DNA from: a virus
Length of the DNA: 64,000 bases
Virus genome (UHGV): UHGV-0023958
Direction: 5' to 3' (one strand)
Shown here: positions 1-64,000 of the stretch, one piece after another
Numbering within the stretch: position 1 is the stretch's first letter
Layout of the letters: each line of letters starts with the position of its first letter
Notes under the pieces: generated by a model
Databases searched by the model: none
The model's input: only the letters and a program-made list of their open reading frames with translations
Told to the model about the DNA's origin: nothing
Translations under genes and position numbers: made by a program

Positions 1-174
1 CAAGAAATTGACTTAACAAAAGAGGAAAGAAGAGCTTTGGTTGAAATTGATCTTTTGAAAGAAGAAGTCTTGTCAATTAAAAGAACGAAGACGGAAGCAG
101 GAAATATCCGTTATGGATTATCAAGCGAAAAAGAACGCCGTATGCATGGAATAAGTCGTGCACTTGTGGCATAA
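1..174 (+). CDS. 3' end of an upstream gene (5'-truncated at the window edge), product unknown. It may be the 5' exon of an intron-split gene.
   Basis: Frame 1 is open from the window edge to TAA at 172-174 (…EEVLSIKRTKTEAGNIRYGLSSEKERRMHGISRALVA*). No domain recognised. Confidence 0.4.
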   Translation, partial: QEIDLTKEERRALVEIDLLKEEVLSIKRTKTEAGNIRYGLSSEKERRMHGISRALVA

Positions 175-1830
175 TAAATAAACCACTCGATTAAATGAAA
201 TCTGATTGACTCGAAGTTCCAGAAGTGGATAACGAGGCGCAAGCGTAATGGTAGCGTGAGAGAGCAAGTGATTTCAGAGCATTTCGATGCTTGTGCAGTG
301 CTCCGAACTATACGATATAACAAGATGAAACGTATGAGAATGGCGGAAACGACCATTCATTATTATTAAATTTTACTTAAAGGATTTAGCATTTATGATA
401 GGAATATATAAGATTGAAAATATTGTAACTAAAAAATGTTATATCGGTCAATCTAAAGATATTTATCATAGATGGACTAAACATAAAACGGCATTAAGAT
501 CAAATACGCATTGTAATAGACATTTACAAAGTAGTTGGAATAAATATGGAGAAAATAGTTTTGATTTTTCTATTTTAAAAGTATGTAAATAGGAAGAGTT
601 GGATTGTTTTGAGAAATTATTTATACAAAAATATAATACTATTGAAAATGGATATAATTTGGATGCTGGTGGAAATGGAGTTCCTGGATTTAAACACACA
701 AAGGAACAATTGGAAAAAATGATAAAAATCCAAAATCCTTTTCCAGTATTACAATTTGATTTTTAGTTTAATTTAATTAAAGAATATTTGAGTGTTTCTT
801 AGGCATCGAAAGAAAACAAATATACCAAAGAATGTATTCTTAGGTGTTGTGAGCATACAAGAAAAGATAAATTATTTTATAAGGATTCATATTGGGTTTA
901 TAAATATGAATATGAAAACGATAATTTTTCATGGAAAAATTATTTGGGTGGAATTTGGTCATGTGAAAAGAAAATAAAAAATAAGAATACCAAAAGAAAT
1001 CGTAAAATAATACAATATTCTTTAAATAGAGAAGTAGTAAATATTTGGGAAACATTTAAAGATATAGAACAAGCTGGATTTACACGAAATCAAGTTTTAG
1101 ATATTTGCAATCATAGAAAAAATAAGAAAAATCATAAGGGATATTTATGGGCTTATGAAGATTATGATTTTTCCGATGGATATTTTGATAATCTCGAAAA
1201 GAAATACACATCTTCAATGATAAAAAGAATGAAGCAGGTGTTGGCAATAGATAAAAATAAAAATATTATAAGAATTTTTGTTTCAATTGCTGAAACTTGT
1301 GATTTTTTAGAAATAACACATAAAAAATTACAGACGATTATTAAAAATAGAAAATATATCAACAATATGTTTTTTGCTTTTGAAGATGATATTTGGTTTA
1401 ACTATATTGATGAAAGTGATTTAAATATGTATATTTCTGAATCTAAAAAGAAAAAAATATTTTTAAAAATTGATGATAATGGAAATATAATATCTAAATA
1501 TGATAGATTATTCTAGGCTGCAAATGAAAATAATGCAAGTTCTGCAAATATATGTAGGGCTGTTCAAAATCATAAAAAATGTGCAAATTTTTATTGGGAT
1601 GTAAAATTTATTAATAATTAACAAAAATAGGACGATAGAGCGTACTGTTTCGCAGCTTTCTGTTATTTGTTATCACAATTACGAAGAAAAGACGCTCTCG
1701 GCGGTAATGATGTAAAGCAAGATATGTCTGCTTTATATAAACACGCACCAGGACAAGTCAGTAAAGCATATAAGAAAAAAGTCAATCCATTTTTGGGTTC
1801 AAGAAATCCTTTTGCGAGGAGATATTAATT
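175..1830 (+). mobile_element. Putative group I intron carrying a GIY-YIG homing-endonuclease ORF. The alternative is a freestanding endonuclease with structured flanks.
   Basis: The flanks 175-394 and 1622-1830 are GC-enriched (about 40% against about 33% overall) on either side of the endonuclease ORF. An R-like element TTCAGAGCATTTCG lies at 273-286 and an S-like element AAGATATGTCTG at 1719-1730 (consensus AAGAUAUAGUCY). The two could form P7 (GA(G)CAU/AUGUC with a bulge). A frame stays open downstream to 1828, just before the next gene. Confidence 0.3.
395..1621 (+). CDS. GIY-YIG homing endonuclease (I-TevI/Seg-like) with C-terminal NUMOD-like DNA-binding repeats. It contains 4 in-frame TAG codons.
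   Basis: N-terminus GIYKIENIVTKKCYIGQSKDIYHRWTKH is the GIY-YIG signature. The TAG at 590 falls inside the conserved nuclease domain (…LKVCK-TAG-EELDCFEKLFIQKYNTIENGYNLDAGGNG). Further TAGs at 764, 800 and 1514, all in frame 2. The repeats IIQYSLNREVVNIWETFKDIEQAGFTRNQVLDICNHRK…KGYLWAYED and …ANICRAVQNHKKCANFYWDVKF match the NUMOD/IENR pattern. True stop TAA at 1619-1621. Confidence 0.75.
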
Positions 1831-1833
1831 AAG

Positions 1834-2211
1834 ATGTGTTTTGAATTATTTCTGGATTTAAGTAATGTAAAGTTAAGCGAAATAATGAAGATTAAATTTA
1901 TCGACAATATGATTGCAGATGATAGCAATTTATATATATGGTCAAATGACGAAAGTATCGATAAAAAGAAACTTTTGTCGAAATTAAAACGAATTGGAAT
2001 AACAGATGTATACTGTAAAGAGTTATCTTTAAAAGATGTTGATTGCAGAAACGATTTTGTTTCTACTTGGTTTCACGAACAGTATACAGAAAGTTATTTA
2101 AAGAAATTCGAATCAGAACATCAACGAGAATTGGTGGATATGCAAAAAAATATTCAAAAAGCAAAAGATCTTATAAAACAGAGAATTGCTTGCGAACAAA
2201 AAGAGGGATAA
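1834..2211 (+). CDS. hypothetical protein
   Basis: 125-aa ORF with GAGGAG upstream and a TAA stop. Confidence 0.4.
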   Translation: MCFELFLDLSNVKLSEIMKIKFIDNMIADDSNLYIWSNDESIDKKKLLSKLKRIGITDVYCKELSLKDVDCRNDFVSTWFHEQYTESYLKKFESEHQRELVDMQKNIQKAKDLIKQRIACEQKEG

Positions 2212-2312
2212 ATTCCCTCTGTATTAGGTATTGGTGTAAGTAGCACAAAACGGTTTTGGTCCAAATCCAAAATACCTATTCAAATTAATATAATAAAAAG
2301 GGAGGTCTGTAT

Positions 2313-4235
2313 ATGGCGAGTTCCAATAATACGGAGAAGAAGAAAGTCGGAAGACCTAAGAAAGTACAGGCTATACCTGTTGTAAATGAAGAAGAAAAGA
2401 AACTGCGTATGGAAGACAGTGGCGATGATTTTATTACTGTTGAAGATTTACGCAGAGATTTAACTTCTGTTTATCAAAAAGTTTATGGTTATTACACAAA
2501 GGAAGGCGTGCAAGGAAGTCTTGTAGATTGGAATAAATATAATCCGTTTTTGCAAGAAGACAGACTTAGACAGACTTTAACTGCACAGGGAAAGCAACTT
2601 AGTAAAGAAGATTTATATAAAGCGATATCAAATCCAGATGGTAGTGAAAATGCTTTACAGGGACAATCGTGGCAGGAGTCTTTTAATCAATATCTTTATT
2701 ATAAGATGATTAGAATGTCAGCAGATGTTCCTCTTTATAAGCATTATATTACACCAGAATATTTAGAAGCAAAAGATTATAACTCAAAAGATTTTAAAAA
2801 AGAAGATAAATATGTAAGAAAATGGGTTAAAACGTTTGATATTGTTAAAACATTAAAAACAACAGCCTTGGAAGTTAAACGCGCTGGTAAAGCGGCTTAT
2901 CTTCTTAGAAATAGCGTTGATTACGAAAAAGGGGAAGTAAATTATTGCACTTGGCAAAAGCTTCCAGATAATTTTATCAAGATTACTGGGATTGGAGAAA
3001 AGACGTATCTGGTAAGTTTAAATATGTTATTATTTTTAAATCCCGTCTTCTCGTTAGATTACTATCCTCCTTATATAAGAGATATTTTCGATGATATGAT
3101 CAACAAAGGGGTTATTTCTCCGAGTGAGTTTGGACCAAATGGAAACGTTGTGAGATATTCTTTAAACTCAGAAGAATTTTACGATTATAATAACGCAAAC
3201 GGTATCAAACAAATTGTTCGTATGGGGCGTAAAACAGATTATATGTTTTGGGTTCAATTACCGCAAGAAGTTTGTTATGTATTTTCATCAGATGCTTCTC
3301 ACCCTTGGAAGATTCCAGATACAACTGGACTTCTGGGGCAATTGAGAGAACTTTCGGACTATGCAACTTTGGCTGGTTTGATTGCAAGTACACCTTTAAC
3401 AGCGTTGCTTACTGGTGAAATTGAGCCGATTTCAGATGCTCGTCCTGGTGCAAACCAAAGTATTTTCGGTATTGAAGAAATTACTGGTGCCGTAAATAAC
3501 TTTAATGCCATTACATCAACAAACGTAGAAGCACTTGGCTTGCCTTTAAAAAATATTAAATTACAAAGTTTACCTTCGCAGCCAAACAGTTCTGATCTTG
3601 TTACAAAAGCTACACAGAACGTAATTACAATGGCTGGAATGGGTGGTTTGATTGCTGCAACAGATAAACCTTCTGTAGCACAAGTTAAAGCAGCACAATA
3701 TCTTGAAGAAGCGCAGGAAGATTATGTTACAAGACAGTTTGAATCTGTATTAAATTATATTATAAACCACTTTATTGGTTGTAAATACGAATGGAAATTA
3801 CATCTTTGGGGTGGTATATTTACATTCGGAGATGATGTGGCGCGTATGAAGGAGATGTGGCAAGGCGGTGCTACTTTCTTAATGCCGCGCATTGCTTCGG
3901 CATTTGATATGGATTTGCACGAAGTAAAAGCAACCGACGCATATATTAAATCGTTAAATGTTTATGATGACTTTGTTACAGTAACGCAACAAACCAGAGT
4001 AGATGTAAAAGGAAATGATGACTCTTCGACAAAAGAAAAGGTTGGGAGACCTTCTAAAACAGAATCAGAAATTGACAATGACAATACGGCAAAATCAATC
4101 GATCAAGGAACAAATACTGGCGATATGAGAGACTATGTAAAAATGTCATTGGAAAAAGGCAAGTGTGTAATTTGTGGCAATGATTCTGATGGAATTTTGT
4201 GCGAAGAATGTGCTGAAAAATATATGGAGGTTTAA
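2313..4235 (+). CDS. Putative portal protein (640 aa) with a C-terminal CxxC…CxxC zinc ribbon.
   Basis: GGGAGG ribosome-binding site. The size and the position upstream of the protease/scaffold and capsid genes suggest a portal. No diagnostic motif was seen, so the call rests on position. Confidence 0.4.
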   Translation: MASSNNTEKKKVGRPKKVQAIPVVNEEEKKLRMEDSGDDFITVEDLRRDLTSVYQKVYGYYTKEGVQGSLVDWNKYNPFLQEDRLRQTLTAQGKQLSKEDLYKAISNPDGSENALQGQSWQESFNQYLYYKMIRMSADVPLYKHYITPEYLEAKDYNSKDFKKEDKYVRKWVKTFDIVKTLKTTALEVKRAGKAAYLLRNSVDYEKGEVNYCTWQKLPDNFIKITGIGEKTYLVSLNMLLFLNPVFSLDYYPPYIRDIFDDMINKGVISPSEFGPNGNVVRYSLNSEEFYDYNNANGIKQIVRMGRKTDYMFWVQLPQEVCYVFSSDASHPWKIPDTTGLLGQLRELSDYATLAGLIASTPLTALLTGEIEPISDARPGANQSIFGIEEITGAVNNFNAITSTNVEALGLPLKNIKLQSLPSQPNSSDLVTKATQNVITMAGMGGLIAATDKPSVAQVKAAQYLEEAQEDYVTRQFESVLNYIINHFIGCKYEWKLHLWGGIFTFGDDVARMKEMWQGGATFLMPRIASAFDMDLHEVKATDAYIKSLNVYDDFVTVTQQTRVDVKGNDDSSTKEKVGRPSKTESEIDNDNTAKSIDQGTNTGDMRDYVKMSLEKGKCVICGNDSDGILCEECAEKYMEV

Positions 4236-4240
4236 TTATT

Positions 4241-4444
4241 ATGGGATGTAATCATAAAATTAATTCAAAAACTACCTCTATTCAAATTGAAAATGAATTT
4301 GCGACAATGACCACGCCGAGAATATATTTTGGATTTTGTCCGATTTGTGGTAAAGGTTTCAAATTTATAAAAGAAAATAATAAATATATTCAATTTAAAG
4401 AAGGAGGTATTGATGATTATGCAGATGTCCAAAGAGACTTATGA
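4241..4444 (+). CDS. Small zinc-ribbon protein (CPICG). It overlaps the next gene, so either could be the real one.
   Basis: GGAGG site and ATG at 4241, 67 aa. Confidence 0.3.
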   Translation: MGCNHKINSKTTSIQIENEFATMTTPRIYFGFCPICGKGFKFIKENNKYIQFKEGGIDDYADVQRDL

Positions 4445-4928
4445 CAAAATGAACTATTTGCTTGGAAAATCTTTTGATTGTAACGCTCAAACAGATAATT
4501 TTGCCTATAATATTGATTATGCAAGATATCCAGTTACCGCCGATATTTTTCATCATAGTTTTGCACACGAGTTTCCTGTTTTTGCAGATACAGTCTCAGA
4601 TTTAATGATTAGGTTAGATTCAAGACCGATTAGAAAGCAAATAAACGGATATGACAAAGATTATGAGGGTAATTTGGCTGCTATTTTTGCAGACAACCTT
4701 TTAATGTGTGAGACGTATAGACAAGATATTATCGACACAATCGAAGTTGCAGAGTTTAATGGGGATTATGAGGTAAAGATTAAACTGGAAGAATTTTTAC
4801 TTGGATTTGTTCCTTATAGAAAGCAAGCAGATATCTGGGCTGAAATGGCTAAGAGATACGAGGGTGATTATAAATCGTTCGAAGCGAGAATGGAAACCTT
4901 CACTACTTTTATAGAAATTAAAAAGTAA
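4413..4928 (+). CDS. hypothetical protein (head-module)
   Basis: AAGGAGG followed by ATG at 4413, TAA stop. Confidence 0.5.
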   Translation: MIMQMSKETYDKMNYLLGKSFDCNAQTDNFAYNIDYARYPVTADIFHHSFAHEFPVFADTVSDLMIRLDSRPIRKQINGYDKDYEGNLAAIFADNLLMCETYRQDIIDTIEVAEFNGDYEVKIKLEEFLLGFVPYRKQADIWAEMAKRYEGDYKSFEARMETFTTFIEIKK

Positions 4929-4945
4929 AGTGAGGGAAGTACATT

Positions 4946-5717
4946 ATGGCAGAGACGATTAAATTAATTATACAATACGGAATATACCCTGTCATGATGG
5001 CTGCTCTTATTATAGCGTTTTTATGTCTTAGTAAGAAAAACACAGAAAAAAATAATGTAGAAAATGCTCAAAATAATTTATAGTTGATGCAGTCGGCTGT
5101 AAAAGAAGGAATGAAAGATTTTGGAGATAATTTTAAAAGTGAATTGAGAGAAATTGTCGAAGAAGTGAAAAAACCAGCAATTCATACAGTGCAAGATGAA
5201 CAATGCAATCATGCTATAAATGAATATATAGACCAACAGCTTTCTTGCATTATAAGAGAAATTAAAGCAGATAGAGCTTTGTTCTTTTCTTATCATAATG
5301 GTGGTACTGATATTTTGGGAAGAGGTTTTCAAAAAATGTCAATTACCAACGAACAAGATTCCAGTTGGACTGCTCCTGTTATGGGTGATTTTCAAAATAT
5401 ACCCAGAACAATGTTCTCGATTTTGTTTAAAAATCTTGCTAAAAATAATATTTATTGCATTATGGATTTGAATGATATAAAAGAAGAGGATGGTGCTTCT
5501 TATCAATTATTCCAATCCCATAATGCAAAACAAATAATATGCCAGGCATTAAAAACAGAAGATGGTTTAATGGTCGGCTTTATTGTTGCTGAATTTATTA
5601 CGATTGGCTGCGCTGATTTGAATAGAGCAAAAGAAATTTTAAATAGAAAATCTTTAAGAATTACTGGTGCGTTATTAGGGCATTTAGGAGGTTAGGCTGA
5701 TGGAAAACGAGATTAAA
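4946..5717 (+). CDS. Membrane-anchored protein. An N-terminal transmembrane helix is fused through an in-frame TAG to a 203-aa domain.
   Basis: GAGGGAAG site and ATG at 4946. The sequence MAETIKLIIQYGIYPVMMAALIIAFLCL… runs in frame through TAG at 5081 into the ORF starting at 5084, which has no ribosome-binding site of its own. A second TAG sits at 5693 and the first true stop is TAA at 5715-5717. Confidence 0.45.
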
Positions 5718-7475
5718 ACGATGAAATTTGAGCTGAACTCCAAACAGCTCAAATACAGGGATATATTAAATAAAGAGTTCTTAGAACTTGAGGTTTGGGC
5801 TATTTCAGATATTAACCCGAACAGAAACAATAGTCACTTTACAAAAGAAAGTATGGAAAATGCGTTATCGACTTTTAAAAACAAACCAATTGTCGGCTTG
5901 TTTCAAAAAGATGATTTTGTTGACCATGCTGGAAAGATAGATTACGATAACGAATTACATAAACAGTTTTGGAACGTTGAAAGTGGTGAACGAATTCTTG
6001 GTGTAATTAGAGAAAGCGATCCTGTTGAACTTGTTGAAAAAGACGGCTTAAATTGGATTAAATTCAGATGTATTTTATGGGTTCAATATTGCTATAAACA
6101 AGTACGAAAATTATTAAAAGACAGAACAAAGAAAGTCTCTGTCGAAATCACAATCAAAAATTCGGAAGAAGATGAGAAAGGTGTGTTGCAAATTAACGAG
6201 TTTGTCCTTAACGGCGTAACAATTCTCGGTACAAAAAATGGACGAAAAGTAATAGAGGCTATTCCAGATGCTCACCTTTCAATATTAGAAGATTTGGAAG
6301 AAAATGAATCTTTTAATGAACAAAAGAAAATGTTGACATTTGCGTATCAACAAATTGATACGACAGATGATAATCAATATTATAATGAAGACAAGGAGGT
6401 AAAAATGGAAATGGGTTCTATTAAAGTTAATAAATCCAAAGAAGCTATGTCCGATAAAGACTGGGGTTCGGTAGATAAGACGGCTTTGAGAAAGAAAGTT
6501 GTTGAAGCCGAAAACTTTAAAGAAATCGCTGATGATATCTTTCTTGATCTTCGTGAAGGCTGGGAAGACGGTGAAGTTTCAAAGTTAAAATATCCAGTGA
6601 TGGAAATTAATGGCGATGAAGCTGTTTATAATCGCGGCGGTCTTGGTTCTGCTAAAGCTTATGCCGAAAAAAACAACGAAACAGAAGTTTTGTCAAAGCT
6701 TAAAAAGATTTATGAGCATCTCGGCTTGAACGAGGATGAAGAAGAATCTTATGCTTGCGAAGACTTCTGCGATGATTACGAAGAACAAAAACCCGCCGAA
6801 GAAGATGAAACGCAAAAGTGTTCGGAAGAGCCTGAAGCGGATAAACCAAAAGAGAGCGAAGAACAGTGCAGCGTTGTTTCCGAAGATGGTAAATGTTCTG
6901 CTGATGACGAGCATGACGATGATCATCACGACGATGATGACTGTGATGATTGCGATCCTGAAGGCAAACCAGAAGAAGAGTGTAAAATGAGTGAAGAAGA
7001 AATTTGTGAACTTAAAAAAAAATGTTCTTCTTATGAGGAAAATCTTTGTAAATTACAGGAAAAATGCGAAGCTTACGAGAAAGAACTTTGCGAGTGCAGA
7101 GAAAAGCTCGAAGGTTGCAAAGATTACGAAGATATTAAATCTCGTTTGAGCACTGCCGAAGGAAAACTTTTCGACATTTTCTGCAAAGAGATGGTTGCCG
7201 CCGCAGAAGAAATGATGGCTGGCAAAATGCTTATTGACGAAGATAAAGAAGAAATTAAAATGAAAGCTTCCAAGGGCGAATATGCTTCGAAAGAAGAAAT
7301 TGCCCGCGCTGTTGGATATGCTATGTTTAAAGCAGCTCCAATGGGACAGAAAGAAGAAAAGAAAGATGGGTGCTATGCAATGCCCGTTTACTCGCCTTTT
7401 GAAACAACGGTTGAACCGAAGAAAGAAAAGACGAGATCAGAAAGACTTGCTAAATATGCAGGTATTAAAGAATAA
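5700..7475 (+). CDS. Prohead protease (HK97 S78/U35-like N-terminal domain) fused to an acidic, Cys-rich coiled-coil scaffold-like C-terminal region.
   Basis: N-terminal pattern …NPNRNNSHFTKESMENALSTFKNKPIVGLFQKDDFVDH…ILGVIRE…EKDGLNWIKF resembles prohead proteases. The C-terminus is D/E/H-rich (DDEHDDDHHDDDDCDDCD) with a periodic Cys/coiled-coil stretch. It lies immediately upstream of the capsid gene. Confidence 0.5.
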   Translation: MENEIKTMKFELNSKQLKYRDILNKEFLELEVWAISDINPNRNNSHFTKESMENALSTFKNKPIVGLFQKDDFVDHAGKIDYDNELHKQFWNVESGERILGVIRESDPVELVEKDGLNWIKFRCILWVQYCYKQVRKLLKDRTKKVSVEITIKNSEEDEKGVLQINEFVLNGVTILGTKNGRKVIEAIPDAHLSILEDLEENESFNEQKKMLTFAYQQIDTTDDNQYYNEDKEVKMEMGSIKVNKSKEAMSDKDWGSVDKTALRKKVVEAENFKEIADDIFLDLREGWEDGEVSKLKYPVMEINGDEAVYNRGGLGSAKAYAEKNNETEVLSKLKKIYEHLGLNEDEEESYACEDFCDDYEEQKPAEEDETQKCSEEPEADKPKESEEQCSVVSEDGKCSADDEHDDDHHDDDDCDDCDPEGKPEEECKMSEEEICELKKKCSSYEENLCKLQEKCEAYEKELCECREKLEGCKDYEDIKSRLSTAEGKLFDIFCKEMVAAAEEMMAGKMLIDEDKEEIKMKASKGEYASKEEIARAVGYAMFKAAPMGQKEEKKDGCYAMPVYSPFETTVEPKKEKTRSERLAKYAGIKE

Positions 7476-7591
7476 TTGTTAAAACATAAAGCGGTTATAA
7501 ATTATAATCGTTTTTTTAAATTTGTTTTCTATGCGTGGATAAGCTACGCGTGAAAATATTATAAAATATATTTTATAAGGAGAAAGAAATT

Positions 7592-8152
7592 ATGGCTATT
7601 AAAGTTTTTGCTTGTGCTGAAATGGCTTCTGAAGATGTTCAGAGCTATTGCGTAAGTGCTAAATTCTATGCCGACGATGCGTATGCGAAAATCCACGACG
7701 GTGCGCTCGTTGTTCTTGGCGATCTTGACACAAATGATGCGTATGGTACGCCCGACTACAATATCTACAAGGCTACTAAACCCACTGCTGCTGCAGACGA
7801 GGTTGTTATCGTTGACCTTGCTGGTATCAACGAAGCGACGGTCCAGGGCAACATCATGAAGATTGGTAACAAGCTTGTTGATCTTGAAGCTGGTGAAGGT
7901 ATTGCGGTTCGTTGCCGTAGACTTATTAAGGGTGATAGAATGTGGATGGGCAGAGGCCTCTTTACAGCTGCTCCCACCGTTGGTCAGTTTGCTGGTACGA
8001 CAGCAAATAACACGTTGCTTACTCCCAGCCAGGATGCTCCTGCAGCTGGTCTTAAACTCAAAGTGCTTGCTTCCAAAGGTCTTACCGTTGGTCAGTCGGC
8101 TTATGCGGAAGGTGCTGGTTACGAACAGCTTTACCTCTGCGAAGTAAAATAA
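7592..8152 (+). CDS. Putative head decoration or auxiliary capsid protein.
   Basis: Elevated GC and codon bias suggest a highly expressed structural gene. It sits between the scaffold and the capsid gene. AAGGAGA site. Confidence 0.35.
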   Translation: MAIKVFACAEMASEDVQSYCVSAKFYADDAYAKIHDGALVVLGDLDTNDAYGTPDYNIYKATKPTAAADEVVIVDLAGINEATVQGNIMKIGNKLVDLEAGEGIAVRCRRLIKGDRMWMGRGLFTAAPTVGQFAGTTANNTLLTPSQDAPAAGLKLKVLASKGLTVGQSAYAEGAGYEQLYLCEVK

Positions 8153-8171
8153 TTTAAGGAGGTAAACTATT

Positions 8172-9257
8172 ATGATGACTATGTTTAATTATAATCGTAA
8201 AGATGCAGATTTCAACGAAATTATCGATGAGTGCCTTGCATTGTTCAACGAAAACATCGAAGGTCAGTCCTCTGACTATAAAGAAAGAAACAAAATCCTC
8301 AACGCTGCGATTGCGAAGTATGCTGTAAGCGGTACTCGTTTCGAATCTATGTTCGAAGAAAAGGGCGTTGAAATTTTCAAAGATCCTCGCGTTACGAAAA
8401 ATGCAGAAGTTCGTGACAACTACAACGTTGTTGTTTCCGAATATATTAACTCCGCACTTCCTTCCGTTACGTCAAAGCTTTACAACCAGTTCTTCGCGGA
8501 AATCCGTCAGGTTGGTTGGGGTGAAACAGCGAAATTCGAAGTTACTTCGAACGAGCTTTATCAGGTAAACGAAGTTGCTGAAGGTGTAAACCGTGGCGTT
8601 CTTCAGCCCATCTATAACAACGAATTCACTGTAAACTGCAAAGTTACAGAGGTTGCGGCTGCTATTGATTGGTATCCTGTTGCTGCTGGTGTGTTCGATT
8701 GGGGTGATTTCGGCCGTCGTTACACGATGTCCTTCCAGAGCTACATCCAGTTGAAGATCATGAAGGCTCTTACTGCTGCTACGAATCAGATCGGTGCGGC
8801 TTATCAGGCTGCTGGTATTGATACAGCTAACTGGACGAATATTGTTGACAGAGTATCTGCGGCGAACGGCGGTATGCCTGTTGTTGCGCTTGGTACCCTT
8901 GCAGCTCTTAACAAAGTAATCCCTTCAACTGTTGGTCTTCAGTATGGTCTTGGCAGCGAAATCGTTAAGGAAGGTAAGCTTGATCGTTATCTTGCTACCG
9001 AACTTATCGCTATCGATCAGGCTATGGTTCCTGGCACTGTAAATACAACAGCACAGCTTTTGCTTCCTACGAACAAGATTTATTTCATCGCTCGTGGTGC
9101 ATACAAGCCTGTTAAGGTTGTATTCGAAGGTGCAAGCTCCGTTGTTGAAGCTATTCCCGATGAGTGCACAGATAGACAGTACAAGATTCGTATTCAGGAA
9201 CACGTTGGTGTTGATGCCGTTGTTGGTTCGAAATTCGGCACGATTACCCTTGCGTAA
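8172..9257 (+). CDS. Putative major capsid protein (361 aa).
   Basis: AAGGAGG site, strong codon bias, a size typical of HK97-fold capsid proteins, and position after the protease/scaffold. Confidence 0.5.
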   Translation: MMTMFNYNRKDADFNEIIDECLALFNENIEGQSSDYKERNKILNAAIAKYAVSGTRFESMFEEKGVEIFKDPRVTKNAEVRDNYNVVVSEYINSALPSVTSKLYNQFFAEIRQVGWGETAKFEVTSNELYQVNEVAEGVNRGVLQPIYNNEFTVNCKVTEVAAAIDWYPVAAGVFDWGDFGRRYTMSFQSYIQLKIMKALTAATNQIGAAYQAAGIDTANWTNIVDRVSAANGGMPVVALGTLAALNKVIPSTVGLQYGLGSEIVKEGKLDRYLATELIAIDQAMVPGTVNTTAQLLLPTNKIYFIARGAYKPVKVVFEGASSVVEAIPDECTDRQYKIRIQEHVGVDAVVGSKFGTITLA

Positions 9258-9259
9258 GC

Positions 9260-9288
9260 TTAAAATTGCTTGACAATACAAAAATAAT
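9260..9288 (+). promoter_or_regulatory. sigma-A type promoter: TTGACA, 17-nt spacer, TGaTATAAT
   Basis: -35 at 9260-9265 and an extended -10 at 9280-9288. It drives the endonuclease cassette. Confidence 0.55.
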
Positions 9289-9393
9289 ATGATATAATAT
9301 AGATGTTCTTGGTGGGACAGGGACGGCCATCCTTTCTGTGTGCCACAACATGCAGATTACCACCTTGAAACATTTGCCTTTGTGGAGGTTATT

Positions 9394-10890
9394 ATGCAGA
9401 ACATTGATAGTGAAAAAATATATCAATATTATATTATTGAAAATCATTCTCGTCAAGAATCAGCTTCGATTTTTGGTATTTCGGAAAGCAAATTAAAAAA
9501 GATTTGCTCTGATAATGGTTGGAAGAAGGATAGAAAACTTCATAATCAAAATATTGGAAAATCGAAAGCTTATAAATTTGATAGAGTAAATGAATTAAAA
9601 CAATTATATATTGATGAAAATAAAACCAGAAAAGAAGTTTGCGAACGTCTTGGCTTGTCTCTTGCGGTATTTAAAAGGATTTGTCGTGAAAATGACATTG
9701 GAAAAACAGACGAAAATCGTATTTTTAATACAAACAAAACAATTTCAGAAAAATATGGCGAGAGTAATTTTGGGAAATTAACTTCAAGAGAAGAAATAAT
9801 TAACAAAAGAAAACAAACTAATTTGAAAAAATATGGGTGTGTTAACCCAACTCAAAACGAAAAAATTCAAGAAAAAATGAGGTTGTCTAATTTAAGAAGA
9901 TCACCAAATAAATCAAGTATTGGATTGACAATAGAAGAAGTCAATAACATTGTTTCTTCTAAAGATAGTTTTGAAAAATTTGTAAAAGATAGAGATGTTC
10001 ATACGACAGTTCAAATAGCAGAAATGCTTGGATATGGTCTTTCTGCAATAGAGCAATATATTGCTTTTTATAATTGTAGAGACTTAATAGATCCTATGAG
10101 TTCTGCGCCAGAACAGGAAGTAAGATTATTTATAGAATCTCTGGGTGTTAAAACAGAACATACCAGACAGATAATTCCACCTTATGAAATAGATATTTAT
10201 TGTCCAGATTATAAAGTCGGAATTGAATTCAACGGAACGTATTGGCACTCTTCTTTGAGAAAACAAAAATCTTATCATGAAGATAAAGCGAAAGCCGCTG
10301 AAAGAGCAGGTATTCGTTTGATACAAATTTATCAATATCAATGGGAAGATGAAAATTTAAGAGAAATACTTAAATCTGTTTTGAAAATTACATTCGGCAA
10401 AGTTGATTCTCGTATTTATGCAAGAAATTGTGAAGTTAGAGAAATAACAAACGAAATTGCAAAACCTTTCAATAATAAAAATCATCTTCAAGGGCATAGA
10501 AATGCAGCAATAACCTATGGTTTATATCATAATAATGAACTTGTTCAACTTATGAGTTTTTCTAGACATAATAAATATGAATGGGAAATCATCAGAGGTT
10601 GTCCTGGTTCTAATAATGTTGTTGTTGGCGGAGTTTCAAAACTCTTTAAACATTTTATAAAAAATTATAATCCAAATCAAGTATTCAGTTATTGTGATTT
10701 TAATACTTTTGACGGAAAAGGATATGAAGCAATCGGGATGAAGTTTATTGGATATACCGGTCCAGATTTGCGATGGATTATTAACGGCGATGTTAAGCAT
10801 CGTAGTCCGTCACACCATAAAGAATATAAAGAAAACGCAGAAGCCGTTATATGGGGCGCGGGCTCTAAAAAATATTTATGGACAAAATAA
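9394..10890 (+). CDS. DNA-binding protein with a C-terminal DUF559/Vsr-like (PD-(D/E)xK superfamily) endonuclease domain. It looks like a freestanding homing-endonuclease-like moron.
   Basis: …YEIDIYCPDYKVGIEFNGTYWHS…HEDKAKAAERAGIRLIQIYQY matches the DUF559 pattern (xIVDFYCP…EVDGxxH…D..R…L…G..VLR). Two HTH-like repeats sit at the N-terminus. The gene has its own promoter and terminator. Confidence 0.5.
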   Translation: MQNIDSEKIYQYYIIENHSRQESASIFGISESKLKKICSDNGWKKDRKLHNQNIGKSKAYKFDRVNELKQLYIDENKTRKEVCERLGLSLAVFKRICRENDIGKTDENRIFNTNKTISEKYGESNFGKLTSREEIINKRKQTNLKKYGCVNPTQNEKIQEKMRLSNLRRSPNKSSIGLTIEEVNNIVSSKDSFEKFVKDRDVHTTVQIAEMLGYGLSAIEQYIAFYNCRDLIDPMSSAPEQEVRLFIESLGVKTEHTRQIIPPYEIDIYCPDYKVGIEFNGTYWHSSLRKQKSYHEDKAKAAERAGIRLIQIYQYQWEDENLREILKSVLKITFGKVDSRIYARNCEVREITNEIAKPFNNKNHLQGHRNAAITYGLYHNNELVQLMSFSRHNKYEWEIIRGCPGSNNVVVGGVSKLFKHFIKNYNPNQVFSYCDFNTFDGKGYEAIGMKFIGYTGPDLRWIINGDVKHRSPSHHKEYKENAEAVIWGAGSKKYLWTK

Positions 10891-10913
10891 AACTTAAAAA
10901 TATTAAGTTTTTT

Positions 10914-10940
10914 CAACCGCATGAAGCGGTTGTTTTTATT
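10914..10940 (+). terminator. Rho-independent terminator: 7-bp stem CAACCGC/GCGGTTG, loop ATGAA, then a T-run.
   Basis: Read from the sequence directly after the endonuclease gene. Confidence 0.5.
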
Positions 10941-10963
10941 TGATTAAAAGGAGATTAAAAGTT

Positions 10964-11689
10964 ATGGCATACGTTAAAAAAACTGCTGTTGCAGAAGATT
11001 CAAATGTAGAGGAAAATGTAGAGGTTGCTGCTCAACCCGCAACTGTTGCAGATGATAAAGATGCAAAGATTGCTGCACTTGAAGCGTCGCTTGCGCAAAT
11101 GCAGGAATTTATGAAAGTAATGATGGCGAATATGAACAATAAACCGACGGAAACAAATAGTGCAAAAGATGCGCTGTTCCGTTACGTTACGGTTGTTCAC
11201 CTCGTCGATAGAGCACCTGGACTTTCCACTCATATTGAACTTTCTAATGGCGTTATTCTCGACTTTAGAACGTTCGGTGAAGAACACACGTTTACTGTTC
11301 AGCAAGCCGAAGAGCTTGCAAGCAAATATCGTTCTTGGTTTGATCTCGGTATTTTTGCGTTTGGCGCAGACGCCGATGATCTTGCGAAGAGATTAAATCT
11401 TAAAACAGTTACTCAATATTCGTTTGCTGGATCTGATTTCTTGGATAGACTTCCTGAACTCGACCTTTATCAGTTAAAGGCACTTTGGGATAAGATGGGA
11501 CAGGGACACAGAGAATTTTTGATTGAATATTTTAAGAGAAAGATTCTTGCAAAAGTTCCTGCTTTTGACGATATTGATAAAATTGAGCTTTTAAATAGAT
11601 TGAGCAATGGCGGTATGGAAGGGGTTCTTCTTGACAGAAAGAACGCGGCAATTAAAGCAGAGGAAGCCTCTAAAAAACGCGTTAAATAA
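10964..11689 (+). CDS. hypothetical structural protein (head-tail joining module)
   Basis: AAAAGGAGA site and ATG at 10964, TAA stop. Confidence 0.5.
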   Translation: MAYVKKTAVAEDSNVEENVEVAAQPATVADDKDAKIAALEASLAQMQEFMKVMMANMNNKPTETNSAKDALFRYVTVVHLVDRAPGLSTHIELSNGVILDFRTFGEEHTFTVQQAEELASKYRSWFDLGIFAFGADADDLAKRLNLKTVTQYSFAGSDFLDRLPELDLYQLKALWDKMGQGHREFLIEYFKRKILAKVPAFDDIDKIELLNRLSNGGMEGVLLDRKNAAIKAEEASKKRVK

Positions 11690-11724
11690 CAAATAATAAT
11701 ACATTAAAAAGGGAGGCATCGTAT

Positions 11725-12423
11725 ATGCTTTTATTTTCTACAATTTATGACAAAGCAGTTCACTCATTCGATGATCCCGAAATCAATCGTGCTTATGTTC
11801 AAAATAAGATAAGATTTCAAAAGTTAATGTATCCGTATTTGGTAAACGGTATAGATTTTTTTCATAGCCCCTCAAAACTTGTGATGGCACTTGGGGATAT
11901 TGAGCCTCCAAAAGGCGATTACGAAACGTTTGAAGGAAATGGTAGCGATACGTATGCTACAACTATTTCGCCTTTAGACAATTCCGAATTTCTTTTTTCG
12001 ATTGATAATGTAATTGATGAGAAAGCTGTGTATGACGCTGAAAACAAAACGGTTAAATTTTCGAGAGAAGTTTTAACTGGTGAAACCGCAATGGTTCAGT
12101 GGTATTTCTGCGGTCAGTTTAATACAGATTTTTCATCTTGCGCGACATCAAATTGTCCCGCTGATTATATTGCCGATAAGATACTTGGTATTTTGTCGAA
12201 TTGTTGCGTTCTCGCAAGATCCGACCTCGAAAAGAATACGATACTCGAAATTAAAAATATATTAACAGACACAGACTTTAAGATTTACAGTCCAGCGAAT
12301 TCTGTTCGCGCAAAAGTGGATTGGAACAAACATATTCGTTATGAGGTAGATACGCTTCAAAGCGAATTAAGTTGGGGCTTGTACGCTCGTCGGTGGCACG
12401 GAGGTAATTTCTATGGAAATTGA
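11725..12423 (+). CDS. hypothetical structural protein
   Basis: GGGAGG site; TGA stop overlapping the next start. Confidence 0.5.
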   Translation: MLLFSTIYDKAVHSFDDPEINRAYVQNKIRFQKLMYPYLVNGIDFFHSPSKLVMALGDIEPPKGDYETFEGNGSDTYATTISPLDNSEFLFSIDNVIDEKAVYDAENKTVKFSREVLTGETAMVQWYFCGQFNTDFSSCATSNCPADYIADKILGILSNCCVLARSDLEKNTILEIKNILTDTDFKIYSPANSVRAKVDWNKHIRYEVDTLQSELSWGLYARRWHGGNFYGN

Positions 12424-12736
12424 TGGAAGTATCTCTTTGTCAACTGAAGCAAAAATTAATTATCTTGAAGGATTACGCGGGCAAATGATTAAAGTGTTAC
12501 ACTTAATTGAAGAACAAAAAGATACTGGTTATTCGCCAGAACTTTTTATTCTTGGCAGACTTTTTGAGTTAAATTCTGCTAATGATTTGTTTGATGGAAA
12601 GCTTGTTAATATTATTGTTAAATTAAACGGAATTGTTTCCAACTATGAAAACTTGTCTTTTGCCGAAATTAAGAGACAAATTTTTGAAATTAAGAAGAAT
12701 ATAAACTTCCTTTTAAAAGAATTGAAAGGGAGGTGA
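12413..12736 (+). CDS. hypothetical structural protein
   Basis: GGAGG site; overlaps the previous stop in a coupled arrangement. Confidence 0.45.
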   Translation: MEIDGSISLSTEAKINYLEGLRGQMIKVLHLIEEQKDTGYSPELFILGRLFELNSANDLFDGKLVNIIVKLNGIVSNYENLSFAEIKRQIFEIKKNINFLLKELKGR

Positions 12737-12742
12737 TTTGTT

Positions 12743-13885
12743 ATGATAATGGATAATTCCAATGTAAAAGATCCTTATTATCTTATAACACAAACACCGC
12801 CTAATCTTGTAAAGGATAATTATTATCTTCATGAATTACAAGAAAAGGTTGATGCCGATTGGGAGTATAGACCAAATCGCGTATGGATAGAAAAAGAAGA
12901 TGGTATCGGAGTTGAAAAATATAGTCCGATTGAAGTTGTTATACAGACAGTAAAAAATGATAAAGGCGAGGTCGTTTCTGATGATTGGAGAAATATTGTA
13001 TTCAGAGACATAAAATATCCGCACAGAATCGGCATGCGTTATCGTTTTTCTTATGAGTTTGATTTAAAAGAGCCAGATATCGATAAAAGTATTTGGATTG
13101 CTTTAAATCAAAACAGTGTTAATCCAACAGCTTCGCAGGTTATTTGTCGATGTAATGGTACTATTAAAAGCATTTGGGAGGATCGTGGAAACGGCGGAAA
13201 AACCTCTGTTCACGAGGAACCCGTTATCCAAACAACCAAACTTACTTCGGCGAACTTTTTATATAATGAAGTTGCGGTTGATCCTAAGGGACAATTAACA
13301 ATTATAGCGCAACACAATAAATATACGGAACAATATTACATTAACCAGAGATTTGTTATTGGATATGACAGAGTTTATAAAGTTACTAATATCATAAAGA
13401 CAGATTCGCTTGCTACTTATAAAGCGAAAGATGTCGGCGTGATGAGAATTTATCTTGAAATGGATCAAATCGGTGAACTTGACGATATGGAAAATAGATT
13501 GGCTTATAACGGAAGACATGAAGAACCTACACCTTCTGAAACGGACGGTAATTATGAACTTGTACTTGTGAAGCCAGAATCTATTCCGACCACTTTCGAC
13601 GAGATTGAGGTTAAAGCGCAGGTATTGATCGACGGTAATCCAAGTGTAAATGATAAACCAATATTTAATATCGAAATTAAAGATATTAATCCAGATGTAA
13701 CGTATGAGTACGAATTGAATAAATTCTGTTCTTATATTTATGATGAAGAAACTGATACATATACAATTATAAAGAATGAAGGCTTGGTGGATTTAAGAAG
13801 AAAAGTTGTTGTGACATTTACTTTTACTCCGCCAGAAAAAGAAGAACTCAAAGTTTCATTTGATCTTTCTTTGCGTCCCTTCTAA
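12743..13885 (+). CDS. hypothetical structural protein (380 aa)
   Basis: GGGAGG site, TAA stop. Confidence 0.5.
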   Translation: MIMDNSNVKDPYYLITQTPPNLVKDNYYLHELQEKVDADWEYRPNRVWIEKEDGIGVEKYSPIEVVIQTVKNDKGEVVSDDWRNIVFRDIKYPHRIGMRYRFSYEFDLKEPDIDKSIWIALNQNSVNPTASQVICRCNGTIKSIWEDRGNGGKTSVHEEPVIQTTKLTSANFLYNEVAVDPKGQLTIIAQHNKYTEQYYINQRFVIGYDRVYKVTNIIKTDSLATYKAKDVGVMRIYLEMDQIGELDDMENRLAYNGRHEEPTPSETDGNYELVLVKPESIPTTFDEIEVKAQVLIDGNPSVNDKPIFNIEIKDINPDVTYEYELNKFCSYIYDEETDTYTIIKNEGLVDLRRKVVVTFTFTPPEKEELKVSFDLSLRPF

Positions 13886-13897
13886 AGGTGGTGTGAT

Positions 13898-14566
13898 ATG
13901 ATGCCAATGAATATGTCGGGAGACGGCAATGCGTATAATCGTTTTGTAAATCTGGATAATATTGAATATAGAATAGTTAATTATCTTGCAAAAAGCAAAA
14001 CGAAATATGCAAATAATTTATGGAAAATATTAAAATATGATACTGAAGATTGTTTAAGTCTTCCAGATGTTTCGTATAAAGATAGAATGGCGTTGTTATA
14101 TAAAAACAATGGGGATTCAACGCAATTTAGAGTATTTTTAACCCCATTTACGGATGACGGTTGGGATGTTCAATGCAGTCATCTGCATATTTTTGTACAT
14201 TCGGTTGTTCCTCAAAACCATATTACCTCGAAGGTAAATATTGGTATTGAGACTATTGTTCATAATAAGATTTCTAATATTTTAGGCGATGCACAAAACG
14301 AAGATGGAAATCCTTCTGAATTAGACGAAGAAGGTAATCCAGTAATAATTTATAAAAACAGAGCTTCGACAATGTTGAAAAGTATTCTTGCTGATATTAA
14401 CGGGCAAATGGTTGCTGGTGTTGGTATGTTACAATTCAATACACAGCTCCACGCAGAAGATGTGGCAAGAATGTCTCTTTGGAACGCTCGTAAATTCTAC
14501 GGGTTTTCCACGGTTGTTTCAACGTTGCTTTCTGGTGCATCTGCGAATTCGGGGTGTGGTTATTAA
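13898..14566 (+). CDS. hypothetical structural protein
   Basis: AGGTGGTG site. Confidence 0.5.
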   Translation: MMPMNMSGDGNAYNRFVNLDNIEYRIVNYLAKSKTKYANNLWKILKYDTEDCLSLPDVSYKDRMALLYKNNGDSTQFRVFLTPFTDDGWDVQCSHLHIFVHSVVPQNHITSKVNIGIETIVHNKISNILGDAQNEDGNPSELDEEGNPVIIYKNRASTMLKSILADINGQMVAGVGMLQFNTQLHAEDVARMSLWNARKFYGFSTVVSTLLSGASANSGCGY

Positions 14567-15486
14567 TGGCACAAATTCCAGAAAGTGAAAAGAAAATATT
14601 AGAAGAAATCAATTATTATAAAGATAAATATTTTACGTATGACGATCCAATTCCGTTTCACGGGTTGACTATTTATCCTGTAACTATGCGCAATTATCAA
14701 CAATTTATGGTTTCTACTGCTTGTCTGACTTTAAATAAAAACGATGATATATATGGTTTGAAATATACCAACCTTGAATATCTTATGAATAAATTAAAGG
14801 ATGATAAAGAAGGACCAGAAATGTCATTGAGATTAACTCAAATCGTGGAATTATGTTTGCACGTAAAAAATGGATTAAAGTGTGATAAATGCGGAAAGAT
14901 TATGACTTATGAAGAGTTTTTCCCAAAATATCAAGCTGCAAAAACAGACGAAGAAAGATTAAAAACATTAACTTGTGAGTGTGGTGGAAATTTTCACGAA
15001 GTTGTTAAATTTAAACAGGACGAAGAAACAAAAAGATATAATCTTATAATTGATGGAGTTGAACTTGACAACGAAAAGTTTAACAGATTGAGAAAGATTA
15101 TTATGTATCAAAATCTTCCAGATTTTAAAGATGATTCTTGGGTTGATAAGGCTATACGAAAAGACCAGGAAGAAAGGCAAAAACTTATGTCGAAAGGGCA
15201 AGGAACTGCAAGTACCGAAAGGAAAATGTTGTGTCTTGTCGCTAAAACAAATTATAAATTGGAAGATGTTTATGATATGCCGATTAGGAAATTCTTAAAA
15301 CTTCTTGATGTCGTTAATGATGCAATGGAGTATGAGACAACTAAAATCGGATTAATGACTGGTATGGTTTCGCTTAAAAAAGGTGAGACTATCGAACATT
15401 GGATTTACAAGAAAGACAATGGCATGTATGGAAGTGCTGTTGATGCCGATTCGCTTATCAATAAGATAAACGGAAAGGGTATGTAA
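14566..15486 (+). CDS. hypothetical structural protein with a Cys4 zinc ribbon (CDKCGK…CECGG).
   Basis: ATG at 14566 overlaps the previous TAA (TAATG). Confidence 0.5.
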   Translation: MAQIPESEKKILEEINYYKDKYFTYDDPIPFHGLTIYPVTMRNYQQFMVSTACLTLNKNDDIYGLKYTNLEYLMNKLKDDKEGPEMSLRLTQIVELCLHVKNGLKCDKCGKIMTYEEFFPKYQAAKTDEERLKTLTCECGGNFHEVVKFKQDEETKRYNLIIDGVELDNEKFNRLRKIIMYQNLPDFKDDSWVDKAIRKDQEERQKLMSKGQGTASTERKMLCLVAKTNYKLEDVYDMPIRKFLKLLDVVNDAMEYETTKIGLMTGMVSLKKGETIEHWIYKKDNGMYGSAVDADSLINKINGKGM

Positions 15487-15500
15487 TTACATTAAAAATA

Positions 15501-15535
15501 AACTCCGTTAAATGGTCAACGGGGTTGTTTTTATA
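15501..15535 (+). terminator. Rho-independent terminator: 9-bp stem AACTCCGTT/AACGGGGTT followed by a T-run.
   Basis: Read from the sequence. Confidence 0.4.
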
Positions 15536-15567
15536 TAAAAACAAAATCATTTAAAGGAGAAAATATT

Positions 15568-16626
15568 ATGGGAAAAAGATTTTTAGCTTCCGTTGCTAAC
15601 GTTGAACTTTTCGAAAAAAAGAACGGCGTATTAACCCACTTTGCTTCCGCTAAAACTCTTACCGATTCCGCGTTCGGCTTCACCCTTTCAATGGAAGAAG
15701 TTCGTGCTGGTCAGGGCGGTAAGCTTTATGGTCGTTTTGCTCACACTTCTGGTATGACATTCACAATGACCGATGCAATGTTTGATATCGACTATATTCG
15801 TGCTCTTATCGGCGCAGAAAAATCACTCGGCGGTTCTGTTCTTTATACAGAAGAGCTTGCTGGTGGTGCTAAAACTGCTCTTAGCAAGACTCCCGTTGGT
15901 ATGGGCAGCCTTTGCGGTATGGATGGTAAAATTGCTTGGGGACATGTTGCTGATTGCGAAGGCGAGGGCGATGATGAAGCATTTGAAATTGATGCGCAAA
16001 ATCAGATTGATTTGACGAATTATACAGGCAAAAAGGTCTGCGTAACATATTTTGTTCAGGATCCTTCCGCGACTCTTATGAAGATCAAAGCGAAGTTCAT
16101 TCCAGCTGAACTTGTTGCAATCGCAACAGTTCAGGAATTCGCTGGTGATGCTTCTGCTCCCGAATCTGGTAAACCCGCTGGTGAACTCGTTATCAAGATT
16201 CCTCGCTTCCAGCTTGATGGACAGTTTGATCTTACACTGAATATGACTTCTGCGGCTTCTATCGCTCTTAACGGTACAGCTCTTGCTGTTTCCAGCGGTG
16301 ATTGCAGCGGTGAAGACTATTATGCTGAAATCGTTGAAAAAGTTGATGGTGCGGATTGGAGAGCCAACCTTAAGGATATCGTTATCGATCCCGAACACCT
16401 TAAAGCTGGTGAAGCACCTGTTGTATTCGGAATTTCTAACAACGGTTCGATTTTCTTGATTCCTAATGAAAACATTGAGAAACAAGAAACGACCGCTGGT
16501 GAGAAGAACGGGTTCACGAATTATGCTGATGGTACGTGGACGGCTGCTGCTGAGGCAACTGTTACAATTTACAAAGCGGATGGTTCAGAGCTTTTGAAAG
16601 AAACCGCTACTATTACAGCTGCGTAA
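15568..16626 (+). CDS. Putative major tail (tube) protein (352 aa).
   Basis: AAAGGAGA site, GC-enriched highly biased codons, size appropriate for a tube protein, and a strong terminator downstream. Confidence 0.4.
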   Translation: MGKRFLASVANVELFEKKNGVLTHFASAKTLTDSAFGFTLSMEEVRAGQGGKLYGRFAHTSGMTFTMTDAMFDIDYIRALIGAEKSLGGSVLYTEELAGGAKTALSKTPVGMGSLCGMDGKIAWGHVADCEGEGDDEAFEIDAQNQIDLTNYTGKKVCVTYFVQDPSATLMKIKAKFIPAELVAIATVQEFAGDASAPESGKPAGELVIKIPRFQLDGQFDLTLNMTSAASIALNGTALAVSSGDCSGEDYYAEIVEKVDGADWRANLKDIVIDPEHLKAGEAPVVFGISNNGSIFLIPNENIEKQETTAGEKNGFTNYADGTWTAAAEATVTIYKADGSELLKETATITAA

Positions 16627-16664
16627 TCTAAAATAAAAATTTAAAACGTTGAAATACGTTTTGC

Positions 16665-16700
16665 GAGATGGGGTTGAAAAATACCCCATCTCTTTTTAAC
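16665..16700 (+). terminator. Rho-independent terminator: perfect 10-bp stem GAGATGGGGT/ACCCCATCTC, then TTTTT.
   Basis: Read from the sequence. Confidence 0.6.
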
Positions 16701-16853
16701 TATTTAAAAATGTGAATAAAAGCATTTTTTTATTGTTAAAAATATGGCAGTTTTTCGTATATTTTTCACAAAAACATACGACCATTTTTGTGCAATTTGC
16801 ACAAAAGAACTATTTATAAAAACCAATAATTTTAATTAAAAAGGAGGCTCTAT

Positions 16854-18179
16854 ATGATCTCATTATTAGAAAGCGCGAAACTTGCTGATGGACGTAATAT
16901 TTTAAATTTTTCTGTTGACACGGTGGACGAACTTGCTTTGCTTCCGTCTGGCGGTGCCAAGTGGGAAAGTATGGGGCACGACTACGGTGTTCCTGCGGTC
17001 GGATCAACGGCAACATTAGAAGATACTGGTGAAACTTATTATCTCAACAAATATTTGCAATGGGAGTTGGTTGGAAAAGGAGAGGTTTTAAGTTCTGTTT
17101 ATTATGTTGCTGTTGAAGAAGCGCAAGACGGTAATTACTATTCCAATTATACTTTTACCGAAATCAAGAATTATTATGAAGAGGGAAATGGAATTTATTT
17201 AAAAAACGGAGAAGATATTTACATTCTTTCTTATATTAACGATCTTTCCGCTCAATTTGTCCAAATTTATAATCATAACGGAGTAAGAGCACAGTCTTTT
17301 ATATTCTCCCTTGTTGACGGAGAATTAATCATTACAAAACACGATTTATCATTTGGTTTACTCCATGTTCCCACGAGCGCAGATTATACTTATGGACAAA
17401 CAACCGTTACTTATGATACCACAGACGGCATTACTATTCACGGAAAAACCAAATTCGTAAATACGGTTGGAGAAGATACTTTTGATTCTAGTATTGAAAT
17501 TCCTATTCAAGGAAAAGATGGAATAACCATTGATAAAGACTCAGATACTGAATTTGTAAACATTCGTGGCGCGAAAGCAGTTATTCTCGATGCACTTCCA
17601 ACAGCTAAAAACGGTACGATTACAGAAGCTCAACTTGCAGAGTTACAAGCATCAACGAGTAATTATATTATGTTTAATAACAAAAAATATACTTATGTTG
17701 ATGAAAGTACAGAGGAAGGATATATTAAATATTCTCTTCTCGATTATGAAAACAATGATGCAGTTATTAAAGTAATCTCGGTTACAATAAATACTCTTTC
17801 TTGGGTATTGAATACTAAGAGCGGTATTGCGACAAAAGAAGATATTCACAGTACAATGGAAGATCCTACGAGCTTCAAAACTCTTTTTGGAAACCAAAAT
17901 ATTGTCGGTAATGGAAATATTGATATTTACGAACACGATATTGTTATTTCTGGTGAAAATATCAAAGCGTTTTTTACCGTATATTCAAGCAAAAATACAA
18001 AAGTAGATAGCCTTAACGACTTAAAATTAATTTGCGGAGATAAATTTACAAAATCTTGCACTGGTTATGTCGATAGCACGGCAGTAATGGCTATTACTGA
18101 ATTAAAATTGTTGAAAATTAATGGAACGGACTAGTTGTTAACGGGTGTTATATTCGATGATGATGTAACAACGATTTAA
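16854..18179 (+). CDS. hypothetical tail protein with an in-frame TAG at 18132.
   Basis: AAGGAGG site. A frame extending 15 codons past the TAG ends at TAA 18177-18179, directly ahead of the next gene's ribosome-binding site. Confidence 0.5.
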
Positions 18180-18190
18180 GGAGGTAAAAT

Positions 18191-18787
18191 ATGGCTATTG
18201 ATATTGTTGCCAGAGCGTTGGCAGTTTCTGGAAAACAAAATTTAGGTAATTATTATACGAAGACTGAATCCGATGGAAGATATGTAAAACAATCAACACA
18301 AGATATTAGTCTTGTTTACGGAAGAACTAATAATGCTGAAGTTACGATAAAATATGCTGGATATCCAGAAGGTAATTCTATTCCATTAAGACTTGCAAAT
18401 GGACGATTACAAGTTATGGATCCCACAGAAGATTTAGATGCTGTAAACAAGCAATATGGCGAGAATAATTATTATCAAGTAACAAAAGGAACAGATATTC
18501 CTGAAAATGCAGATTTGAATAATTATACAACACCCGGCACCTATCAAGCACCTAACGATCCTACTGGAAAGACTATTAAAAATACTCCATATAACTATGC
18601 TTTTAAACTGATTGTTGAGAATTTCTCTAGTTATTTAATACAAAGAGTATTTGGTCAAGGTAAAGATCAGTTATGGCAAAGGGTGAAAACTGGTGGTACA
18701 TGGTCTGATTGGGTTAAATTAGCAACAACTTCTTACGTTGATAATAAAACAGCAGTTTTAATAGATAATTCTTTATTAGGAGCATGA
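18191..18787 (+). CDS. tail-fibre-associated protein
   Basis: AAGGAGG site. The C-terminal motif W..W…ATT.YV.NK.AV is shared with the fibre gene at 20309-22048. Confidence 0.5.
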   Translation: MAIDIVARALAVSGKQNLGNYYTKTESDGRYVKQSTQDISLVYGRTNNAEVTIKYAGYPEGNSIPLRLANGRLQVMDPTEDLDAVNKQYGENNYYQVTKGTDIPENADLNNYTTPGTYQAPNDPTGKTIKNTPYNYAFKLIVENFSSYLIQRVFGQGKDQLWQRVKTGGTWSDWVKLATTSYVDNKTAVLIDNSLLGA

Positions 18788-18791
18788 TATT

Positions 18792-20267
18792 ATGGCATAT
18801 AAGAAATGTTTAATAGCTACTACTAAGAATTTATTTGATATAAGTAAAGCTACTAAATTGCAGAATTCTTCGTTTAAAGATGCAGCAACAGACAAATATA
18901 CAATAATCTCTAACGGATATGAGACTACATTGACTAGTTATCAAAATGGAATATATGGAACAAACGTTGGGGTTAATCTTAATGCAGGAACTTACACGTA
19001 CAGTGCTAATGTAGAAAGCGAATTAGGAAAAATATCTATTGTAATATATACTTCTAGCAAAGTGATTTATTCAGGTGATAATATATCAGTAATAAATAAT
19101 GAAGTATATAGGAGTTTTACATTAGAAACAGATTCTACAGTTTACTTTGGGTTGGTAGAAACAGGAAATTCTTCTCATACATCTGCAAAATGTACAGTAA
19201 CAAATATTCAACTTGAGAAAGGATCAACTGCAACCTCTTATGTGCCCTATGGTTATCTTCCTTCCTATAAAAAGATAATTAAAGTAAATAATAATCCTGT
19301 TCAGTTATTAGATAAGAGCAAATATGAATCCTCTTTAACTAGGAATGGTATAACATTCACCAATAATAATGATGGAACAGTCACTGCTAATGGAACTGCG
19401 ACAGCTAATGCAGATTTTGGGTTATTTGGTTCTGAATACAATTATACAGAGAAACTTTTAGACGGAAAGTACCTAATATTAGGATGTCCATCTAATGGCG
19501 GTGAGAATAGTTATAAAATATATATACAAGGCAACTATGAATCCTCATATACGCCTACTGCGACAGATACAGGCTCAGGTGCGTTTATGAATTATTCTTC
19601 AAATTCTTATCCAAATAGGAAATTCGGTTGTTGGATAAGAATTTCTTCTGGCTACACAGTGAATAATCTTATATTTAAACCTCAACTTTTTAATCTTACC
19701 ACAATGTATGGCGCAGGACACGAACCCACTACAGTAGAACAATTTAGAGTAAAATATCCAAATGATTATTATGAATATAATCCTAGTCAATATTTAATTT
19801 CTTATAGGAAGAATTTAATTACTGATGGTAGTAGCAAGAATTTGTTTGATATAAGTAAGTTTGTAGGAAAAGTAGGAAATACAGGTGTTGTAGAAAATAA
19901 TACCATATATTCATATTTTTATCCAGAGATAGTTATTGATATGGCTTGTTTAAATATATTTAAGAGTTTAAAGCCAGACACAAGCTACACTATTTCAGCA
20001 ATCAATGGTAATTATATTGGTGATGGCACAAATGAAATTACTTTATTTTTTTCAGATAATTCTACTAAAAAGATTTTTAGTAATTATAATAGCGAAGGTG
20101 GTTATGCAAGTAATACATTTTCATTAACTTCTGATCAAATATCAAAATTAACACGAATTTATTTTTATGGCAGACCAAAAGAACAAGGTGGACCTAGCTC
20201 TTGGAGAAATATTCAACTTGAAGAAGGAAATGCTGCCACTTCCTACGTACCTTATCAATACTTATAA
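18792..20267 (+). CDS. tail fibre / receptor-binding protein
   Basis: Repeated domain-junction motifs (IQLEKGSTATSYVPY; KPQLFNLTTMYGAGHEPTTVEQF). No TAG. Confidence 0.5.
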   Translation: MAYKKCLIATTKNLFDISKATKLQNSSFKDAATDKYTIISNGYETTLTSYQNGIYGTNVGVNLNAGTYTYSANVESELGKISIVIYTSSKVIYSGDNISVINNEVYRSFTLETDSTVYFGLVETGNSSHTSAKCTVTNIQLEKGSTATSYVPYGYLPSYKKIIKVNNNPVQLLDKSKYESSLTRNGITFTNNNDGTVTANGTATANADFGLFGSEYNYTEKLLDGKYLILGCPSNGGENSYKIYIQGNYESSYTPTATDTGSGAFMNYSSNSYPNRKFGCWIRISSGYTVNNLIFKPQLFNLTTMYGAGHEPTTVEQFRVKYPNDYYEYNPSQYLISYRKNLITDGSSKNLFDISKFVGKVGNTGVVENNTIYSYFYPEIVIDMACLNIFKSLKPDTSYTISAINGNYIGDGTNEITLFFSDNSTKKIFSNYNSEGGYASNTFSLTSDQISKLTRIYFYGRPKEQGGPSSWRNIQLEEGNAATSYVPYQYL

Positions 20268-20308
20268 AAAATTGTATATATAAATGAAAAGCAAAAGGAG
20301 GCTTTAGA

Positions 20309-22048
20309 ATGGCTGACACAAATACTTATACTAGTAAACAAAAAGTAGAAAAATGGACCAGTAGGGATAAATTTAAAGCCTTAGACTTAACAGATATCCC
20401 TATTGGAACAGAATATAATTTAACTGGAAATATAGAACTAGAAGATTTAGATGCTTCTATACAAAATTCTTTAAATACGGTTGATAATAAATCAGGTGGT
20501 ACTATCAATGGAAACGTAATCGTAACAGGAGATTTTACAGTAAATGGTACTACAACTACAATAGATTCCACCACATTAAAAGTAAAAGATAAACTAATAT
20601 ATGTAGCTAAAGATAATACAGTAGCTTTAACTACTCCTGCAGGTATTATAACTCCTAAATATGATGGAACTAATAATGGTGGTATTGTATATGATAGTAC
20701 AGGTACAGCCTATGTAGGAGATATTACTTTAGACAGAAATGGAAATGTAGATGTAGCTAATAGTGATTTACAACCTATTGCTACTAGGAATGATTATAGT
20801 GCATATACTACAGATCATATTATCACCGCTTCTGTTGATTCTGCTGGAAAGAGTGTTAAATTCGTAGATAGTGGAAAAACATTAAACGACTATTATGTTT
20901 TAACCGGTGGTATCGGTGGTTACGGTGCATACTCCGATTTAAATGAAATCACTACACCAGGGGTTTATAATATTGATTCTGGTCCTAAGACAAATGCTCC
21001 GTCCACCTCTAATTCTCCTGCAAGACTAATTGTTGAACAGTTTTATCAGGATAGTACCCCAATGTTAATGCAGACTTATTATGTTTATGAGGACGAAACA
21101 GATACAGATAATTCTTGTTTTTATCATAGATTTAAGTATTCTTCCTCTGAGTGGTCGGCATGGCATCAAGTAGCAACAACAAATTATGTAAATAACAAAG
21201 TTGCTGTAGTAGAATTTGTACAACCAGTTGATAAAGATAATATAGGAAATATATTAGCATTAACAGATGAGCAGTATAATAAATTATTAAAAACAGAAAC
21301 AGCATTTATCGTATATGGAAACGACATTTATAGAAAAAATATAAGTGGTGACGAATACAATGGAATGATGTTTGAAAGTATTAGCGGTAAATTTGATTAT
21401 TCTACTGATTTTTATCTTACGACTGCTTATATGAGCGATAGTGATTATCCATTACAAAAAATATCTGTTGGAAGCGTTACCGGGCTTTCTTTGGGACTTC
21501 CTGTTTCATTTTATACACCAAGCAATGTTGCAATAGAAAAGCTCTCAAATAGAAGAATTACAAGTATAGATTCTACAAATAAAAAGATTACAGTTGATGG
21601 TGGATTTATTGGTTCTTCTTTAAGATTAGCAGAGGGAAGTCTTTTAAAGGTTCCGACTACATCACCACATAAGAAACTCACAAATACTATTATAAATGGT
21701 AGCAGTGAAACAAACATCATCAATGTAGATGAAACAAGATCTTTAACAGTTGGAATGGCAATAAGTTTCCATGTACCAGATGGTGGACTTATGGCTGGCG
21801 GCGTTGGAAGAATAATTACTGCAATAGATTCCACAAATAAAACGATTACTGTGAGTGGAGTTGCATTAGACAGCGATATGGTTTCAAGCGGAAGTTATAT
21901 AACTCTTTATCAATCTAAACCAACCAGTGGAAAATTAAAGGTTTTATATCAAAATGTGAGTGATAGTAAATATCTGTCTTTCGGTGAAATAGATCTCGAT
22001 GGAAATAAAAATGTATTCTCTGTAACTATTTACGAGGCAGGTGAATAA
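20309..22048 (+). CDS. tail fibre protein (579 aa)
   Basis: AAAGGAGG site and a Thr/Gly/Asn-rich β-structure-like composition. Confidence 0.5.
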   Translation: MADTNTYTSKQKVEKWTSRDKFKALDLTDIPIGTEYNLTGNIELEDLDASIQNSLNTVDNKSGGTINGNVIVTGDFTVNGTTTTIDSTTLKVKDKLIYVAKDNTVALTTPAGIITPKYDGTNNGGIVYDSTGTAYVGDITLDRNGNVDVANSDLQPIATRNDYSAYTTDHIITASVDSAGKSVKFVDSGKTLNDYYVLTGGIGGYGAYSDLNEITTPGVYNIDSGPKTNAPSTSNSPARLIVEQFYQDSTPMLMQTYYVYEDETDTDNSCFYHRFKYSSSEWSAWHQVATTNYVNNKVAVVEFVQPVDKDNIGNILALTDEQYNKLLKTETAFIVYGNDIYRKNISGDEYNGMMFESISGKFDYSTDFYLTTAYMSDSDYPLQKISVGSVTGLSLGLPVSFYTPSNVAIEKLSNRRITSIDSTNKKITVDGGFIGSSLRLAEGSLLKVPTTSPHKKLTNTIINGSSETNIINVDETRSLTVGMAISFHVPDGGLMAGGVGRIITAIDSTNKTITVSGVALDSDMVSSGSYITLYQSKPTSGKLKVLYQNVSDSKYLSFGEIDLDGNKNVFSVTIYEAGE

Positions 22049-22053
22049 TTGTT

Positions 22054-25000
22054 ATGAAACTTGTTACTAATAAGAGCAAAAATTTATTATATAGGATAGT
22101 TGATGCCGGTAACGCAATAGTACAGTTTAGAACTTCTTATGCTGTTGTTACTCAAAGAACTGCTGACACTTCAAGCAACCTCAATTTTAAGATAGTAGGT
22201 TATACAAAAACTGATTATAAGTTCCTTGCAGGTGAATTGTTTGGTATGGGAAAGCTATCTATTACATTTACAACTCCATCAACTACAGAGTTTACTTATG
22301 TTTTATTCGGAGTCAATGGTTCAAAAATTGATACTGCATGTAGATGTGATATGGATTTAAAACCATCAACAACTTATACATTTACTTGTAATTTTACTAA
22401 CATTACTCAAGGAAGTATATCTTGGAAAGATATGATGTTAGTAGAAGGAAGTGAAGCTGGGGATTATGAACCTTATTCTTATAATTTATTGGATAAATGG
22501 AAATATGAAAATACCTATACTTCTAATGGTGTAACTTGGACCAATAATGGCGATGGTTCTATTATGGCTAATGGATATGCCACTGGTTTCACTGCGAAGA
22601 ATATACTTGACAATAGTCCTGTGAATTATACACATAAGTATTTGTTTAATCCTAATTATGATAGTGATTCAACAAATATAATGTATGAATTAGTTTTTAT
22701 AAATAATAACACTGTTGTATACAATTTTGAAGGTCGTACGGGGTCAATTGTAGATATATCAAATTATACAAATATACTTACTTGTAGAATTAATTTAAAA
22801 AGAACATATAATTCTACTTCAGGTATTTATACTTATGGTTATGCAGAACCAGCTCTTTATGATCTTACTCTTATGTATGGAGCGGGAAATGAACCCACTA
22901 CAATAACTCAATTCTATACAGACTATCCAGAATTAAAAGTATCTCCTCTTGGTTTTATAGGATTAAAGAATCTAGAAATAAGTAATAAGAATATTAAGAG
23001 ATTGAGATATAAGATTTGGAATAATAGTTTGAATTTAATAGATAAAAATAAGTTTGATGTTTCTGTAATTACAAGAGGTGTAACATTTACTAACAATGGT
23101 GATGGCAGTTGGACTGTAAATGGTACCAGTACTTCACAAATATACATTTCTCTTTTACAATCGTCGAACCTACAATTAAATACAGCTCATAAATATTTGT
23201 TATCAGGTTGTCCAAAAGAAGGATCGAGCAATTTGTTTCTATATGTTGATAATAGGGGCGCGTTATTTGGTTATGATACTGGTAGCGGCTCTATTGGTAC
23301 TCCTACTAAAAACATTGGCACCATAACAATATCTGTATCGAATAATACCGTTGTTAATAATGCTATATTTAAACCACAATTATATGATCTTACAGAAATA
23401 TACGGAGCAGGTAAAGAACCAACAACCGTAGAACAATTTTATAAAGATCATCCATTAGCAAAAACATCCCCTTTAGGTTTTTCTGATTTAGGAATAATAC
23501 CAAGTAATAGTGGTTATATATTAAATAAATATAATAATCTTTCAGAAGAATTATTAGAAGAGAATATAGAGAAAAATACTGTAAGTTACCATATACCTGA
23601 TAAAACTAATATTTTATTAAATAAGGTAGAAGGTAAGACCAATAAGATTGTTCAGATAGCAGATCAAAATAATTATGCAATACTATCATCAACAGTTGGC
23701 GGCGTTACTATTAACAGAATAAAAGATGGTTATAGATTAAGTGGAATTTGTGTTACTTCTTCTAGTTACGATATTTTATATACTTATTCAAATCCACAAA
23801 TATCTATAACAAAAGGTCATAAATACTTATTATTAGATAATAGACTTAGTGCCATATCTCCAACCAGTACTAATGCCACTGTACAAGTTTTAAATCCAGA
23901 TACTACAGTAGTATTTTCAATTGTTGATAATATGTCTGTGGGTGCTGTGATTGGTACTGCCTCACAAGATACAAATTGTTATATGAGAATAAAGGTACAG
24001 AAAGATGTAACCTATAGTAATGTTGATTTATTACCACAACTCTTCGACCTTACAGCAATGTATGGTTTTGGTAAAGAACCAACAACAGTAGAACAATTTA
24101 AGAAAGACTATCCACAATTCTTTGATAGTAAGTTAGATGGTATTTGGAATGTAAGGACTAGTGGTATTTCTACTACTGGAAAGAATTTATTTGATGTTAA
24201 TAATGCGGCAAATAACAATGGTAGTTCTTCTTATTCTATCTCTAATGATGAAATAATTGTAACTCAGAATAGTAAAGATAACTGGAGTAGTGCTAATTTT
24301 CCTATAAAAAATTCAGGTGAATTGGTTGGTAAAACTATATCAATATCCTGTTTTGCTAAATCAGATAGTATAAATAAACCGAGTATTAGAGTTCAATGGA
24401 TGACATCGGGTGGTTTAGCAGTAGGATCTATAGCGGCTATTTCTCTGCCAAGTACTTCTACCACGTTTATAGAATTAGCTGCGAGTGGAACAGTTCCTGA
24501 AAAACCTGCTACGGCAGATACATTGAGGTTTATGTTCTATTCAAATTCAGATGGAGATTTATCTGGTTCTACGGATAGTATTTTTTCTTGTACCTATAAA
24601 GATATTCAGTTAGAGATAAGCGATTCTGCTACTTCTTATGAACCTTATACAAAAAATAAAATAGATCTTTTAAGTACACAAACACTAAATGGAATAAATG
24701 GAGTTAATGATTATATAGAAGTTATTGATAAAGGCAATGGATTATATGATTTAAAGAAAACTCAAAATATTGATAGTGTTGATTTGGGTACTTTAGATTG
24801 GGGAAAATCAACCGTATTTTATATTCCTGATGCTTCTTATTATATAAAATCTAATTCCGATGGCTTATGTAAGAAGTTTTTGGTGCTTAATTTCAATAAA
24901 TCAGTAGATACAGAGGATTACATTGAAACACGTTCTGATCATTATTTATATTTTAGATACCAGAGTAATTCTATTTATAAAGATATGACTCCAGTACAAT

Positions 25001-25200
25001 TTAAAACAGCAATGAATGGAATTATTCTTTACTATCAATTAAAAACTCCAGTAACAACAACCATAGCAGAAAATCTAACTTACAATCAAGTAAGTGCAAT
25101 AAGAACAAATGGTGGACTTCTTTTAGTAAATGACAATAACAATCAAAAGTATGCTCAACCAAATGTTACTATAAAATCAAATTATCAATACAAGAATTGA
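22054..25200 (+). CDS. large modular tail fibre / host-specificity protein (1048 aa)
   Basis: Three copies of the motif PQL(Y/F)DLT.(M/I)YG(A/F)G(N/K)EPTT(I/V).QF plus two 'ATSYEPY'-type junction motifs. No TAG. Confidence 0.55.
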   Translation: MKLVTNKSKNLLYRIVDAGNAIVQFRTSYAVVTQRTADTSSNLNFKIVGYTKTDYKFLAGELFGMGKLSITFTTPSTTEFTYVLFGVNGSKIDTACRCDMDLKPSTTYTFTCNFTNITQGSISWKDMMLVEGSEAGDYEPYSYNLLDKWKYENTYTSNGVTWTNNGDGSIMANGYATGFTAKNILDNSPVNYTHKYLFNPNYDSDSTNIMYELVFINNNTVVYNFEGRTGSIVDISNYTNILTCRINLKRTYNSTSGIYTYGYAEPALYDLTLMYGAGNEPTTITQFYTDYPELKVSPLGFIGLKNLEISNKNIKRLRYKIWNNSLNLIDKNKFDVSVITRGVTFTNNGDGSWTVNGTSTSQIYISLLQSSNLQLNTAHKYLLSGCPKEGSSNLFLYVDNRGALFGYDTGSGSIGTPTKNIGTITISVSNNTVVNNAIFKPQLYDLTEIYGAGKEPTTVEQFYKDHPLAKTSPLGFSDLGIIPSNSGYILNKYNNLSEELLEENIEKNTVSYHIPDKTNILLNKVEGKTNKIVQIADQNNYAILSSTVGGVTINRIKDGYRLSGICVTSSSYDILYTYSNPQISITKGHKYLLLDNRLSAISPTSTNATVQVLNPDTTVVFSIVDNMSVGAVIGTASQDTNCYMRIKVQKDVTYSNVDLLPQLFDLTAMYGFGKEPTTVEQFKKDYPQFFDSKLDGIWNVRTSGISTTGKNLFDVNNAANNNGSSSYSISNDEIIVTQNSKDNWSSANFPIKNSGELVGKTISISCFAKSDSINKPSIRVQWMTSGGLAVGSIAAISLPSTSTTFIELAASGTVPEKPATADTLRFMFYSNSDGDLSGSTDSIFSCTYKDIQLEISDSATSYEPYTKNKIDLLSTQTLNGINGVNDYIEVIDKGNGLYDLKKTQNIDSVDLGTLDWGKSTVFYIPDASYYIKSNSDGLCKKFLVLNFNKSVDTEDYIETRSDHYLYFRYQSNSIYKDMTPVQFKTAMNGIILYYQLKTPVTTTIAENLTYNQVSAIRTNGGLLLVNDNNNQKYAQPNVTIKSNYQYKN

Positions 25201-25309
25201 TAAAAGTGTAATTTCATTTCTTGTATAGATATATAAACAATTCTCCTTCTCCTTCTTTGTTTGAAAGAGCAGGGAAGGAGAGAAAAAATAATTTAAGGAG
25301 AAAACGAAA

Positions 25310-25696
25310 ATGGCTCAAAATGAAAATTATAATCAAGTAGATTTAAGAGTCGGAACAGAAGAGTAGTTTAATGCAAAAGTAGGAACACTTCCTGCAGGAA
25401 CATTATTCGGAGTTACAGATTCAACAGTTTCAAAAGCCGATTTGTCTACTGATTTAAAAAATGAAATAAATGGAAAATACGTAAAGCCAGCTGACGGTAT
25501 TCCTAAAACGGACCTTGCAAGTGCAGTACAGACATCACTCGGAAAAGCAGATTCAGCACTTCAATCAGTACCGAGTAATTATGTAACTAATACTACTCTT
25601 GCTGCAGAAGGTACTTACGGTTTGGCGCAGATTTGGCTCGGTACAGACAACTACCTCTATATCAAAACAAGCGAAAACCAATCGGGGGTGTCATAA
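25310..25696 (+). CDS. tail fibre-related small protein with one in-frame TAG at 25364.
   Basis: AAGGAGAAAA site. The motif KPADGIPKTDLASAVQTSLGKADSALQS is shared with the fibre gene at 49073-50764. Confidence 0.5.
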
Positions 25697-27396
25697 TGGT
25701 TACTAATAAAATATATTTTAATAACACAACAACCCTTGTAACACTTAATGGTGTTTATTACAACGGAACTAAAATTGAAGGGTGCAAAGGTATTAAACTT
25801 AATGGAGATATTGTTGTTAGTTTCGAGACTGTAAACCCTCAATTAAACTGGTCTGATTATACCAATGCTTATAATGCAGTTTGGACTAGTAGTGATACAA
25901 CAGTCGAAACAGATAAAATGGCGAGAATGACCGCTGAAAATGAATTTGCGATTTGCAGATCGGCTTGGATGTTGTATACAAGCGAAGAATTGACTGAGCC
26001 CGCTTTGGGCGGTAAGGCACAGTTATTTAATTTTAATAGTGATGGAAGATTGTACATTGGAGATGATGCAATCGTTCAAAGCTGGACAACGTTATTACAA
26101 ACGGGTATAGAATCGATAACAATAGGTAGTGTACATGCAAAAATACCCCTTTATTCTATGTTAACAGGTCTTCCTCTTATTTATAAAAGAGAAGATGCTT
26201 CGTTTGCTCCGACAAACATTCTGGATATAAATAATAATGGCGGTTATGATATAAGTTATGATCATGGTCAATGGGTAATTAATTTTGCCGATCTTTCTAA
26301 GATAAAAGATCAGAATAACAATATGATAACACCCCTTGATATAGTACATGCTATATCAAGTACTCTTTCTGTGGGAGCAACATACGAAGAAGGATCATCG
26401 CATATAACCATAGATGGTGCTGAAAATTGGGGAGAATTTGAATTTTTAGATGCTCTTTCCAATGTTTACGTGCCAGGTTTCGGTCCCTTTGGGGAGAATG
26501 AGGCGGATTATCCACCTGGGGAAGATGATTTATACCGTTTAATTCCAAACGAGCACTTTCTTGCACAACCGTACTGGGGTATAAATATAGATAGATAGAT
26601 AAGAATAAAAAATCTATTTAATCCTTCCATTCCTAATTGTTATTTATACATACTTACGGGGTGGGGGCTGCAGTATATCATCGAATCGTTAGGCTACACC
26701 GACGGGCAAGCTTTTATAGGTGATTATTACGTACAGGGTGAGGATAATGATGAGGTTAATATAACTTATTTTGATACCTCTTGTTTTACAGGTCTTCAAT
26801 ATCCGAATATTTTATGCAGAATGAATAGTTCTTACGGTAATTTTTGGCCTGATGATATTTTTACCAGCGGTAATTGGGGCGGAATATACCATATAAATGA
26901 TTATGGATCCCAAAATCCAAATCCTGTTTTTCCCACAGATTGCCCGTATGGCTTTAGTTCGTTATTATCAGATTTAAACTCTGTTCTTCCAAACGCAGAA
27001 ACCGAATGGATTGCCGTAAACAACCTACAAAACGCTAAAGTAACATGTACTCTTAATCAAGACGTGGAAGCAGATTACAAAGATGGTAGTGATATAATTA
27101 CAGACGGTATTGCAATTAATGTATTTGATAAATATCAAGAAAATTATCCAACTAACTTTCCATACAATAACCCATCAAATCCTACTGAAGAAATTGAGTA
27201 TGTTTTGAAGCTAAAAATGAGAACATATCCTTCTTATGCTACTAGTAGCGGAGGAACGGGCGCAACGGCTGAAAATAAATGGTATCTTAATGCTTATGAT
27301 CCATATAATGTCGGTGGTTACTATCCAGTTAAAAAGACAGCAGCATCAGTAGCTGGAAATATGTATAAAACAACGGTTAATTATACAGCACAGTAA
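25696..27396 (+). CDS. tail protein made of two ORF-track fragments joined through TAG at 26596.
   Basis: Frame 1 is open from 25696 to TAA at 27394, and the only internal stop is TAG. Confidence 0.5.
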
Positions 27397-27422
27397 AAAT
27401 AATCGTGAAGGAGATTAATAAT

Positions 27423-27617
27423 ATGGCGGATGTAATTGTTGTAGACGATCGTTTATCAACAACTAGCACAAACCCAGTACAGAATAAAGTTGTAACAGCG
27501 GCGTTAAACGGAAAGGTTTCGGATAGTGTTTATGCGTCTGGAACTTCTTTTGGAACTGCTAAAATTTGGGTTGACAGTTTAAATTATTTAAATATAGTTA
27601 CAGAAAAAACAGTATAA
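27423..27617 (+). CDS. small tail-fibre-motif protein (SxNPVQNKVV…AL.GK)
   Basis: GAAGGAGA site. Confidence 0.4.
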   Translation: MADVIVVDDRLSTTSTNPVQNKVVTAALNGKVSDSVYASGTSFGTAKIWVDSLNYLNIVTEKTV

Positions 27618-27633
27618 TACAGGTGATAAAAAA

Positions 27634-27960
27634 ATGAAAGATATTATTATTTATATTATCTTCGGGTTACTTTGTGCTGGAGTATTAGCGTATTTAATTG
27701 TAAATATTGTTAAATTCTCCAAAATGAAACCTGAAGAAAGAAAAGAAATGGTTGTAACATATCTTAAAGGTTTGGTTGCCTATGCAGAAAAGAAATTGGG
27801 TTCTGGTAATGGCGCGGAGAAATTAAAACTCGTTGAAGATATGTTTAAAAAGAAAGCACCAATGATTTATAAAATGCTTTTAAAAGCAACTGGTGTTAAA
27901 GATATTAAAGGATTAATCGAAGTCGCTCTTGCAGAAGTTAAGCGCGATTTTGTGAAGTGA
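27634..27960 (+). CDS. holin-like small membrane protein with one N-terminal transmembrane helix
   Basis: IIIYIIFGLLCAGVLAYLIVNIV followed by a charged tail. No lysin is adjacent. Confidence 0.3.
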   Translation: MKDIIIYIIFGLLCAGVLAYLIVNIVKFSKMKPEERKEMVVTYLKGLVAYAEKKLGSGNGAEKLKLVEDMFKKKAPMIYKMLLKATGVKDIKGLIEVALAEVKRDFVK

Positions 27961-27968
27961 GGTAAAAT

Positions 27969-28166
27969 ATGGCTTGTGGTTGCTGTGATTTAAACAGAAT
28001 TAAAAAATTATTTGAAGAAAAACGTAAAAAAGAAGCCGAAGCAGCGAAAGCGGCAGAGGAAGAAAAAGAAGTTTTAAAAGAAGCCGAAGCTAAATCGATT
28101 GCTAAGCCTCGTAAGAAGAAAGTTGAAGTAAAAGAAGAAGCAACAGAAGTTTCTGAAGAATTATAA
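27969..28166 (+). CDS. small Lys/Glu-rich protein
   Basis: Ribosome-binding site plus ATG. Confidence 0.35.
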   Translation: MACGCCDLNRIKKLFEEKRKKEAEAAKAAEEEKEVLKEAEAKSIAKPRKKKVEVKEEATEVSEEL

Positions 28167-28186
28167 AAGATAAAAGGAGAATTACT

Positions 28187-28858
28187 ATGGTTAAATTTAA
28201 TAAAAGTATAAATGAATATGATTATGTTTTGTCTTTTGATTTGGCAAAACATGACACAGGATATTCACTTTATAGCCTTTTCGATAAAACCGTAATTCTC
28301 ACTGGAATGATTATCGTAGAGGAAAAAGAAAATTATTGGTATGGACTTTATGAGGAGTTCGAGCATTTATTGCTCGAACTTTCCTCTAAGTTCGACAAAA
28401 AGAAAATTTTTGTTATAAAAGAAAAATTGCCGACACAAAACGGTCGGTTCTCAACGATATCTACTTTGCAAGCTTTGGCACAAGTTCACGCTATTTTGGA
28501 TATAGCTTGCGGTAATTGTGGTTTTGAATTTTATGATTATGACGGAATTCACTCCGTTTCTGTAAAAGCTTATTTTAAAGAACTTACTGGAATAGAAAAA
28601 CCAACAAAAGAAGATATTGCTAATAAAATATCCTTTTTATGCGCTGAGTATGACTTCTCTGGGCTTCCTTTGGATATTACGGATAGTTTGGCGGTTACGC
28701 TCACACTTGTCGATAGGAAGTGGAATAAGGACATTACAGAAGAGATTAAAAGCATAAATAAAGATATTAAAAAATTTAAATCTGAAAAAAAGAAGCAAGA
28801 ATTGCTCAATTATATAAATAAATTAAATTCATTAAAAATAATAAAGGAGGGTGACTGA
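28187..28858 (+). CDS. RuvC-like Holliday-junction resolvase
   Basis: N-terminal VLSFDLAKHDTGYSLY is like the RuvC motif IDPG..TGY. C-terminal LDITDSLAVTLTL is like D.ADALAIA. Confidence 0.45.
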   Translation: MVKFNKSINEYDYVLSFDLAKHDTGYSLYSLFDKTVILTGMIIVEEKENYWYGLYEEFEHLLLELSSKFDKKKIFVIKEKLPTQNGRFSTISTLQALAQVHAILDIACGNCGFEFYDYDGIHSVSVKAYFKELTGIEKPTKEDIANKISFLCAEYDFSGLPLDITDSLAVTLTLVDRKWNKDITEEIKSINKDIKKFKSEKKKQELLNYINKLNSLKIIKEGD

Positions 28859-28860
28859 AT

Positions 28861-29883
28861 ATGGGAAAGCGCACCACTGTATATAACGCTGGTCTTACCG
28901 ATAATTGGGACAGTGTTTCTAAAGAAAATAAAGGGTTGGTTGACGAGTTTGTTGAATATCTTGTATCGGTTAATAAAAGCCCTCAAACAATTCATCAATA
29001 TCATGAACAGTTAAAAGTATTTTTCTGTTGGAATGAAAAGCATAATCAAAACAAATTTTTTGTTGATTTAAAGAAAAGAGAACTAATTAAATTTTTCGGT
29101 TATCTTTCAAATGATTTGAAAGTAAGTCCAAACAGAGTTTGTTCGCTTCGTTCTGTTTTAAGCAGTCTTTCAAATTTTATTGAAAGAATTATGGACGAAG
29201 ATTATCCAACTTTTAGAAATATTGTAAAAGTGCTAGAACCCGTTACAAAAACTTTTGTAAGAGAAAGACCAATTTTGACAATGGATCAAATCAGAGAATG
29301 TTTGGTAAAGCTCGAAGAGGCGAAGAAATATCAGGTCGCTGCATGTCTTGCTGTTTTAGCTGGTAGTGGTATGAGAAAAAGCGAAGTTGTTCAAATGAAA
29401 ATGAGCGACTTTACAGAAGATAGATTGGTTTATGGCGGTCGAGCTTATGAATCTGAAAAGATTAGAACAAAAGGTAGAGGGAAAGAGGGAAAGGTCGTAA
29501 CGAGAATTATTTTTAGGACACTTGTTCCCCTTGATCATTATATTGAATTATGGAAACAAAAAAGAGAAGAACTTGGTATTAAGAGCGAGTGGATGTTTGT
29601 TGCATATCACGACGGTTCTTATCAACAGGCAAACGTTGCCACAATTAATTCGTTTGCGAGAACAATCGGAAATTATCTTGGAGAAGATTTCTTTCCGCAT
29701 AACGTTCGGCATACAACTTCAACTGCTTTGGAGCTTGCTGGGTATCCGATTGATGTTGTTCAATCTATATTTAGATGGGCAGATCCAAAGATGGTTAAGT
29801 ATTATTCTAATATTAGTGAAACAGAATCATTGAATAGCTTTTTCGATAAACTTAACGAAAAAGAAGAAAACAAAGAAGAATAA
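28861..29883 (+). CDS. tyrosine site-specific recombinase / integrase (XerC/D-like)
   Basis: C-terminal HNVRHTTSTALELAGYPIDVVQSIFRWADPKMVKYY carries the HxxR…Y catalytic signature. An SSB-like N-terminal core-binding domain is also present. Confidence 0.75.
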   Translation: MGKRTTVYNAGLTDNWDSVSKENKGLVDEFVEYLVSVNKSPQTIHQYHEQLKVFFCWNEKHNQNKFFVDLKKRELIKFFGYLSNDLKVSPNRVCSLRSVLSSLSNFIERIMDEDYPTFRNIVKVLEPVTKTFVRERPILTMDQIRECLVKLEEAKKYQVAACLAVLAGSGMRKSEVVQMKMSDFTEDRLVYGGRAYESEKIRTKGRGKEGKVVTRIIFRTLVPLDHYIELWKQKREELGIKSEWMFVAYHDGSYQQANVATINSFARTIGNYLGEDFFPHNVRHTTSTALELAGYPIDVVQSIFRWADPKMVKYYSNISETESLNSFFDKLNEKEENKEE

Positions 29884-29900
29884 AAAGGAGATTAAAAGTT

Positions 29901-30551
29901 ATGGAAGGCGTAGAGAATTTAAAAATTACTGATGTTTTGGATATTTGTGCAGATTATCTTGACAATCCGACAAAAAAAGAAAATATCGACAATTTTGAAA
30001 ATATGAAGCAAAAACTTGTTGTAAGGAAAATGTTGCCGCTTTTGTTTAAAGAAGATGTTTTAACAAAAGTTTTGGCATCTATTGAAAGTTATGGAGACGA
30101 ATTATACGGTTATTGCTCCGCGCTCGAACTTTCTTTAACTTTTAATGCTTTGATGGCGTATACCAACATCGATTTGATGATTGATTCAGCATTAAAAGAT
30201 TATGGTTATTACGATTTAATTTGGATGTCTGGTCTTGCAGATTATATTTTGGAATTCTGCAGAGACGATTATAACCATTTAAAAGAAATGGTTTATCAGA
30301 TGTTGAATTTCTCGAATTTGAAAGAATTATTTAGCGCACTTAATGGTGTTGATACCGAAGCATTGGATAGATTGACAAAAGAAGTCAATGAAACTAGAAC
30401 AAATATCGATCCATCGATTATTGCAAATTTGGCAAAAGTTGTTGATTTCGTAGATCCGATGACAGCCACGGTAAAAAATTCAATTCAAGAAAATGTTGCG
30501 AAAGCCGTTGAAGAATATAAAAAACAGCAAAAGAACGAAGAAAATAAATAA
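29901..30551 (+). CDS. acidic protein, possible tail assembly chaperone
   Basis: Its position directly upstream of the tape measure gene and its acidic composition. Confidence 0.35.
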   Translation: MEGVENLKITDVLDICADYLDNPTKKENIDNFENMKQKLVVRKMLPLLFKEDVLTKVLASIESYGDELYGYCSALELSLTFNALMAYTNIDLMIDSALKDYGYYDLIWMSGLADYILEFCRDDYNHLKEMVYQMLNFSNLKELFSALNGVDTEALDRLTKEVNETRTNIDPSIIANLAKVVDFVDPMTATVKNSIQENVAKAVEEYKKQQKNEENK

Positions 30552-30571
30552 TATAAGGAGGTAATTGTCCT

Positions 30572-31060
30572 ATGGCTTTATCATAGAAAGATGTTCACCT
30601 TGATTTAGGGTTATTAAAATCTTTAAATAAAAAAGATTTAGAAGACGCTTTAAAATATTTAACTGAAAATCTTGAAAAGATTTTTAAAAGTAATATAGAA
30701 GAAGTTTATAGGATAAATACTTCGGTTTTAAAAGGAAATTACGTTCCATTAGAAGAAATGTTATCTGCTGTTACAGTAGTATATAATATGCATCCTCCTT
30801 CTTGTAAAATATACATAGATGAAGATAAAATCACTTGGAAAGATTCTGAGGGCGAATCTGTACATAGTATTCCTTTAAACAAACAATATTACGATGGGTT
30901 TGTTACAAAAGAAGTTAAAACTTTAAATGAATATTGGATGTTGCCTATATCTTCAATACAAGAAGAATCTTGGATTATTGATAGAACTTATAAGGGAATA
31001 GTGGAATTTATTCAAAAAGAGTTTGTTCAATATATTTCTAACAAATTAAGGAGGAAATAA
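30572..31060 (+). CDS. possible second tail chaperone with an in-frame TAG at 30584
   Basis: AAGGAGG site and ATG at 30572, in frame with the ORF starting at 30758. Confidence 0.4.
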
Positions 31061-31062
31061 TA

Positions 31063-34000
31063 ATGGCGGATAAAAAGGAAATCGAAATTAAATTGAATTC
31101 AGATGATATTATCAAGCAAATAGAAAAAGGCATTCAAGGAGTTTCTTTTGATGTTAAACTTGACACTGATTTTGGTAAACATGAATATGTCGCTCTCGAT
31201 AAAAAAGTTTAGGAATATTTAAAAAGCAAAAATGCAGTTGTTATTTCAGCTACACAGTTTGCGCATTTAATGGAAACTGGTTATGCAAGTTTTGAAGCAG
31301 AAATAAATGACTTAGAGAAGAAAATTAAAACATCAACCGGTGAAGAAAAAACAAAATTAGAGCAAAGATTAAAAGATGTAAAGAAATTTAGCGAACAAAG
31401 CATGAATAAGGCACATGTTGGTACTGAAATCCATAAACTTCTTGAGTTATAGGAGAAGGGGTTTATTGATTTAAACAAAGAGAGAGAATCTTTAAATAAA
31501 ATCTATGCTCAAATGAATAAAGATAAAAACTCTTTGCAAGAATTAAGGACATTAGTAGGTTCATCATCTTTTGTTACTGATAATAATTTCAAAAAAGCTT
31601 TTAGAAGAGCGCAAGAAATGAATAAGATGAGGGTTTCTGCTGGTATGACTGGAGGTCAAGCAGAAACCGCCCGCGCTTTTGCTTATATTCACAATGGGAA
31701 ATTATATATTGCTGCTGGTGCAACAGATTGGACAAAAACTGGAGGTATGTATGATAAGATCGGAGATTATAAAACAACTTCAGAGTTTAATCCGGTTCAC
31801 AATTTAATTCAAACAGCCGTCAACGCCAATGCGATGCGCGCTGCTTCTGGAAATAAAACAAGAGATGTTAAGGGATAGATTGTTCATTTACCAGTTACAA
31901 AAGATAGAAACCTAAATCAATATACAGCTGGCATGGTGTATAATATATCTACTGGAAGCTGGGAAGAAAATATGGCTTTAATACAAGCTCTTACAGATGT
32001 ATATGAGGGTAAGGGCGATAGATCAAACATCAAAATACCAGGAAGATACACCGGTGGCGTTACAAGTGGAACATATACAGATGTAACTGGGGCAGAAAAA
32101 ACCGTAACATATTGGAATGGTAAAACTTTAAAGAAATGGCTAAAAAGCGATCAAAAAGATATGGAAAGTATGATCTCTTCATTATCTTTAGAGGATAAAA
32201 ATCATTTTTTGAGACTATTGTTTGGGCAAAGTAATGGAAATTTTTGGTATACAATTGGTTCTAGTAATGAGTTGAGAAAAAAATATAAATCTCAATATGA
32301 CTAGATTGTTGCGAATAAAGAAAATAGCAATTACTATCTTCAAGACATAGGTGGTTCTTGGGAAATCGGAGAAGATGGTAGTTGGAAATTTATTCCAAGA
32401 GAAAGTACTTCCGAAAGTAGATAGAAAGCATCTAAAAATATGTATAATAAAGATTGGTGGGAAATCGCATAGGAATAGGATGAAAATAGACTAATTAATG
32501 ATTTTTCTAATAACAGAAAAGATATAGATGAACAAACGGCGGCACAAATGGTCCCAGTTGCCTCTAGAAGATTAGCAAGAATTATAGATTATTCTAATAA
32601 AGTAGATAGAATCACTCAAGAAATAATTAAAAGAAATCCAGAGTTAGAAGGTAGGGATGTTGAAGAGGTTTCAAAAGAATTTTTAAAAGCTACAAATCCA
32701 AAAAATTTAGATAGATATCTAAGATCAAAGGAGCTTTTAGCAGCTTTCCCGAAGGAAGGAACAGATCAAGAAAAATATGAATTTGCATATCAAGGTTTAA
32801 GAGAAGATTCTAATGAGGAATCCAAACTTAAAAATATGCTTTATATAATTGAACAGGCTGGATTATTAGACAAAGTAAAGTCCGGATACATGGATTGGGA
32901 AAAATATTTTTTTAAACAACAAAAATCGATTCCTTATTCTGTTTTAACATCAATGGCTACGGGTAAAATGCTTGGATACGAAGAAGATGAGTTGAGGCCA
33001 GAGTACGCGGAACAGAGGTCTTAGATAAAAACATTAACATAGGTTGATGAAAAATATATCTCAGATATGAAGAATCAGATGGGAGATGAAATATTATCTA
33101 CAGCAGAAGACGAGATTGATTTTTTTAAAAGAAAGATATCCGAACTCGGTAAACAAAAAGGATTGGATGAAGACGCAATAAATTCTGCATTGGAGAAAGT
33201 CGATTATGCTGTTGAAGATACCGCTGCATAGAGTATTGAAGATGTTTAGAAATATATAAATAGCCAATATGATGCAAGTGAAATTGAATCTTTTGAAGCT
33301 TTACATGAAGCAATGGGTGTCGGGGAATTTTCTGGAGAAGAAACACCATTACAAGAAGAATTTGAAAATAGTCAAGATAATCTTTATCAACAAATTGATG
33401 AAAAACAAAAAGAATTCGAGGCAATTTATAGAACGCAAGTATAGGCATTTAATGATTATATTATGTATATGGCCAAAGATATGCTTTCTCTTGCCAATGA
33501 AATAAATGAAAATAGCAAAAAAAATAATAAAAAAAATCAATAGAAGAAGAAACAGACAATTGATCAAGAATCTAAAAAAATTGAAGAATCTTCTAAAGAA
33601 ATTGCACAAAATATTGTTAATAATGCTATAGATAACGCAGTCAAACAAACAGAAGAGGTTGCGCAAATATATACATCGTCAGCAAAAATTTCCAAAGAAG
33701 AAAATAAACCTGTTTTAAAAGACGGTGTTTATGTTTGGTCTAGAACTGGTAGAAGATTATCCGCAAAACAACTTTCTTCACGTGGTTTACAAAATAATCC
33801 TCCTTCTGGAAATATTCAATATTTTGGTGGCCCAATTCCAGTTTATCCAGCTGGTCAAGGTGGAGAATTAGATCCAAATAAAACATATAGAGAAACTGGT
33901 ATAACGGTTGATGCCGAAAATAAGATAGTAAGTAGAACTTTAAAAGAAGTTCAAAAGAGACAAGACGGTGGCAAGCGTGGATCGTCTCAGCTTGATGTAA

Positions 34001-37000
34001 TTAAACAGATCAAAGAAGACACTGGAAAAATTGTAAATATAATGGAATAGCAACCACCCGTTTCTGGTGGTGGTATGCCACCAGAGATTCCAACTACCGG
34101 TGGCGGAACTTCTGGCGGTAGTAAGAAAGGCAAATCTAAAGAAGATAAGCAAAAAGAAAAAGAAGATAAACAGGTTGAAGCTCAAAGAAAAAAAAATAAT
34201 CAAGAATACGCAAAAGCCTTAAAGACAGAATACGATTATCAATTGAAGATTGATGATGCAAGACGTAAGTCCAATATAACTTCCGGTAGAGAAAGAAAGT
34301 CTTAGCAAGAATTTATAAAAGTTGCACAATAGCAATTGAAAATAGCACAAGCAACAACTCAAGAAAGAAGAAAGGCTGTTACAGATAAAGATGCTGCGCT
34401 TATTGAATCTGGCTTACAAGGTCAGTTTTCTGTTAAACGTGCCGCAATATATACAAAAGATAAAGGTGCACGTAATATATTCGACCTTATGGGCGATGAT
34501 ATCAAGAGAGCTTTTTAGAGAATTACAGATTTTGGTGTGGCTGCTCGTATTTTGAATAAAGTTCAAAAAGAAATTGCTAATGTATATCAAAATATATTGA
34601 AGCTCAATGAAGCAATGACAGACATTCGTATTGTAACTGGTGCGAGTGTTGATGAAGCGAATTCTTTAATGACTAGTTATAATAAACTCGCAAAAGAACT
34701 TGGCACAACAACAACCGAGGTTGCAAAGTCTGCAAGCGAATGGATGCGTCAAGGCTATACTGCAAGCGAATCTGTTAATTTGATTACTTCTTCTGTAAAA
34801 CTTGCTCGTCTAGGCTTCATGGATATGAGTTCCGCGACAACATCGTTGACGGCTGTTCTTAAAGGTTTCAATCTTCAAGCTACTGAATCATCTAAAATTG
34901 TTGATAAGCTTACAAAACTCGATGCCGAATACGCGACAACAGCTGGCGATATCGCTAACGCATTATCAAGAACGGCTGCTGCCGCAAAAGCAGCCAATCT
35001 CGATCTCGATCAAACTGCAGCAATGCTTACTACAATTATTGATATTACGCAGCAAGATGCTGGTAGCGTTGGTAATGCTTTAAAGACGATTTTGTCAAGA
35101 TATGGAAATGTTAAAGCTGGCGTATTTGCTGGAATGGCAGAAGATGGGGAAGACGCATCTGAAAGCATAAACGATGTTGAAAAGGTGCTGAATGCGATTG
35201 GTATTCAGATCCGTTCGACTTCAACAGAAATGCGTGGTTTTGATGAAGTCCTCGATGATTTGGCTGAAAAATGGGATAATTTAAACGATGTCGAACAAAA
35301 CGCCGTTGCAACTGCTATGGCTGGTGTAAGACAGCGCAACCAATTTTTAGCCTTGATGCAAAACTACAACCAATATAAAGAAAGTTTGGAATCTTCTCGT
35401 ACATCTTCTGGTACGGCAGATGAAAAATATGCTGCGGTTATGGATAGCATTGCTACTTCTATGCAAAAAATACAAACTGCGTGGGAAAGTTTTACACAAA
35501 AACTTCAAGCGAGTGGATTTGTAAAAACATTCTTTAAGGCAATTGCAGGTGTTGTTGAAAATATTGATAAGATACTTCCAAATATTGTGGCGATGTTGAC
35601 GGCTATTGCTGGAAAACACCTTCCAACTATAGGAATGAAGGTCCAAGGTTTATTTGGCGGTGGAAGTCGTATGGGGAAAGGTGTCAGAGCTGCTTTCGGA
35701 CGAAGTGGATCATTTGAACAAGAAAGTTTAAGAGAACTTGCAGAATACAAAAAAGGACTTGGCTATAAAGATGAGGAACTTTCTGAAGCAGAAAGAAAAA
35801 TCCTTGGTTCTGGGCACCAAGAAAATACCGCAGATGATAAAACAGCATCCAATACCGATTAGATTAAATCTGATGTTTCTACTATAAAGGCTTATTTACA
35901 AAACAAAAAAGCAGGAGGTGCTACCACTCCGAATACTGGAGATGATACAAATCAAAACGTAGAGGCTGGTGGCAGTCAAAAAGTTTCTAATAAAAAAGGT
36001 AAAGCTAAAGGAACAAAATTTTTAAAAAAAGCTAGAATAGCCTCTGGTGTTACGACTGGAATAGCATCGGGACTTTCTTCTGGTATGACTGCTAATTATG
36101 GTGATTTTACAAGCACTGCTGACAAAATATTTACTGGTGCTGCTTCTGGTATATTTTCTGGTGTTGGAACCGCTCTTGCTGGTCCTATTGGGGGTATCAT
36201 AGGCACGGCGTTTGGATAGAAAATCGGTGAGATATTTTATGGACAATTTCACAAAGAAGAAATTGCTCGTCGCAAACGTGTTGATGAAGCTAAGAAGCAA
36301 CTTGAAGCTACTCAAAAGGTAGAATCTGCAATTACCTCCGCCGAAGAATTAATAAGCAAAGATAGAAGCGAATGGGGTTCGGAAGAGTATAAGCAAGAAA
36401 AAGAAGTAATTGACTAGATGCGACTTGGATTACAAACTTCAAGCACATTAGCAGAAAACTTTGCAAAACTTTCTGGTAAGCCTACCGATGTTTCTGATTG
36501 GCTTCTTAAGTTATCTTCTGATTTAACATAGCTTGATAAAAGCGTTATTGCAAATTATCGTGCGGCTCAAATTTTGACGGAAGCGCAAGAAACATATAAA
36601 GCTGGCGAAGAAGATCGTGCGGCGTTATATGATAAGCTTGGAAGTGCAGAAGCTTCCATGCTTAATCAAATTCAGAACATAGATTCTGCTTCTTCGGAGT
36701 ATCTTGAAAAACATAAAGAATATGAGAGCAAATACGGGAGGACAGTTGAATCTGGTATTGCTTCAATGCAACAAGCGCAAATGCAATTAGATGCGTTTAC
36801 TGATGCGTTGCACGAAGGATATATGCAAGCCGCATTTTATTCTTCTGGGGTTTCTCAAATGTCTTCGACGGATATCGCCGGGGCGAGTCTCGATAGAGTT
36901 GTTGCCGAGGTCGCTCGTGCTTGGGCGGCAAGTGATGCTACTGCTTTAGTGTTTGCTAATGGAATGCTTTTGGATAGTGCAAGAAAATAGATTGTAGCGT

Positions 37001-39387
37001 ATTTAAAAACACAATCTGATTTTACGTCATTAACAAAATCTCCTGGTGGAAGTTTCCGAGAAATATTAGATGCTAGAGATGATATTGGAGATTATTTAAA
37101 TAAAACTGGTAATGATTATACCAAATTAAAAAATATAGTCAATCAACAAGATTTTAAGAAAATAAGAGAATTTTTTGGATATGATTCTAAGGATACAACA
37201 AAAGATTCTTATATTAAAGATATAATTGATAAAATCAATAAAGCTGATCCAACAAATATTGAATTGATTGCGCATGGATTAAACATGACTGTTGAAGAAG
37301 CAGAAAAACTCAAAGATGTTATAGGAACAATAACCCTTTCTGATATTTTAAACGGAGCGAACAAACTTTTAGATAAGTTTGACGAATTAAATACGATTCT
37401 TGGAGAGATTAGCGATAATGATATTTTATCTCCAGATACAATGAATAAAATAGTCAAGAATTTTCCAAATTTATTAAAAGGAACCGATGAAAGTGGAAAT
37501 GTTACTATATCAAGAGATAACATTATAAGAAATCTTACAAAGTAGATTACAGATCCAAATGGTACTTACGCAACTGGATATATTGGTAAAGTGGCAACAG
37601 GAGCAAAAACCGAATCTAAATACTGGGATTTATTTAAAGATGTTGCTGATTAGTATTTTACCGGAGATACGCTTAAATAGATAATGAATTATAGCAATTT
37701 CGAAGGTGCGGAATCTATAATGATGAGACCGGAGAATAAGTAGGCATTGTAGAGATTTGGTGAAATAGTTGCGACTTCAACAGGGATTATTGATTAGCAA
37801 GAAAGAGCTAGAAATACATTAATTGAAGCGGAAAACAAATCTTTGGAAAAACAAATCGATAATTTACAATCCATTAAAGATTCAATTGGAGATATCAATA
37901 AACAAAGAGAAAAAGAGCTTAATTTAATAAAGGCTCGCGATGCGCTTGAAAATGCGAAAAAAGAAAAGAAGCTTGTTTATCGTGCCGGTATTGGATTTGT
38001 TGCTACGTCAGACTCTTCTGCAATATAGGAGGCTCAAAAGAAAGTTGATGATTTGCAAAATCAACAAACTCAAGAAGATTTACAATATCAAATAGATTAG
38101 CTTAATCAACAAAAAGCAATATTAGAGGCGATTAAGAATGATCCCAATATGGAGAGCTTAAAAAATACTGCGGAAATTATAAAAGATGAATTGATGTAGA
38201 AAACGCCAGGTGGTATTCTTGGGCTATTAAAAAATTTAGATCCAGAAACTTTTTCTGATAATGTTCGAGACGGCATTGTGAAAAGTATTACAGAAAAAAC
38301 GCTAGCCGTTGGGCAAGATACATACAGAAACATAAAGTTTTCGTTAGACACTTTGTTATAGGATTATAAAGATTTTTATGATACAAAAAATTATGAAGGA
38401 AGTGGACAATCTGTTCAATCTATTTTAGAAGATCCGTCAAATATTTATTTTTCTCGCGTTTCAAATTCAATAAAAGAAAAACAAAGTGCTATAGAAAGTA
38501 AGAAAAAAGAGCTAGATAATTTAAAAGAGAAGTATTTTTCTGGCGATAATAAATCGTTATTAGGAAGTTATGGCGGAGCAATTGAAAATATACAAAATTA
38601 TTATAAAGAAAAATATGGAACAGATGATTATTAGGATGTGTCAAAGTTAAAATTTAACAAAGAGGGTATTTTGTTAGATTTAGAAAATGCTTCTGGTGAT
38701 TATCATGAAAATTATTTTACAATGGTCAAATACACAAATGAGGCGGTATCCGATGATTCTTTTACCGATAATAAACATCGAAAATATAAAAAATCACCCG
38801 GTAAATCTTGGGAAAGCTTGGGTAAATCATGGAACGATATTGTAGAAAATGATTTGTTATAGCCGGGAGATTTCGTTTTAGTAGATTTAAAAGGAAATAA
38901 ACTCGCCTATGTTGGTGTTGATAAAAAATTATATTGGGTACAAACTAAAAAGCCGAAAGATTAGAGTTATGGTGGTTATGGCGATGTTAATGACACAACA
39001 AAAGGAAATAACCCCGATATAGATTATTCTAATATGCGAGCCAAAGGTGATTATAATTATCAAGGTGGCAACGTTCTCATTAACGAACTTGGTACAGAAG
39101 CTATTGTAACACCACAGGGTACGCTTACATCACTTCCTTCTCATTCTGGTATTGTTCCTGCCGATCTCACAAAGAATTTGTTTGCTCTTGGCGAGATTGC
39201 TCCAAATCTTATTGCGACTCTTCGTAATCAGATGCCAAATGTTTCTAAATCGAATTCTACTAGCAATGATAATTCTACGAATATCGGAACTGTTTATGCA
39301 ACATTTAATGCAGATAGCGGATTTGATATGAACAGATTTATGATCGACTTGCGCTCTGCCGCTGGCAACACAAGACACAACAACTAA
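31063..39387 (+). CDS. tail tape measure protein, 2,774 aa, a single frame containing 35 TAG codons
   Basis: Frame 1 runs continuously from ATG 31063 to TAA 39385-39387 with no TAA or TGA. The twelve ORF-track pieces are all in the same frame and are separated only by TAG. The segment 34537-35862 carries the tape-measure core pattern (…TEVAKSASEWMRQGYTASESVNLITSSVKLARLGF…) and Gly-rich hydrophobic stretches. Confidence 0.75.
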
Positions 39388-39457
39388 ATAAAATAATGAA
39401 ATAACGCGGTTGAAATATATCGCGTTATTTCAAAATAAATATATAAGGAGAAAATAT

Positions 39458-40168
39458 ATGTATTATTTGGATTACGCAAAAAAAGTTGGAGATAGATATA
39501 TTTTGAATTTTTTTGCTGATACAGCTGAAGATATCGCAGACGTTCCAACAAATACACCATATATCACACGTAATGGTACGAATTATGGTGTTCCGCTTGA
39601 AACATCTATTGTTACAGTTATTGAAAATGATGTTCGTAAGAATTATGTTCTTCAAAACGGTGTTTATATTGCGGGGGGTGATGTACCCTCTGTGCTTGGT
39701 ATGCTCGAAGCAACAGAAAACAAAACATATAAAGCTTCTGACGAAGACCTCGAAGGGTATTCAACCGTAACTGTAAATGTAGAGCCGAAGTTGCAATCGA
39801 AATCTGTTACGGCAAATGGCACCGTTACACCTGATGCTTCTTACGATGGTCTTTCGCAGGTTACGGTTAATGTTCCCCCTACAACTCCAAAATTACAAGC
39901 TAAAACAGCAACAATAAATGGCGTTGTTAAACCAGATGCTACTTATGATGGTTTGTCGCAAGTAACTGTAAACGTTCCAGCTACTCCTATGGAAACAAAG
40001 ACGGTTGAGCCGAATTTCTCGAATGGCAGCGAGGTTCTTACACCGACAGAAGGCAAGGTTTTCTCTTCTGTGACTTTAACAAAACCCGCTACGTTGCTTC
40101 CCGAAAATATTAAAAAGGGAGTTATTATTTGTGGTATCGAGGGTACTTACGAAGCCGCTGGCGCATAA
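39458..40168 (+). CDS. distal tail protein paralog A with an internal tandem repeat of about 35 aa
   Basis: MYYLDYAKKVGDRYILNFFADT… is paralogous to the N-terminus of the gene at 40901. The repeat is KLQ.K..T.NG.V.PDA.YDGLSQVTVNVP. Confidence 0.45.
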   Translation: MYYLDYAKKVGDRYILNFFADTAEDIADVPTNTPYITRNGTNYGVPLETSIVTVIENDVRKNYVLQNGVYIAGGDVPSVLGMLEATENKTYKASDEDLEGYSTVTVNVEPKLQSKSVTANGTVTPDASYDGLSQVTVNVPPTTPKLQAKTATINGVVKPDATYDGLSQVTVNVPATPMETKTVEPNFSNGSEVLTPTEGKVFSSVTLTKPATLLPENIKKGVIICGIEGTYEAAGA

Positions 40169-40178
40169 TTGGTGATTT

Positions 40179-40838
40179 ATGATGAAAAAGTCTAAAAGAA
40201 TTCTTATGATGATTGGTTTTTATTTTCTTTCATTCACTTGGGGGTTCATAATGAGTTTCATTGGGTTGTTTGTCGTTTTTGGTTCGTGCTTAATTACAAA
40301 AACAAAACCGAAGAGATTTGGTTTGTGTACGTATAATATTATTGGTGAGTATTGGGGCGGATCTAATTGGGGATTTGGTTTTATCAGCGATAAAAGGTCT
40401 CCGAAATCAACTTATTGCCATGAACACGGTCACGGTTTACAAAATATAATTTTTGGACCGCTTATGCCGTTTATTGTTTGTATACCAAGTGCTGTCAGAT
40501 ATGGACTGTTTGATTGCGATACAGATAGAGATAAAATTAAGTTTTTATCGATTTTCTGTAGTTTGTTCGCTTTGGCGTTCTTTATTCCGATGATGATTGG
40601 TATATTTGCAAGCTGCTTGCCAGTAATTATTGTGTTCGGTATTTTGTTTTTATACGCTATCATTTTGATTGTTTGGCTTGTATTTTTCGAAGCACCGAAA
40701 CACAAAGGAAGACTGCACCCAGATTATGATTCCATCTGGTTTGAAGGGGATGCTACTCGCAGGGGAACTGCGTTTATGGAAAAGTGTTTTCCAGAAGAAA
40801 TTTATAAAGTTAGTAGACTACCCATTAGCTTTAGCTGA
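40179..40838 (+). CDS. multi-pass membrane protein with an HEHGH (HExxH-like) motif; a moron between paralogous tail genes
   Basis: Four to five hydrophobic segments, the sequence CHEHGHG, and a local GC shift. Confidence 0.4.
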   Translation: MMKKSKRILMMIGFYFLSFTWGFIMSFIGLFVVFGSCLITKTKPKRFGLCTYNIIGEYWGGSNWGFGFISDKRSPKSTYCHEHGHGLQNIIFGPLMPFIVCIPSAVRYGLFDCDTDRDKIKFLSIFCSLFALAFFIPMMIGIFASCLPVIIVFGILFLYAIILIVWLVFFEAPKHKGRLHPDYDSIWFEGDATRRGTAFMEKCFPEEIYKVSRLPISFS

Positions 40839-40900
40839 TGGGTGATCCACATGAGTAGTTCACAAAAAAATAAATATGATTAAAAAAAGAAGGGGGTATT

Positions 40901-41737
40901 ATGTTATATTTAGATTATGCGAAGCCCGTTGAAGGTGGTTATATACTTAACTTTTTCGCTGATAAAGTTGAAGATATGGAAGCTATAACTGGCGGAAAAG
41001 AATTTGTTACAAAAAACGGCACGAATTACGGCGTTCCCCTTAAAGGTTCTACTGTCGTAATAACTGCTCCCGATAAAGAAAAGAAGACGTTTATTCTTGA
41101 TGAAAATGGCGAATGGAATGAAGGCGGATTAAACCCGAATGAGTTTTACACGAAGGAAGCTGCTGACGAAAAATTTATGGAAAAGGTAGTTAACATTAAC
41201 CTCTCCCCTGATACTGCTACACGAGGCACTTTGACAGAAGAATAGTTAGCTACCTTGATGAAAGACGATAATAATTATATCACTCTTAACAAAGAAATCT
41301 ATCGGTTAGCAGACAAGCAATACACCACAGAAATTATCTCCTATGTCAATACAGGTGTGGGTAGTAATATAATTTATATCACTGTTTCTACAAGAGCTTG
41401 GACTTTGGTTGTAGGGGAGAGGCCAAGTACGGTTTATAAACACGAGCTTACCCTCGTTGATAAAGATAATCAACACATAGAGATATCATTGATTAACAAT
41501 TGGAAGTTCGAATATGACGATCAGAATTTACGTGAGTTGGTGGGTGGTGGCACGTACTCAACTGTTGGACGTTCTGATATTAGCTTTGACGGTTCAGAGT
41601 TAGGTTTATACAATTTTTTTAGTATAGACGGTGCTACTGTAGATGGTTATGCTTATTATATTAAAACAGACGGAACAATAGGTATACAAGAGTTAAGTAC
41701 AGTACGCGTTGATAGTGACTTGGTGACGGACTTTTAA
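40901..41737 (+). CDS. distal tail protein paralog B with an in-frame TAG at 41243
   Basis: AAGGGGG site. The ORF-track pieces at 40901 and 41255 share frame 2. Confidence 0.45.
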
Positions 41738-42064
41738 CATTTAAACCTCATATCCCGCTGGTGAAAAAGACGCTACGGTGCATCTGGTGTGATAACTGGC
41801 GGAACCGCCACTTTAAGTGATGGTACGAGTGTACCGATAACTATAACTACCGCCGAAGCATAATTCGGCATAAACACTTTATCTCCCTTTCCCCCAATTT
41901 GAGAGGGGAGGAATAATAAATAAAATTTAGGTTTTATTATACAGCCCAGTTTTTGTTCGGTTTTCTGTAAAAAAATCGAACACCAATAAGTTTGGGTGTG
42001 GCGAGTGAGATACCTCCCGCCCGCCACAACTCAATATAAAAAATAAAAGAGGAGGCAAGAGATT

Positions 42065-45000
42065 ATGGCAGTTTTTAAACCGACAAATTGTTCGCCGTAT
42101 TTAACATCTTTTGATATTACATATTTGAATGAAGGACCAATTTATTTTCAATGTAAAATAGATACGTCAAACACAAATATTGACGGATATGCTATAACTG
42201 TTTATGATAGTGATAATCATAAAATTTTTCCGCATAATGGAAACGCAGTCGATAATATATCATATATCAAAGATCTTCATTATGATACAACGAAGATTGG
42301 ATCGATTATTTCTGATGATGGAATTTCTGATTTAAACACTGGTTTAAACGGAAGTTATTTAAAAATTCCTTTTGTTGTAAACAATGGTTAGAATAGTTAT
42401 CTAACAAACACAACGAGAAAAAATGTTGTTGTGTATAATAAAAAAACAGACGGAAGTTATGAAATAAAAGATAATTCTGGAAATATCATTAAATTATATA
42501 ACGGAAATCAGTATAAATGGACAATAACTTTATATTAGCTCGGACAAGACGCTGTTGATAATAAGAAATCTAGGCCAGAAGAAATTAAATATTATGATAT
42601 GACAGTGGCTTCTGGCAAAATTCTTGGATCTACCAATGAAAGAATCCAAAGCTATCCGAGCGATCAAATTTATAATGATTACTTTTTACAATTATATAGT
42701 GCTCCAGTTGTTAATGTTGGTCCTGATTTTTAGATTACAAAAATTACAGGAGATGTAAAACAAGTTGGAACGAGGGTTAGAATTAAAGATTACGATTCGT
42801 ATCTCGGACACATGTATTTACAAACTGGACAAGATGGTTTGTCTGAGAAAAATTTAGATATATCAAATGTTTTCCAAGTTTTTAAAATGAGTAATAACCC
42901 AGATGATTTGGGCACAAAAGACAAAGTTGATTTTTGCATTAGTCAAAAATACTTTGTGCCAAAGTATTTCCAAGAATCTAAATCTGATTCATCGGCAGCA
43001 TATTTATCTCAAACATTTGTTATTGCAAACGTCACTGGTTCAAGTGCCTCTGAAACTTTGGAAAAAGTGAAAGATGTTTATAATAAGCCGTTTTTTGAAA
43101 ACACTGAAACTTTGTATGGTTTACCTTCATCTAATCAATATTACTCTAAAATTTTTAGTGGTTATGACGGAGACAATTCTCCCCCGGTTATATTTGGTTA
43201 GTCAAGAGTTTTATTGAATACGGAAAATAATAACAACGAATTAGATGAAAGTAGTGGGGCCGTAACTGGTACTAAGGATTATGGACCGAATGGAGGTAGT
43301 TCTAAGTTTAACGGTATATGGATTCCAAAAACACCAACTGTTGAAAAGATTGCAGAACATTAGAATGAAGGTAAATACACTGGAACAGATTATAAAATAA
43401 CAATTCAATGGTATCGTTCTTCTGATGCTGATACATGGGGAGAAATCACAAACAAAGTCGTTTTAGATACCAACAATTTCAACAGTGATTATGATTCGTT
43501 CGCAGGTCAAAATCTTCAAGCATATACTTCTGAGCAAGAAGGAGAGCAAGTTTCAACCGGTACTATTAATGATACGCTTATAAAATTTAACAACGAAGAA
43601 CCTGTTGAAATTTATTCAAATAATTCTTACGAACATAACTATGGATTTATTTATAAAAACAACATGGACATAACTGCATGGTTAGCGTCTATAACTGGTG
43701 AGACAACGCATGTACTAACTTATACATACATTTGTAAAAACACTTGGAGGGTAACTGGAAAGCCAAAGTGGCGCGAAGGCGATAATTTTAATGATTGGAT
43801 TGGAAATCCTATTTATTTTATAGAGAAAGATAATAATATATTTCAAGACAAGCATCAATATCAAATTTTAGCATATCGTAATCCAAGTAACTCTTACTTA
43901 CAAGCGGAGGTTAAGTTTAATTTAAATGAACAATATACTACTTATTATAGTGGGAATTATGGTTTAGATTGTTTTAATCCACCAGAGGAGTGGGAGAAGT
44001 GTGAAATACGCGTTGTTTGGAAAAATGATGCCGCAACAGATAAAAACTTAGATCTCCCAGAAGTTAATGATACAATTCAGTTTTTTATATATGATATAAC
44101 AACTGGAATTATTAATTTTATTTCTCCGTCTACAGCCGTGTCTGTTGGAGATAAAATATTCAATAAAGATAATTCTTCTTCGAATGTTGTGTTGTTAAAT
44201 AAAACTGTTTGGGCGATTGGACAAGAGCAAGATGTTTCTACATATAAATATAAAAACAATGAAGGTCGGTTGGTAGACTATAATTATTATCCGATTTTAA
44301 ACTTCAAAACAAACGATTTATATTCAATTAAAACATTCTTCCGTTCGAGCAGCGAAAATCAATTTAGTTTATATGAACGTCCAACTGTCGATTTAGAATT
44401 ATACGGCGTTTCAGGCGGTGCAAAGATAGAAATTAATGCTGCTGATAAAACATGCAAAACCTATGAGAGAAGTATTTTTGCATAGGCTATTTATAATCAA
44501 ACCAATTTGGTTCAGTGGAGAAATTATCAATGGTTTCTTTACGATGTTCCAAATATTTACGAAAACGCCGATGCGTATAAAACAGCAGCTGGATCTGCTT
44601 TGACAAAATATTTAAATCCGAATGATCTTATTTTGCAATCAGAAGTTGGTTATGATAAAGAGATAAAATATACGTTTTATGGTTTGGCAGAAGAACACCA
44701 TTGGTATATTATATCACTTGTTTTGACAGATCAATACGGAACAATTATTACAAAGAAAATTGCTGTTTATACTGATTTTACAGTGGAATTAGAACAAGAT
44801 AAAGATTGGGTTAATTATGGTCTTCGGTGTGATTTAACCGGCGTCGATATGTGGTTTGAAGATAAATACGGTTATATATATCCGAATTTGGGTGATAGAA
44901 ATTATTTGATAGAAACCAACAACAAATATGCAAACAATCCAAATGGCGTTACGTATTCTGATAGTGTTATGAATATATCTGATAACTCAGAAGGTGTTTT

Positions 45001-46201
45001 ATATGATAGCGTATATAGCAATGACGGATTAAGTTCTTGGAATTCCCCTTCTAAACAAAATTTAACTTTTGATCAGAATAAAGGTATCGAATTTACGACG
45101 AGGGTTACAATAGACAGTTATCAATACTCGGCAGAATTTCTAAACGTTGTTATTAATACAGATGGCGGAAACACAAAGAACTTGGTTTTGAAACCAGAAG
45201 ATTTATATATAAGTTCTAATGATTGGCCAGAAGGTTATAAAGTTGGTTTCCCGAATTATGAGTGCTATAAGATTGGTAATTATGCTATCGGGGAAAATCC
45301 GAACGTATATGTTTATGGGAATGTAACAACCGATTTGTTCCCTAATTCTGATTCTTATAATTCTTGTATTAAATATAATAATTACTATATATCTTATATT
45401 CCTTCGAACGTAGTTCCCCTTGGAGCTAATAAACCTTCTATAAATATTCCAAATTCTTGGTATTTTATCAATTATGATGAAGAAAATAGTGTTAAAGATA
45501 TAATAAGTGATAAACCGATAAAGATAAATAAGATGATTTATGCTTTAGATGATCCCGATGGGCTATAGAACAAAGATGTATTTTATAATTTGCCAATATT
45601 TATAAGAAACGATTTATCTTTAAGCGGGAAAACAATAGAAAATTTACCTGATGGAACTAAGGTTTATAGTCTTTGGATGGATAAAAACGATGAGATAATT
45701 ATACCAACAATAGTTGCTATAAATGAATCTGCTAATACTTTTTACTATTGTTATAGAAAAGTCAATAATCATCAAGAGGATATATCAGATAATATCTGGG
45801 AAGATACAAAAGAAAACGGAGAAGATAATATTTGGGAAGACGAAATTACAGTAGAAGATACTCAATCTGACCATTTAAAAAATAAAGATGGCTCGTTGAA
45901 TACGATTAGAAATCGTTTGTATGGCAAAGTTTTATATTTTTATGTTCAGTGGAGCGGAAAAGAAAACGACGATATCACATACGGCATTGTTGGAAATGTA
46001 TCACAAAGAGTAATAGATGTTGATTCTGAATTGTCGTTGACTTCTGTTAATCCAGTTGAGAACAGGGTAATTACAACTGCTTTAAATTCAAAATTAGATA
46101 CAACAACGTTATCTGATTAGAACACATTTGGTATATTTAAATGTTATACAGATAAATTTGGAATATTAACTTTTGTTACTGGGGAGGGTGAAAATGGCTA
46201 A
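42065..46201 (+). CDS. large tail/baseplate protein, about 1,378 aa, with 8 in-frame TAG codons
   Basis: AAGAGGAGG site. Frame 2 is open from 42065 to TAA at 46199 with TAGs only at 42389, 42536, 42731, 43199, 43361, 44483, 45566 and 46118. Confidence 0.5.
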
Positions 46202-47789
46202 TATTAAGATAGGTATAAGTAGCGGTTATAAACCACAAGATTTTGGTGATCCTTCAAGAAAATCAAGAGTTTCTTATTTATATGCTTATAACAAAGACGA
46301 ATCTTCTCCGTCAAATAGAAATTTTCCAGCGATTTTTTCAAAGAAAGCATATAATGATATTATGAACGACGAAAATAAAGATTTTTTATTGTTTGCGTTG
46401 AACTATACAGCTGAAAAAGTCAACGGTTTGACAATGCCGCTCCCAGATGGAATTGTTTCAGAAGGATTAAAAACGTTTCCGCAAAGGTCTATTTATAAAA
46501 GAGAAGTGTGGAGAGATGATGACAACCAGGTGCATTATGAAAAAATATTACACCCGGTTGTTTTACAAAACAATGTTTCTCGTGTTATAGACTATAATGT
46601 AACAACAAATAGAAATTATGAATATATAATTTATTTGACAGATCAAAGAGGAAGTCAAACTATCCAAAGAGAAATACATTTCCCAATAACAACAAAGTGG
46701 GATTATTGGTCTATTTCTGAATTACATAGAACAAGCGAATAGAATGTTTATACAACATCCGAAAATGAAACGTGGTTATTTAAATTTAATGTTGAACCGG
46801 GGGAACAACAGCAGAATGTTTCTAAATCGCAACAAGATACGCTTGGTAAATACCCTGCTTTTTCTTATGGAAAAAAGAATTATACCACAAGTTCTGTTTC
46901 TTGTTTGCTTGGCTCCGAAATGCTTCCCTTTGACTTTTTAACAACGAATTATGTTCTTGTAAGAAACGAAGATGGTAGCGTTTCATGGGGTTTGGCGCAA
47001 GATGTCAGTGAGGTATATGGCGGATATACAGAATCTCGTTGGAAGAAACTATTAGATCAATGCGGAATGAACGAACGTGTTGTTAATATTTTTGACACAA
47101 AAATCACATCTAATGACAGTGTTGATATGTTGAATGAGTGGAAGAAATTGTGCAATTCTGGAAACCCGAAGTTGTATAAAAATTCCAAAGGTCAGTCGTT
47201 TATTATACAGATAACCGAATTTTCAAATTCAATTAATGAATCTTGGGATAAACAGCCGATAACTATCAATTTTAGTTGGACAGAAATTGCAGATGCAAGC
47301 GATGCAAGAATAATACAAACAACCGAATTCACAACCGATACAAGCGGAAGTGTTTCTGGTGGAGGAGATGAGCCAGTGATGGATTATAATATTCTTTCTA
47401 ATAAACCACAGATAAACGGTGTTGAGTTGGTTGGAAATAAAACGGATAAAGATTTATATCTGGAAGCAGAAGGTAATATTAAATCTATTTCTGGAACAAG
47501 TCCTTCTGTAAAATTAGACAACAACATCACTTATAATCTTGGTTCGATTAACGGATTAACAACAACATTTGGTAGTATTAATGACGAATACTATAAAAAT
47601 CGTCAGTGTTCACAGGCAGAAATTAACTTTACTGCCGCAAGTAATTTCACATATACACCTCCAGAAAATACAACAATTATAGGTGGAGATGTTGAGGGTG
47701 GAAAACTCAGTGCTAAAAAGGGCACTTCTTACAACATAGGATTTGGATATGTTGATAATGTTATGTATGCCGTTTGTGGCATTAGATAA
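46194..47789 (+). CDS. baseplate/tail protein with one in-frame TAG at 46740
   Basis: GGGGAGGGTGA site. Frame 0 is open to TAA at 47787. Confidence 0.5.
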
Positions 47790-47811
47790 AATATAAAAAG
47801 GAGAGGTAAAT

Positions 47812-49062
47812 ATGATTTATAATTCATCTTAGTTTTCTTTACAAGGAAGCGGAGAGGTAATTTCTATTACCTCTCCTTATTTATTTGATCAATATTATAA
47901 TTTTTATTATATAGAAGATTATATTAAAAACAAACACATATAGCCGAGATTTAAAATATATGTTTTAAATGCCGATGAAACCGAGAGATATGAAATTCCA
48001 AATGGAGATATTATCAGCGGTAGTTATTCCGAAAACTATCAAAATGGTCAGAGGAGAACGTTGTCCTTTCAATTAAATAATAATAATGGAGAATATACGC
48101 CGTCAATTAATCATTTTTGGACTGGGCAGAAATTTTCTTTTTATATTGGATTCAATATGAATAACGATGAAAATAGTGTTATTTGGTTTAGAAAAGGAAT
48201 CTATTCTTGCCAAAATCAAAGCGTTGATAATTCATCTGATACGAAAACGGTTAGTATAGAAACAGCTGATAAATTTTCTGTTTTGGAAGGGAAAAGCGGA
48301 ACATTGGAGTATTCTTATACAATTAATGTAGGAGAGGATATTGAAGAAGTTATAAACAACATATTAAACACGGACAATGGTTCTGGTTTTATGTTGGATT
48401 CAAAAGGCATTGTTTATCATTCTTTATTTAAAGATAAAAAGGTAATTTCTCAAATATCAGAATCTGCTGGCGCAACTTACGGTTCAATTATTTTAAAACT
48501 TGCAGAAATGCTTTCTGCAGAAGTTTTTTATAATGTCAACGGTAATTTGACGTTAATTCCGAAACAAGAAGTTATCAACGATTCCGACAAGCCGATTTTG
48601 TTTTCTTTTAATGCAGACAACGGGGATTTGATGACACATAATTACAGTTTTTCTTTCGAAGATATTGTAAACAAGGTTATTGTTATCGGTTCAAATGTTA
48701 ATGGAAGCACGTGTAGAGCGACGGCTGTCAACAACTCCGCAGATTCTCCAATCAGTGTATCAAGAATTGGCTATAGAACAGGATCAATAATTAATGATTC
48801 TTCGATTAATTCAGATTATCTTGCGCAGGAAAGAGCTGATTATGAATTAAGAAAAGTAAGTGTTGCTAAAACAAGTGTAAGTAACACGGCGTTATTGAAT
48901 CCTTTAATAGAAGTAAACAATTTAATAGAAATTACCGATAATTTTTACGGTATAGAAAACGAAAAATTCCTTGTTCAATCGATTTCTTTTTCGTTAGATT
49001 ATAGCGGAACGATGTCGATTTCAAGTTCAAATATAAACAATCTTTCATTTACGAATAGATAA
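47812..49062 (+). CDS. tail/baseplate protein. The N-terminal extension contains TAGs at 47830 and 47941 and an embedded perfect hairpin.
   Basis: AAAAGGAGAGGTAAAT followed by ATG. Frame 1 stays open for 83 codons up to the ORF starting at 48061. The alternative is a TTG start at 48061 with a GAGGAGA site. Confidence 0.4.
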
Positions 49063-49072
49063 GGAGGGACGT

Positions 49073-50764
49073 ATGAATAAGACAGAACAAGCAAATGGCT
49101 TTTTAAATATAATACGCTCCATTATCAAAGAGGAACAAGATAAGCGCGACAGGGTTGAAATTTGTCAAATTGATAGCGTAAATGAAGATGGGACAGTAAA
49201 TATAAAAATGCTTTCAGATTTTGAAACTGTTAGAATAATTCCAAATATTTCAAATCAATCGATATATAGTTTTAAAAATGGAGATTTGGCTATTATTTAT
49301 ATGATTCAAAATCAATTATCGAACGCGTTTATAATTGCTAAATGCGGTCCGACAAATGAAAGTTTAAGAATATCTTCGTCGGATGGTGATACAACTGGCG
49401 GAGGCACTGTTATACAAAATATAACATATCAAAGCGGAACTACTAGCGGCGTAACATCTGTCAATGGTAAAACGGGCGAGGTTACTATTACTGCATAGGA
49501 TCTTGGAGCAATTACTGAAATTCCAGATGTAACACAAATACAATCAACAGATATTTCTTCGCTAGTTTATGATACAACAAATGGTGCCGCTTTTGAAATA
49601 AATAACAGTATTATCTTTTCAGATGGAACAAAAAATAACCCACTTTTAAAATTCAATTTGCCCATTATCGGCATCAATGGTATTAGTATAGATAAATCTA
49701 ATGGTAAAAATGTTCTGGAAATTTCAGGAAAAGATTTGCAAGATTTAATTAATTCTATATCCTTGACTAGTGGTACGAATAATGGAACTTTAAAATTAAC
49801 CGTTGGTACAACTATTGTTGATAATATTAAAGTTACGGGTTTTGATAAAAAGCAAGACCAGCTTAGCGAGAGCCAATTAAATGCTGTTAATTCTGGAATA
49901 ACTTCAGAAAAAGTAACCACTTATGATGAATACCAGTCTTAGATTAATTCTAAATACACAAAACCCGATGGCGGTATTCCGAAGTCAGATTTGTCTTCGG
50001 ATGTTCAAAGTTCTTTGGTGAAAGCCGATTCTGCCTTACAAACCCATCAGAAAATTACAACTGGTAGTGCGAACGGAACGATTGCCGTTGATGGGACTGA
50101 TGTTTCTGTTAAAGGATTAGGTTCTCTTGCGTACAAAAATTCTTTGACAAAAACAGATGTTGGACTTGGAAACGTTGATAATACATCGGATGAAGCCAAA
50201 CCAATTTCTACCGCAACACAAACAGCCTTAGATGGGAAAGTAAATACTACAACAACGGTAAACGGTCACGCGTTATCTTCTAATGTTACTATTACACAAT
50301 CGGATGTCGGTTTGGGTAATGTTATTAACGCAGGGCAAGATCCAACACCAACATCCGATTCTATAAATTATGTTACTTCTGGTGGTGTTAAAAGTTATGT
50401 TGACAACGGGTTAAACAAAAAAGCGGATTTACTAGTTAATGAATCAACGGTTACTACTGTATAGTCTGGCCGCTTGTATGAGTTTACTGATATTCACAAT
50501 CCATTTAGTTTATCTATCAATATGGATACATTTAAAACATCTAATGATGTTTCGCAGATTTATTTCACGGCAGCAGCTAATTTTGATGTTGTCCTTAATG
50601 TTTCTTCTGGTGTTAGAATAATCGGAGATGGTGTTAATGCGAGTACCAAAAAAATTTCTTGTGTTAAAGGCAATTCGTATTATTTTACTTTTGGTTATAC
50701 AAAAAAAGGTGTTTCTATTGTAAGTAATATTGATGCAAATTGGAGTGAGATAGCAACGGTATAA
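49073..50764 (+). CDS. tail fibre protein with 3 in-frame TAG codons
   Basis: AAGGAGGGAC site. It contains the conserved tail-fibre motif DVGLGNVDNTSDEAKPIS (present twice). TAGs at 49496, 49940 and 50462; TAA stop. Confidence 0.55.
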
Positions 50765-50866
50765 TATTTATAATATATAATAATATTATAATATATATAT
50801 AATAAAATAAAACAAATAAAAAGAAAATAAAGTAACTTTTTATTTTTGAAAATAAGGCGAAATCCC

Positions 50867-50895
50867 TTGACTTTGGGGTGATAATATGTTATAAT
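50867..50895 (+). promoter_or_regulatory. sigma-A type promoter: TTGACT, 17-nt spacer, TGtTATAAT
   Basis: Lies upstream of the dUTPase/nrd operon, after an AT-rich low-complexity tract. Confidence 0.5.
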
Positions 50896-50960
50896 ATACT
50901 CCAAAGCCAAGGGTGAAAGTCTTTGGTTTAGAAAGTTTTAAGAAAAGAGGTCAGTTTTAT

Positions 50961-51437
50961 ATGAGAAGTTTTGAAGAAGTAAAACCAGAATTTAAGAAGT
51001 TTCCAAATGTAAAAACTCGTTTGCCAGAAAGAAGCGATGCAAAGTCGGCAGGTTACGATTTTTATAGTAAGGAAAATTATGTTATTAATCCGAAAGAATC
51101 GCACGTTTTTTGGACAGATGTGAAAGCACAAATGTACTTTGATAACGTGCTTAATATATACGCCCGTTCGGGACTTGGTTGTAAATACGGTGTAGTTCCC
51201 AAGAACTGTGTCGGAATTATTGATGCCTCCTATTACGGGAATGAAAAGAATGACGGCGGAATCGGTGTTTGTCTCGAAAATAAAGGTGATGAGCCGTATT
51301 CCGTGAAAGTTGGCGATCGTATTGCACAGGGTGTTTTCACGAAGTATTATATTACCGATGACGATAAATATGTTTATGGGAAGGAAAAAGATAATGGCAG
51401 AAAGGGTGGTTTCGGTTCTTCCGACGAGGTGAAATAA
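50961..51437 (+). CDS. dut: dUTP diphosphatase (dUTPase)
   Basis: All five dUTPase motifs are present: SAGYDFYS, ARSGLGCKYGV, GIIDASYYGN, GDRIAQG and GRKGGFGSSD. Confidence 0.85.
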   Translation: MRSFEEVKPEFKKFPNVKTRLPERSDAKSAGYDFYSKENYVINPKESHVFWTDVKAQMYFDNVLNIYARSGLGCKYGVVPKNCVGIIDASYYGNEKNDGGIGVCLENKGDEPYSVKVGDRIAQGVFTKYYITDDDKYVYGKEKDNGRKGGFGSSDEVK

Positions 51438-51646
51438 TGAAAGTTGTTTTGTATACTGTGCATTGTCCAAAATGTAAAATTTTAGAAAAGAAGTTAGAAC
51501 AATCAAAAATCAAATATGATGTTTGTGAAGATTTGGATTTGATGTTGGCAAAGGGATTTCAAACGGCTCCAGTTCTCGATGTTGACGGTAGAATTATGGA
51601 ATTTAAGGAAGCCGTTCAATGGGTTAAAGAACAAATTGGGGGTTGA
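51437..51646 (+). CDS. nrdH: NrdH-like glutaredoxin/thioredoxin-fold protein
   Basis: A CPKC redox motif near the N-terminus, 69 aa, immediately upstream of nrdD. Confidence 0.5.
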   Translation: MKVVLYTVHCPKCKILEKKLEQSKIKYDVCEDLDLMLAKGFQTAPVLDVDGRIMEFKEAVQWVKEQIGG

Positions 51647-53568
51647 TGCGTATGGAAATAAGTATTAAGCTTGATTCGGATTTCGAAGAACAAATTAAGT
51701 ATTTAAAAAACAAATACGGAGATGAAATTACAAAAATCAATGGATTGTCAGATGGGCAATTAGATTATACTCACTTTATTGACAATTTTATTGATAGTGA
51801 CAATGTTGCAAATGCCACAATTGATCCAAATGCAAATGCTGGCACTAAAGATGTCCGTGGTTTACTTGATGAAATGAATAAACCACATTCGAAATTGTTG
51901 AGTTTAAATAAAATATACTATGAGGTCAAGAAAAAATACGGAAAAGAATTAGCTAATAAATGGCTCGAAGATGAATGGTCTGGTGCTTTATATTTGCATG
52001 ATGCCCCGTCATCATCTTTTTATTCTTATTGCTACGCTTATGAGTTACAGGGTTTGGCAGAAAAAGGTTTGTATTTTTTGCCAAAAAGTAACACCGAACC
52101 TCCGAAACATTTAACAACCTTTTTCGCTCATTTACGAGAATTTATTGTGTGGGTATCCAATAGAACCGCTGGTGCGTGTGCGCTTCCAAGCTTTTTCGTT
52201 TATTCCTGGTATTTTTGGAATAAAGATGTTCAATCTGGATATTATTTAAAAGATCCCGAATATTATAGAAGACAGATGTTTCAGCAATTTATTTTTGAAG
52301 TAAATCAAATTCATACAAGAATTGTTCAAAGTGCTTATACGAATTTGATTATTATGGATAGAAATTATATTACTGAAATTTTTGGCGGAAGAGAATTTCC
52401 AGATGGAAGTTTAGTAATTGATCACGTTGAAGACATTATTGAACATCAAAAAGCGTTTATGGAAACCGAATGTGAAATTAGAAAACAGGTATTCCATACA
52501 TTTCCAGTTTATACGTATTCCCTTCTTTATCAAAATGGAAAATTTGTAGATGAAGAATTTGCGCGTTGGTGTAATAAACAAAATCTCCAATGGTATGATA
52601 GTAATTTTTATGTTGGAGATAGCGTTACTAATCTTGCTTCGTGCTGTAGAATGTTAAACGATTTGACAAAACAGAAACAATTCCAGTCAAGTATTGGCGG
52701 AAGTCTTGTTGAAATCGGCTCCGTCAAAGTAAGCACAATTAATCTTATGAGAATTGCCATTGAATCAAATGGTGATAAAGATAAGTTTATTGAAATTTTA
52801 ACCGATAGGGTTAAAATGAATATGTTTGTTCTTGATAGAGTTCGTCATATTATTCAAAGGAACATAGAAAAGGGGTTACTTCCAAATTATTCGTACGGTG
52901 TTATTAATTTGGAAAAACAAACCACGACTAATGGTTTAACTGCAATGTATGAAGCCATTGAAAAAATGGGAATGACAGAAACAGATGAATTTGGTTATGT
53001 AAAATATACCCAAGAAGGAATTGATTTTGCTAGTAAAATAATGGATACCGTAAATTATTTGCAAGATCATGCTGGTTTTGATTATAATGTTTCTCTCGAA
53101 ATTATTCCAGCAGAATCTGCAAATGTGAAATTGTGTAAAAAAGATAATATTTTATATAATTTACATGATAAATTTATTTATTCTAATCAATGGACGAGTT
53201 TAATGGCAAAATGTAGTATGAAAGAAAGAATTAAACTTTCGTCTCTTCTCGACAAAAAAGCTGGCGGTGGTCAAATACTTCACATTTCATTGGAGGGTGC
53301 AAGATTAACAGAAGAAGAGAGTTGGAATATGTTAAATTATATTGCTAAAAGTGGTGTAATTTATTTTGCATTTAATCCAAAACTTTCCTTATGTGAAAAA
53401 CAACATACTTTCTTTGGCGATGTTTGTCCTATTTGTGGAAGACCAAAGGTTGACGAAGCAAGTAGAATTGTTGGATATTTGGTTGCTACTTCTACGTATT
53501 CCAAAGATAGAAAAGAGGAATATGAGAATAGAAAATGGTATGCAATTGGCGATGACCAATATTTATAA
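51646..53568 (+). CDS. nrdD: anaerobic ribonucleoside-triphosphate reductase (class III RNR)
   Basis: C-terminal CPICG zinc site plus the glycyl-radical motif SRIVGYL; about 640 aa. Confidence 0.8.
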   Translation: MRMEISIKLDSDFEEQIKYLKNKYGDEITKINGLSDGQLDYTHFIDNFIDSDNVANATIDPNANAGTKDVRGLLDEMNKPHSKLLSLNKIYYEVKKKYGKELANKWLEDEWSGALYLHDAPSSSFYSYCYAYELQGLAEKGLYFLPKSNTEPPKHLTTFFAHLREFIVWVSNRTAGACALPSFFVYSWYFWNKDVQSGYYLKDPEYYRRQMFQQFIFEVNQIHTRIVQSAYTNLIIMDRNYITEIFGGREFPDGSLVIDHVEDIIEHQKAFMETECEIRKQVFHTFPVYTYSLLYQNGKFVDEEFARWCNKQNLQWYDSNFYVGDSVTNLASCCRMLNDLTKQKQFQSSIGGSLVEIGSVKVSTINLMRIAIESNGDKDKFIEILTDRVKMNMFVLDRVRHIIQRNIEKGLLPNYSYGVINLEKQTTTNGLTAMYEAIEKMGMTETDEFGYVKYTQEGIDFASKIMDTVNYLQDHAGFDYNVSLEIIPAESANVKLCKKDNILYNLHDKFIYSNQWTSLMAKCSMKERIKLSSLLDKKAGGGQILHISLEGARLTEEESWNMLNYIAKSGVIYFAFNPKLSLCEKQHTFFGDVCPICGRPKVDEASRIVGYLVATSTYSKDRKEEYENRKWYAIGDDQYL

Positions 53569-53573
53569 TAAAA

Positions 53574-54527
53574 ATGGACAACAGAAGATTATCAACTATT
53601 GAAAATGAAAGAGTAAAATTAGATTATAATATTGTTAAAAATAAAATGGTTGATTGCAAAAATCAAAAAGATTTAGCAAAACAACTTGGTTGTGGTGTTA
53701 ATAAATTAAGAGAATATTTGATTGAAAACGAATTATATGATGAATATTGTTCTATTCATAATATTCCAAATAAAGCAAGAAAAGAAATTGTTTGCTGTGT
53801 TTGTGGTGAAAAGAAATCTGTTTATTTATTGAACGAAAAACCATATTGTAAGAAACATTATAATCAAATGTATCGATATGGCAAAATATATGAAAATACA
53901 ATATATGATAAAAATGAATATATTTTTGAAGAAGATATTGTAAAAATCATATTAAAAGATAAATATCAAAATTATAAAAGCGAATCAATCATAGACGTTT
54001 CCGATTATGAAAAGATTTGTAATTACAAGTGGTACGAATCTTATGGATATTGTGTAACGAAAAGTAATAATTGCGATGAAGGTATTGATATAGCAAATAT
54101 TCTATTTGATAATTATGCAGATAGATTCGATCATCAAAATCATAACAAATTAGATAATCGTAGGTGCAATTTGCGACCAGTAACAGCACATCAAAATTCA
54201 ATGAATATGGGCAAAAAATGCACGAATACTTCAGGAGTTACTGGTATACAAAGACAAAATAAAACAAGTGAAAAGTGGATTGCAACTATAGCTTATAACT
54301 ATAAACCCATATGGCTTGGGGTTGATTATAGTTTCGACAGAATGGTAATCGAAAGATTAAAAGGGGAAGCAAAATATTTTAAAGAATTTTCTCCAAATTA
54401 TAATTTAGAGAAAAAATTAATATGTTTAAATTATGTTTCCAGAGATGATAACTTGAATCATTATATAGAAATGGATTTAAATGGAAATATTATAACAAAT
54501 ATTGTTGTTTCTAATGATTTAAAATGA
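53574..54527 (+). CDS. HNH homing endonuclease with an AP2-type DNA-binding domain, inserted between nrdD and nrdG
   Basis: DHQNHNKLDNRRCNLRPVTAHQNSMN is the HNH signature. SGVTGIQRQNKTSEKWIATIAYNYKPIWLGVDYSFDRMVIERLKGE is AP2-like. No ribosome-binding site was seen. Confidence 0.8.
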   Translation: MDNRRLSTIENERVKLDYNIVKNKMVDCKNQKDLAKQLGCGVNKLREYLIENELYDEYCSIHNIPNKARKEIVCCVCGEKKSVYLLNEKPYCKKHYNQMYRYGKIYENTIYDKNEYIFEEDIVKIILKDKYQNYKSESIIDVSDYEKICNYKWYESYGYCVTKSNNCDEGIDIANILFDNYADRFDHQNHNKLDNRRCNLRPVTAHQNSMNMGKKCTNTSGVTGIQRQNKTSEKWIATIAYNYKPIWLGVDYSFDRMVIERLKGEAKYFKEFSPNYNLEKKLICLNYVSRDDNLNHYIEMDLNGNIITNIVVSNDLK

Positions 54528-55000
54528 AAATCAAACAATTAATATATGAAGATTTTGTCAATTATAAAAAACCATCATTGTTCTTGGGAACTACCGCCTG
54601 TAGCTTTAAATGTGAGAAAGAGGCTAATTGCATTGGAATGTGTCAAAATTCAGATCTTGTTAAAAGCAAAACAATTGAAATTGATAATAAGATTCTAATC
54701 GATAGATATTTAAATAACGGTATTACGGAAGCCGTTGTTATTGGTGGATTAGAACCACTTGATACATTTGAAGATACTTTGCAATTCATTAAAGACTTTA
54801 GAGAAAAATCGGATGACGATATTGTTATATATACAGGTTTTAATGAAGACGAAATTGAAGATAAAATAGTTATTTTAAAAAAGTTTAAAAATATTATAGT
54901 GAAGTTCGGGCGCTATCGTCCGAACTTCCAAAAGCATTTTGATGAAGTGCTTGGAGTGGAATTGGCTTCTCCAAATCAATATGCTAAGAGAATGAGTTAA
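54524..55000 (+). CDS. nrdG: NrdG-like anaerobic RNR activating protein (small T4-type)
   Basis: Cys cluster CSFKCEKEANCIGMC, GGLEP like the GGEP motif, 158 aa, in synteny with nrdD. Confidence 0.5.
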   Translation: MKIKQLIYEDFVNYKKPSLFLGTTACSFKCEKEANCIGMCQNSDLVKSKTIEIDNKILIDRYLNNGITEAVVIGGLEPLDTFEDTLQFIKDFREKSDDDIVIYTGFNEDEIEDKIVILKKFKNIIVKFGRYRPNFQKHFDEVLGVELASPNQYAKRMS

Positions 55001-55021
55001 TTTTAAACAAGGAGGTTGTTT

Positions 55022-56227
55022 ATGGAAAACGTATTGATTGAATTTAAAAATAAAGCTAAAAAGCAAAACATTATTAAGGCAGGGTTGTGTTCTGTAGCAA
55101 TCTCCTTGTTATTTAATATTCCGTTTTTGATAGCTTTTTGGATTATGGATTATAAATATAAATTTATAATTTGCGCTGGAATTTTTATTGTCGGAATCTC
55201 CGTTTTGTTTCCAGTTTTATATTTCAAAAAGTTTAAATATACCGAAATTCAATTAGCAAAAATAATTGACGATCTTGGTTTAGAAGAACGTGTTTTGACA
55301 ATGATTGAATTAAAAGATAATAATTCTTTTATTGCAAAGAAGCAAAAAGAAGATACGTTGAACGTCCTGAAAACCGTAGAGGCGAATGATTTAAAAGGAA
55401 AATATAAAAAACAATCATTTCTTTCGATATTTTCAACTGCATTGGCATCTTTGGTAATTGCTTTATCTTTAATGTTTCCAAATATTAGAGAAACTATTAT
55501 CGCTCGCGGAGAACCAAAATATACAATTGAAGTGTCTGCAGAAGGTCTCGGTTTTGTGATTGATTATTCTAAATATGAAAATCAATCTTTGATAAATGCC
55601 GTTTCTAAAAAACAAGAACAAGATGAAATCAATAAAATTAACAATAAAGAAATAGTTGAATTAAAACAATTCCCGACTGTATTTTCAAATAGAATTTCCG
55701 TAAATTATAGATGTTTCGAAGATATTGATGCAACTATGGTTTTAGACGGTGCCAACTTTGCAGATGTTTCTTATAGAATACAATCCGATGAAACACATAT
55801 TTTAATGGCACTTCCTTATAAAGGATATGTGTTTGTTGGTTGGTCAGACGGTTGTGCTTCTCCGTTCAGAGAAATTGACAATTATTCCACCGACTTGATT
55901 GCATTGTTCGATGAAGTAAGTTCCGTAGGTGAAGACTTACCAGATAAACAAAAAGAACCGGGAGACAAAGATGGATCTGATGGTGGTGAGTCTGATGGAA
56001 TTGGACCCGAAGGAAATGGAACCGGTAAAACAAACAATGATAATAGTTGGGGCGATGGAGCGAAAGGTTCGCCAGCAAATCAAGTAATTAACGGTGAAAC
56101 TTATTATGGTGATATTTTTAATCAAAGCTATCAAGAGGCTGTTGAAAGAATAAAGAATGATACAAATTTAACAGATGCACAAAAGAAAGCTATAACTGAT
56201 TACTTTGAATCAATAAGAAAAAATTAA
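55022..56227 (+). CDS. membrane protein (two transmembrane helices) with a Gly/Asp-rich C-terminal region
   Basis: AAGGAGG site. Confidence 0.5.
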   Translation: MENVLIEFKNKAKKQNIIKAGLCSVAISLLFNIPFLIAFWIMDYKYKFIICAGIFIVGISVLFPVLYFKKFKYTEIQLAKIIDDLGLEERVLTMIELKDNNSFIAKKQKEDTLNVLKTVEANDLKGKYKKQSFLSIFSTALASLVIALSLMFPNIRETIIARGEPKYTIEVSAEGLGFVIDYSKYENQSLINAVSKKQEQDEINKINNKEIVELKQFPTVFSNRISVNYRCFEDIDATMVLDGANFADVSYRIQSDETHILMALPYKGYVFVGWSDGCASPFREIDNYSTDLIALFDEVSSVGEDLPDKQKEPGDKDGSDGGESDGIGPEGNGTGKTNNDNSWGDGAKGSPANQVINGETYYGDIFNQSYQEAVERIKNDTNLTDAQKKAITDYFESIRKN

Positions 56228-56240
56228 AGGAGTATTATTT

Positions 56241-57050
56241 ATGATACCTAATAAAACAAAAGCATCTGAATATAGGGTGCGGACATTAGATAGAAATGAT
56301 TTAAATGAGAAAGGAACGATTTATATTGGTTAGGGCGGTACTTCTACTATTGATAAAGTTGAAAATATTTCCAATGTAGCGGCAATTAGTAAGCCAGATG
56401 ATGATTTAAACAAATCTGGTTATTATGCTTTAACGCTTGGAGGAAATGCAAATCAAGATGGAATTTGGGGCAGATTTTTACATGAGGTAGATTGCCAAAT
56501 AACACCAACTTTATTTCAATTAAACGAAGGAGCGCCATCTCTTCATAATCCTTATAAATATGTAATTCGCGGTGGGTATAAGTCGTTAAATATTAAAAAA
56601 AGTATATTTGATTCAACACTTACATATATAATGGATTATAATTCAAATTTATCATCTTTTTCTTCTGTTGATTAGAAAATATTTGCAAAATTATCTATGA
56701 GGGGATTTGTAGAATATGATACTCCGTTTGAAGTATATTCTTCTTTTGTTGCCTCTCAGAAGACTGGAAGTTCTTGGGAGTTATATCCTTTGAATTTTTC
56801 ACCGATTAATATTACAAAATTAAACGATAATTATATGCGAAATTTCCAAAGCATTGTTTTTTGTTCAAATGATACACCGTGGCAAGAAACTGCGGATGGT
56901 TTTCAATTAAACCTTCATGCAATCGGTATGGGAAATACATTAGAAGAGCAAAAATTATATTATTAGAAAAATGGCACTGGTGAAATTCTAACTGCTAATC
57001 TATCAAATATTTCATAGATTAGAGTAACTCAAATGTCTATTATTTTTTAA
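56241..57050 (+). CDS. hypothetical protein with 4 in-frame TAG codons
   Basis: AAAGGAG site. Frame 0 is open to TAA at 57048, with TAGs at 56331, 56673, 56964 and 57015. The end abuts a terminator. Confidence 0.4.
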
Positions 57051-57061
57051 AATAAATTTTA

Positions 57062-57100
57062 AGAGGAGTGTCAAAATTACTTGACATTCCTCTTTTTTTA
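57062..57100 (+). terminator. Rho-independent terminator: 13-bp stem AGAGGAGTGTCAA/TTGACATTCCTCT followed by T7. Its 3' arm contains the -35 box of the next promoter.
   Basis: Read from the sequence. Confidence 0.6.
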
Positions 57101-57109
57101 TGGTAAAAT
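57081..57109 (+). promoter_or_regulatory. sigma-A type promoter: TTGACA, 17-nt spacer, TGgTAAAAT
   Basis: Overlaps the terminator stem. Confidence 0.45.
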
Positions 57110-57139
57110 ATCTTTGTAATAAAACACAAGGAGAATGTT

Positions 57140-57403
57140 ATGACAACAAAGCCAGTAATCAAAGAAAACTTTATTGAATTTCTTAAAACTAATTATCCAG
57201 AATGTTTTGAAAGCGGAACACCGATAGTAGAAAACGCTTTAGAAGCTTTGATTATATTAAAAAAGAGAGAGTATACAAAACAATTTTGTGCGTCGCTTTC
57301 AAAAGATGTTATGCAAGTTAAAACGAATAAGAAATTCAAAGATCAGTTAAAAGATATTGAATATAAAATTCGTAAAAATCATATTGATTTAGGAGAGAAT
57401 TAA
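57140..57403 (+). CDS. hypothetical protein (87 aa)
   Basis: AAGGAGA site. Confidence 0.5.
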   Translation: MTTKPVIKENFIEFLKTNYPECFESGTPIVENALEALIILKKREYTKQFCASLSKDVMQVKTNKKFKDQLKDIEYKIRKNHIDLGEN

Positions 57404-57726
57404 TGGAACAATTAAAAGAAAGACCTATATTTATAACCGCTAAACATGTTAAAAATACGTTGAATGGAAAGACTTACGGGGAGATTAGAGAGATTCTGGA
57501 AATCGATCCAGGAGAACATGAATTACTACCGAACGGAGAGAAAATTCCAGATGACGTAGTTTGTATTGTTAACAAATCTGAAGAATGGCCTTGCACTGGA
57601 GGTCTTGTAAACGTAGAAATTCGTTTCACCGTGGGAAACAAAGAATACGGGCAAATGCTTATGGCCAAACTTGGGCGTGTAACCTGTAGATTCACCCGTC
57701 CGCCTTTGGAAGCTTTAGAAGGTTAA
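57403..57726 (+). CDS. hypothetical protein (107 aa)
   Basis: GGAGAGA site; start overlaps the previous stop as TAATG. Confidence 0.5.
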   Translation: MEQLKERPIFITAKHVKNTLNGKTYGEIREILEIDPGEHELLPNGEKIPDDVVCIVNKSEEWPCTGGLVNVEIRFTVGNKEYGQMLMAKLGRVTCRFTRPPLEALEG

Positions 57727-57731
57727 AAATT

Positions 57732-58529
57732 ATGTCATTTCGTGAATTTTATAATGAAGATTGTTTTATAAATATGAAAGGGTTTAAAGATAAATCAATA
57801 AACCTTATTTTAACTTCTCCGTTTTATAATACGAATAAAAAAGCAGGGAAGAAAAATACGCTTGAAAACACAGAAATCAAAAAAGGAACATATTCTTATA
57901 TTAGATATGACGAACACGTCGATAATATGACGGACGAAGAATATGAAGATTTTACAAAAAGATTATTTAATGAATTTAATAGGATTGTTGTAAACAACGG
58001 TGTTGTTCTTTATAATCTTTCTTATAGCAACGATAATCCAGCAAATTTGTTTTCATTAGTTAATATGATTTGCGAAGAAACGAATTGGATGATTGCCGAT
58101 GTTATTGTTTGGAAAAAGAAAAGTGCTTTGCCGAATAATTGCTCTCCAAATCGCCTAACTCGTATCTTTGAGTTTATATTTGTTTTTTGCAGAAAAGGCG
58201 AAGAAAAAACTTTTTATGTAAATAAAAGGGTGATTTCATTACGCGCAACAGGGCAGAAATCGTATGAAAATATCTTTAATTTTGTCGAAGCGAAGAACAA
58301 TGACGGTCCGTGTCCGTTGAATAAAGCGACGTATTCAACTGATTTGTGCAAACAGTTACTTCGAATTTATGCAAATCCAGAAGACAAAGATTTTGTTGTT
58401 TACGATCCTTTTATGGGAACAGGGACAACTTTGGTTGCATGCAAGGAAATGGATATAAATTGTTTTGGTTGTGAAATTTCTAAAAAACAATGCGAGTGGA
58501 CGCAAAATCGCTTGACAAATCAAAACTAA
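57732..58529 (+). CDS. DNA methyltransferase, amino-MTase of N4-C/N6-A type with beta-class motif order
   Basis: Motif IV LILTSPFYN lies upstream of motif I DPFMGTGTT. Confidence 0.7.
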   Translation: MSFREFYNEDCFINMKGFKDKSINLILTSPFYNTNKKAGKKNTLENTEIKKGTYSYIRYDEHVDNMTDEEYEDFTKRLFNEFNRIVVNNGVVLYNLSYSNDNPANLFSLVNMICEETNWMIADVIVWKKKSALPNNCSPNRLTRIFEFIFVFCRKGEEKTFYVNKRVISLRATGQKSYENIFNFVEAKNNDGPCPLNKATYSTDLCKQLLRIYANPEDKDFVVYDPFMGTGTTLVACKEMDINCFGCEISKKQCEWTQNRLTNQN

Positions 58530-58540
58530 TGTGATATAAT
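58512..58540 (+). promoter_or_regulatory. sigma-A type promoter (TTGACA, 17-nt spacer, TGaTATAAT) for the suppressor tRNA
   Basis: -35 at 58512-58517 and -10 at 58535-58540; about 70 nt upstream of the tRNA. Confidence 0.5.
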
Positions 58541-58562
58541 ATATATGTTATAAACGCGTGAT

Positions 58563-58580
58563 GTCAAATCTAGATTTGAC
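58563..58580 (+). promoter_or_regulatory. perfect 18-bp palindrome GTCAAATCTAGATTTGAC between the promoter and the tRNA; candidate operator or leader hairpin
   Basis: Nine-plus-nine perfect inverted repeat. Confidence 0.4.
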
Positions 58581-58610
58581 AAAACGTGATTATATAAAAT
58601 TACTGTACAG

Positions 58611-58685
58611 TGGGGAATAGCATAACGGTAGTGCGGTGCTCTCTAAAAGCACTCTGTGTCGGTTCGAGCCCGACTTCCCCCGCCA
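58611..58685 (+). tRNA. amber suppressor tRNA, anticodon CUA (reads UAG), with Gln-like identity elements
   Basis: A manual cloverleaf gives a 7-bp acceptor with a T1·C72 mismatch. U8; D stem GCAT/GTGC with G18G19; anticodon stem GTGCT/AGCAC with loop CT-CTA-AA (U33, CUA at 58643-58645, A37); 5-nt variable loop; T arm GTCGG-TTCGAGC-CCGAC; G73; encoded CCA. G2-C71, G3-C70, G10, G73 and a weak 1:72 pair are the E. coli tRNA-Gln identity set. Confidence 0.8.
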
Positions 58686-58718
58686 GTAACGATTAAAAAT
58701 AAAATGGAGGTAATGCTT

Positions 58719-59093
58719 ATGTCGTAGATACGTGAATCTTGTTATTTTTATACTTAGAAGGCAGCATCTTATGTCGGGAGTAGAGATTATGAAATCAAAT
58801 ACGATCCCGGCGTTTTCGTTGTATTTTCTGAAGATTTTTATCCCTTGGACGATGACAAATACCAATCGTGTTTATGCAGGAGTTTGAATTTGGCGAACGA
58901 ATATAACACAAATGTTTCTTATTCAGACAAGGAAGATTTGGCCAAAGCAATTTATTTCGATTTATATCAGAAACCAGATGAAACCATTTTTGTCTGCGAA
59001 AATGATGCAATTGCCGATGTGGCAAACAGGTATTTTGGCGAAGATAGTATTATAAACATTAAAAAGGTAATTGAGGAATTTGAAGAAAAATGA
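58719..59093 (+). CDS. hypothetical protein with TAG at codons 3 and 13, directly downstream of the suppressor tRNA
   Basis: GGAGG site 8 nt upstream of ATG 58719. Frame 0 is open to TGA at 59091. A TTG start at 58845 is the shorter alternative. Confidence 0.35.
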
Positions 59094-59563
59094 ACAGAGA
59101 GTTTGTGAGAAATTTTAACAGAATCAATAAGAGCAATTATTCCAAACAAGATATTCAAACGATGATTGCACTGACGAATATTATGCAGGGTAAATTGTCG
59201 AAAGATATGGAACTCGGTTTTCCGAGTTTAAAACATTATGATAATCCAGAGTTATTTCCGAATGGAATGTTGGTCAAATTGAATTATGAAAAAATTAAAC
59301 AACGGAATCAAAATGATTTGACAGAAGATTATAAAAAGTTTGTTGAAGAAAACAAAGATAATGAATTTCATCTAATCAGAGATGACGAAGATACGGGGTT
59401 AGTTGCACTAGAAGAAGATAAAAGAAAAACCGTTCTCGATGGAAAAGAAGTTGATTGTCCAAAGTTCTTATTCGATATGCTTTCAGATTTGCTTGTAAAA
59501 GATAAAAATAATGATTGGGTACCAGCGTACGAGTTTGAAGGAAAATTTTTAGAAAAAAAATAA
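59090..59563 (+). CDS. hypothetical protein (157 aa)
   Basis: GAGGAA site; ATGA overlap with the previous stop. Confidence 0.5.
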   Translation: MNREFVRNFNRINKSNYSKQDIQTMIALTNIMQGKLSKDMELGFPSLKHYDNPELFPNGMLVKLNYEKIKQRNQNDLTEDYKKFVEENKDNEFHLIRDDEDTGLVALEEDKRKTVLDGKEVDCPKFLFDMLSDLLVKDKNNDWVPAYEFEGKFLEKK

Positions 59564-59582
59564 GAAAAGCGATTAAAAACAT

Positions 59583-59611
59583 TTGACAAAAAGATTTTAA
59601 AGTGATATAAT
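59583..59611 (+). promoter_or_regulatory. sigma-A type promoter (TTGACA, 17-nt spacer, TGaTATAAT) for the replication module
   Basis: Read from the sequence. Confidence 0.5.
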
Positions 59612-59662
59612 AAAGAAAAAATGCAATCCGAAAGATTGCAAGATTATAAGGAGAAGAAATTT

Positions 59663-60742
59663 ATGGCAATGAATTTTACCTTTGTAGGTAAACTGAAAGC
59701 AGTCAAAGACAATGAGAAGTTTAAAGGTTATGAAGTAAGAACTTTTGAATCTGGTTGGGTGCAGACGAATTTGAAATTTAATGCGGTGAATGGAAACAAT
59801 CGCCACATGTTTCAGATTAAAGCTGGTTATTGGGGTGATAAGGACGGTAATGTCAATGAGAGCAAGACCGTAATTTACGCACCAGTAACAAACGAAGAAA
59901 CACACAAGACAACGAGAACCAAAATTGCTTATGTGAACAGGGAAGATGAAAGTGTTTTGAAGTCCGTTAGCAAGGGTGGTAAATATGTTCTTGATCTTCG
60001 TACGGATGAAAACCCAGCTGGTTATAAGGAATATATTTTCGAGAAAGATTTTATCGATGATGTTAAGAAACACATTCTCGAAAACACAAGAGTGTCAGAT
60101 GTGAGATTCAGAGTTCTCGGCGAGGTAGAAATCACTTATTCAGAGAGCAAAGGAAACTTTTATAAGACATTTATTCCGAAGAAAATTTATCTTGCAAAGG
60201 ACACCGAAGAAGATAAAATGCAGATCAACGCAAAGCTTATTTATGGAAGAACCAGCCTCGAAGATGTTGCGGGAACTGATAATTTTGTGCTGAACGCATA
60301 CTCCAGATATTATGATAATTCTTATAGAGGCGATAATTGCAAAGGATATTGCTTCTGCCCTGTAGAAGTAAATATTGTTCCAAAGAATGAAAAGCAGAAA
60401 GATTTGTTCGTTAAGAGATTCCGTGAATTCGAAACCGATTCCAGCGAATACAGGGAAATCGGTATGGTTATTGATGTAATTGACGGACAGGAAATTGTGC
60501 GCGTTACAGAAGATATGCTCGGCGAAGAAGCGAAAGAAAATATTGAGTATGGTTTCTCGACTTTGGAAGAAGAGTTGAAGAAAGCTGGTGGAACGACTTA
60601 TGGACCTCGTATTACAGAGTACAGATTCAATAACTGGGGTTCTCCGAGCGAAGACACTGTTTATCAGGATGAAGATCTTCTTCCGCCACATCACGATGAC
60701 GAAGAGAAATCTGATGACATTTTCGAAGACGATGAAATTTAA
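59663..60742 (+). CDS. putative single-stranded DNA-binding protein with an acidic C-terminal tail
   Basis: AAGGAGAAG site. The C-terminus …DDEEKSDDIFEDDEI resembles an SSB-type tail. It is adjacent to a Sak4-like ATPase, which is the usual Gram-positive phage arrangement. Confidence 0.35.
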   Translation: MAMNFTFVGKLKAVKDNEKFKGYEVRTFESGWVQTNLKFNAVNGNNRHMFQIKAGYWGDKDGNVNESKTVIYAPVTNEETHKTTRTKIAYVNREDESVLKSVSKGGKYVLDLRTDENPAGYKEYIFEKDFIDDVKKHILENTRVSDVRFRVLGEVEITYSESKGNFYKTFIPKKIYLAKDTEEDKMQINAKLIYGRTSLEDVAGTDNFVLNAYSRYYDNSYRGDNCKGYCFCPVEVNIVPKNEKQKDLFVKRFREFETDSSEYREIGMVIDVIDGQEIVRVTEDMLGEEAKENIEYGFSTLEEELKKAGGTTYGPRITEYRFNNWGSPSEDTVYQDEDLLPPHHDDEEKSDDIFEDDEI

Positions 60743-60758
60743 GTGGAGATAAAAAATA

Positions 60759-61928
60759 ATGGCATTTGTTAAACCCCAAATTAATACGATTAAAGCTGAT
60801 ATTGCAAATATTTCGATTTATCTTCGTTCGACGAAGAAATTCGGTAAAACCACACTTTTCAGAGATGTAATTCTCGAAAAGTATGGAGATCCATCTTACG
60901 GTCTTCTTGTTGGTTGCGGCGCAGAAGTTGGTTATAAACTTCTCGACAATTTGAACTGTGTTCAGGTTACGAGTTGGGAAGATTTGGTAGAACTTAAAAA
61001 GTGGCTTATCGAAACCAACGGCGTAGAACATCATATTAAAATTGTCGCGTTCGATACTGGCGATGAACTTGTTTTGCTTGCAGATAAGAAAACGATTGCA
61101 ATTAGCAATAAGGAAAACCCTCAGAAACCTTGCCGTTCAATTAAGGCGGCAATGGGTGGTTATACCGCTGGCGAAAAGTATTCCGCGAACAATTTGATTA
61201 AGCCTTATCTTTCCGATTTGCAACAGCACGGTTTTGCAACGTGGGTAATTGCGCACACGAAGTTGAAGACGATTAAAGATAAAGGTGCGCTTGAAGAAGA
61301 TGGATATCAGCAGCTGACTTCCAATCTTTCCGCTGATTATGAAGCTGCGTTCGGTGATGTATTTGACGTATGTCTTACTGGCGTTATCGACAGAATGCTC
61401 GAAACAAAGCAGGTTGGCAATGATAAGAAGAATGTTGTTACCGATACGGAACGTAGACTTTATTTCCGTGGAACTCCAATGATCGATGCTGGCGGTAGAT
61501 TTGCAGCTGGTACGGTTCCCGAATATATGGTGTTCGACAAAGATAATATGGCAGCAGACTTTATTAAGATTGTTGAAGGTGGTATGGAAAAGTCAAAACT
61601 TTCTGGTTTTAAAGTAAAGGCAAAAGTAGAAGACAAACCAGTTGTTGAGGCAAAACCAGTTGTTAAACCCGTTGTGAACACGGCGGCTGAAGTTGAAGAA
61701 GATGAACCGCCTTTTGATGCCGATAGTTCGGCGAGTGAAGATGAAGAAGTTTATTCGCTGCCAGAAAGACTTGCGGCGGTTCGCGAAGCGTTTAAAAATG
61801 CTGGTAAAGAATTGAAAGATCAAGTTAAGGCAATTCTTATCGCGAATGGCAACGGTCAGGAAAAAGCAAAACTTGATAATCTTCCTGTTGAAGAGCTTGC
61901 AAAAGTAGAGGCCATCCTTGGTCTGTAA
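60759..61928 (+). CDS. Sak4/AAA_24-like RecA-fold ATPase (recombination/annealing)
   Basis: P-loop-like STKKFGKTTLF and a Walker-B-like IVAFDTGDEL; an acidic linker is also present. Confidence 0.4.
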   Translation: MAFVKPQINTIKADIANISIYLRSTKKFGKTTLFRDVILEKYGDPSYGLLVGCGAEVGYKLLDNLNCVQVTSWEDLVELKKWLIETNGVEHHIKIVAFDTGDELVLLADKKTIAISNKENPQKPCRSIKAAMGGYTAGEKYSANNLIKPYLSDLQQHGFATWVIAHTKLKTIKDKGALEEDGYQQLTSNLSADYEAAFGDVFDVCLTGVIDRMLETKQVGNDKKNVVTDTERRLYFRGTPMIDAGGRFAAGTVPEYMVFDKDNMAADFIKIVEGGMEKSKLSGFKVKAKVEDKPVVEAKPVVKPVVNTAAEVEEDEPPFDADSSASEDEEVYSLPERLAAVREAFKNAGKELKDQVKAILIANGNGQEKAKLDNLPVEELAKVEAILGL

Positions 61929-61985
61929 TTAGAACAATTATAAGGGCGAGATTTTTCTCGCCCTGTAATAAACATCGGAGAGAAT

Positions 61986-62522
61986 ATGGCACTTGGTTAT
62001 TGTAAATGTGGTTGTGGGCAAATGTTGGAAACAACAACGAGTTATTCGATTAAATTACCCACAAATAAGAAACTTTATTTTGTAAATGCGGATCATTATG
62101 GGAAATGGAAAGAAAACGCCGCAGTCGGAAAAACAAAAGTTAATGAAGAAGAGCTTTCTCCGATTTATGATTTAGTTGCAGATATTATTGGCAAAAAATT
62201 AGATACTAAAACAATGTTATGGAAATATTATGTGCAATGGAAAAAAATTGCAGATAAGGACACGTTGCTTTATTATCTTAAATCTGAAAAGTGGAATTTG
62301 CAGAAAATATTCCAAAAGAAAGACATTTATACTGCTTATGCGAGTTTGCAATATTTGAACGGAATTATCAATAATAATTTGCCGAATTATAAAGTAGAAG
62401 CAGAGGCACTCGCTCCCAAGCAAGATGATATGGATGTAAAAGAGAATAAGGGAAGTTATGCAGAAACTAATTCTAAACGCAAAAAATCACTTGCTGAATT
62501 GGAGGAAGAGGCTGAATGTTAA
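61986..62522 (+). CDS. hypothetical protein with an N-terminal CKCGCG zinc-binding motif
   Basis: GGAGAGA site. Confidence 0.5.
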   Translation: MALGYCKCGCGQMLETTTSYSIKLPTNKKLYFVNADHYGKWKENAAVGKTKVNEEELSPIYDLVADIIGKKLDTKTMLWKYYVQWKKIADKDTLLYYLKSEKWNLQKIFQKKDIYTAYASLQYLNGIINNNLPNYKVEAEALAPKQDDMDVKENKGSYAETNSKRKKSLAELEEEAEC

Positions 62523-64000
62523 ATAAAGAGCAGTTTGTTGTTGGTATTACAGAAAAATACCCAGAAGAGTTACTCGAAGGGCGAATGACGATTGAAGGGA
62601 ATTACCTCGCGTGTTTGTTTTCTGATTTAACTTATTATGACGATATTAAACAATGCGTAACAGAAAATAATTTCATTACGCAGCAGGGTAGATTTTTGTT
62701 TTGCTTAATTCGCAGTTTACGTGAGAAAGGTTTCTCGGTAACGGACGAGGTAACGATTTTGTCTAACTGCGAAGAAACTGTTAAAGACCGCCTTGATGGA
62801 ATGGGTGGCTTTAGAGCAATTCAGAAATTGATGAGTGTTGTTGATATTAAAAACTGGGATGCAATTGCAGATAAGTTCAACAAGAGTAATGTAATTTTAA
62901 AATTATACGACAACGGGTTCAATCTCTTTGAAAAGGTAACGCTCGATAAAGGCAAGGAAATAACTCCGATTAAGTTGTTTAAGAACTTCGAGTGCCAAAA
63001 CGTAATTGATTGGTACGAAGAAAGACTTTCCAAAATTTCCATTGATAATAATAATTCATCAAGTAAAATTACTGGAGAAGAGTATATTAGTTTTGATGAC
63101 GATTTTGTAGCCGATTTAATGAAAGGTGAAGGCGCAGGAATTTCTTTCGGCGATGCTGGGAAAGATGTAAACGGCGATGATATTTATATGTACCCGTTTT
63201 TATCTAAAAATATTCTTGGTTTGGCAAGAGGAACAACAACGGCTTTGGCAAGCCATTCTGGCAATGGTAAAACAACGCTTATATTAAATATCGTATTTTC
63301 ATTGATAGCACATGGACAAAGAGGAATTTTTGTTACAAATGAAATGACGATTAAAGATTTAAAAGTTATTATGCTTTTAATTATATTGACAAGATATTTT
63401 TGTTATTGGAAGATTAATAAGAAAAAGTTGAAGACAGGCGATCTTACAGACGAAGATAGAGATATGATTAGAAAGGCAAATCAATACTGGAAAGAAAATA
63501 TGGCAGACGCGTTAAAGATTGTTTCGATGTCTGACTCGGATGCGAATTTAAGTAATCAGCTTATTCGAAAGGAAGCTTTAAGAAACGGGATTGATTTCTT
63601 TGTTGTTGATACTTTTAAATTAAGTTTGGGCGAAGGGAATACAAATGATAACTTTTGGATCAATCTTATTAAAGACGCTCGCGCTTTGGACTCGATTGCG
63701 AAGAAACAAAATATGATTGGCCTTTATACGATTCAGTTGACAGCTACGAGTATCGGAGATTTGTTTTTGACAGAAAGTGCTTTGAGTAATTCAAAGCAGA
63801 TAAAGGAAGTTCTTTCGAATTTGATTATTATGAGAAAGATGTACCCCGAAGAGTTTGAGCCTGGAAGTCCTTACGATTGCAAACCGTTCCGCTCGCAGTT
63901 GCAAGAGGACGGAACTTGGAAGGAAGAGGATTTTGTTCCAGAAGAAGATAAAACTTATCGCTGCGTGCTCCTTAATAAAACGAGAAGCGGAGCTGACAGT
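62516..64000 (+). CDS. dnaB: DnaB-like replicative helicase (3'-truncated by the window end)
   Basis: Walker A SHSGNGKTT and Walker B DFFVVDT. The DnaB C-terminal pattern LGLARGTTTALASHSGNGKTTLILNIVFSLIAHGQRGIFVTNEM is present. The frame is open to the window end. Confidence 0.75.
   Translation, partial: MLNKEQFVVGITEKYPEELLEGRMTIEGNYLACLFSDLTYYDDIKQCVTENNFITQQGRFLFCLIRSLREKGFSVTDEVTILSNCEETVKDRLDGMGGFRAIQKLMSVVDIKNWDAIADKFNKSNVILKLYDNGFNLFEKVTLDKGKEITPIKLFKNFECQNVIDWYEERLSKISIDNNNSSSKITGEEYISFDDDFVADLMKGEGAGISFGDAGKDVNGDDIYMYPFLSKNILGLARGTTTALASHSGNGKTTLILNIVFSLIAHGQRGIFVTNEMTIKDLKVIMLLIILTRYFCYWKINKKKLKTGDLTDEDRDMIRKANQYWKENMADALKIVSMSDSDANLSNQLIRKEALRNGIDFFVVDTFKLSLGEGNTNDNFWINLIKDARALDSIAKKQNMIGLYTIQLTATSIGDLFLTESALSNSKQIKEVLSNLIIMRKMYPEEFEPGSPYDCKPFRSQLQEDGTWKEEDFVPEEDKTYRCVLLNKTRSGADS

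Follow-up and report, generated by a model that had tools for sequence, protein, structure and literature searches.

A conserved promoter and a candidate leader hairpin upstream of a Gln-like amber suppressor tRNA in a TAG-recoded gut phage

Natural amber suppression is represented in E. coli by supE, a tRNA-Gln with the anticodon CUA, and the tufB operon provides a case in which tRNAs precede an mRNA. Hairpins of phage early transcripts are known as RNase III sites in the early region of T7 and as RNase III sites and 5' stabilisers in the Bacillus phage SP82, and dyad operators that lie downstream of a transcription start site include lac O1 and the CcpA and PurR roadblocks. The question behind the present analysis is when and by what means a recoded phage switches its genetic code. 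In the model of Borges et al. (bioRxiv 10.1101/2021.08.26.457843), the supply of suppressor tRNA gates the TAG-bearing late genes, with tRNA production in the early phase. The literature that we searched contains no paper that times suppressor-tRNA synthesis or analyses its promoter. The preprint is said to have appeared later in Nat Microbiol (2022).

The DNA analysed here, referred to as the window, is a 64-kb stretch (64 of ~148 kb) of the virus genome UHGV-0023958. What its suppressor-tRNA locus offers is a concrete and conserved regulatory anatomy, in which the tRNA is preceded by a promoter of the early class and a structured leader and is followed by a presumably co-transcribed gene that would report suppression through its own translation. 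Searches of INPHARED with window positions 57500-59500 and with the portal protein found no close phage, the best portal match being 24% identical. Two candidate relatives were set aside: the Fusobacterium phage phiKSUM, which has only a methyltransferase segment in common and is not syntenic, and the phAss-1 group (PMC10607447), a similar kind of phage, although the INPHARED searches gave none close. In a search for a host or prophage, two tRNA patterns run against 185,579 species genomes gave no matches.

The suppressor tRNA and its promoter

All genes lie on the + strand, and the region is presumed to be the start of a small operon consisting of a promoter, a leader hairpin, a Gln-like amber suppressor tRNA, a PIN-like gene (orf124) and orf157. 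The tRNA, located at 58611..58685 (+) and carrying the anticodon CUA, was found by ARAGORN and scores 52.8 bits against the Rfam tRNA model (RF00005; threshold 29); 3/75 of its columns vary among the relatives, and the variant L003 has a compensatory change from G-C to A-U in the T-stem. Judged by its sequence, it looks like a Gln-like amber suppressor, with U1, G2-G5, the discriminator G73 and an encoded CCA; position 72 is C, which leaves 1-72 unpaired (U.C). We take it to be of Gln type from its resemblance to E. coli tRNA-Gln/supE and from the code-15 literature, with the charging predicted. Thirty-three nucleotides past the tRNA, and preceded by a GGAGG ribosome-binding site, comes orf124 (58719..59093, +), and the presumed unit ends with orf157 (59090..59563, +), which contains no TAG and has no family match.

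In-frame TAG codons number 35 in a 2774-aa ORF, the presumed tape measure; a GIY-YIG endonuclease and tail genes carry them too. NrdD, the methyltransferase and the Sak4-like/replication genes have none, and the portal and several other virion genes are free of them as well. A preliminary description of this DNA had placed the TAG codons in a tail/tape-measure block, several virion or accessory genes and two endonucleases and had found the replication and nucleotide-metabolism genes to lack them, which is broadly the distribution that we see, with the portal joining the genes without TAG.

Upstream of the tRNA, a sigma-70/sigma-A-type promoter with an extended -10 element occupies 58512..58540 (+), with TTGACA at 58512-58517, a 17-nt spacer, TG at 58532-58533 and TATAAT at 58535-58540 (i.e., a 12/12 match to consensus plus the TG). 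It overlaps the 3' end of the methyltransferase gene, the TAA stop of which occupies 58527-58529, and the preliminary description had located TTGACA-N17-TGaTATAAT correctly. Only three sites of this quality (12/12 plus TG) are present in the 64 kb (9270, 58512 and 59583), all of them on the + strand, compared with ~0.01 in mononucleotide shuffles. The hexamers and the TG are invariant in 31/31 related sequences (21 distinct) and variation is confined to the spacer, with 2/29 promoter columns variable as against 35-48% of third codon positions. By its elements and their conservation, the tRNA promoter is a strong, conserved and ordinary one of bacterial type (host sigma-70 class), which bears out the earlier view that the tRNA has a dedicated promoter, and transcription is predicted to start at ~58545-58547.

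The site at 9270 is the promoter of a homing endonuclease. The next promoter of the same class, TTGACA-N17-TGaTATAAT at 59583-59611 (+), lies ~1 kb downstream of the tRNA promoter, heads the replication module and drives the replication genes; a Sak4-like gene lies downstream of it. Behind it stands a leader hairpin of its own, TGCAATC-CGAAA-GATTGCA (59622-59640, +), that is conserved in relatives, the whole feature spanning 59583..59640. The terminator scan found no terminator between a further upstream promoter, at 57081, and the tRNA, and because none separates the two, the tRNA may not rely on its own promoter alone.

The palindrome and the leader hairpin

Between the promoter and the tRNA lies a perfect palindrome that was first described as 18 bp long (58563-58580) and 31 nt away from the tRNA. 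The palindrome is present and does lie upstream of the tRNA, but it is one base longer on each side, a strandless element of 20 bp at 58562-58581 with the halves TGTCAAATCT and AGATTTGACA, and the tRNA starts 30 nt past the 18-bp core. Each arm contains a TTGACA hexamer. The palindrome alone is only mildly improbable, because perfect palindromes reaching 20 bp or more turn up in 28/200 dinucleotide shuffles of the window; the window itself has three. The perfect form is moreover the minority state: the window's own leader is found in 4/31 related sequences and L002 also retains the palindrome, which makes 2/15 distinct leaders. Changes in the 20-mer fall mainly in the four central nucleotides, where 3/4 positions vary (CTAG, CTAA in the majority, CTCG, TTAG, TTTA and TTAA) and both stem changes affect the same pair, and the 8-bp arms are near-invariant, with 1/16 positions varying in 12 sequences and 2/16 in 31.

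The preliminary description had seen in this element a candidate switch, with the palindrome as a repressor operator. In such a scheme, a dimeric phage or host repressor would bind TGTCAAAT-N4-ATTTGACA at +16 to +35 and form a roadblock that delays or tunes tRNA synthesis. The strong dyad would suit this, as would the near-invariant 8-bp arms around a freely varying 4-bp centre, a pattern equally expected of an operator with two half-sites; the element also sits between promoter and gene, and the paralogous promoter at 9270 lacks it, which makes it specific to the tRNA unit. On the other hand, the palindrome, at ~+16 to +35 of the predicted transcript, does not overlap the -35/-10/+1 core, and it is perfect in so few of the leaders. 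It is also a single site: the search for other copies or half-sites that the preliminary description had suggested turned up none beyond the site itself at up to 3 mismatches, half-sites were at chance level (24 observed vs 24.9 expected) and a covariance-model search gave no further match, all within the 64-kb window. Among the matches listed in a search of a viral collection with GTCAAAT-N4-ATTTGAC were unrelated contigs. Ten neighbouring proteins gave no match to a helix-turn-helix or any other DNA-binding family (several small ORFs match nothing), and the outer helices of the hairpin described below contain a G.U pair and a compensatory change that an operator would not need. With this evidence on either side, we regard an operator as unlikely. 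A replication origin was rejected as well, since the GC skew does not turn near the tRNA-leader site.

It is also conceivable, though in our view quite unlikely, that the element is a DNA-level by-product of promoter elements, either an antisense site set against the tRNA promoter or a decayed and functionless remnant. The left arm does give, on the minus strand, an 11/12 site, TTGACA-18-TATATT, running from 58567 to 58538; however, ~4.4 sites of at least 11/12 are expected by chance per window, this one has no TG motif, and every gene is on the opposite, + strand. The sole other TGTCAA...TTGACA repeat in the window (57069-57086) is a terminator stem overlapping the -35 of the next promoter, and ATTTGACA is also the -35 region of promoter 59583, both of which would fit an origin from promoter elements, but the hexamers are not strictly kept (the right arm reads TTGTCA in L158 and the left arm TGCCAA in L003), and the constrained stem positions contradict a functionless remnant. 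A second promoter starting from the right-arm TTGACA was rejected, as there is no -10 at 16-18 nt (ATTACT, AATTAC, TTACTG) and relatives have an indel there. In the antisense version of this by-product reading, the minus-strand site would send transcripts backwards into the methyltransferase gene, in competition with the tRNA promoter over the AT-rich -10 region that both would use.

This palindrome forms the tip of a longer element, an imperfect inverted repeat of 46 nt (23+23 nt; 58549..58594, +) that emerged from the repeat search (83% complementary), RNA folding and the variants, and that begins ~3 nt past the predicted transcription start. As RNA, it is predicted to fold into UAUAA.CGCGU..UGUCAAAU-[CUAG]-AUUUGACA..ACGUG.UUAUA, with 18 pairs, one of them G.U, the palindrome providing the inner 8-bp stem and the 4-nt loop. 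The fold of the leader has an energy of -16.8 kcal/mol (z -3.5 to -4.8) and beats all or nearly all shuffles, and 15/15 distinct leader variants fold the same way, at -11.0 to -18.7 kcal/mol. The inverted repeat is retained in every relative carrying this tRNA, and a leader hairpin, which the preliminary description had named as the other option, fits the data best. The stems vary at 5/36 positions, compared with 4/10 unpaired hairpin positions and the 35-48% of third codon positions given above, and 98% of cells are paired across the leader variants; the stems are under selective constraint, and the loop is not.

In 5 variants, the G.U pair of the outer helix is replaced by G-C; such a pair is allowed in RNA, whereas a DNA dyad would be mismatched there. 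L003 has a compensatory double change from C-G to U-A at one pair, and L158 has U.G at one pair. Three or four substitutions in the stems each disrupt pairing (L003 T3>C, L158 A18>T, L008/L145 C13>A, L002 U49>G). Covariation is not significant, with one pair changed on both sides and a score reached by 68/500 shuffles; the test is underpowered because the relatives are ~95% identical here, and the tRNA, the structure of which is certain, likewise yields no more than one compensatory pair from these sequences. Between hairpin and tRNA, the 3' part of the leader (58595..58610, +; UAAAAUUACUGUACAG) is single-stranded in the folds and is presumed to be an RNase P substrate leader. Few parts of the unit are less conserved: it has a 1-nt indel, and 4/16 of its columns vary. 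Leader hairpins are also predicted behind the strong promoters 59583 and 50867, with a weaker fold behind 9270; of these, only that at 59583 (z -2.35) stands apart from shuffles, the other two having z ~-0.55. Rfam searches of the region (E up to 1) and of the whole window (gathering score) matched only the tRNA, and a known RNA family was on this ground rejected for the hairpin.

A hairpin 20 nt past the methyltransferase stop might also act as a terminator or attenuator for upstream transcripts (from promoter 57081, through small genes and the methyltransferase), in which case the tRNA would need its own promoter or antitermination. In a second phage lineage, discussed below, the hairpin upstream of tRNA-CUA does for the most part resemble an intrinsic terminator, combining a 20-bp stem with a T-run. 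Here, however, the hairpin is followed by UAAAAUUACUGUACAG, which contains no U-tract, and it lies downstream of the promoter, so that it would end the tRNA's own transcripts too; we consider this role very unlikely. An intrinsic (Rho-independent) terminator was rejected, given the tail UAAAAUUACUG without a U-tract and the negative terminator scan.

The reading that we prefer, and to which we give about an even chance of being correct, is that the palindrome is part of a structured 5' leader acting as RNA in an early-type tRNA/mRNA operon. We infer the start site, the early timing, the RNA-level action and the kind of processing. Host RNA polymerase would transcribe from the consensus extended -10 promoter, starting at ~58545-58547, and the first ~50 nt of the RNA would form the interrupted 18-bp hairpin (58549-58594) with the palindrome at its tip, followed by 16 unpaired nt, the tRNA, orf124 and orf157. 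In the tRNA/mRNA precursor, the hairpin would probably have a role in processing or in stability: it might be a double-strand-specific (RNase III-type) cleavage site at which read-through from upstream is trimmed, or a 5' stem-loop by which the precursor is shielded and insulated up to the release of the tRNA by RNase P, although a 5' stabiliser would not obviously be of use to a leader that RNase P removes. The tRNA would probably be made early and accumulate, the TAG-bearing late genes becoming translatable once the suppressor is present; early synthesis is likelier than delayed synthesis, given that the tRNA shares its promoter class with the replication genes (59583) and the homing endonuclease (9270). 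The initial proposal that the timing of tRNA expression gates the TAG-bearing genes matches the published model of Borges et al., and the promoter class points to early expression, not to a delay.

The PIN-like gene beside the tRNA

The first protein gene of the presumed unit, orf124, has in-frame TAG codons at codon 3 (58725-58727) and codon 13 (58755-58757). It has no match in Pfam at E up to 1; a profile search reaches PF13638 proteins at 1e-7, and in hhalign its C-terminal half matches a PIN_4-containing protein at 97%. In the orf124 model, the N-terminal 39 residues are of low confidence and the first catalytic Asp is uncertain. The PIN-like protein is stand-alone, 112-124 aa long and always located beside the suppressor tRNA in the lineages checked. 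The linkage of tRNA-CUA with this gene family is seen in two phage lineages, which have different tRNA sequences and different genome positions for the pair. In the second lineage, the present palindrome is absent upstream of tRNA-CUA and an unrelated long hairpin of 20-23 bp stands in its place, the sequence of which differs among phages while its pairing, including G.U, is kept.

This arrangement invites a bolder idea, which we consider improbable, that of a self-monitoring code-switch module in which a PIN-like ribonuclease, made together with the suppressor tRNA from one transcript, acts on RNA, and the hairpin sets the supply of suppressor. Because of the TAGs at codons 3 and 13, the nuclease would be translatable only once the suppressor works. 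It could cleave the precursor that carries the hairpin, a form of feedback on the supply of suppressor, or instead a host RNA that competes with suppression (e.g., a host tRNA or the release-factor-1 message). In such a module, the palindrome or hairpin would be the cis element, as nuclease substrate or as operator. The idea stays open because tRNA-CUA and the PIN-like gene are linked in two differing lineages, and this pairing is the more unusual result and the part that may lead somewhere new.

Comparison with known systems

Known counterparts of orf124 are the PIN_4 domain (PF13638) of PhoH-like/YlaK ribonucleases and, besides these, the VapC toxins, from which orf124 differs in standing alone and in having no direct Pfam match. 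With lac O1 and the CcpA and PurR roadblocks, the locus shares a perfect dyad between promoter and gene; unlike in those systems, no cognate regulator and no second site were found here, and the helix, with its G.U, is of RNA type. The T7 and SP82 hairpins resemble the present one in having an interrupted stem of ~18-20 bp with internal loops in terminator-less units downstream of strong early promoters, although there is no sequence similarity and the candidate processing role in the present case is read from the fold.

The locus resembles supE and the tufB operon in its order of a sigma-70 promoter, a leader that RNase P would cut away, a tRNA with an encoded CCA and then a protein gene without an intervening terminator, and the tRNA shares with supE the Gln-like U1 and G73 and the CUA anticodon. 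The differences are that position 1-72 is U.C here and not U-A, that the 46-nt leader hairpin is unusually strong, and that the co-transcribed gene itself needs the suppressor.

Borges et al. modelled the same kind of system, a gut phage recoded at TAG that encodes its own CUA suppressor tRNA, keeps its replication genes in the standard code and has TAG concentrated in tail and structural genes. The present phage differs in that many of its late genes, the portal included, are without TAG, and neither promoters nor leaders are analysed in that work (0 occurrences of the word 'promoter'). Since the promoter described here is of an ordinary kind and a leader hairpin is the best reading of the palindrome, our finding refines the published model and does not change it.

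Promoter and leader of the suppressor-tRNA unit

The preliminary description placed a consensus TTGACA-N17-TGaTATAAT promoter over the 3' end of the methyltransferase gene, and both a reading of the sequence and a scan bear this out: TTGACA (58512-58517), 17 nt, TG (58532-33), a, and TATAAT (58535-40) lie on the + strand at 58512-58540, and the TAA stop (58527-58529) of the methyltransferase (a PF01555 protein, + strand, start most likely at 57732) falls within the promoter spacer. Across the whole window, the scan found just three sites that match 12/12 and have the TG extension (9270, 58512, and 59583), where shuffled sequence yields ∼0.01; all three are on the + strand, as is every gene of the window. 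The hexamers and TG at the tRNA unit are invariant in the 31 sequences of the locus, which were collected by an anticodon-arm exact-match scan, protein-based searches, and contig look-ups. The promoter is genuine but ordinary. By eye, the 9270 promoter (9258-9310) is ∼85% identical to the tRNA promoter (58500-58552) over ∼50 nt, with the shared pattern aaaatYgcTTGACAa..caaaa.taat.TGaTATAATata.atgtt. The gene under its control, a TAG-free HNH homing endonuclease (9340-10890), is inserted within the structural module; the promoter looks like a duplicated cassette.

The palindrome downstream, first described as 18 bp long, is indeed perfect but measures 20 bp (TGTCAAATCT|AGATTTGACA, 58562-58581). 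By itself it is only mildly improbable, as perfect palindromes of 20 bp or more arise in 28 of 200 dinucleotide shuffles. Two more perfect 20-bp palindromes, purely A+T (TTATAAAATATATTTTATAA at 7559-7578 and TTGTTTTTATATAAAAACAA at 15525-15544), are each found in a short gap between genes of the structural block, and three per window exceed what shuffles give. The palindrome at the tRNA unit is the center of an inverted repeat of 23+23 nt (58549-58594) whose arms are 83% complementary, and RNA from 58545 folds as UAUAA.CGCGU..UGUCAAAU-CUAG-AUUUGACA..ACGUG.UUAUA, with 18 pairs and −16.8 kcal/mol (z = −3.5 over 66 nt and −4.8 over 60 nt), the palindrome providing the inner 8-bp stem and 4-nt loop. 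Because transcription should start at ∼58545-58547, judging from the −10 element ending at 58540, the hairpin would open about 3 nt into the predicted transcript; 16 unpaired nt separate it from the tRNA. With no U-tract behind it, the hairpin is unlikely to act as a terminator.

Constraint on the hairpin and the nature of the palindrome

Among the 31 locus sequences, 21 intergenic regions and 15 leaders are distinct; only the window's own subgroup and L002 (L numbers denote related phage sequences) carry the palindrome in its perfect form. Its center is most commonly CTAA, with CTCG, TTAG, TTTA, and TTAA also found, so that three of the four central positions, which form the hairpin loop, vary. 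The stem changes T3>C in L003 and A18>T in L158 affect the same pair and both disrupt it, and L002 breaks one outer pair. In the second helix, a G.U pair becomes G-C in five variants. One C-G pair becomes U-A in L003 and U.G in L158 and is broken in L008 and L145. All leader variants nevertheless keep the same fold (−11.0 to −18.7 kcal/mol). In a 12-sequence alignment of 6 kb, variable columns make up 35-48% of third codon positions, 5/36 of hairpin-stem, 4/10 of unpaired hairpin, 4/16 of 3' leader, 2/29 of promoter, and 3/75 of tRNA positions; these shares show that the arms of the hairpin are constrained and its center is not. The covariation count is not significant, being reached by 68 of 500 shuffles, the relatives being too similar. 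In many of the close relatives compared (L015-L025), the ORFs at 56241-57050 and 57403-57726 do not align with the equivalent stretch (mean identity ∼0.45-0.52); the block from the methyltransferase through the tRNA and orf124 to orf157 stays constant. Some relatives have a 281-aa methyltransferase with a Gp10_C-type gene in front.

Conserved arms around a free center are compatible with both readings offered at the outset, a repressor operator and a leader hairpin. For the RNA reading, the symmetry runs 13 positions further on either side, the extended helix includes a G.U pair, and there is one compensatory change, as many as the data could be expected to show. Leader hairpins also trail the promoters at 59583 and 50867, and a weaker fold that at 9270, but only the 59583 hairpin beats most shuffles (z = −2.35 versus ∼−0.55 for 50867 and 9270). 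Roadblock operators downstream of a promoter do exist, but here the palindrome, which lies beyond the promoter core, is a single site: in the 64 kb searched of the ∼148-kb genome there is no further match at ≤3 mismatches, half-sites occur at chance level (24 observed versus 24.9 expected), and a covariance model built from the 15 leader variants finds only itself. No DNA-binding family was found among the neighboring proteins either, and we regard an operator as less likely. Our preferred reading, at roughly even odds, makes the palindrome the apex of an RNA hairpin in the leader of a suppressor-tRNA operon of early type. Each arm also contains TTGACA. That of the left arm forms, with TATATT, an 11/12 promoter-like site on the minus strand; this is probably fortuitous, since no gene lies on that strand, chance alone would give ∼4.4 such sites, and the arm hexamers vary somewhat among relatives. 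The right-arm TTGACA was rejected as a promoter, having no −10 element at a workable distance.

The suppressor tRNA and its PIN-like neighbor

The tRNA (anticodon CUA, 58611-58685, + strand, Rfam 52.8 bits) is nearly invariant among relatives, with one compensatory pair, in L003. It begins with UGGGG and ends with CCCCC-G-CCA; U1, discriminator G73, and the encoded CCA resemble those of E. coli tRNA-Gln and the amber suppressor supE. These features agree with the literature, in which TAG is read as Gln in such phages (including bioRxiv 10.1101/2021.08.26.457843).

On the + strand, orf124 (58719-59093) follows 33 nt past the tRNA with a GGAGG site in front, and orf157 lies directly after it, before the same-class + strand promoter at 59583 that heads the replication genes. 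Because codons 3 and 13 of orf124 are TAG, its translation in the window lineage would need the co-transcribed suppressor. The only + strand terminator predicted from the tRNA to 59583 is a weak 5-pair candidate in orf124 (58808-58821). None is predicted between the 57061-57094 terminator and the tRNA, and the promoter at 57081 may therefore also reach the tRNA. That intrinsic terminator (57061-57109 region; 14-bp stem and T-run) closes the late block. The next promoter (57081-57109) has its −35 TTGACA within the 3' arm of the terminator, and this overlap accounts for the one other inverted repeat of the type TGTCAA...TTGACA in the window. Relatives keep that TTGACA, and the TGTCAA arm changes.

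The orf124 product is PIN-like: hhalign matches it to the PIN_4 domain, C-terminal half, in a PIN-PhoH protein of a phage (97% probability), and a profile search reaches PF13638 'YlaK' proteins. In the literature searched, we found nothing connecting PIN domains with phage suppressor tRNAs. Distant homologues (35-56% identical, 108-112 aa) occur in other gut phages, between a lysin and a tape-measure gene. In L146-L150 and L188, the gene is immediately preceded by a tRNA-CUA whose sequence differs; a GIY-YIG gene or small ORFs intervene in L187 and L190, and no tRNA is found near the homologue in the more distant L181-L185 and L189. Two phage lineages, which differ in tRNA sequence and in genome position, thus both link tRNA-CUA to a small PIN-like gene. 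The second lineage lacks the palindrome and instead has a 20-23-bp hairpin ∼25-40 nt upstream of tRNA-CUA, varying in sequence between phages with pairing kept and several G.U pairs, and mostly followed by a T-run; what recurs in both lineages is a long stem shortly before the suppressor tRNA, not its sequence. A conserved motif, CAATAAAACAAGGATTTTATTGGCATTTT, itself a small hairpin, immediately precedes the long hairpin (L146, 3740-3770; equivalent place in L150, L187, and L190). The conserved pairing of suppressor tRNA and PIN-like gene is the most interesting loose end.

TAG distribution and timing

With TAG read as sense, ORFs merge: one reaches 2774 aa and contains 35 in-frame TAGs, and a second reaches 1378 aa and contains 8. 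The proposed distribution of TAG broadly holds: a GIY-YIG homing endonuclease and tail, baseplate, and fiber genes carry it, and NrdD, the methyltransferase, a Sak4-like protein, the portal, and an HNH homing endonuclease do not, but a good part of the virion module is also TAG-free. Homing endonucleases are plentiful, among them the GIY-YIG gene at 395-1621 (four in-frame TAGs) and an HNH gene (53574-54527), which is flanked by the gene for the anaerobic ribonucleotide reductase NrdD (51643-53568) and by a small ORF (54524-55000), a candidate for the NrdD activase. Structural-type genes flank a tyrosine-recombinase/integrase-like gene (28861-29883; PHROG 1, 1e-31), in a genome that otherwise looks lytic and is coded on a single strand. 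The relatives come from gut metagenomes; no close deposited phage was found in INPHARED, and two tRNA patterns run against 185,579 species genomes matched neither a prophage nor a host tRNA.

The three perfect promoters drive the homing endonuclease (9270), the tRNA unit (58512), and the replication module (59583); weaker TG-containing promoters precede the nucleotide-metabolism genes (50867) and a small-gene block (57081), and the whole-window scan found no such promoter in the long structural blocks. Some phages use the host polymerase for early genes, and by analogy the tRNA promoter would belong to the early class. We found no open paper measuring the timing of suppressor-tRNA synthesis. 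The gating concept is already in the literature and is not new here: in the published model (Borges et al., bioRxiv 10.1101/2021.08.26.457843), the suppressor tRNA is made early and TAG-bearing genes become translatable later. The promoter class agrees with this early-phase model and does not suggest a delayed switch.

Follow-up and report, generated by a model that had tools for sequence, protein, structure and literature searches.

In the phage clade to which UHGV virus genome UHGV-0023958 belongs, the amber codon TAG is, as judged from the codons with which it exchanges among relatives, equivalent to CAA and CAG and read as glutamine (genetic code 15), and the phage carries a tRNA gene with the matching CUA anticodon. 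The 64,000-nt stretch of this genome that was analysed is referred to as the window, and within it TAG is never a terminator. With a probability of roughly 85%, the 75-nt gene would specify a functional CUA elongator tRNA that decodes UAG as glutamine and serves 66 TAGs in 17 genes. The phage TAG-to-glutamine strategy as such is already known; new are a lineage absent from the GenBank phage records and a Trp-leaning suppressor with a glutamine meaning.

The window is part of a tailed phage genome of ~130-150 kb, about 85 kb of which is covered by sequence. Its genes all lie on the + strand and its G+C content is about 33%. PHROG and Pfam matches identify a portal, virion proteins, a tape-measure protein, tail proteins, a dUTPase, NrdD/NrdG and a DNA methyltransferase, and further matches a Sak4-like protein, a DnaB-like helicase, a tyrosine integrase and three homing-endonuclease-like genes. 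The window gave no megablast match among 50,697 GenBank phage records, and its portal is only 24% identical to that of the nearest record. In IMG/VR there are at least 16 relatives, contigs with lengths of 94-148 kb. Strong GGAGG/AGGAG ribosome-binding sites at 34 of the 51 genes, sigma-70-consensus promoters and the nearest homologues (the tail protein encoded at 47812-49062 has 27% identity to one of Thomasclavelia phage TR-TP1, and NrdD has 45% to that of Clostridium phage c-st) suggest that the host is of Bacillota type and not one of the Bacteroidota. PHROG and Pfam scans of the neighbours of the tRNA gene revealed neither a release factor nor a synthetase or lysis gene; the rest of the genome could still encode one of the first two or a further suppressor tRNA.

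The case for TAG as a sense codon starts from the reading frames. Reading through TAG, and not TGA, produces ORFs of 2,775 and 1,379 codons. The frame of the tape-measure gene holds 35 TAG codons and neither TAA nor TGA, against 115 and 270 TAA plus TGA codons in its two other frames, and the 50 complete genes of the window end in TAA (41) or TGA (9), never in TAG. The initial annotation had spoken of dozens of in-frame TAGs, and this was correct: there are 66, spread over 17 ORFs (Table 1). Without translation table 15 the tape-measure gene and 16 others break into fragments.

The meaning of the codon was read from an alignment of the window to the 16 related IMG/VR contigs, in which the codon opposite each window TAG was recorded. 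This was TAG 165 times, CAG 46 times and CAA 44 times, with any other codon occurring 7 times at most, and in these 16 contigs TAA and TGA were never found opposite a window TAG. The counts are not phylogenetically independent, although each site entered only once. Counted in this way, glutamine appears at 24 of the 41 variable TAG sites, ahead of K (7), S (6), E (5), Y (4) and W (1), while at other sites it makes up 1.5% of replacement residues (binomial p about 1e-33). In the reverse direction, TAGs of the relatives face CAA or CAG in the window at 60 of 106 sites and TGG at 2. The replacement profile of TAG is fitted best by that of CAA (log-likelihood -133.7), then by those of CAG (-147.0), AAA (-177.1) and TGG (-209.5). 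Half of all exchanges involve CAA, a codon that TAG can reach only by two mutations, and closeness in mutational steps is thus no explanation for the pattern. TAGs near gene ends (5693, 18132) also align with CAG or CAA, and the one at 5693, opposite CAG in one relative, is thus a sense codon. Standard-code homologues in Thomasclavelia phage TR-TP1 (22-27% identity) aligned with only six TAG positions (Q 2, E 2, K 1, A 1), too few to weigh. Exchange with CAA and CAG, together with the lack of TAA and TGA at these sites, shows that TAG means glutamine in this clade, and the glutamine reading that the initial annotation had drawn from the tRNA is in this way borne out by evidence independent of the tRNA.

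Recoding is concentrated in parts of the genome. As a share of glutamine-type codons (TAG+CAA+CAG), TAG reaches 18% in the block from the tape-measure to the fibre genes (31063-50764) and 22-25% in 395-1621 and 56241-59093, and lies at 0-3% elsewhere; it accounts for 2 of 162 such codons in the head genes, 0 of 54 in the nrd genes and 0 of 43 in the replication genes (chi-square p=1.7e-11). The tyrosine integrase gene (28861-29883) has no TAG, and integrase is also TAG-free in other recoded phages (bioRxiv 10.1101/2021.08.26.457843). For such phages a code switch that times the late genes has been proposed as a model (bioRxiv 10.1101/2021.08.26.457843; PMC9523058; PMC10607447). The distribution found here fits that model only partly, as the tail module would be gated but not the head genes. 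In the gene directly 3' of the tRNA (58719-59093), both TAGs are retained in 4/4 relatives, and the TAG at codon 3 is also present in the most divergent relative, contig L311, despite changes in the adjoining codons. This gene has no Pfam family and a single marginal PHROG match, to a family of unknown function.

Table 1. Positions in the window of the suppressor tRNA gene, its upstream elements and the genes that contain in-frame TAG codons.
Feature	Position	Strand	Details
GIY-YIG homing-endonuclease-like gene	395..1621	+	4 TAG; PF01541
ORF with 2 TAG	4946..5716	+	near-terminal TAG at 5693
Single-TAG gene	16854-18179	+	1 TAG
Single-TAG gene	25310-25696	+	1 TAG
Single-TAG gene	25696-27396	+	1 TAG
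Single-TAG gene	30572-31060	+	TAG at codon 5, kept in 8/8 relatives
Tail tape-measure gene	31063..39387	+	2,774 codons, 35 TAG, aligned with CAA/CAG in relatives; PF10145 at 5.7e-32
Tail/baseplate/fibre gene	40901-41737	+	1 TAG
Tail/baseplate/fibre gene	42065-46201	+	8 TAG
Tail/baseplate/fibre gene	46194-47789	+	1 TAG
Tail protein gene	47812-49062	+	2 TAG
Tail/baseplate/fibre gene	49073-50764	+	3 TAG
Putative ORF	56241..57050	+	4 TAG, 31% of its glutamine-type codons
Sigma-70-type promoter	58512..58540	+	TTGACA-17-TATAAT with extended -10 TG; 12/12 match; about 70 nt upstream of the tRNA
Leader hairpin	58549..58594	+	18 bp; -16.8 kcal/mol, z=-4.4, 0/200 shuffles as stable
Amber suppressor tRNA, anticodon CUA	58611..58685	+	75 nt; encoded CCA; U1.C72; G73
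ORF directly 3' of the tRNA	58719..59093	+	Shine-Dalgarno GGAGG at 58706-58710; TAG at codons 3 and 13

The tRNA gene is real and conserved. ARAGORN calls one tRNA in the whole 64-kb window, on the + strand at 58611-58685, with anticodon CTA; the name 'Pyl' that it attaches is its default for any CTA anticodon. Rfam family RF00005 matches 58611-58682 over its full length (1-71) with 52.8 bits against a gathering score of 29 (E=1.7e-8), and the sole non-standard pair flagged in this alignment is 1:72. The acceptor stem consists of the U1.C72 mismatch, G2:C71, G3:C70, G4:C69, G5:C68, A6:U67 and A7:U66, and is followed by G73. Direct reading gives G10, G18G19, the anticodon loop C32-U33-CUA-A37-A38 and a TTCGAGC T-loop, and the sequence together with the Rfam alignment gives U8, A14, U33, a purine at 37, T54-T55-C56 and A58, again with G18G19; the anticodon stem has 5 bp and the variable loop 5 nt. 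The cloverleaf that the initial annotation had folded by hand, with its CUA anticodon flanked by U33 and A37, TTCGAGC, G18G19 and CCA end, was thus confirmed in full by ARAGORN, Rfam and direct reading, and ARAGORN, one of the programs which that annotation had proposed as a check, accepted the fold and the anticodon. Folded alone, the tRNA has an unexceptional minimum free energy (z=-1.16), as is usual for tRNAs. The gene is present in 11 related viral contigs at 96-100% conservation and in three alleles, one of which differs by a C/T in the D-loop. L311, in which the flanking DNA is ~80% identical, has a compensatory change in the T-stem, where pair 52:62 is A:U in place of G:C. A mismatch at 1:72 is rare in elongator tRNAs and might weaken binding to EF-Tu.

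The initial annotation had also read G73, G2:C71, G3:C70, G10 and the mismatched 1:72 as the identity elements of tRNA-Gln. All of them are present, but G73, G2:C71, G3:C70 and G10 are not specific to glutamine, being shared with tRNA-Trp. In a panel of 687 tRNAs called by ARAGORN in 121 bacterial loci, the combination G73+G2:C71+G3:C70+G10 occurs in 65 of 84 Gln and 10 of 14 Trp tRNAs and in no tRNA of the 18 remaining isotypes, which narrows the identity to the Gln-or-Trp class and not to Gln alone. G73, G2-C71, G3-C70 and G4-C69 are determinants for bacterial TrpRS as well (PMC9976931). A degenerate 61-nt pattern, anticodon-agnostic and common to the phage tRNA and the four E. coli tRNA-Gln genes, matched only tRNA-Gln in GTDB genomes (144/144; UUG 109, CUG 35), all with U1:A72 and G73, and in IMG/VR it matched 112 Gln, 10 CUA (all of this clade), 2 Asn and 1 Lys tRNAs.

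Models of the whole body lean towards tryptophan. With the anticodon masked, profile HMMs give the CUA tRNA 34.4 bits as Trp and 16.5 as Gln; on their own profiles Gln members score 65-82 and members overall 62-84, with cross-isotype noise reaching 38-53, and the 34.4 bits on the Trp profile sit within that noise (up to 38; members 62-84). Covariance models were home-made from 30 Gln and 10 Trp sequences, in small and partly pattern-selected panels. On the Gln model the CUA tRNA scores 55.4 bits, above the best non-member (phAss-1 Trp, 50.8) and below genuine tRNA-Gln (55 vs 70-100 bits; E. coli Gln 99.7-100.2, phAss-1 Gln(TTG) 70.7); on the Trp model it scores 66.7 bits, with phAss-1 Trp at 71.7 and the best non-member, E. 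coli Gln, at 53.9. A single C35 -> U change separates the anticodon loop, CU-CUA-AA, from the CU-CCA-AA of tRNA-Trp. Bacillota tRNA-Trp also matches in the D-loop, AUAACGGUAG, and in the GUGU variable region; U1 and C11:G24 are shared with Gln. A pattern built on the Trp D-loop and anticodon loop matched only tRNA-Trp in the bacterial panel (19/19), but in phage contigs it was also found on Thr, His, Asn and Gly tRNAs, and it was dropped as proof of Trp ancestry because this compact D-arm is shared by those phage tRNAs. Pairwise Needleman-Wunsch identity to the panel, computed with free end gaps, did not discriminate isotypes (Leu and Val also ranked high) and was not used.

Compared with bacterial tRNA-Gln (E. 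coli glnU/V/W/X; supE is glnV with CUA), the phage tRNA shares U1, G2:C71, G3:C70, G4:C69, G5:C68, G10:C25, C11:G24 and G73, a length of 75 nt, a missing nucleotide 17 and an encoded CCA, but it has C72 in place of A72, its anticodon loop, D-loop and variable region are not those of Gln, and identity in our sample is at most ~65%. The suggestion that it is a captured host tRNA-Gln with a mutated anticodon does not hold for any recent capture, as even its best Gln matches, with the pattern-fixed positions counted, reach about 65% identity. Bacillota tRNA-Trp matches it at only about 70-74% of positions; descent from tRNA-Trp does not follow from this likeness, part of which is a D-arm generic to phage tRNAs, and bacterial tRNA-Trp has anticodon CCA and A1:U72 against CUA and U.C here. 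In conclusion, the CUA tRNA appears from these comparisons to be a diverged member of the Gln/Trp identity class with a body that leans to Trp. A body of this kind with a glutamine codon meaning is to be expected, because the identity sets of GlnRS and TrpRS overlap. Acceptor-stem 'Gln identity elements' or isotype scores alone do not reveal the residue that a CUA suppressor inserts, and the present combination is a caution against 'TAG to Trp' codes drawn from isotype scores alone.

Tryptophan at UAG, in the manner of 'code 32', is nevertheless what the Trp-like body and G73 would suggest if taken by themselves. The Trp covariance score comes near that of phage tRNA-Trp and 13 bits above the best non-Trp, the Trp profile HMM outscores the Gln profile, the anticodon loop is one base from that of Trp, and Kienbeck et al. 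assign 19.4% of phage tRNA-Sup genes to the Trp isotype (PMC10879173). The codons speak against it: although TAG and TGG are a single transition apart, tryptophan appears at one of 41 variable TAG sites and TGG at two of 106 in reverse, and the replacement profile of TGG (F, Y, R, C) fits far worse than that of CAA. Moreover, TrpRS has one of its major determinants in C35, and a CUA anticodon deprives E. coli tRNA-Trp of its Trp identity (PMC9976931; PMC2965240). The A1-U72 of bacterial tRNA-Trp is missing, and part of the Trp-likeness comes from a generic phage D-arm. We regard insertion of tryptophan as very improbable. A mixed product, in which the suppressor is mostly charged with glutamine but also appreciably with tryptophan or lysine and TAG sites tolerate the mixture, is somewhat easier to accept but still decidedly unlikely. 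It would suit the chimeric Gln/Trp character of the tRNA, the second rank of lysine at TAG sites (7/41) and the known mischarging of amber suppressors by GlnRS or LysRS after small changes in the stem (PMC2965240). However, Q-to-K replacements are conservative and common and AAG is one mutation from TAG, so the lysine signal needs no special cause; TAG is also found where relatives conserve glutamine. G73 is not the Lys discriminator. A pyrrolysine tRNA, a non-functional relic or the remnant of an integration site is hardly conceivable. The ARAGORN label 'tRNA-Pyl' and the tyrosine integrase in the window could be cited in favour. tRNA-Pyl lacks G18G19 and T-psi-C and has a 6-bp anticodon stem and a 3-nt variable loop, whereas the CUA tRNA has the canonical G18G19, TTCGAGC, 5-bp stem and 5-nt loop, and no Pyl-related family was found among the window proteins scanned. 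The gene is full-length, has a perfect promoter of its own, is conserved with a compensatory change and lies 29 kb from the integrase, and its TAG sites behave as glutamine; tRNA-Pyl, pseudogene and attP remnant were rejected on these grounds.

If UAG is read as glutamine by the CUA tRNA itself, as we favour, a host enzyme would charge it, most probably GlnRS. U35, G73, G2:C71, G3:C70, G10:C25 and an already open 1:72 correspond to the identity set of E. coli GlnRS; GlnRS unpairs 1:72 upon binding. The C35 -> U change would strip the tRNA of the main TrpRS determinant, and U1.C72 stands in place of the A1-U72 of tRNA-Trp. [quoted passage not shown] Given this precedent and a U1 with an open first pair, direct charging by the host GlnRS is judged the most likely route. 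Glutamine might instead be attached indirectly, by a non-discriminating GluRS followed by GatCAB, in a Bacillota-type host without GlnRS, and this is unlikely, if less so than the readings weighed above. Many Bacillota do lack GlnRS and use GluRS with the amidotransferase (PMC9976931), the ribosome-binding sites (34/51), the sigma-70-consensus promoters and the homologues in Thomasclavelia, Enterococcus and Clostridium phages indicate such a host, and U1 is retained. The amidotransferase and GluRS2, however, rely on U1-A72, and the main requirement of B. subtilis GluRS is a modified U34 (PMC9976931), while the CUA tRNA has U1.C72 and C34; the absence of both features makes the indirect route less attractive. 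The open first pair and C34 of the phage tRNA are thus at odds with that route, and some Bacillota do possess GlnRS.

Upstream of the tRNA lies a promoter that matches the sigma-70 consensus perfectly (Table 1), whose hexamers are unchanged in all relatives, the ~80% identical L311 included. The window holds three perfect promoter-like sites and eight with at most one mismatch, against 1.28 expected. Other perfect or near-perfect sites lie at 9270 (HNH endonuclease), 50867 (dUTPase/nrd block) and 57081 and 59583 (replication block); all of these precede TAG-free genes, and the tail block (31063-50764) has none. The promoter of the tRNA is therefore of the class found at the TAG-free nrd and replication genes, which suggests that host RNA polymerase may make the tRNA alongside the early and middle genes. 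A second TTGACA at 58575 was rejected as a promoter for want of a -10 element at a workable spacing.

Between promoter and tRNA, the predicted leader hairpin has as its core a 20-bp palindrome (58562-58581) that is unique in the window. Comparison with relatives shows conserved stems and a variable loop; one change is compensatory, some others are uncompensated, and the hairpin is possibly a processing or regulatory element. The palindrome was rejected as a repressor operator, being unique in the window and carrying two uncompensated changes in its left arm in L311; an RNA hairpin in the leader would suit it somewhat better. Apart from the tRNA and three chance-level hits, no Rfam match with E<=10 was found near the gene (Rfam 15, which may hold no theta ribozyme model). 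The next start codon follows only 33 nt after the CCA end.

These elements suggest how the system might work. Host RNA polymerase would transcribe the tRNA from the perfect sigma-70 promoter, and the ~64-nt leader with its hairpin would then be removed. TAG-containing genes would be translated only once suppressor levels have built up far enough to prevail over host RF1, and their late expression would thereby be gated. A more detailed scheme, tentative and as a whole rather doubtful, would make the gene a natural counterpart of Su7: on a scaffold derived from tRNA-Trp (C35 -> U), the first pair would have gone from A1:U72 to an open U1.C72, the host glutaminyl system but not TrpRS would charge it, the output of a constitutive-looking sigma-70 promoter would be modulated by the leader hairpin, and the switch would gate only the tail module and the downstream gene with TAG at codon 3. 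If that were true, a 'Trp isotype' score, as given to ~19% of phage tRNA-Sup genes, would not have to mean a TAG-to-Trp code. Su7 (supU) itself resembles the phage tRNA in its Trp-like body, CUA, G73, G2:C71, G3:C70 and UAG read as glutamine, but it is a point mutant from the laboratory and has retained A1-U72, whereas the phage gene is natural, diverged and has U1.C72. With TAG restricted to the tail genes, a perfect early-type promoter and a structured leader, the locus offers a compact system in which to test code-switch timing of late genes.

TAG-to-glutamine recoding with a phage tRNA(CUA) was established in the survey of Borges et al. (bioRxiv 10.1101/2021.08.26.457843) and validated by proteomics in crAss-like phages (PMC9523058), and phAss-1, of the proposed genus Phassvirus, is a recoded phage with a suppressor tRNA (PMC10607447). 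The present phage, to judge from its sequence, adds an undescribed and probably Bacillota-infecting lineage of ~130-150 kb genomes to this group. Like the recoded gut phages (crAss-like, Lak, Garnet/Amethyst/Agate/Topaz and phAss-1) it has a phage CUA tRNA, structural-gene TAGs that align with glutamine, no use of TAG as a stop, low GC (~33% here), no synthetase seen, a TAG-free integrase and TAG-free early genes, and a host that likely uses the standard code. It differs from them in its lack of a nucleotide match in GenBank phages, its distant portal and the single tRNA of the window against arrays of 28-36.

Among tRNA-Sup genes linked to theta ribozymes, isotype models predict 69% as Gln and 19.4% as Trp (Kienbeck et al. 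2024, PMC10879173). The gene described here is likewise an amber suppressor in a gut-type phage, and Trp-isotype predictions are known in that set, but only 4.5% of theta-associated tRNAs encode CCA (PMC10879173), whereas here CCA is encoded and no ribozyme was found. A 40-nt match lies in the 462-kb uncultured phage LR756500.1, where it is not called as a tRNA. The suppressor shows no sequence relationship to that of phAss-1 or to two other CUA tRNAs in IMG/VR, which argues that such suppressors arose several times. In phAss-1 the TerL and portal genes are recoded, whereas here the portal gene is TAG-free and the TAGs are almost all in the tail module.

Recoding in this phage is confined to particular modules. 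TAG, which the clade reads as glutamine, accounts for 18% of the Gln-type codons (TAG, CAA and CAG) in the tail block running from the tape-measure to the fibre genes, whereas its share in the head, nrd and replication genes is about 0-1% (31063-50764 compared with 1834-16626 plus 50961-64000; p=1.7e-11). The head genes are nearly TAG-free and are therefore not gated, which differs from the TAG-to-Gln recoded phage phAss-1, where TAG occurs in TerL and portal. Five sigma-70 consensus promoters, all with the extended -10 motif (A/G)TGATATAAT, each lie upstream of TAG-free genes or of the amber suppressor tRNA (anticodon CUA, 58611-58685), and within the window no promoter of this family was found in the tail block.

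Features of the window and of related or other phage contigs (L-numbers)
Feature	Position	Remarks
Sigma-70 promoters, perfect consensus	9270-9298, 58512-58540, 59583-59611	
Sigma-70 promoters, one mismatch	50867-50895, 57081-57109	
Leader hairpin of CUA tRNA	58549-58594	18 bp; core palindrome 58562-58581; z=-4.4
TAG at codons 3 and 13	ORF 58719-59093	directly after tRNA
TAG at codon 5, tail-region gene	30584	in 8/8 relatives
TAG at codon 7, tail-region gene	47830	in 12/12 relatives
Tyrosine integrase gene (PF00589)	28861-29883	within structural region; no TAG
Homing-endonuclease-like genes (three)	395-1621, 9394-10890, 53574-54527	
tRNA-Thr(UGU) of clade	L260 4932-5007; also L262, L265, L268-L271	about 2.7 kb upstream of window start
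Other phage CUA tRNAs, IMG/VR	L315, L362	
Other phage CUA tRNA, phAss-1	L273 15744-15820	

Many internal TAGs are exchanged for CAA or CAG among the relatives, while those at the extreme N-termini are perfectly conserved and may act as an early translational gate. The leader hairpin of the suppressor is likewise kept throughout the clade, with a loop that varies between CTAG, CTAA and CTCG. The most divergent relative, L311, carries one compensatory change in the outer stem, although some changes are uncompensated. The hairpin could serve as a processing site, an attenuator or an operator.

The tRNA-Thr(UGU) found in the clade is unrelated in sequence to the suppressor. Other phage CUA tRNAs have acceptor stems quite unlike that of the suppressor (G1:C72 with A73; U1.G72; U1:A72 with C2:G71), so phage amber suppressors have arisen independently several times. 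A U1.U72 mismatch also occurs in a few phage tRNA-Gln(UUG) genes (3 of 125 viral matches), so this suppressor is not the sole case of a Gln-type acceptor stem with an open 1:72 pair. A 40-nt stretch in LR756500.1, a 462-kb uncultured phage (L376 1466-1543), shares 85% identity with the suppressor's 3' half, the matching part including TTCCCCCGCCA; ARAGORN called no tRNA at this location, and the stretch is possibly a tRNA that has degenerated or is split.

The presence of an integrase gene hints at a temperate lifestyle. Integrases of recoded phages reportedly avoid the recoded stop codon, and the gene in the window agrees with this. The GIY-YIG homing-endonuclease-like gene (395-1621) contains four TAGs and is thus adapted to the code of the phage. 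One HNH gene is preceded by its own perfect promoter, and another is located between nrdD and nrdG.
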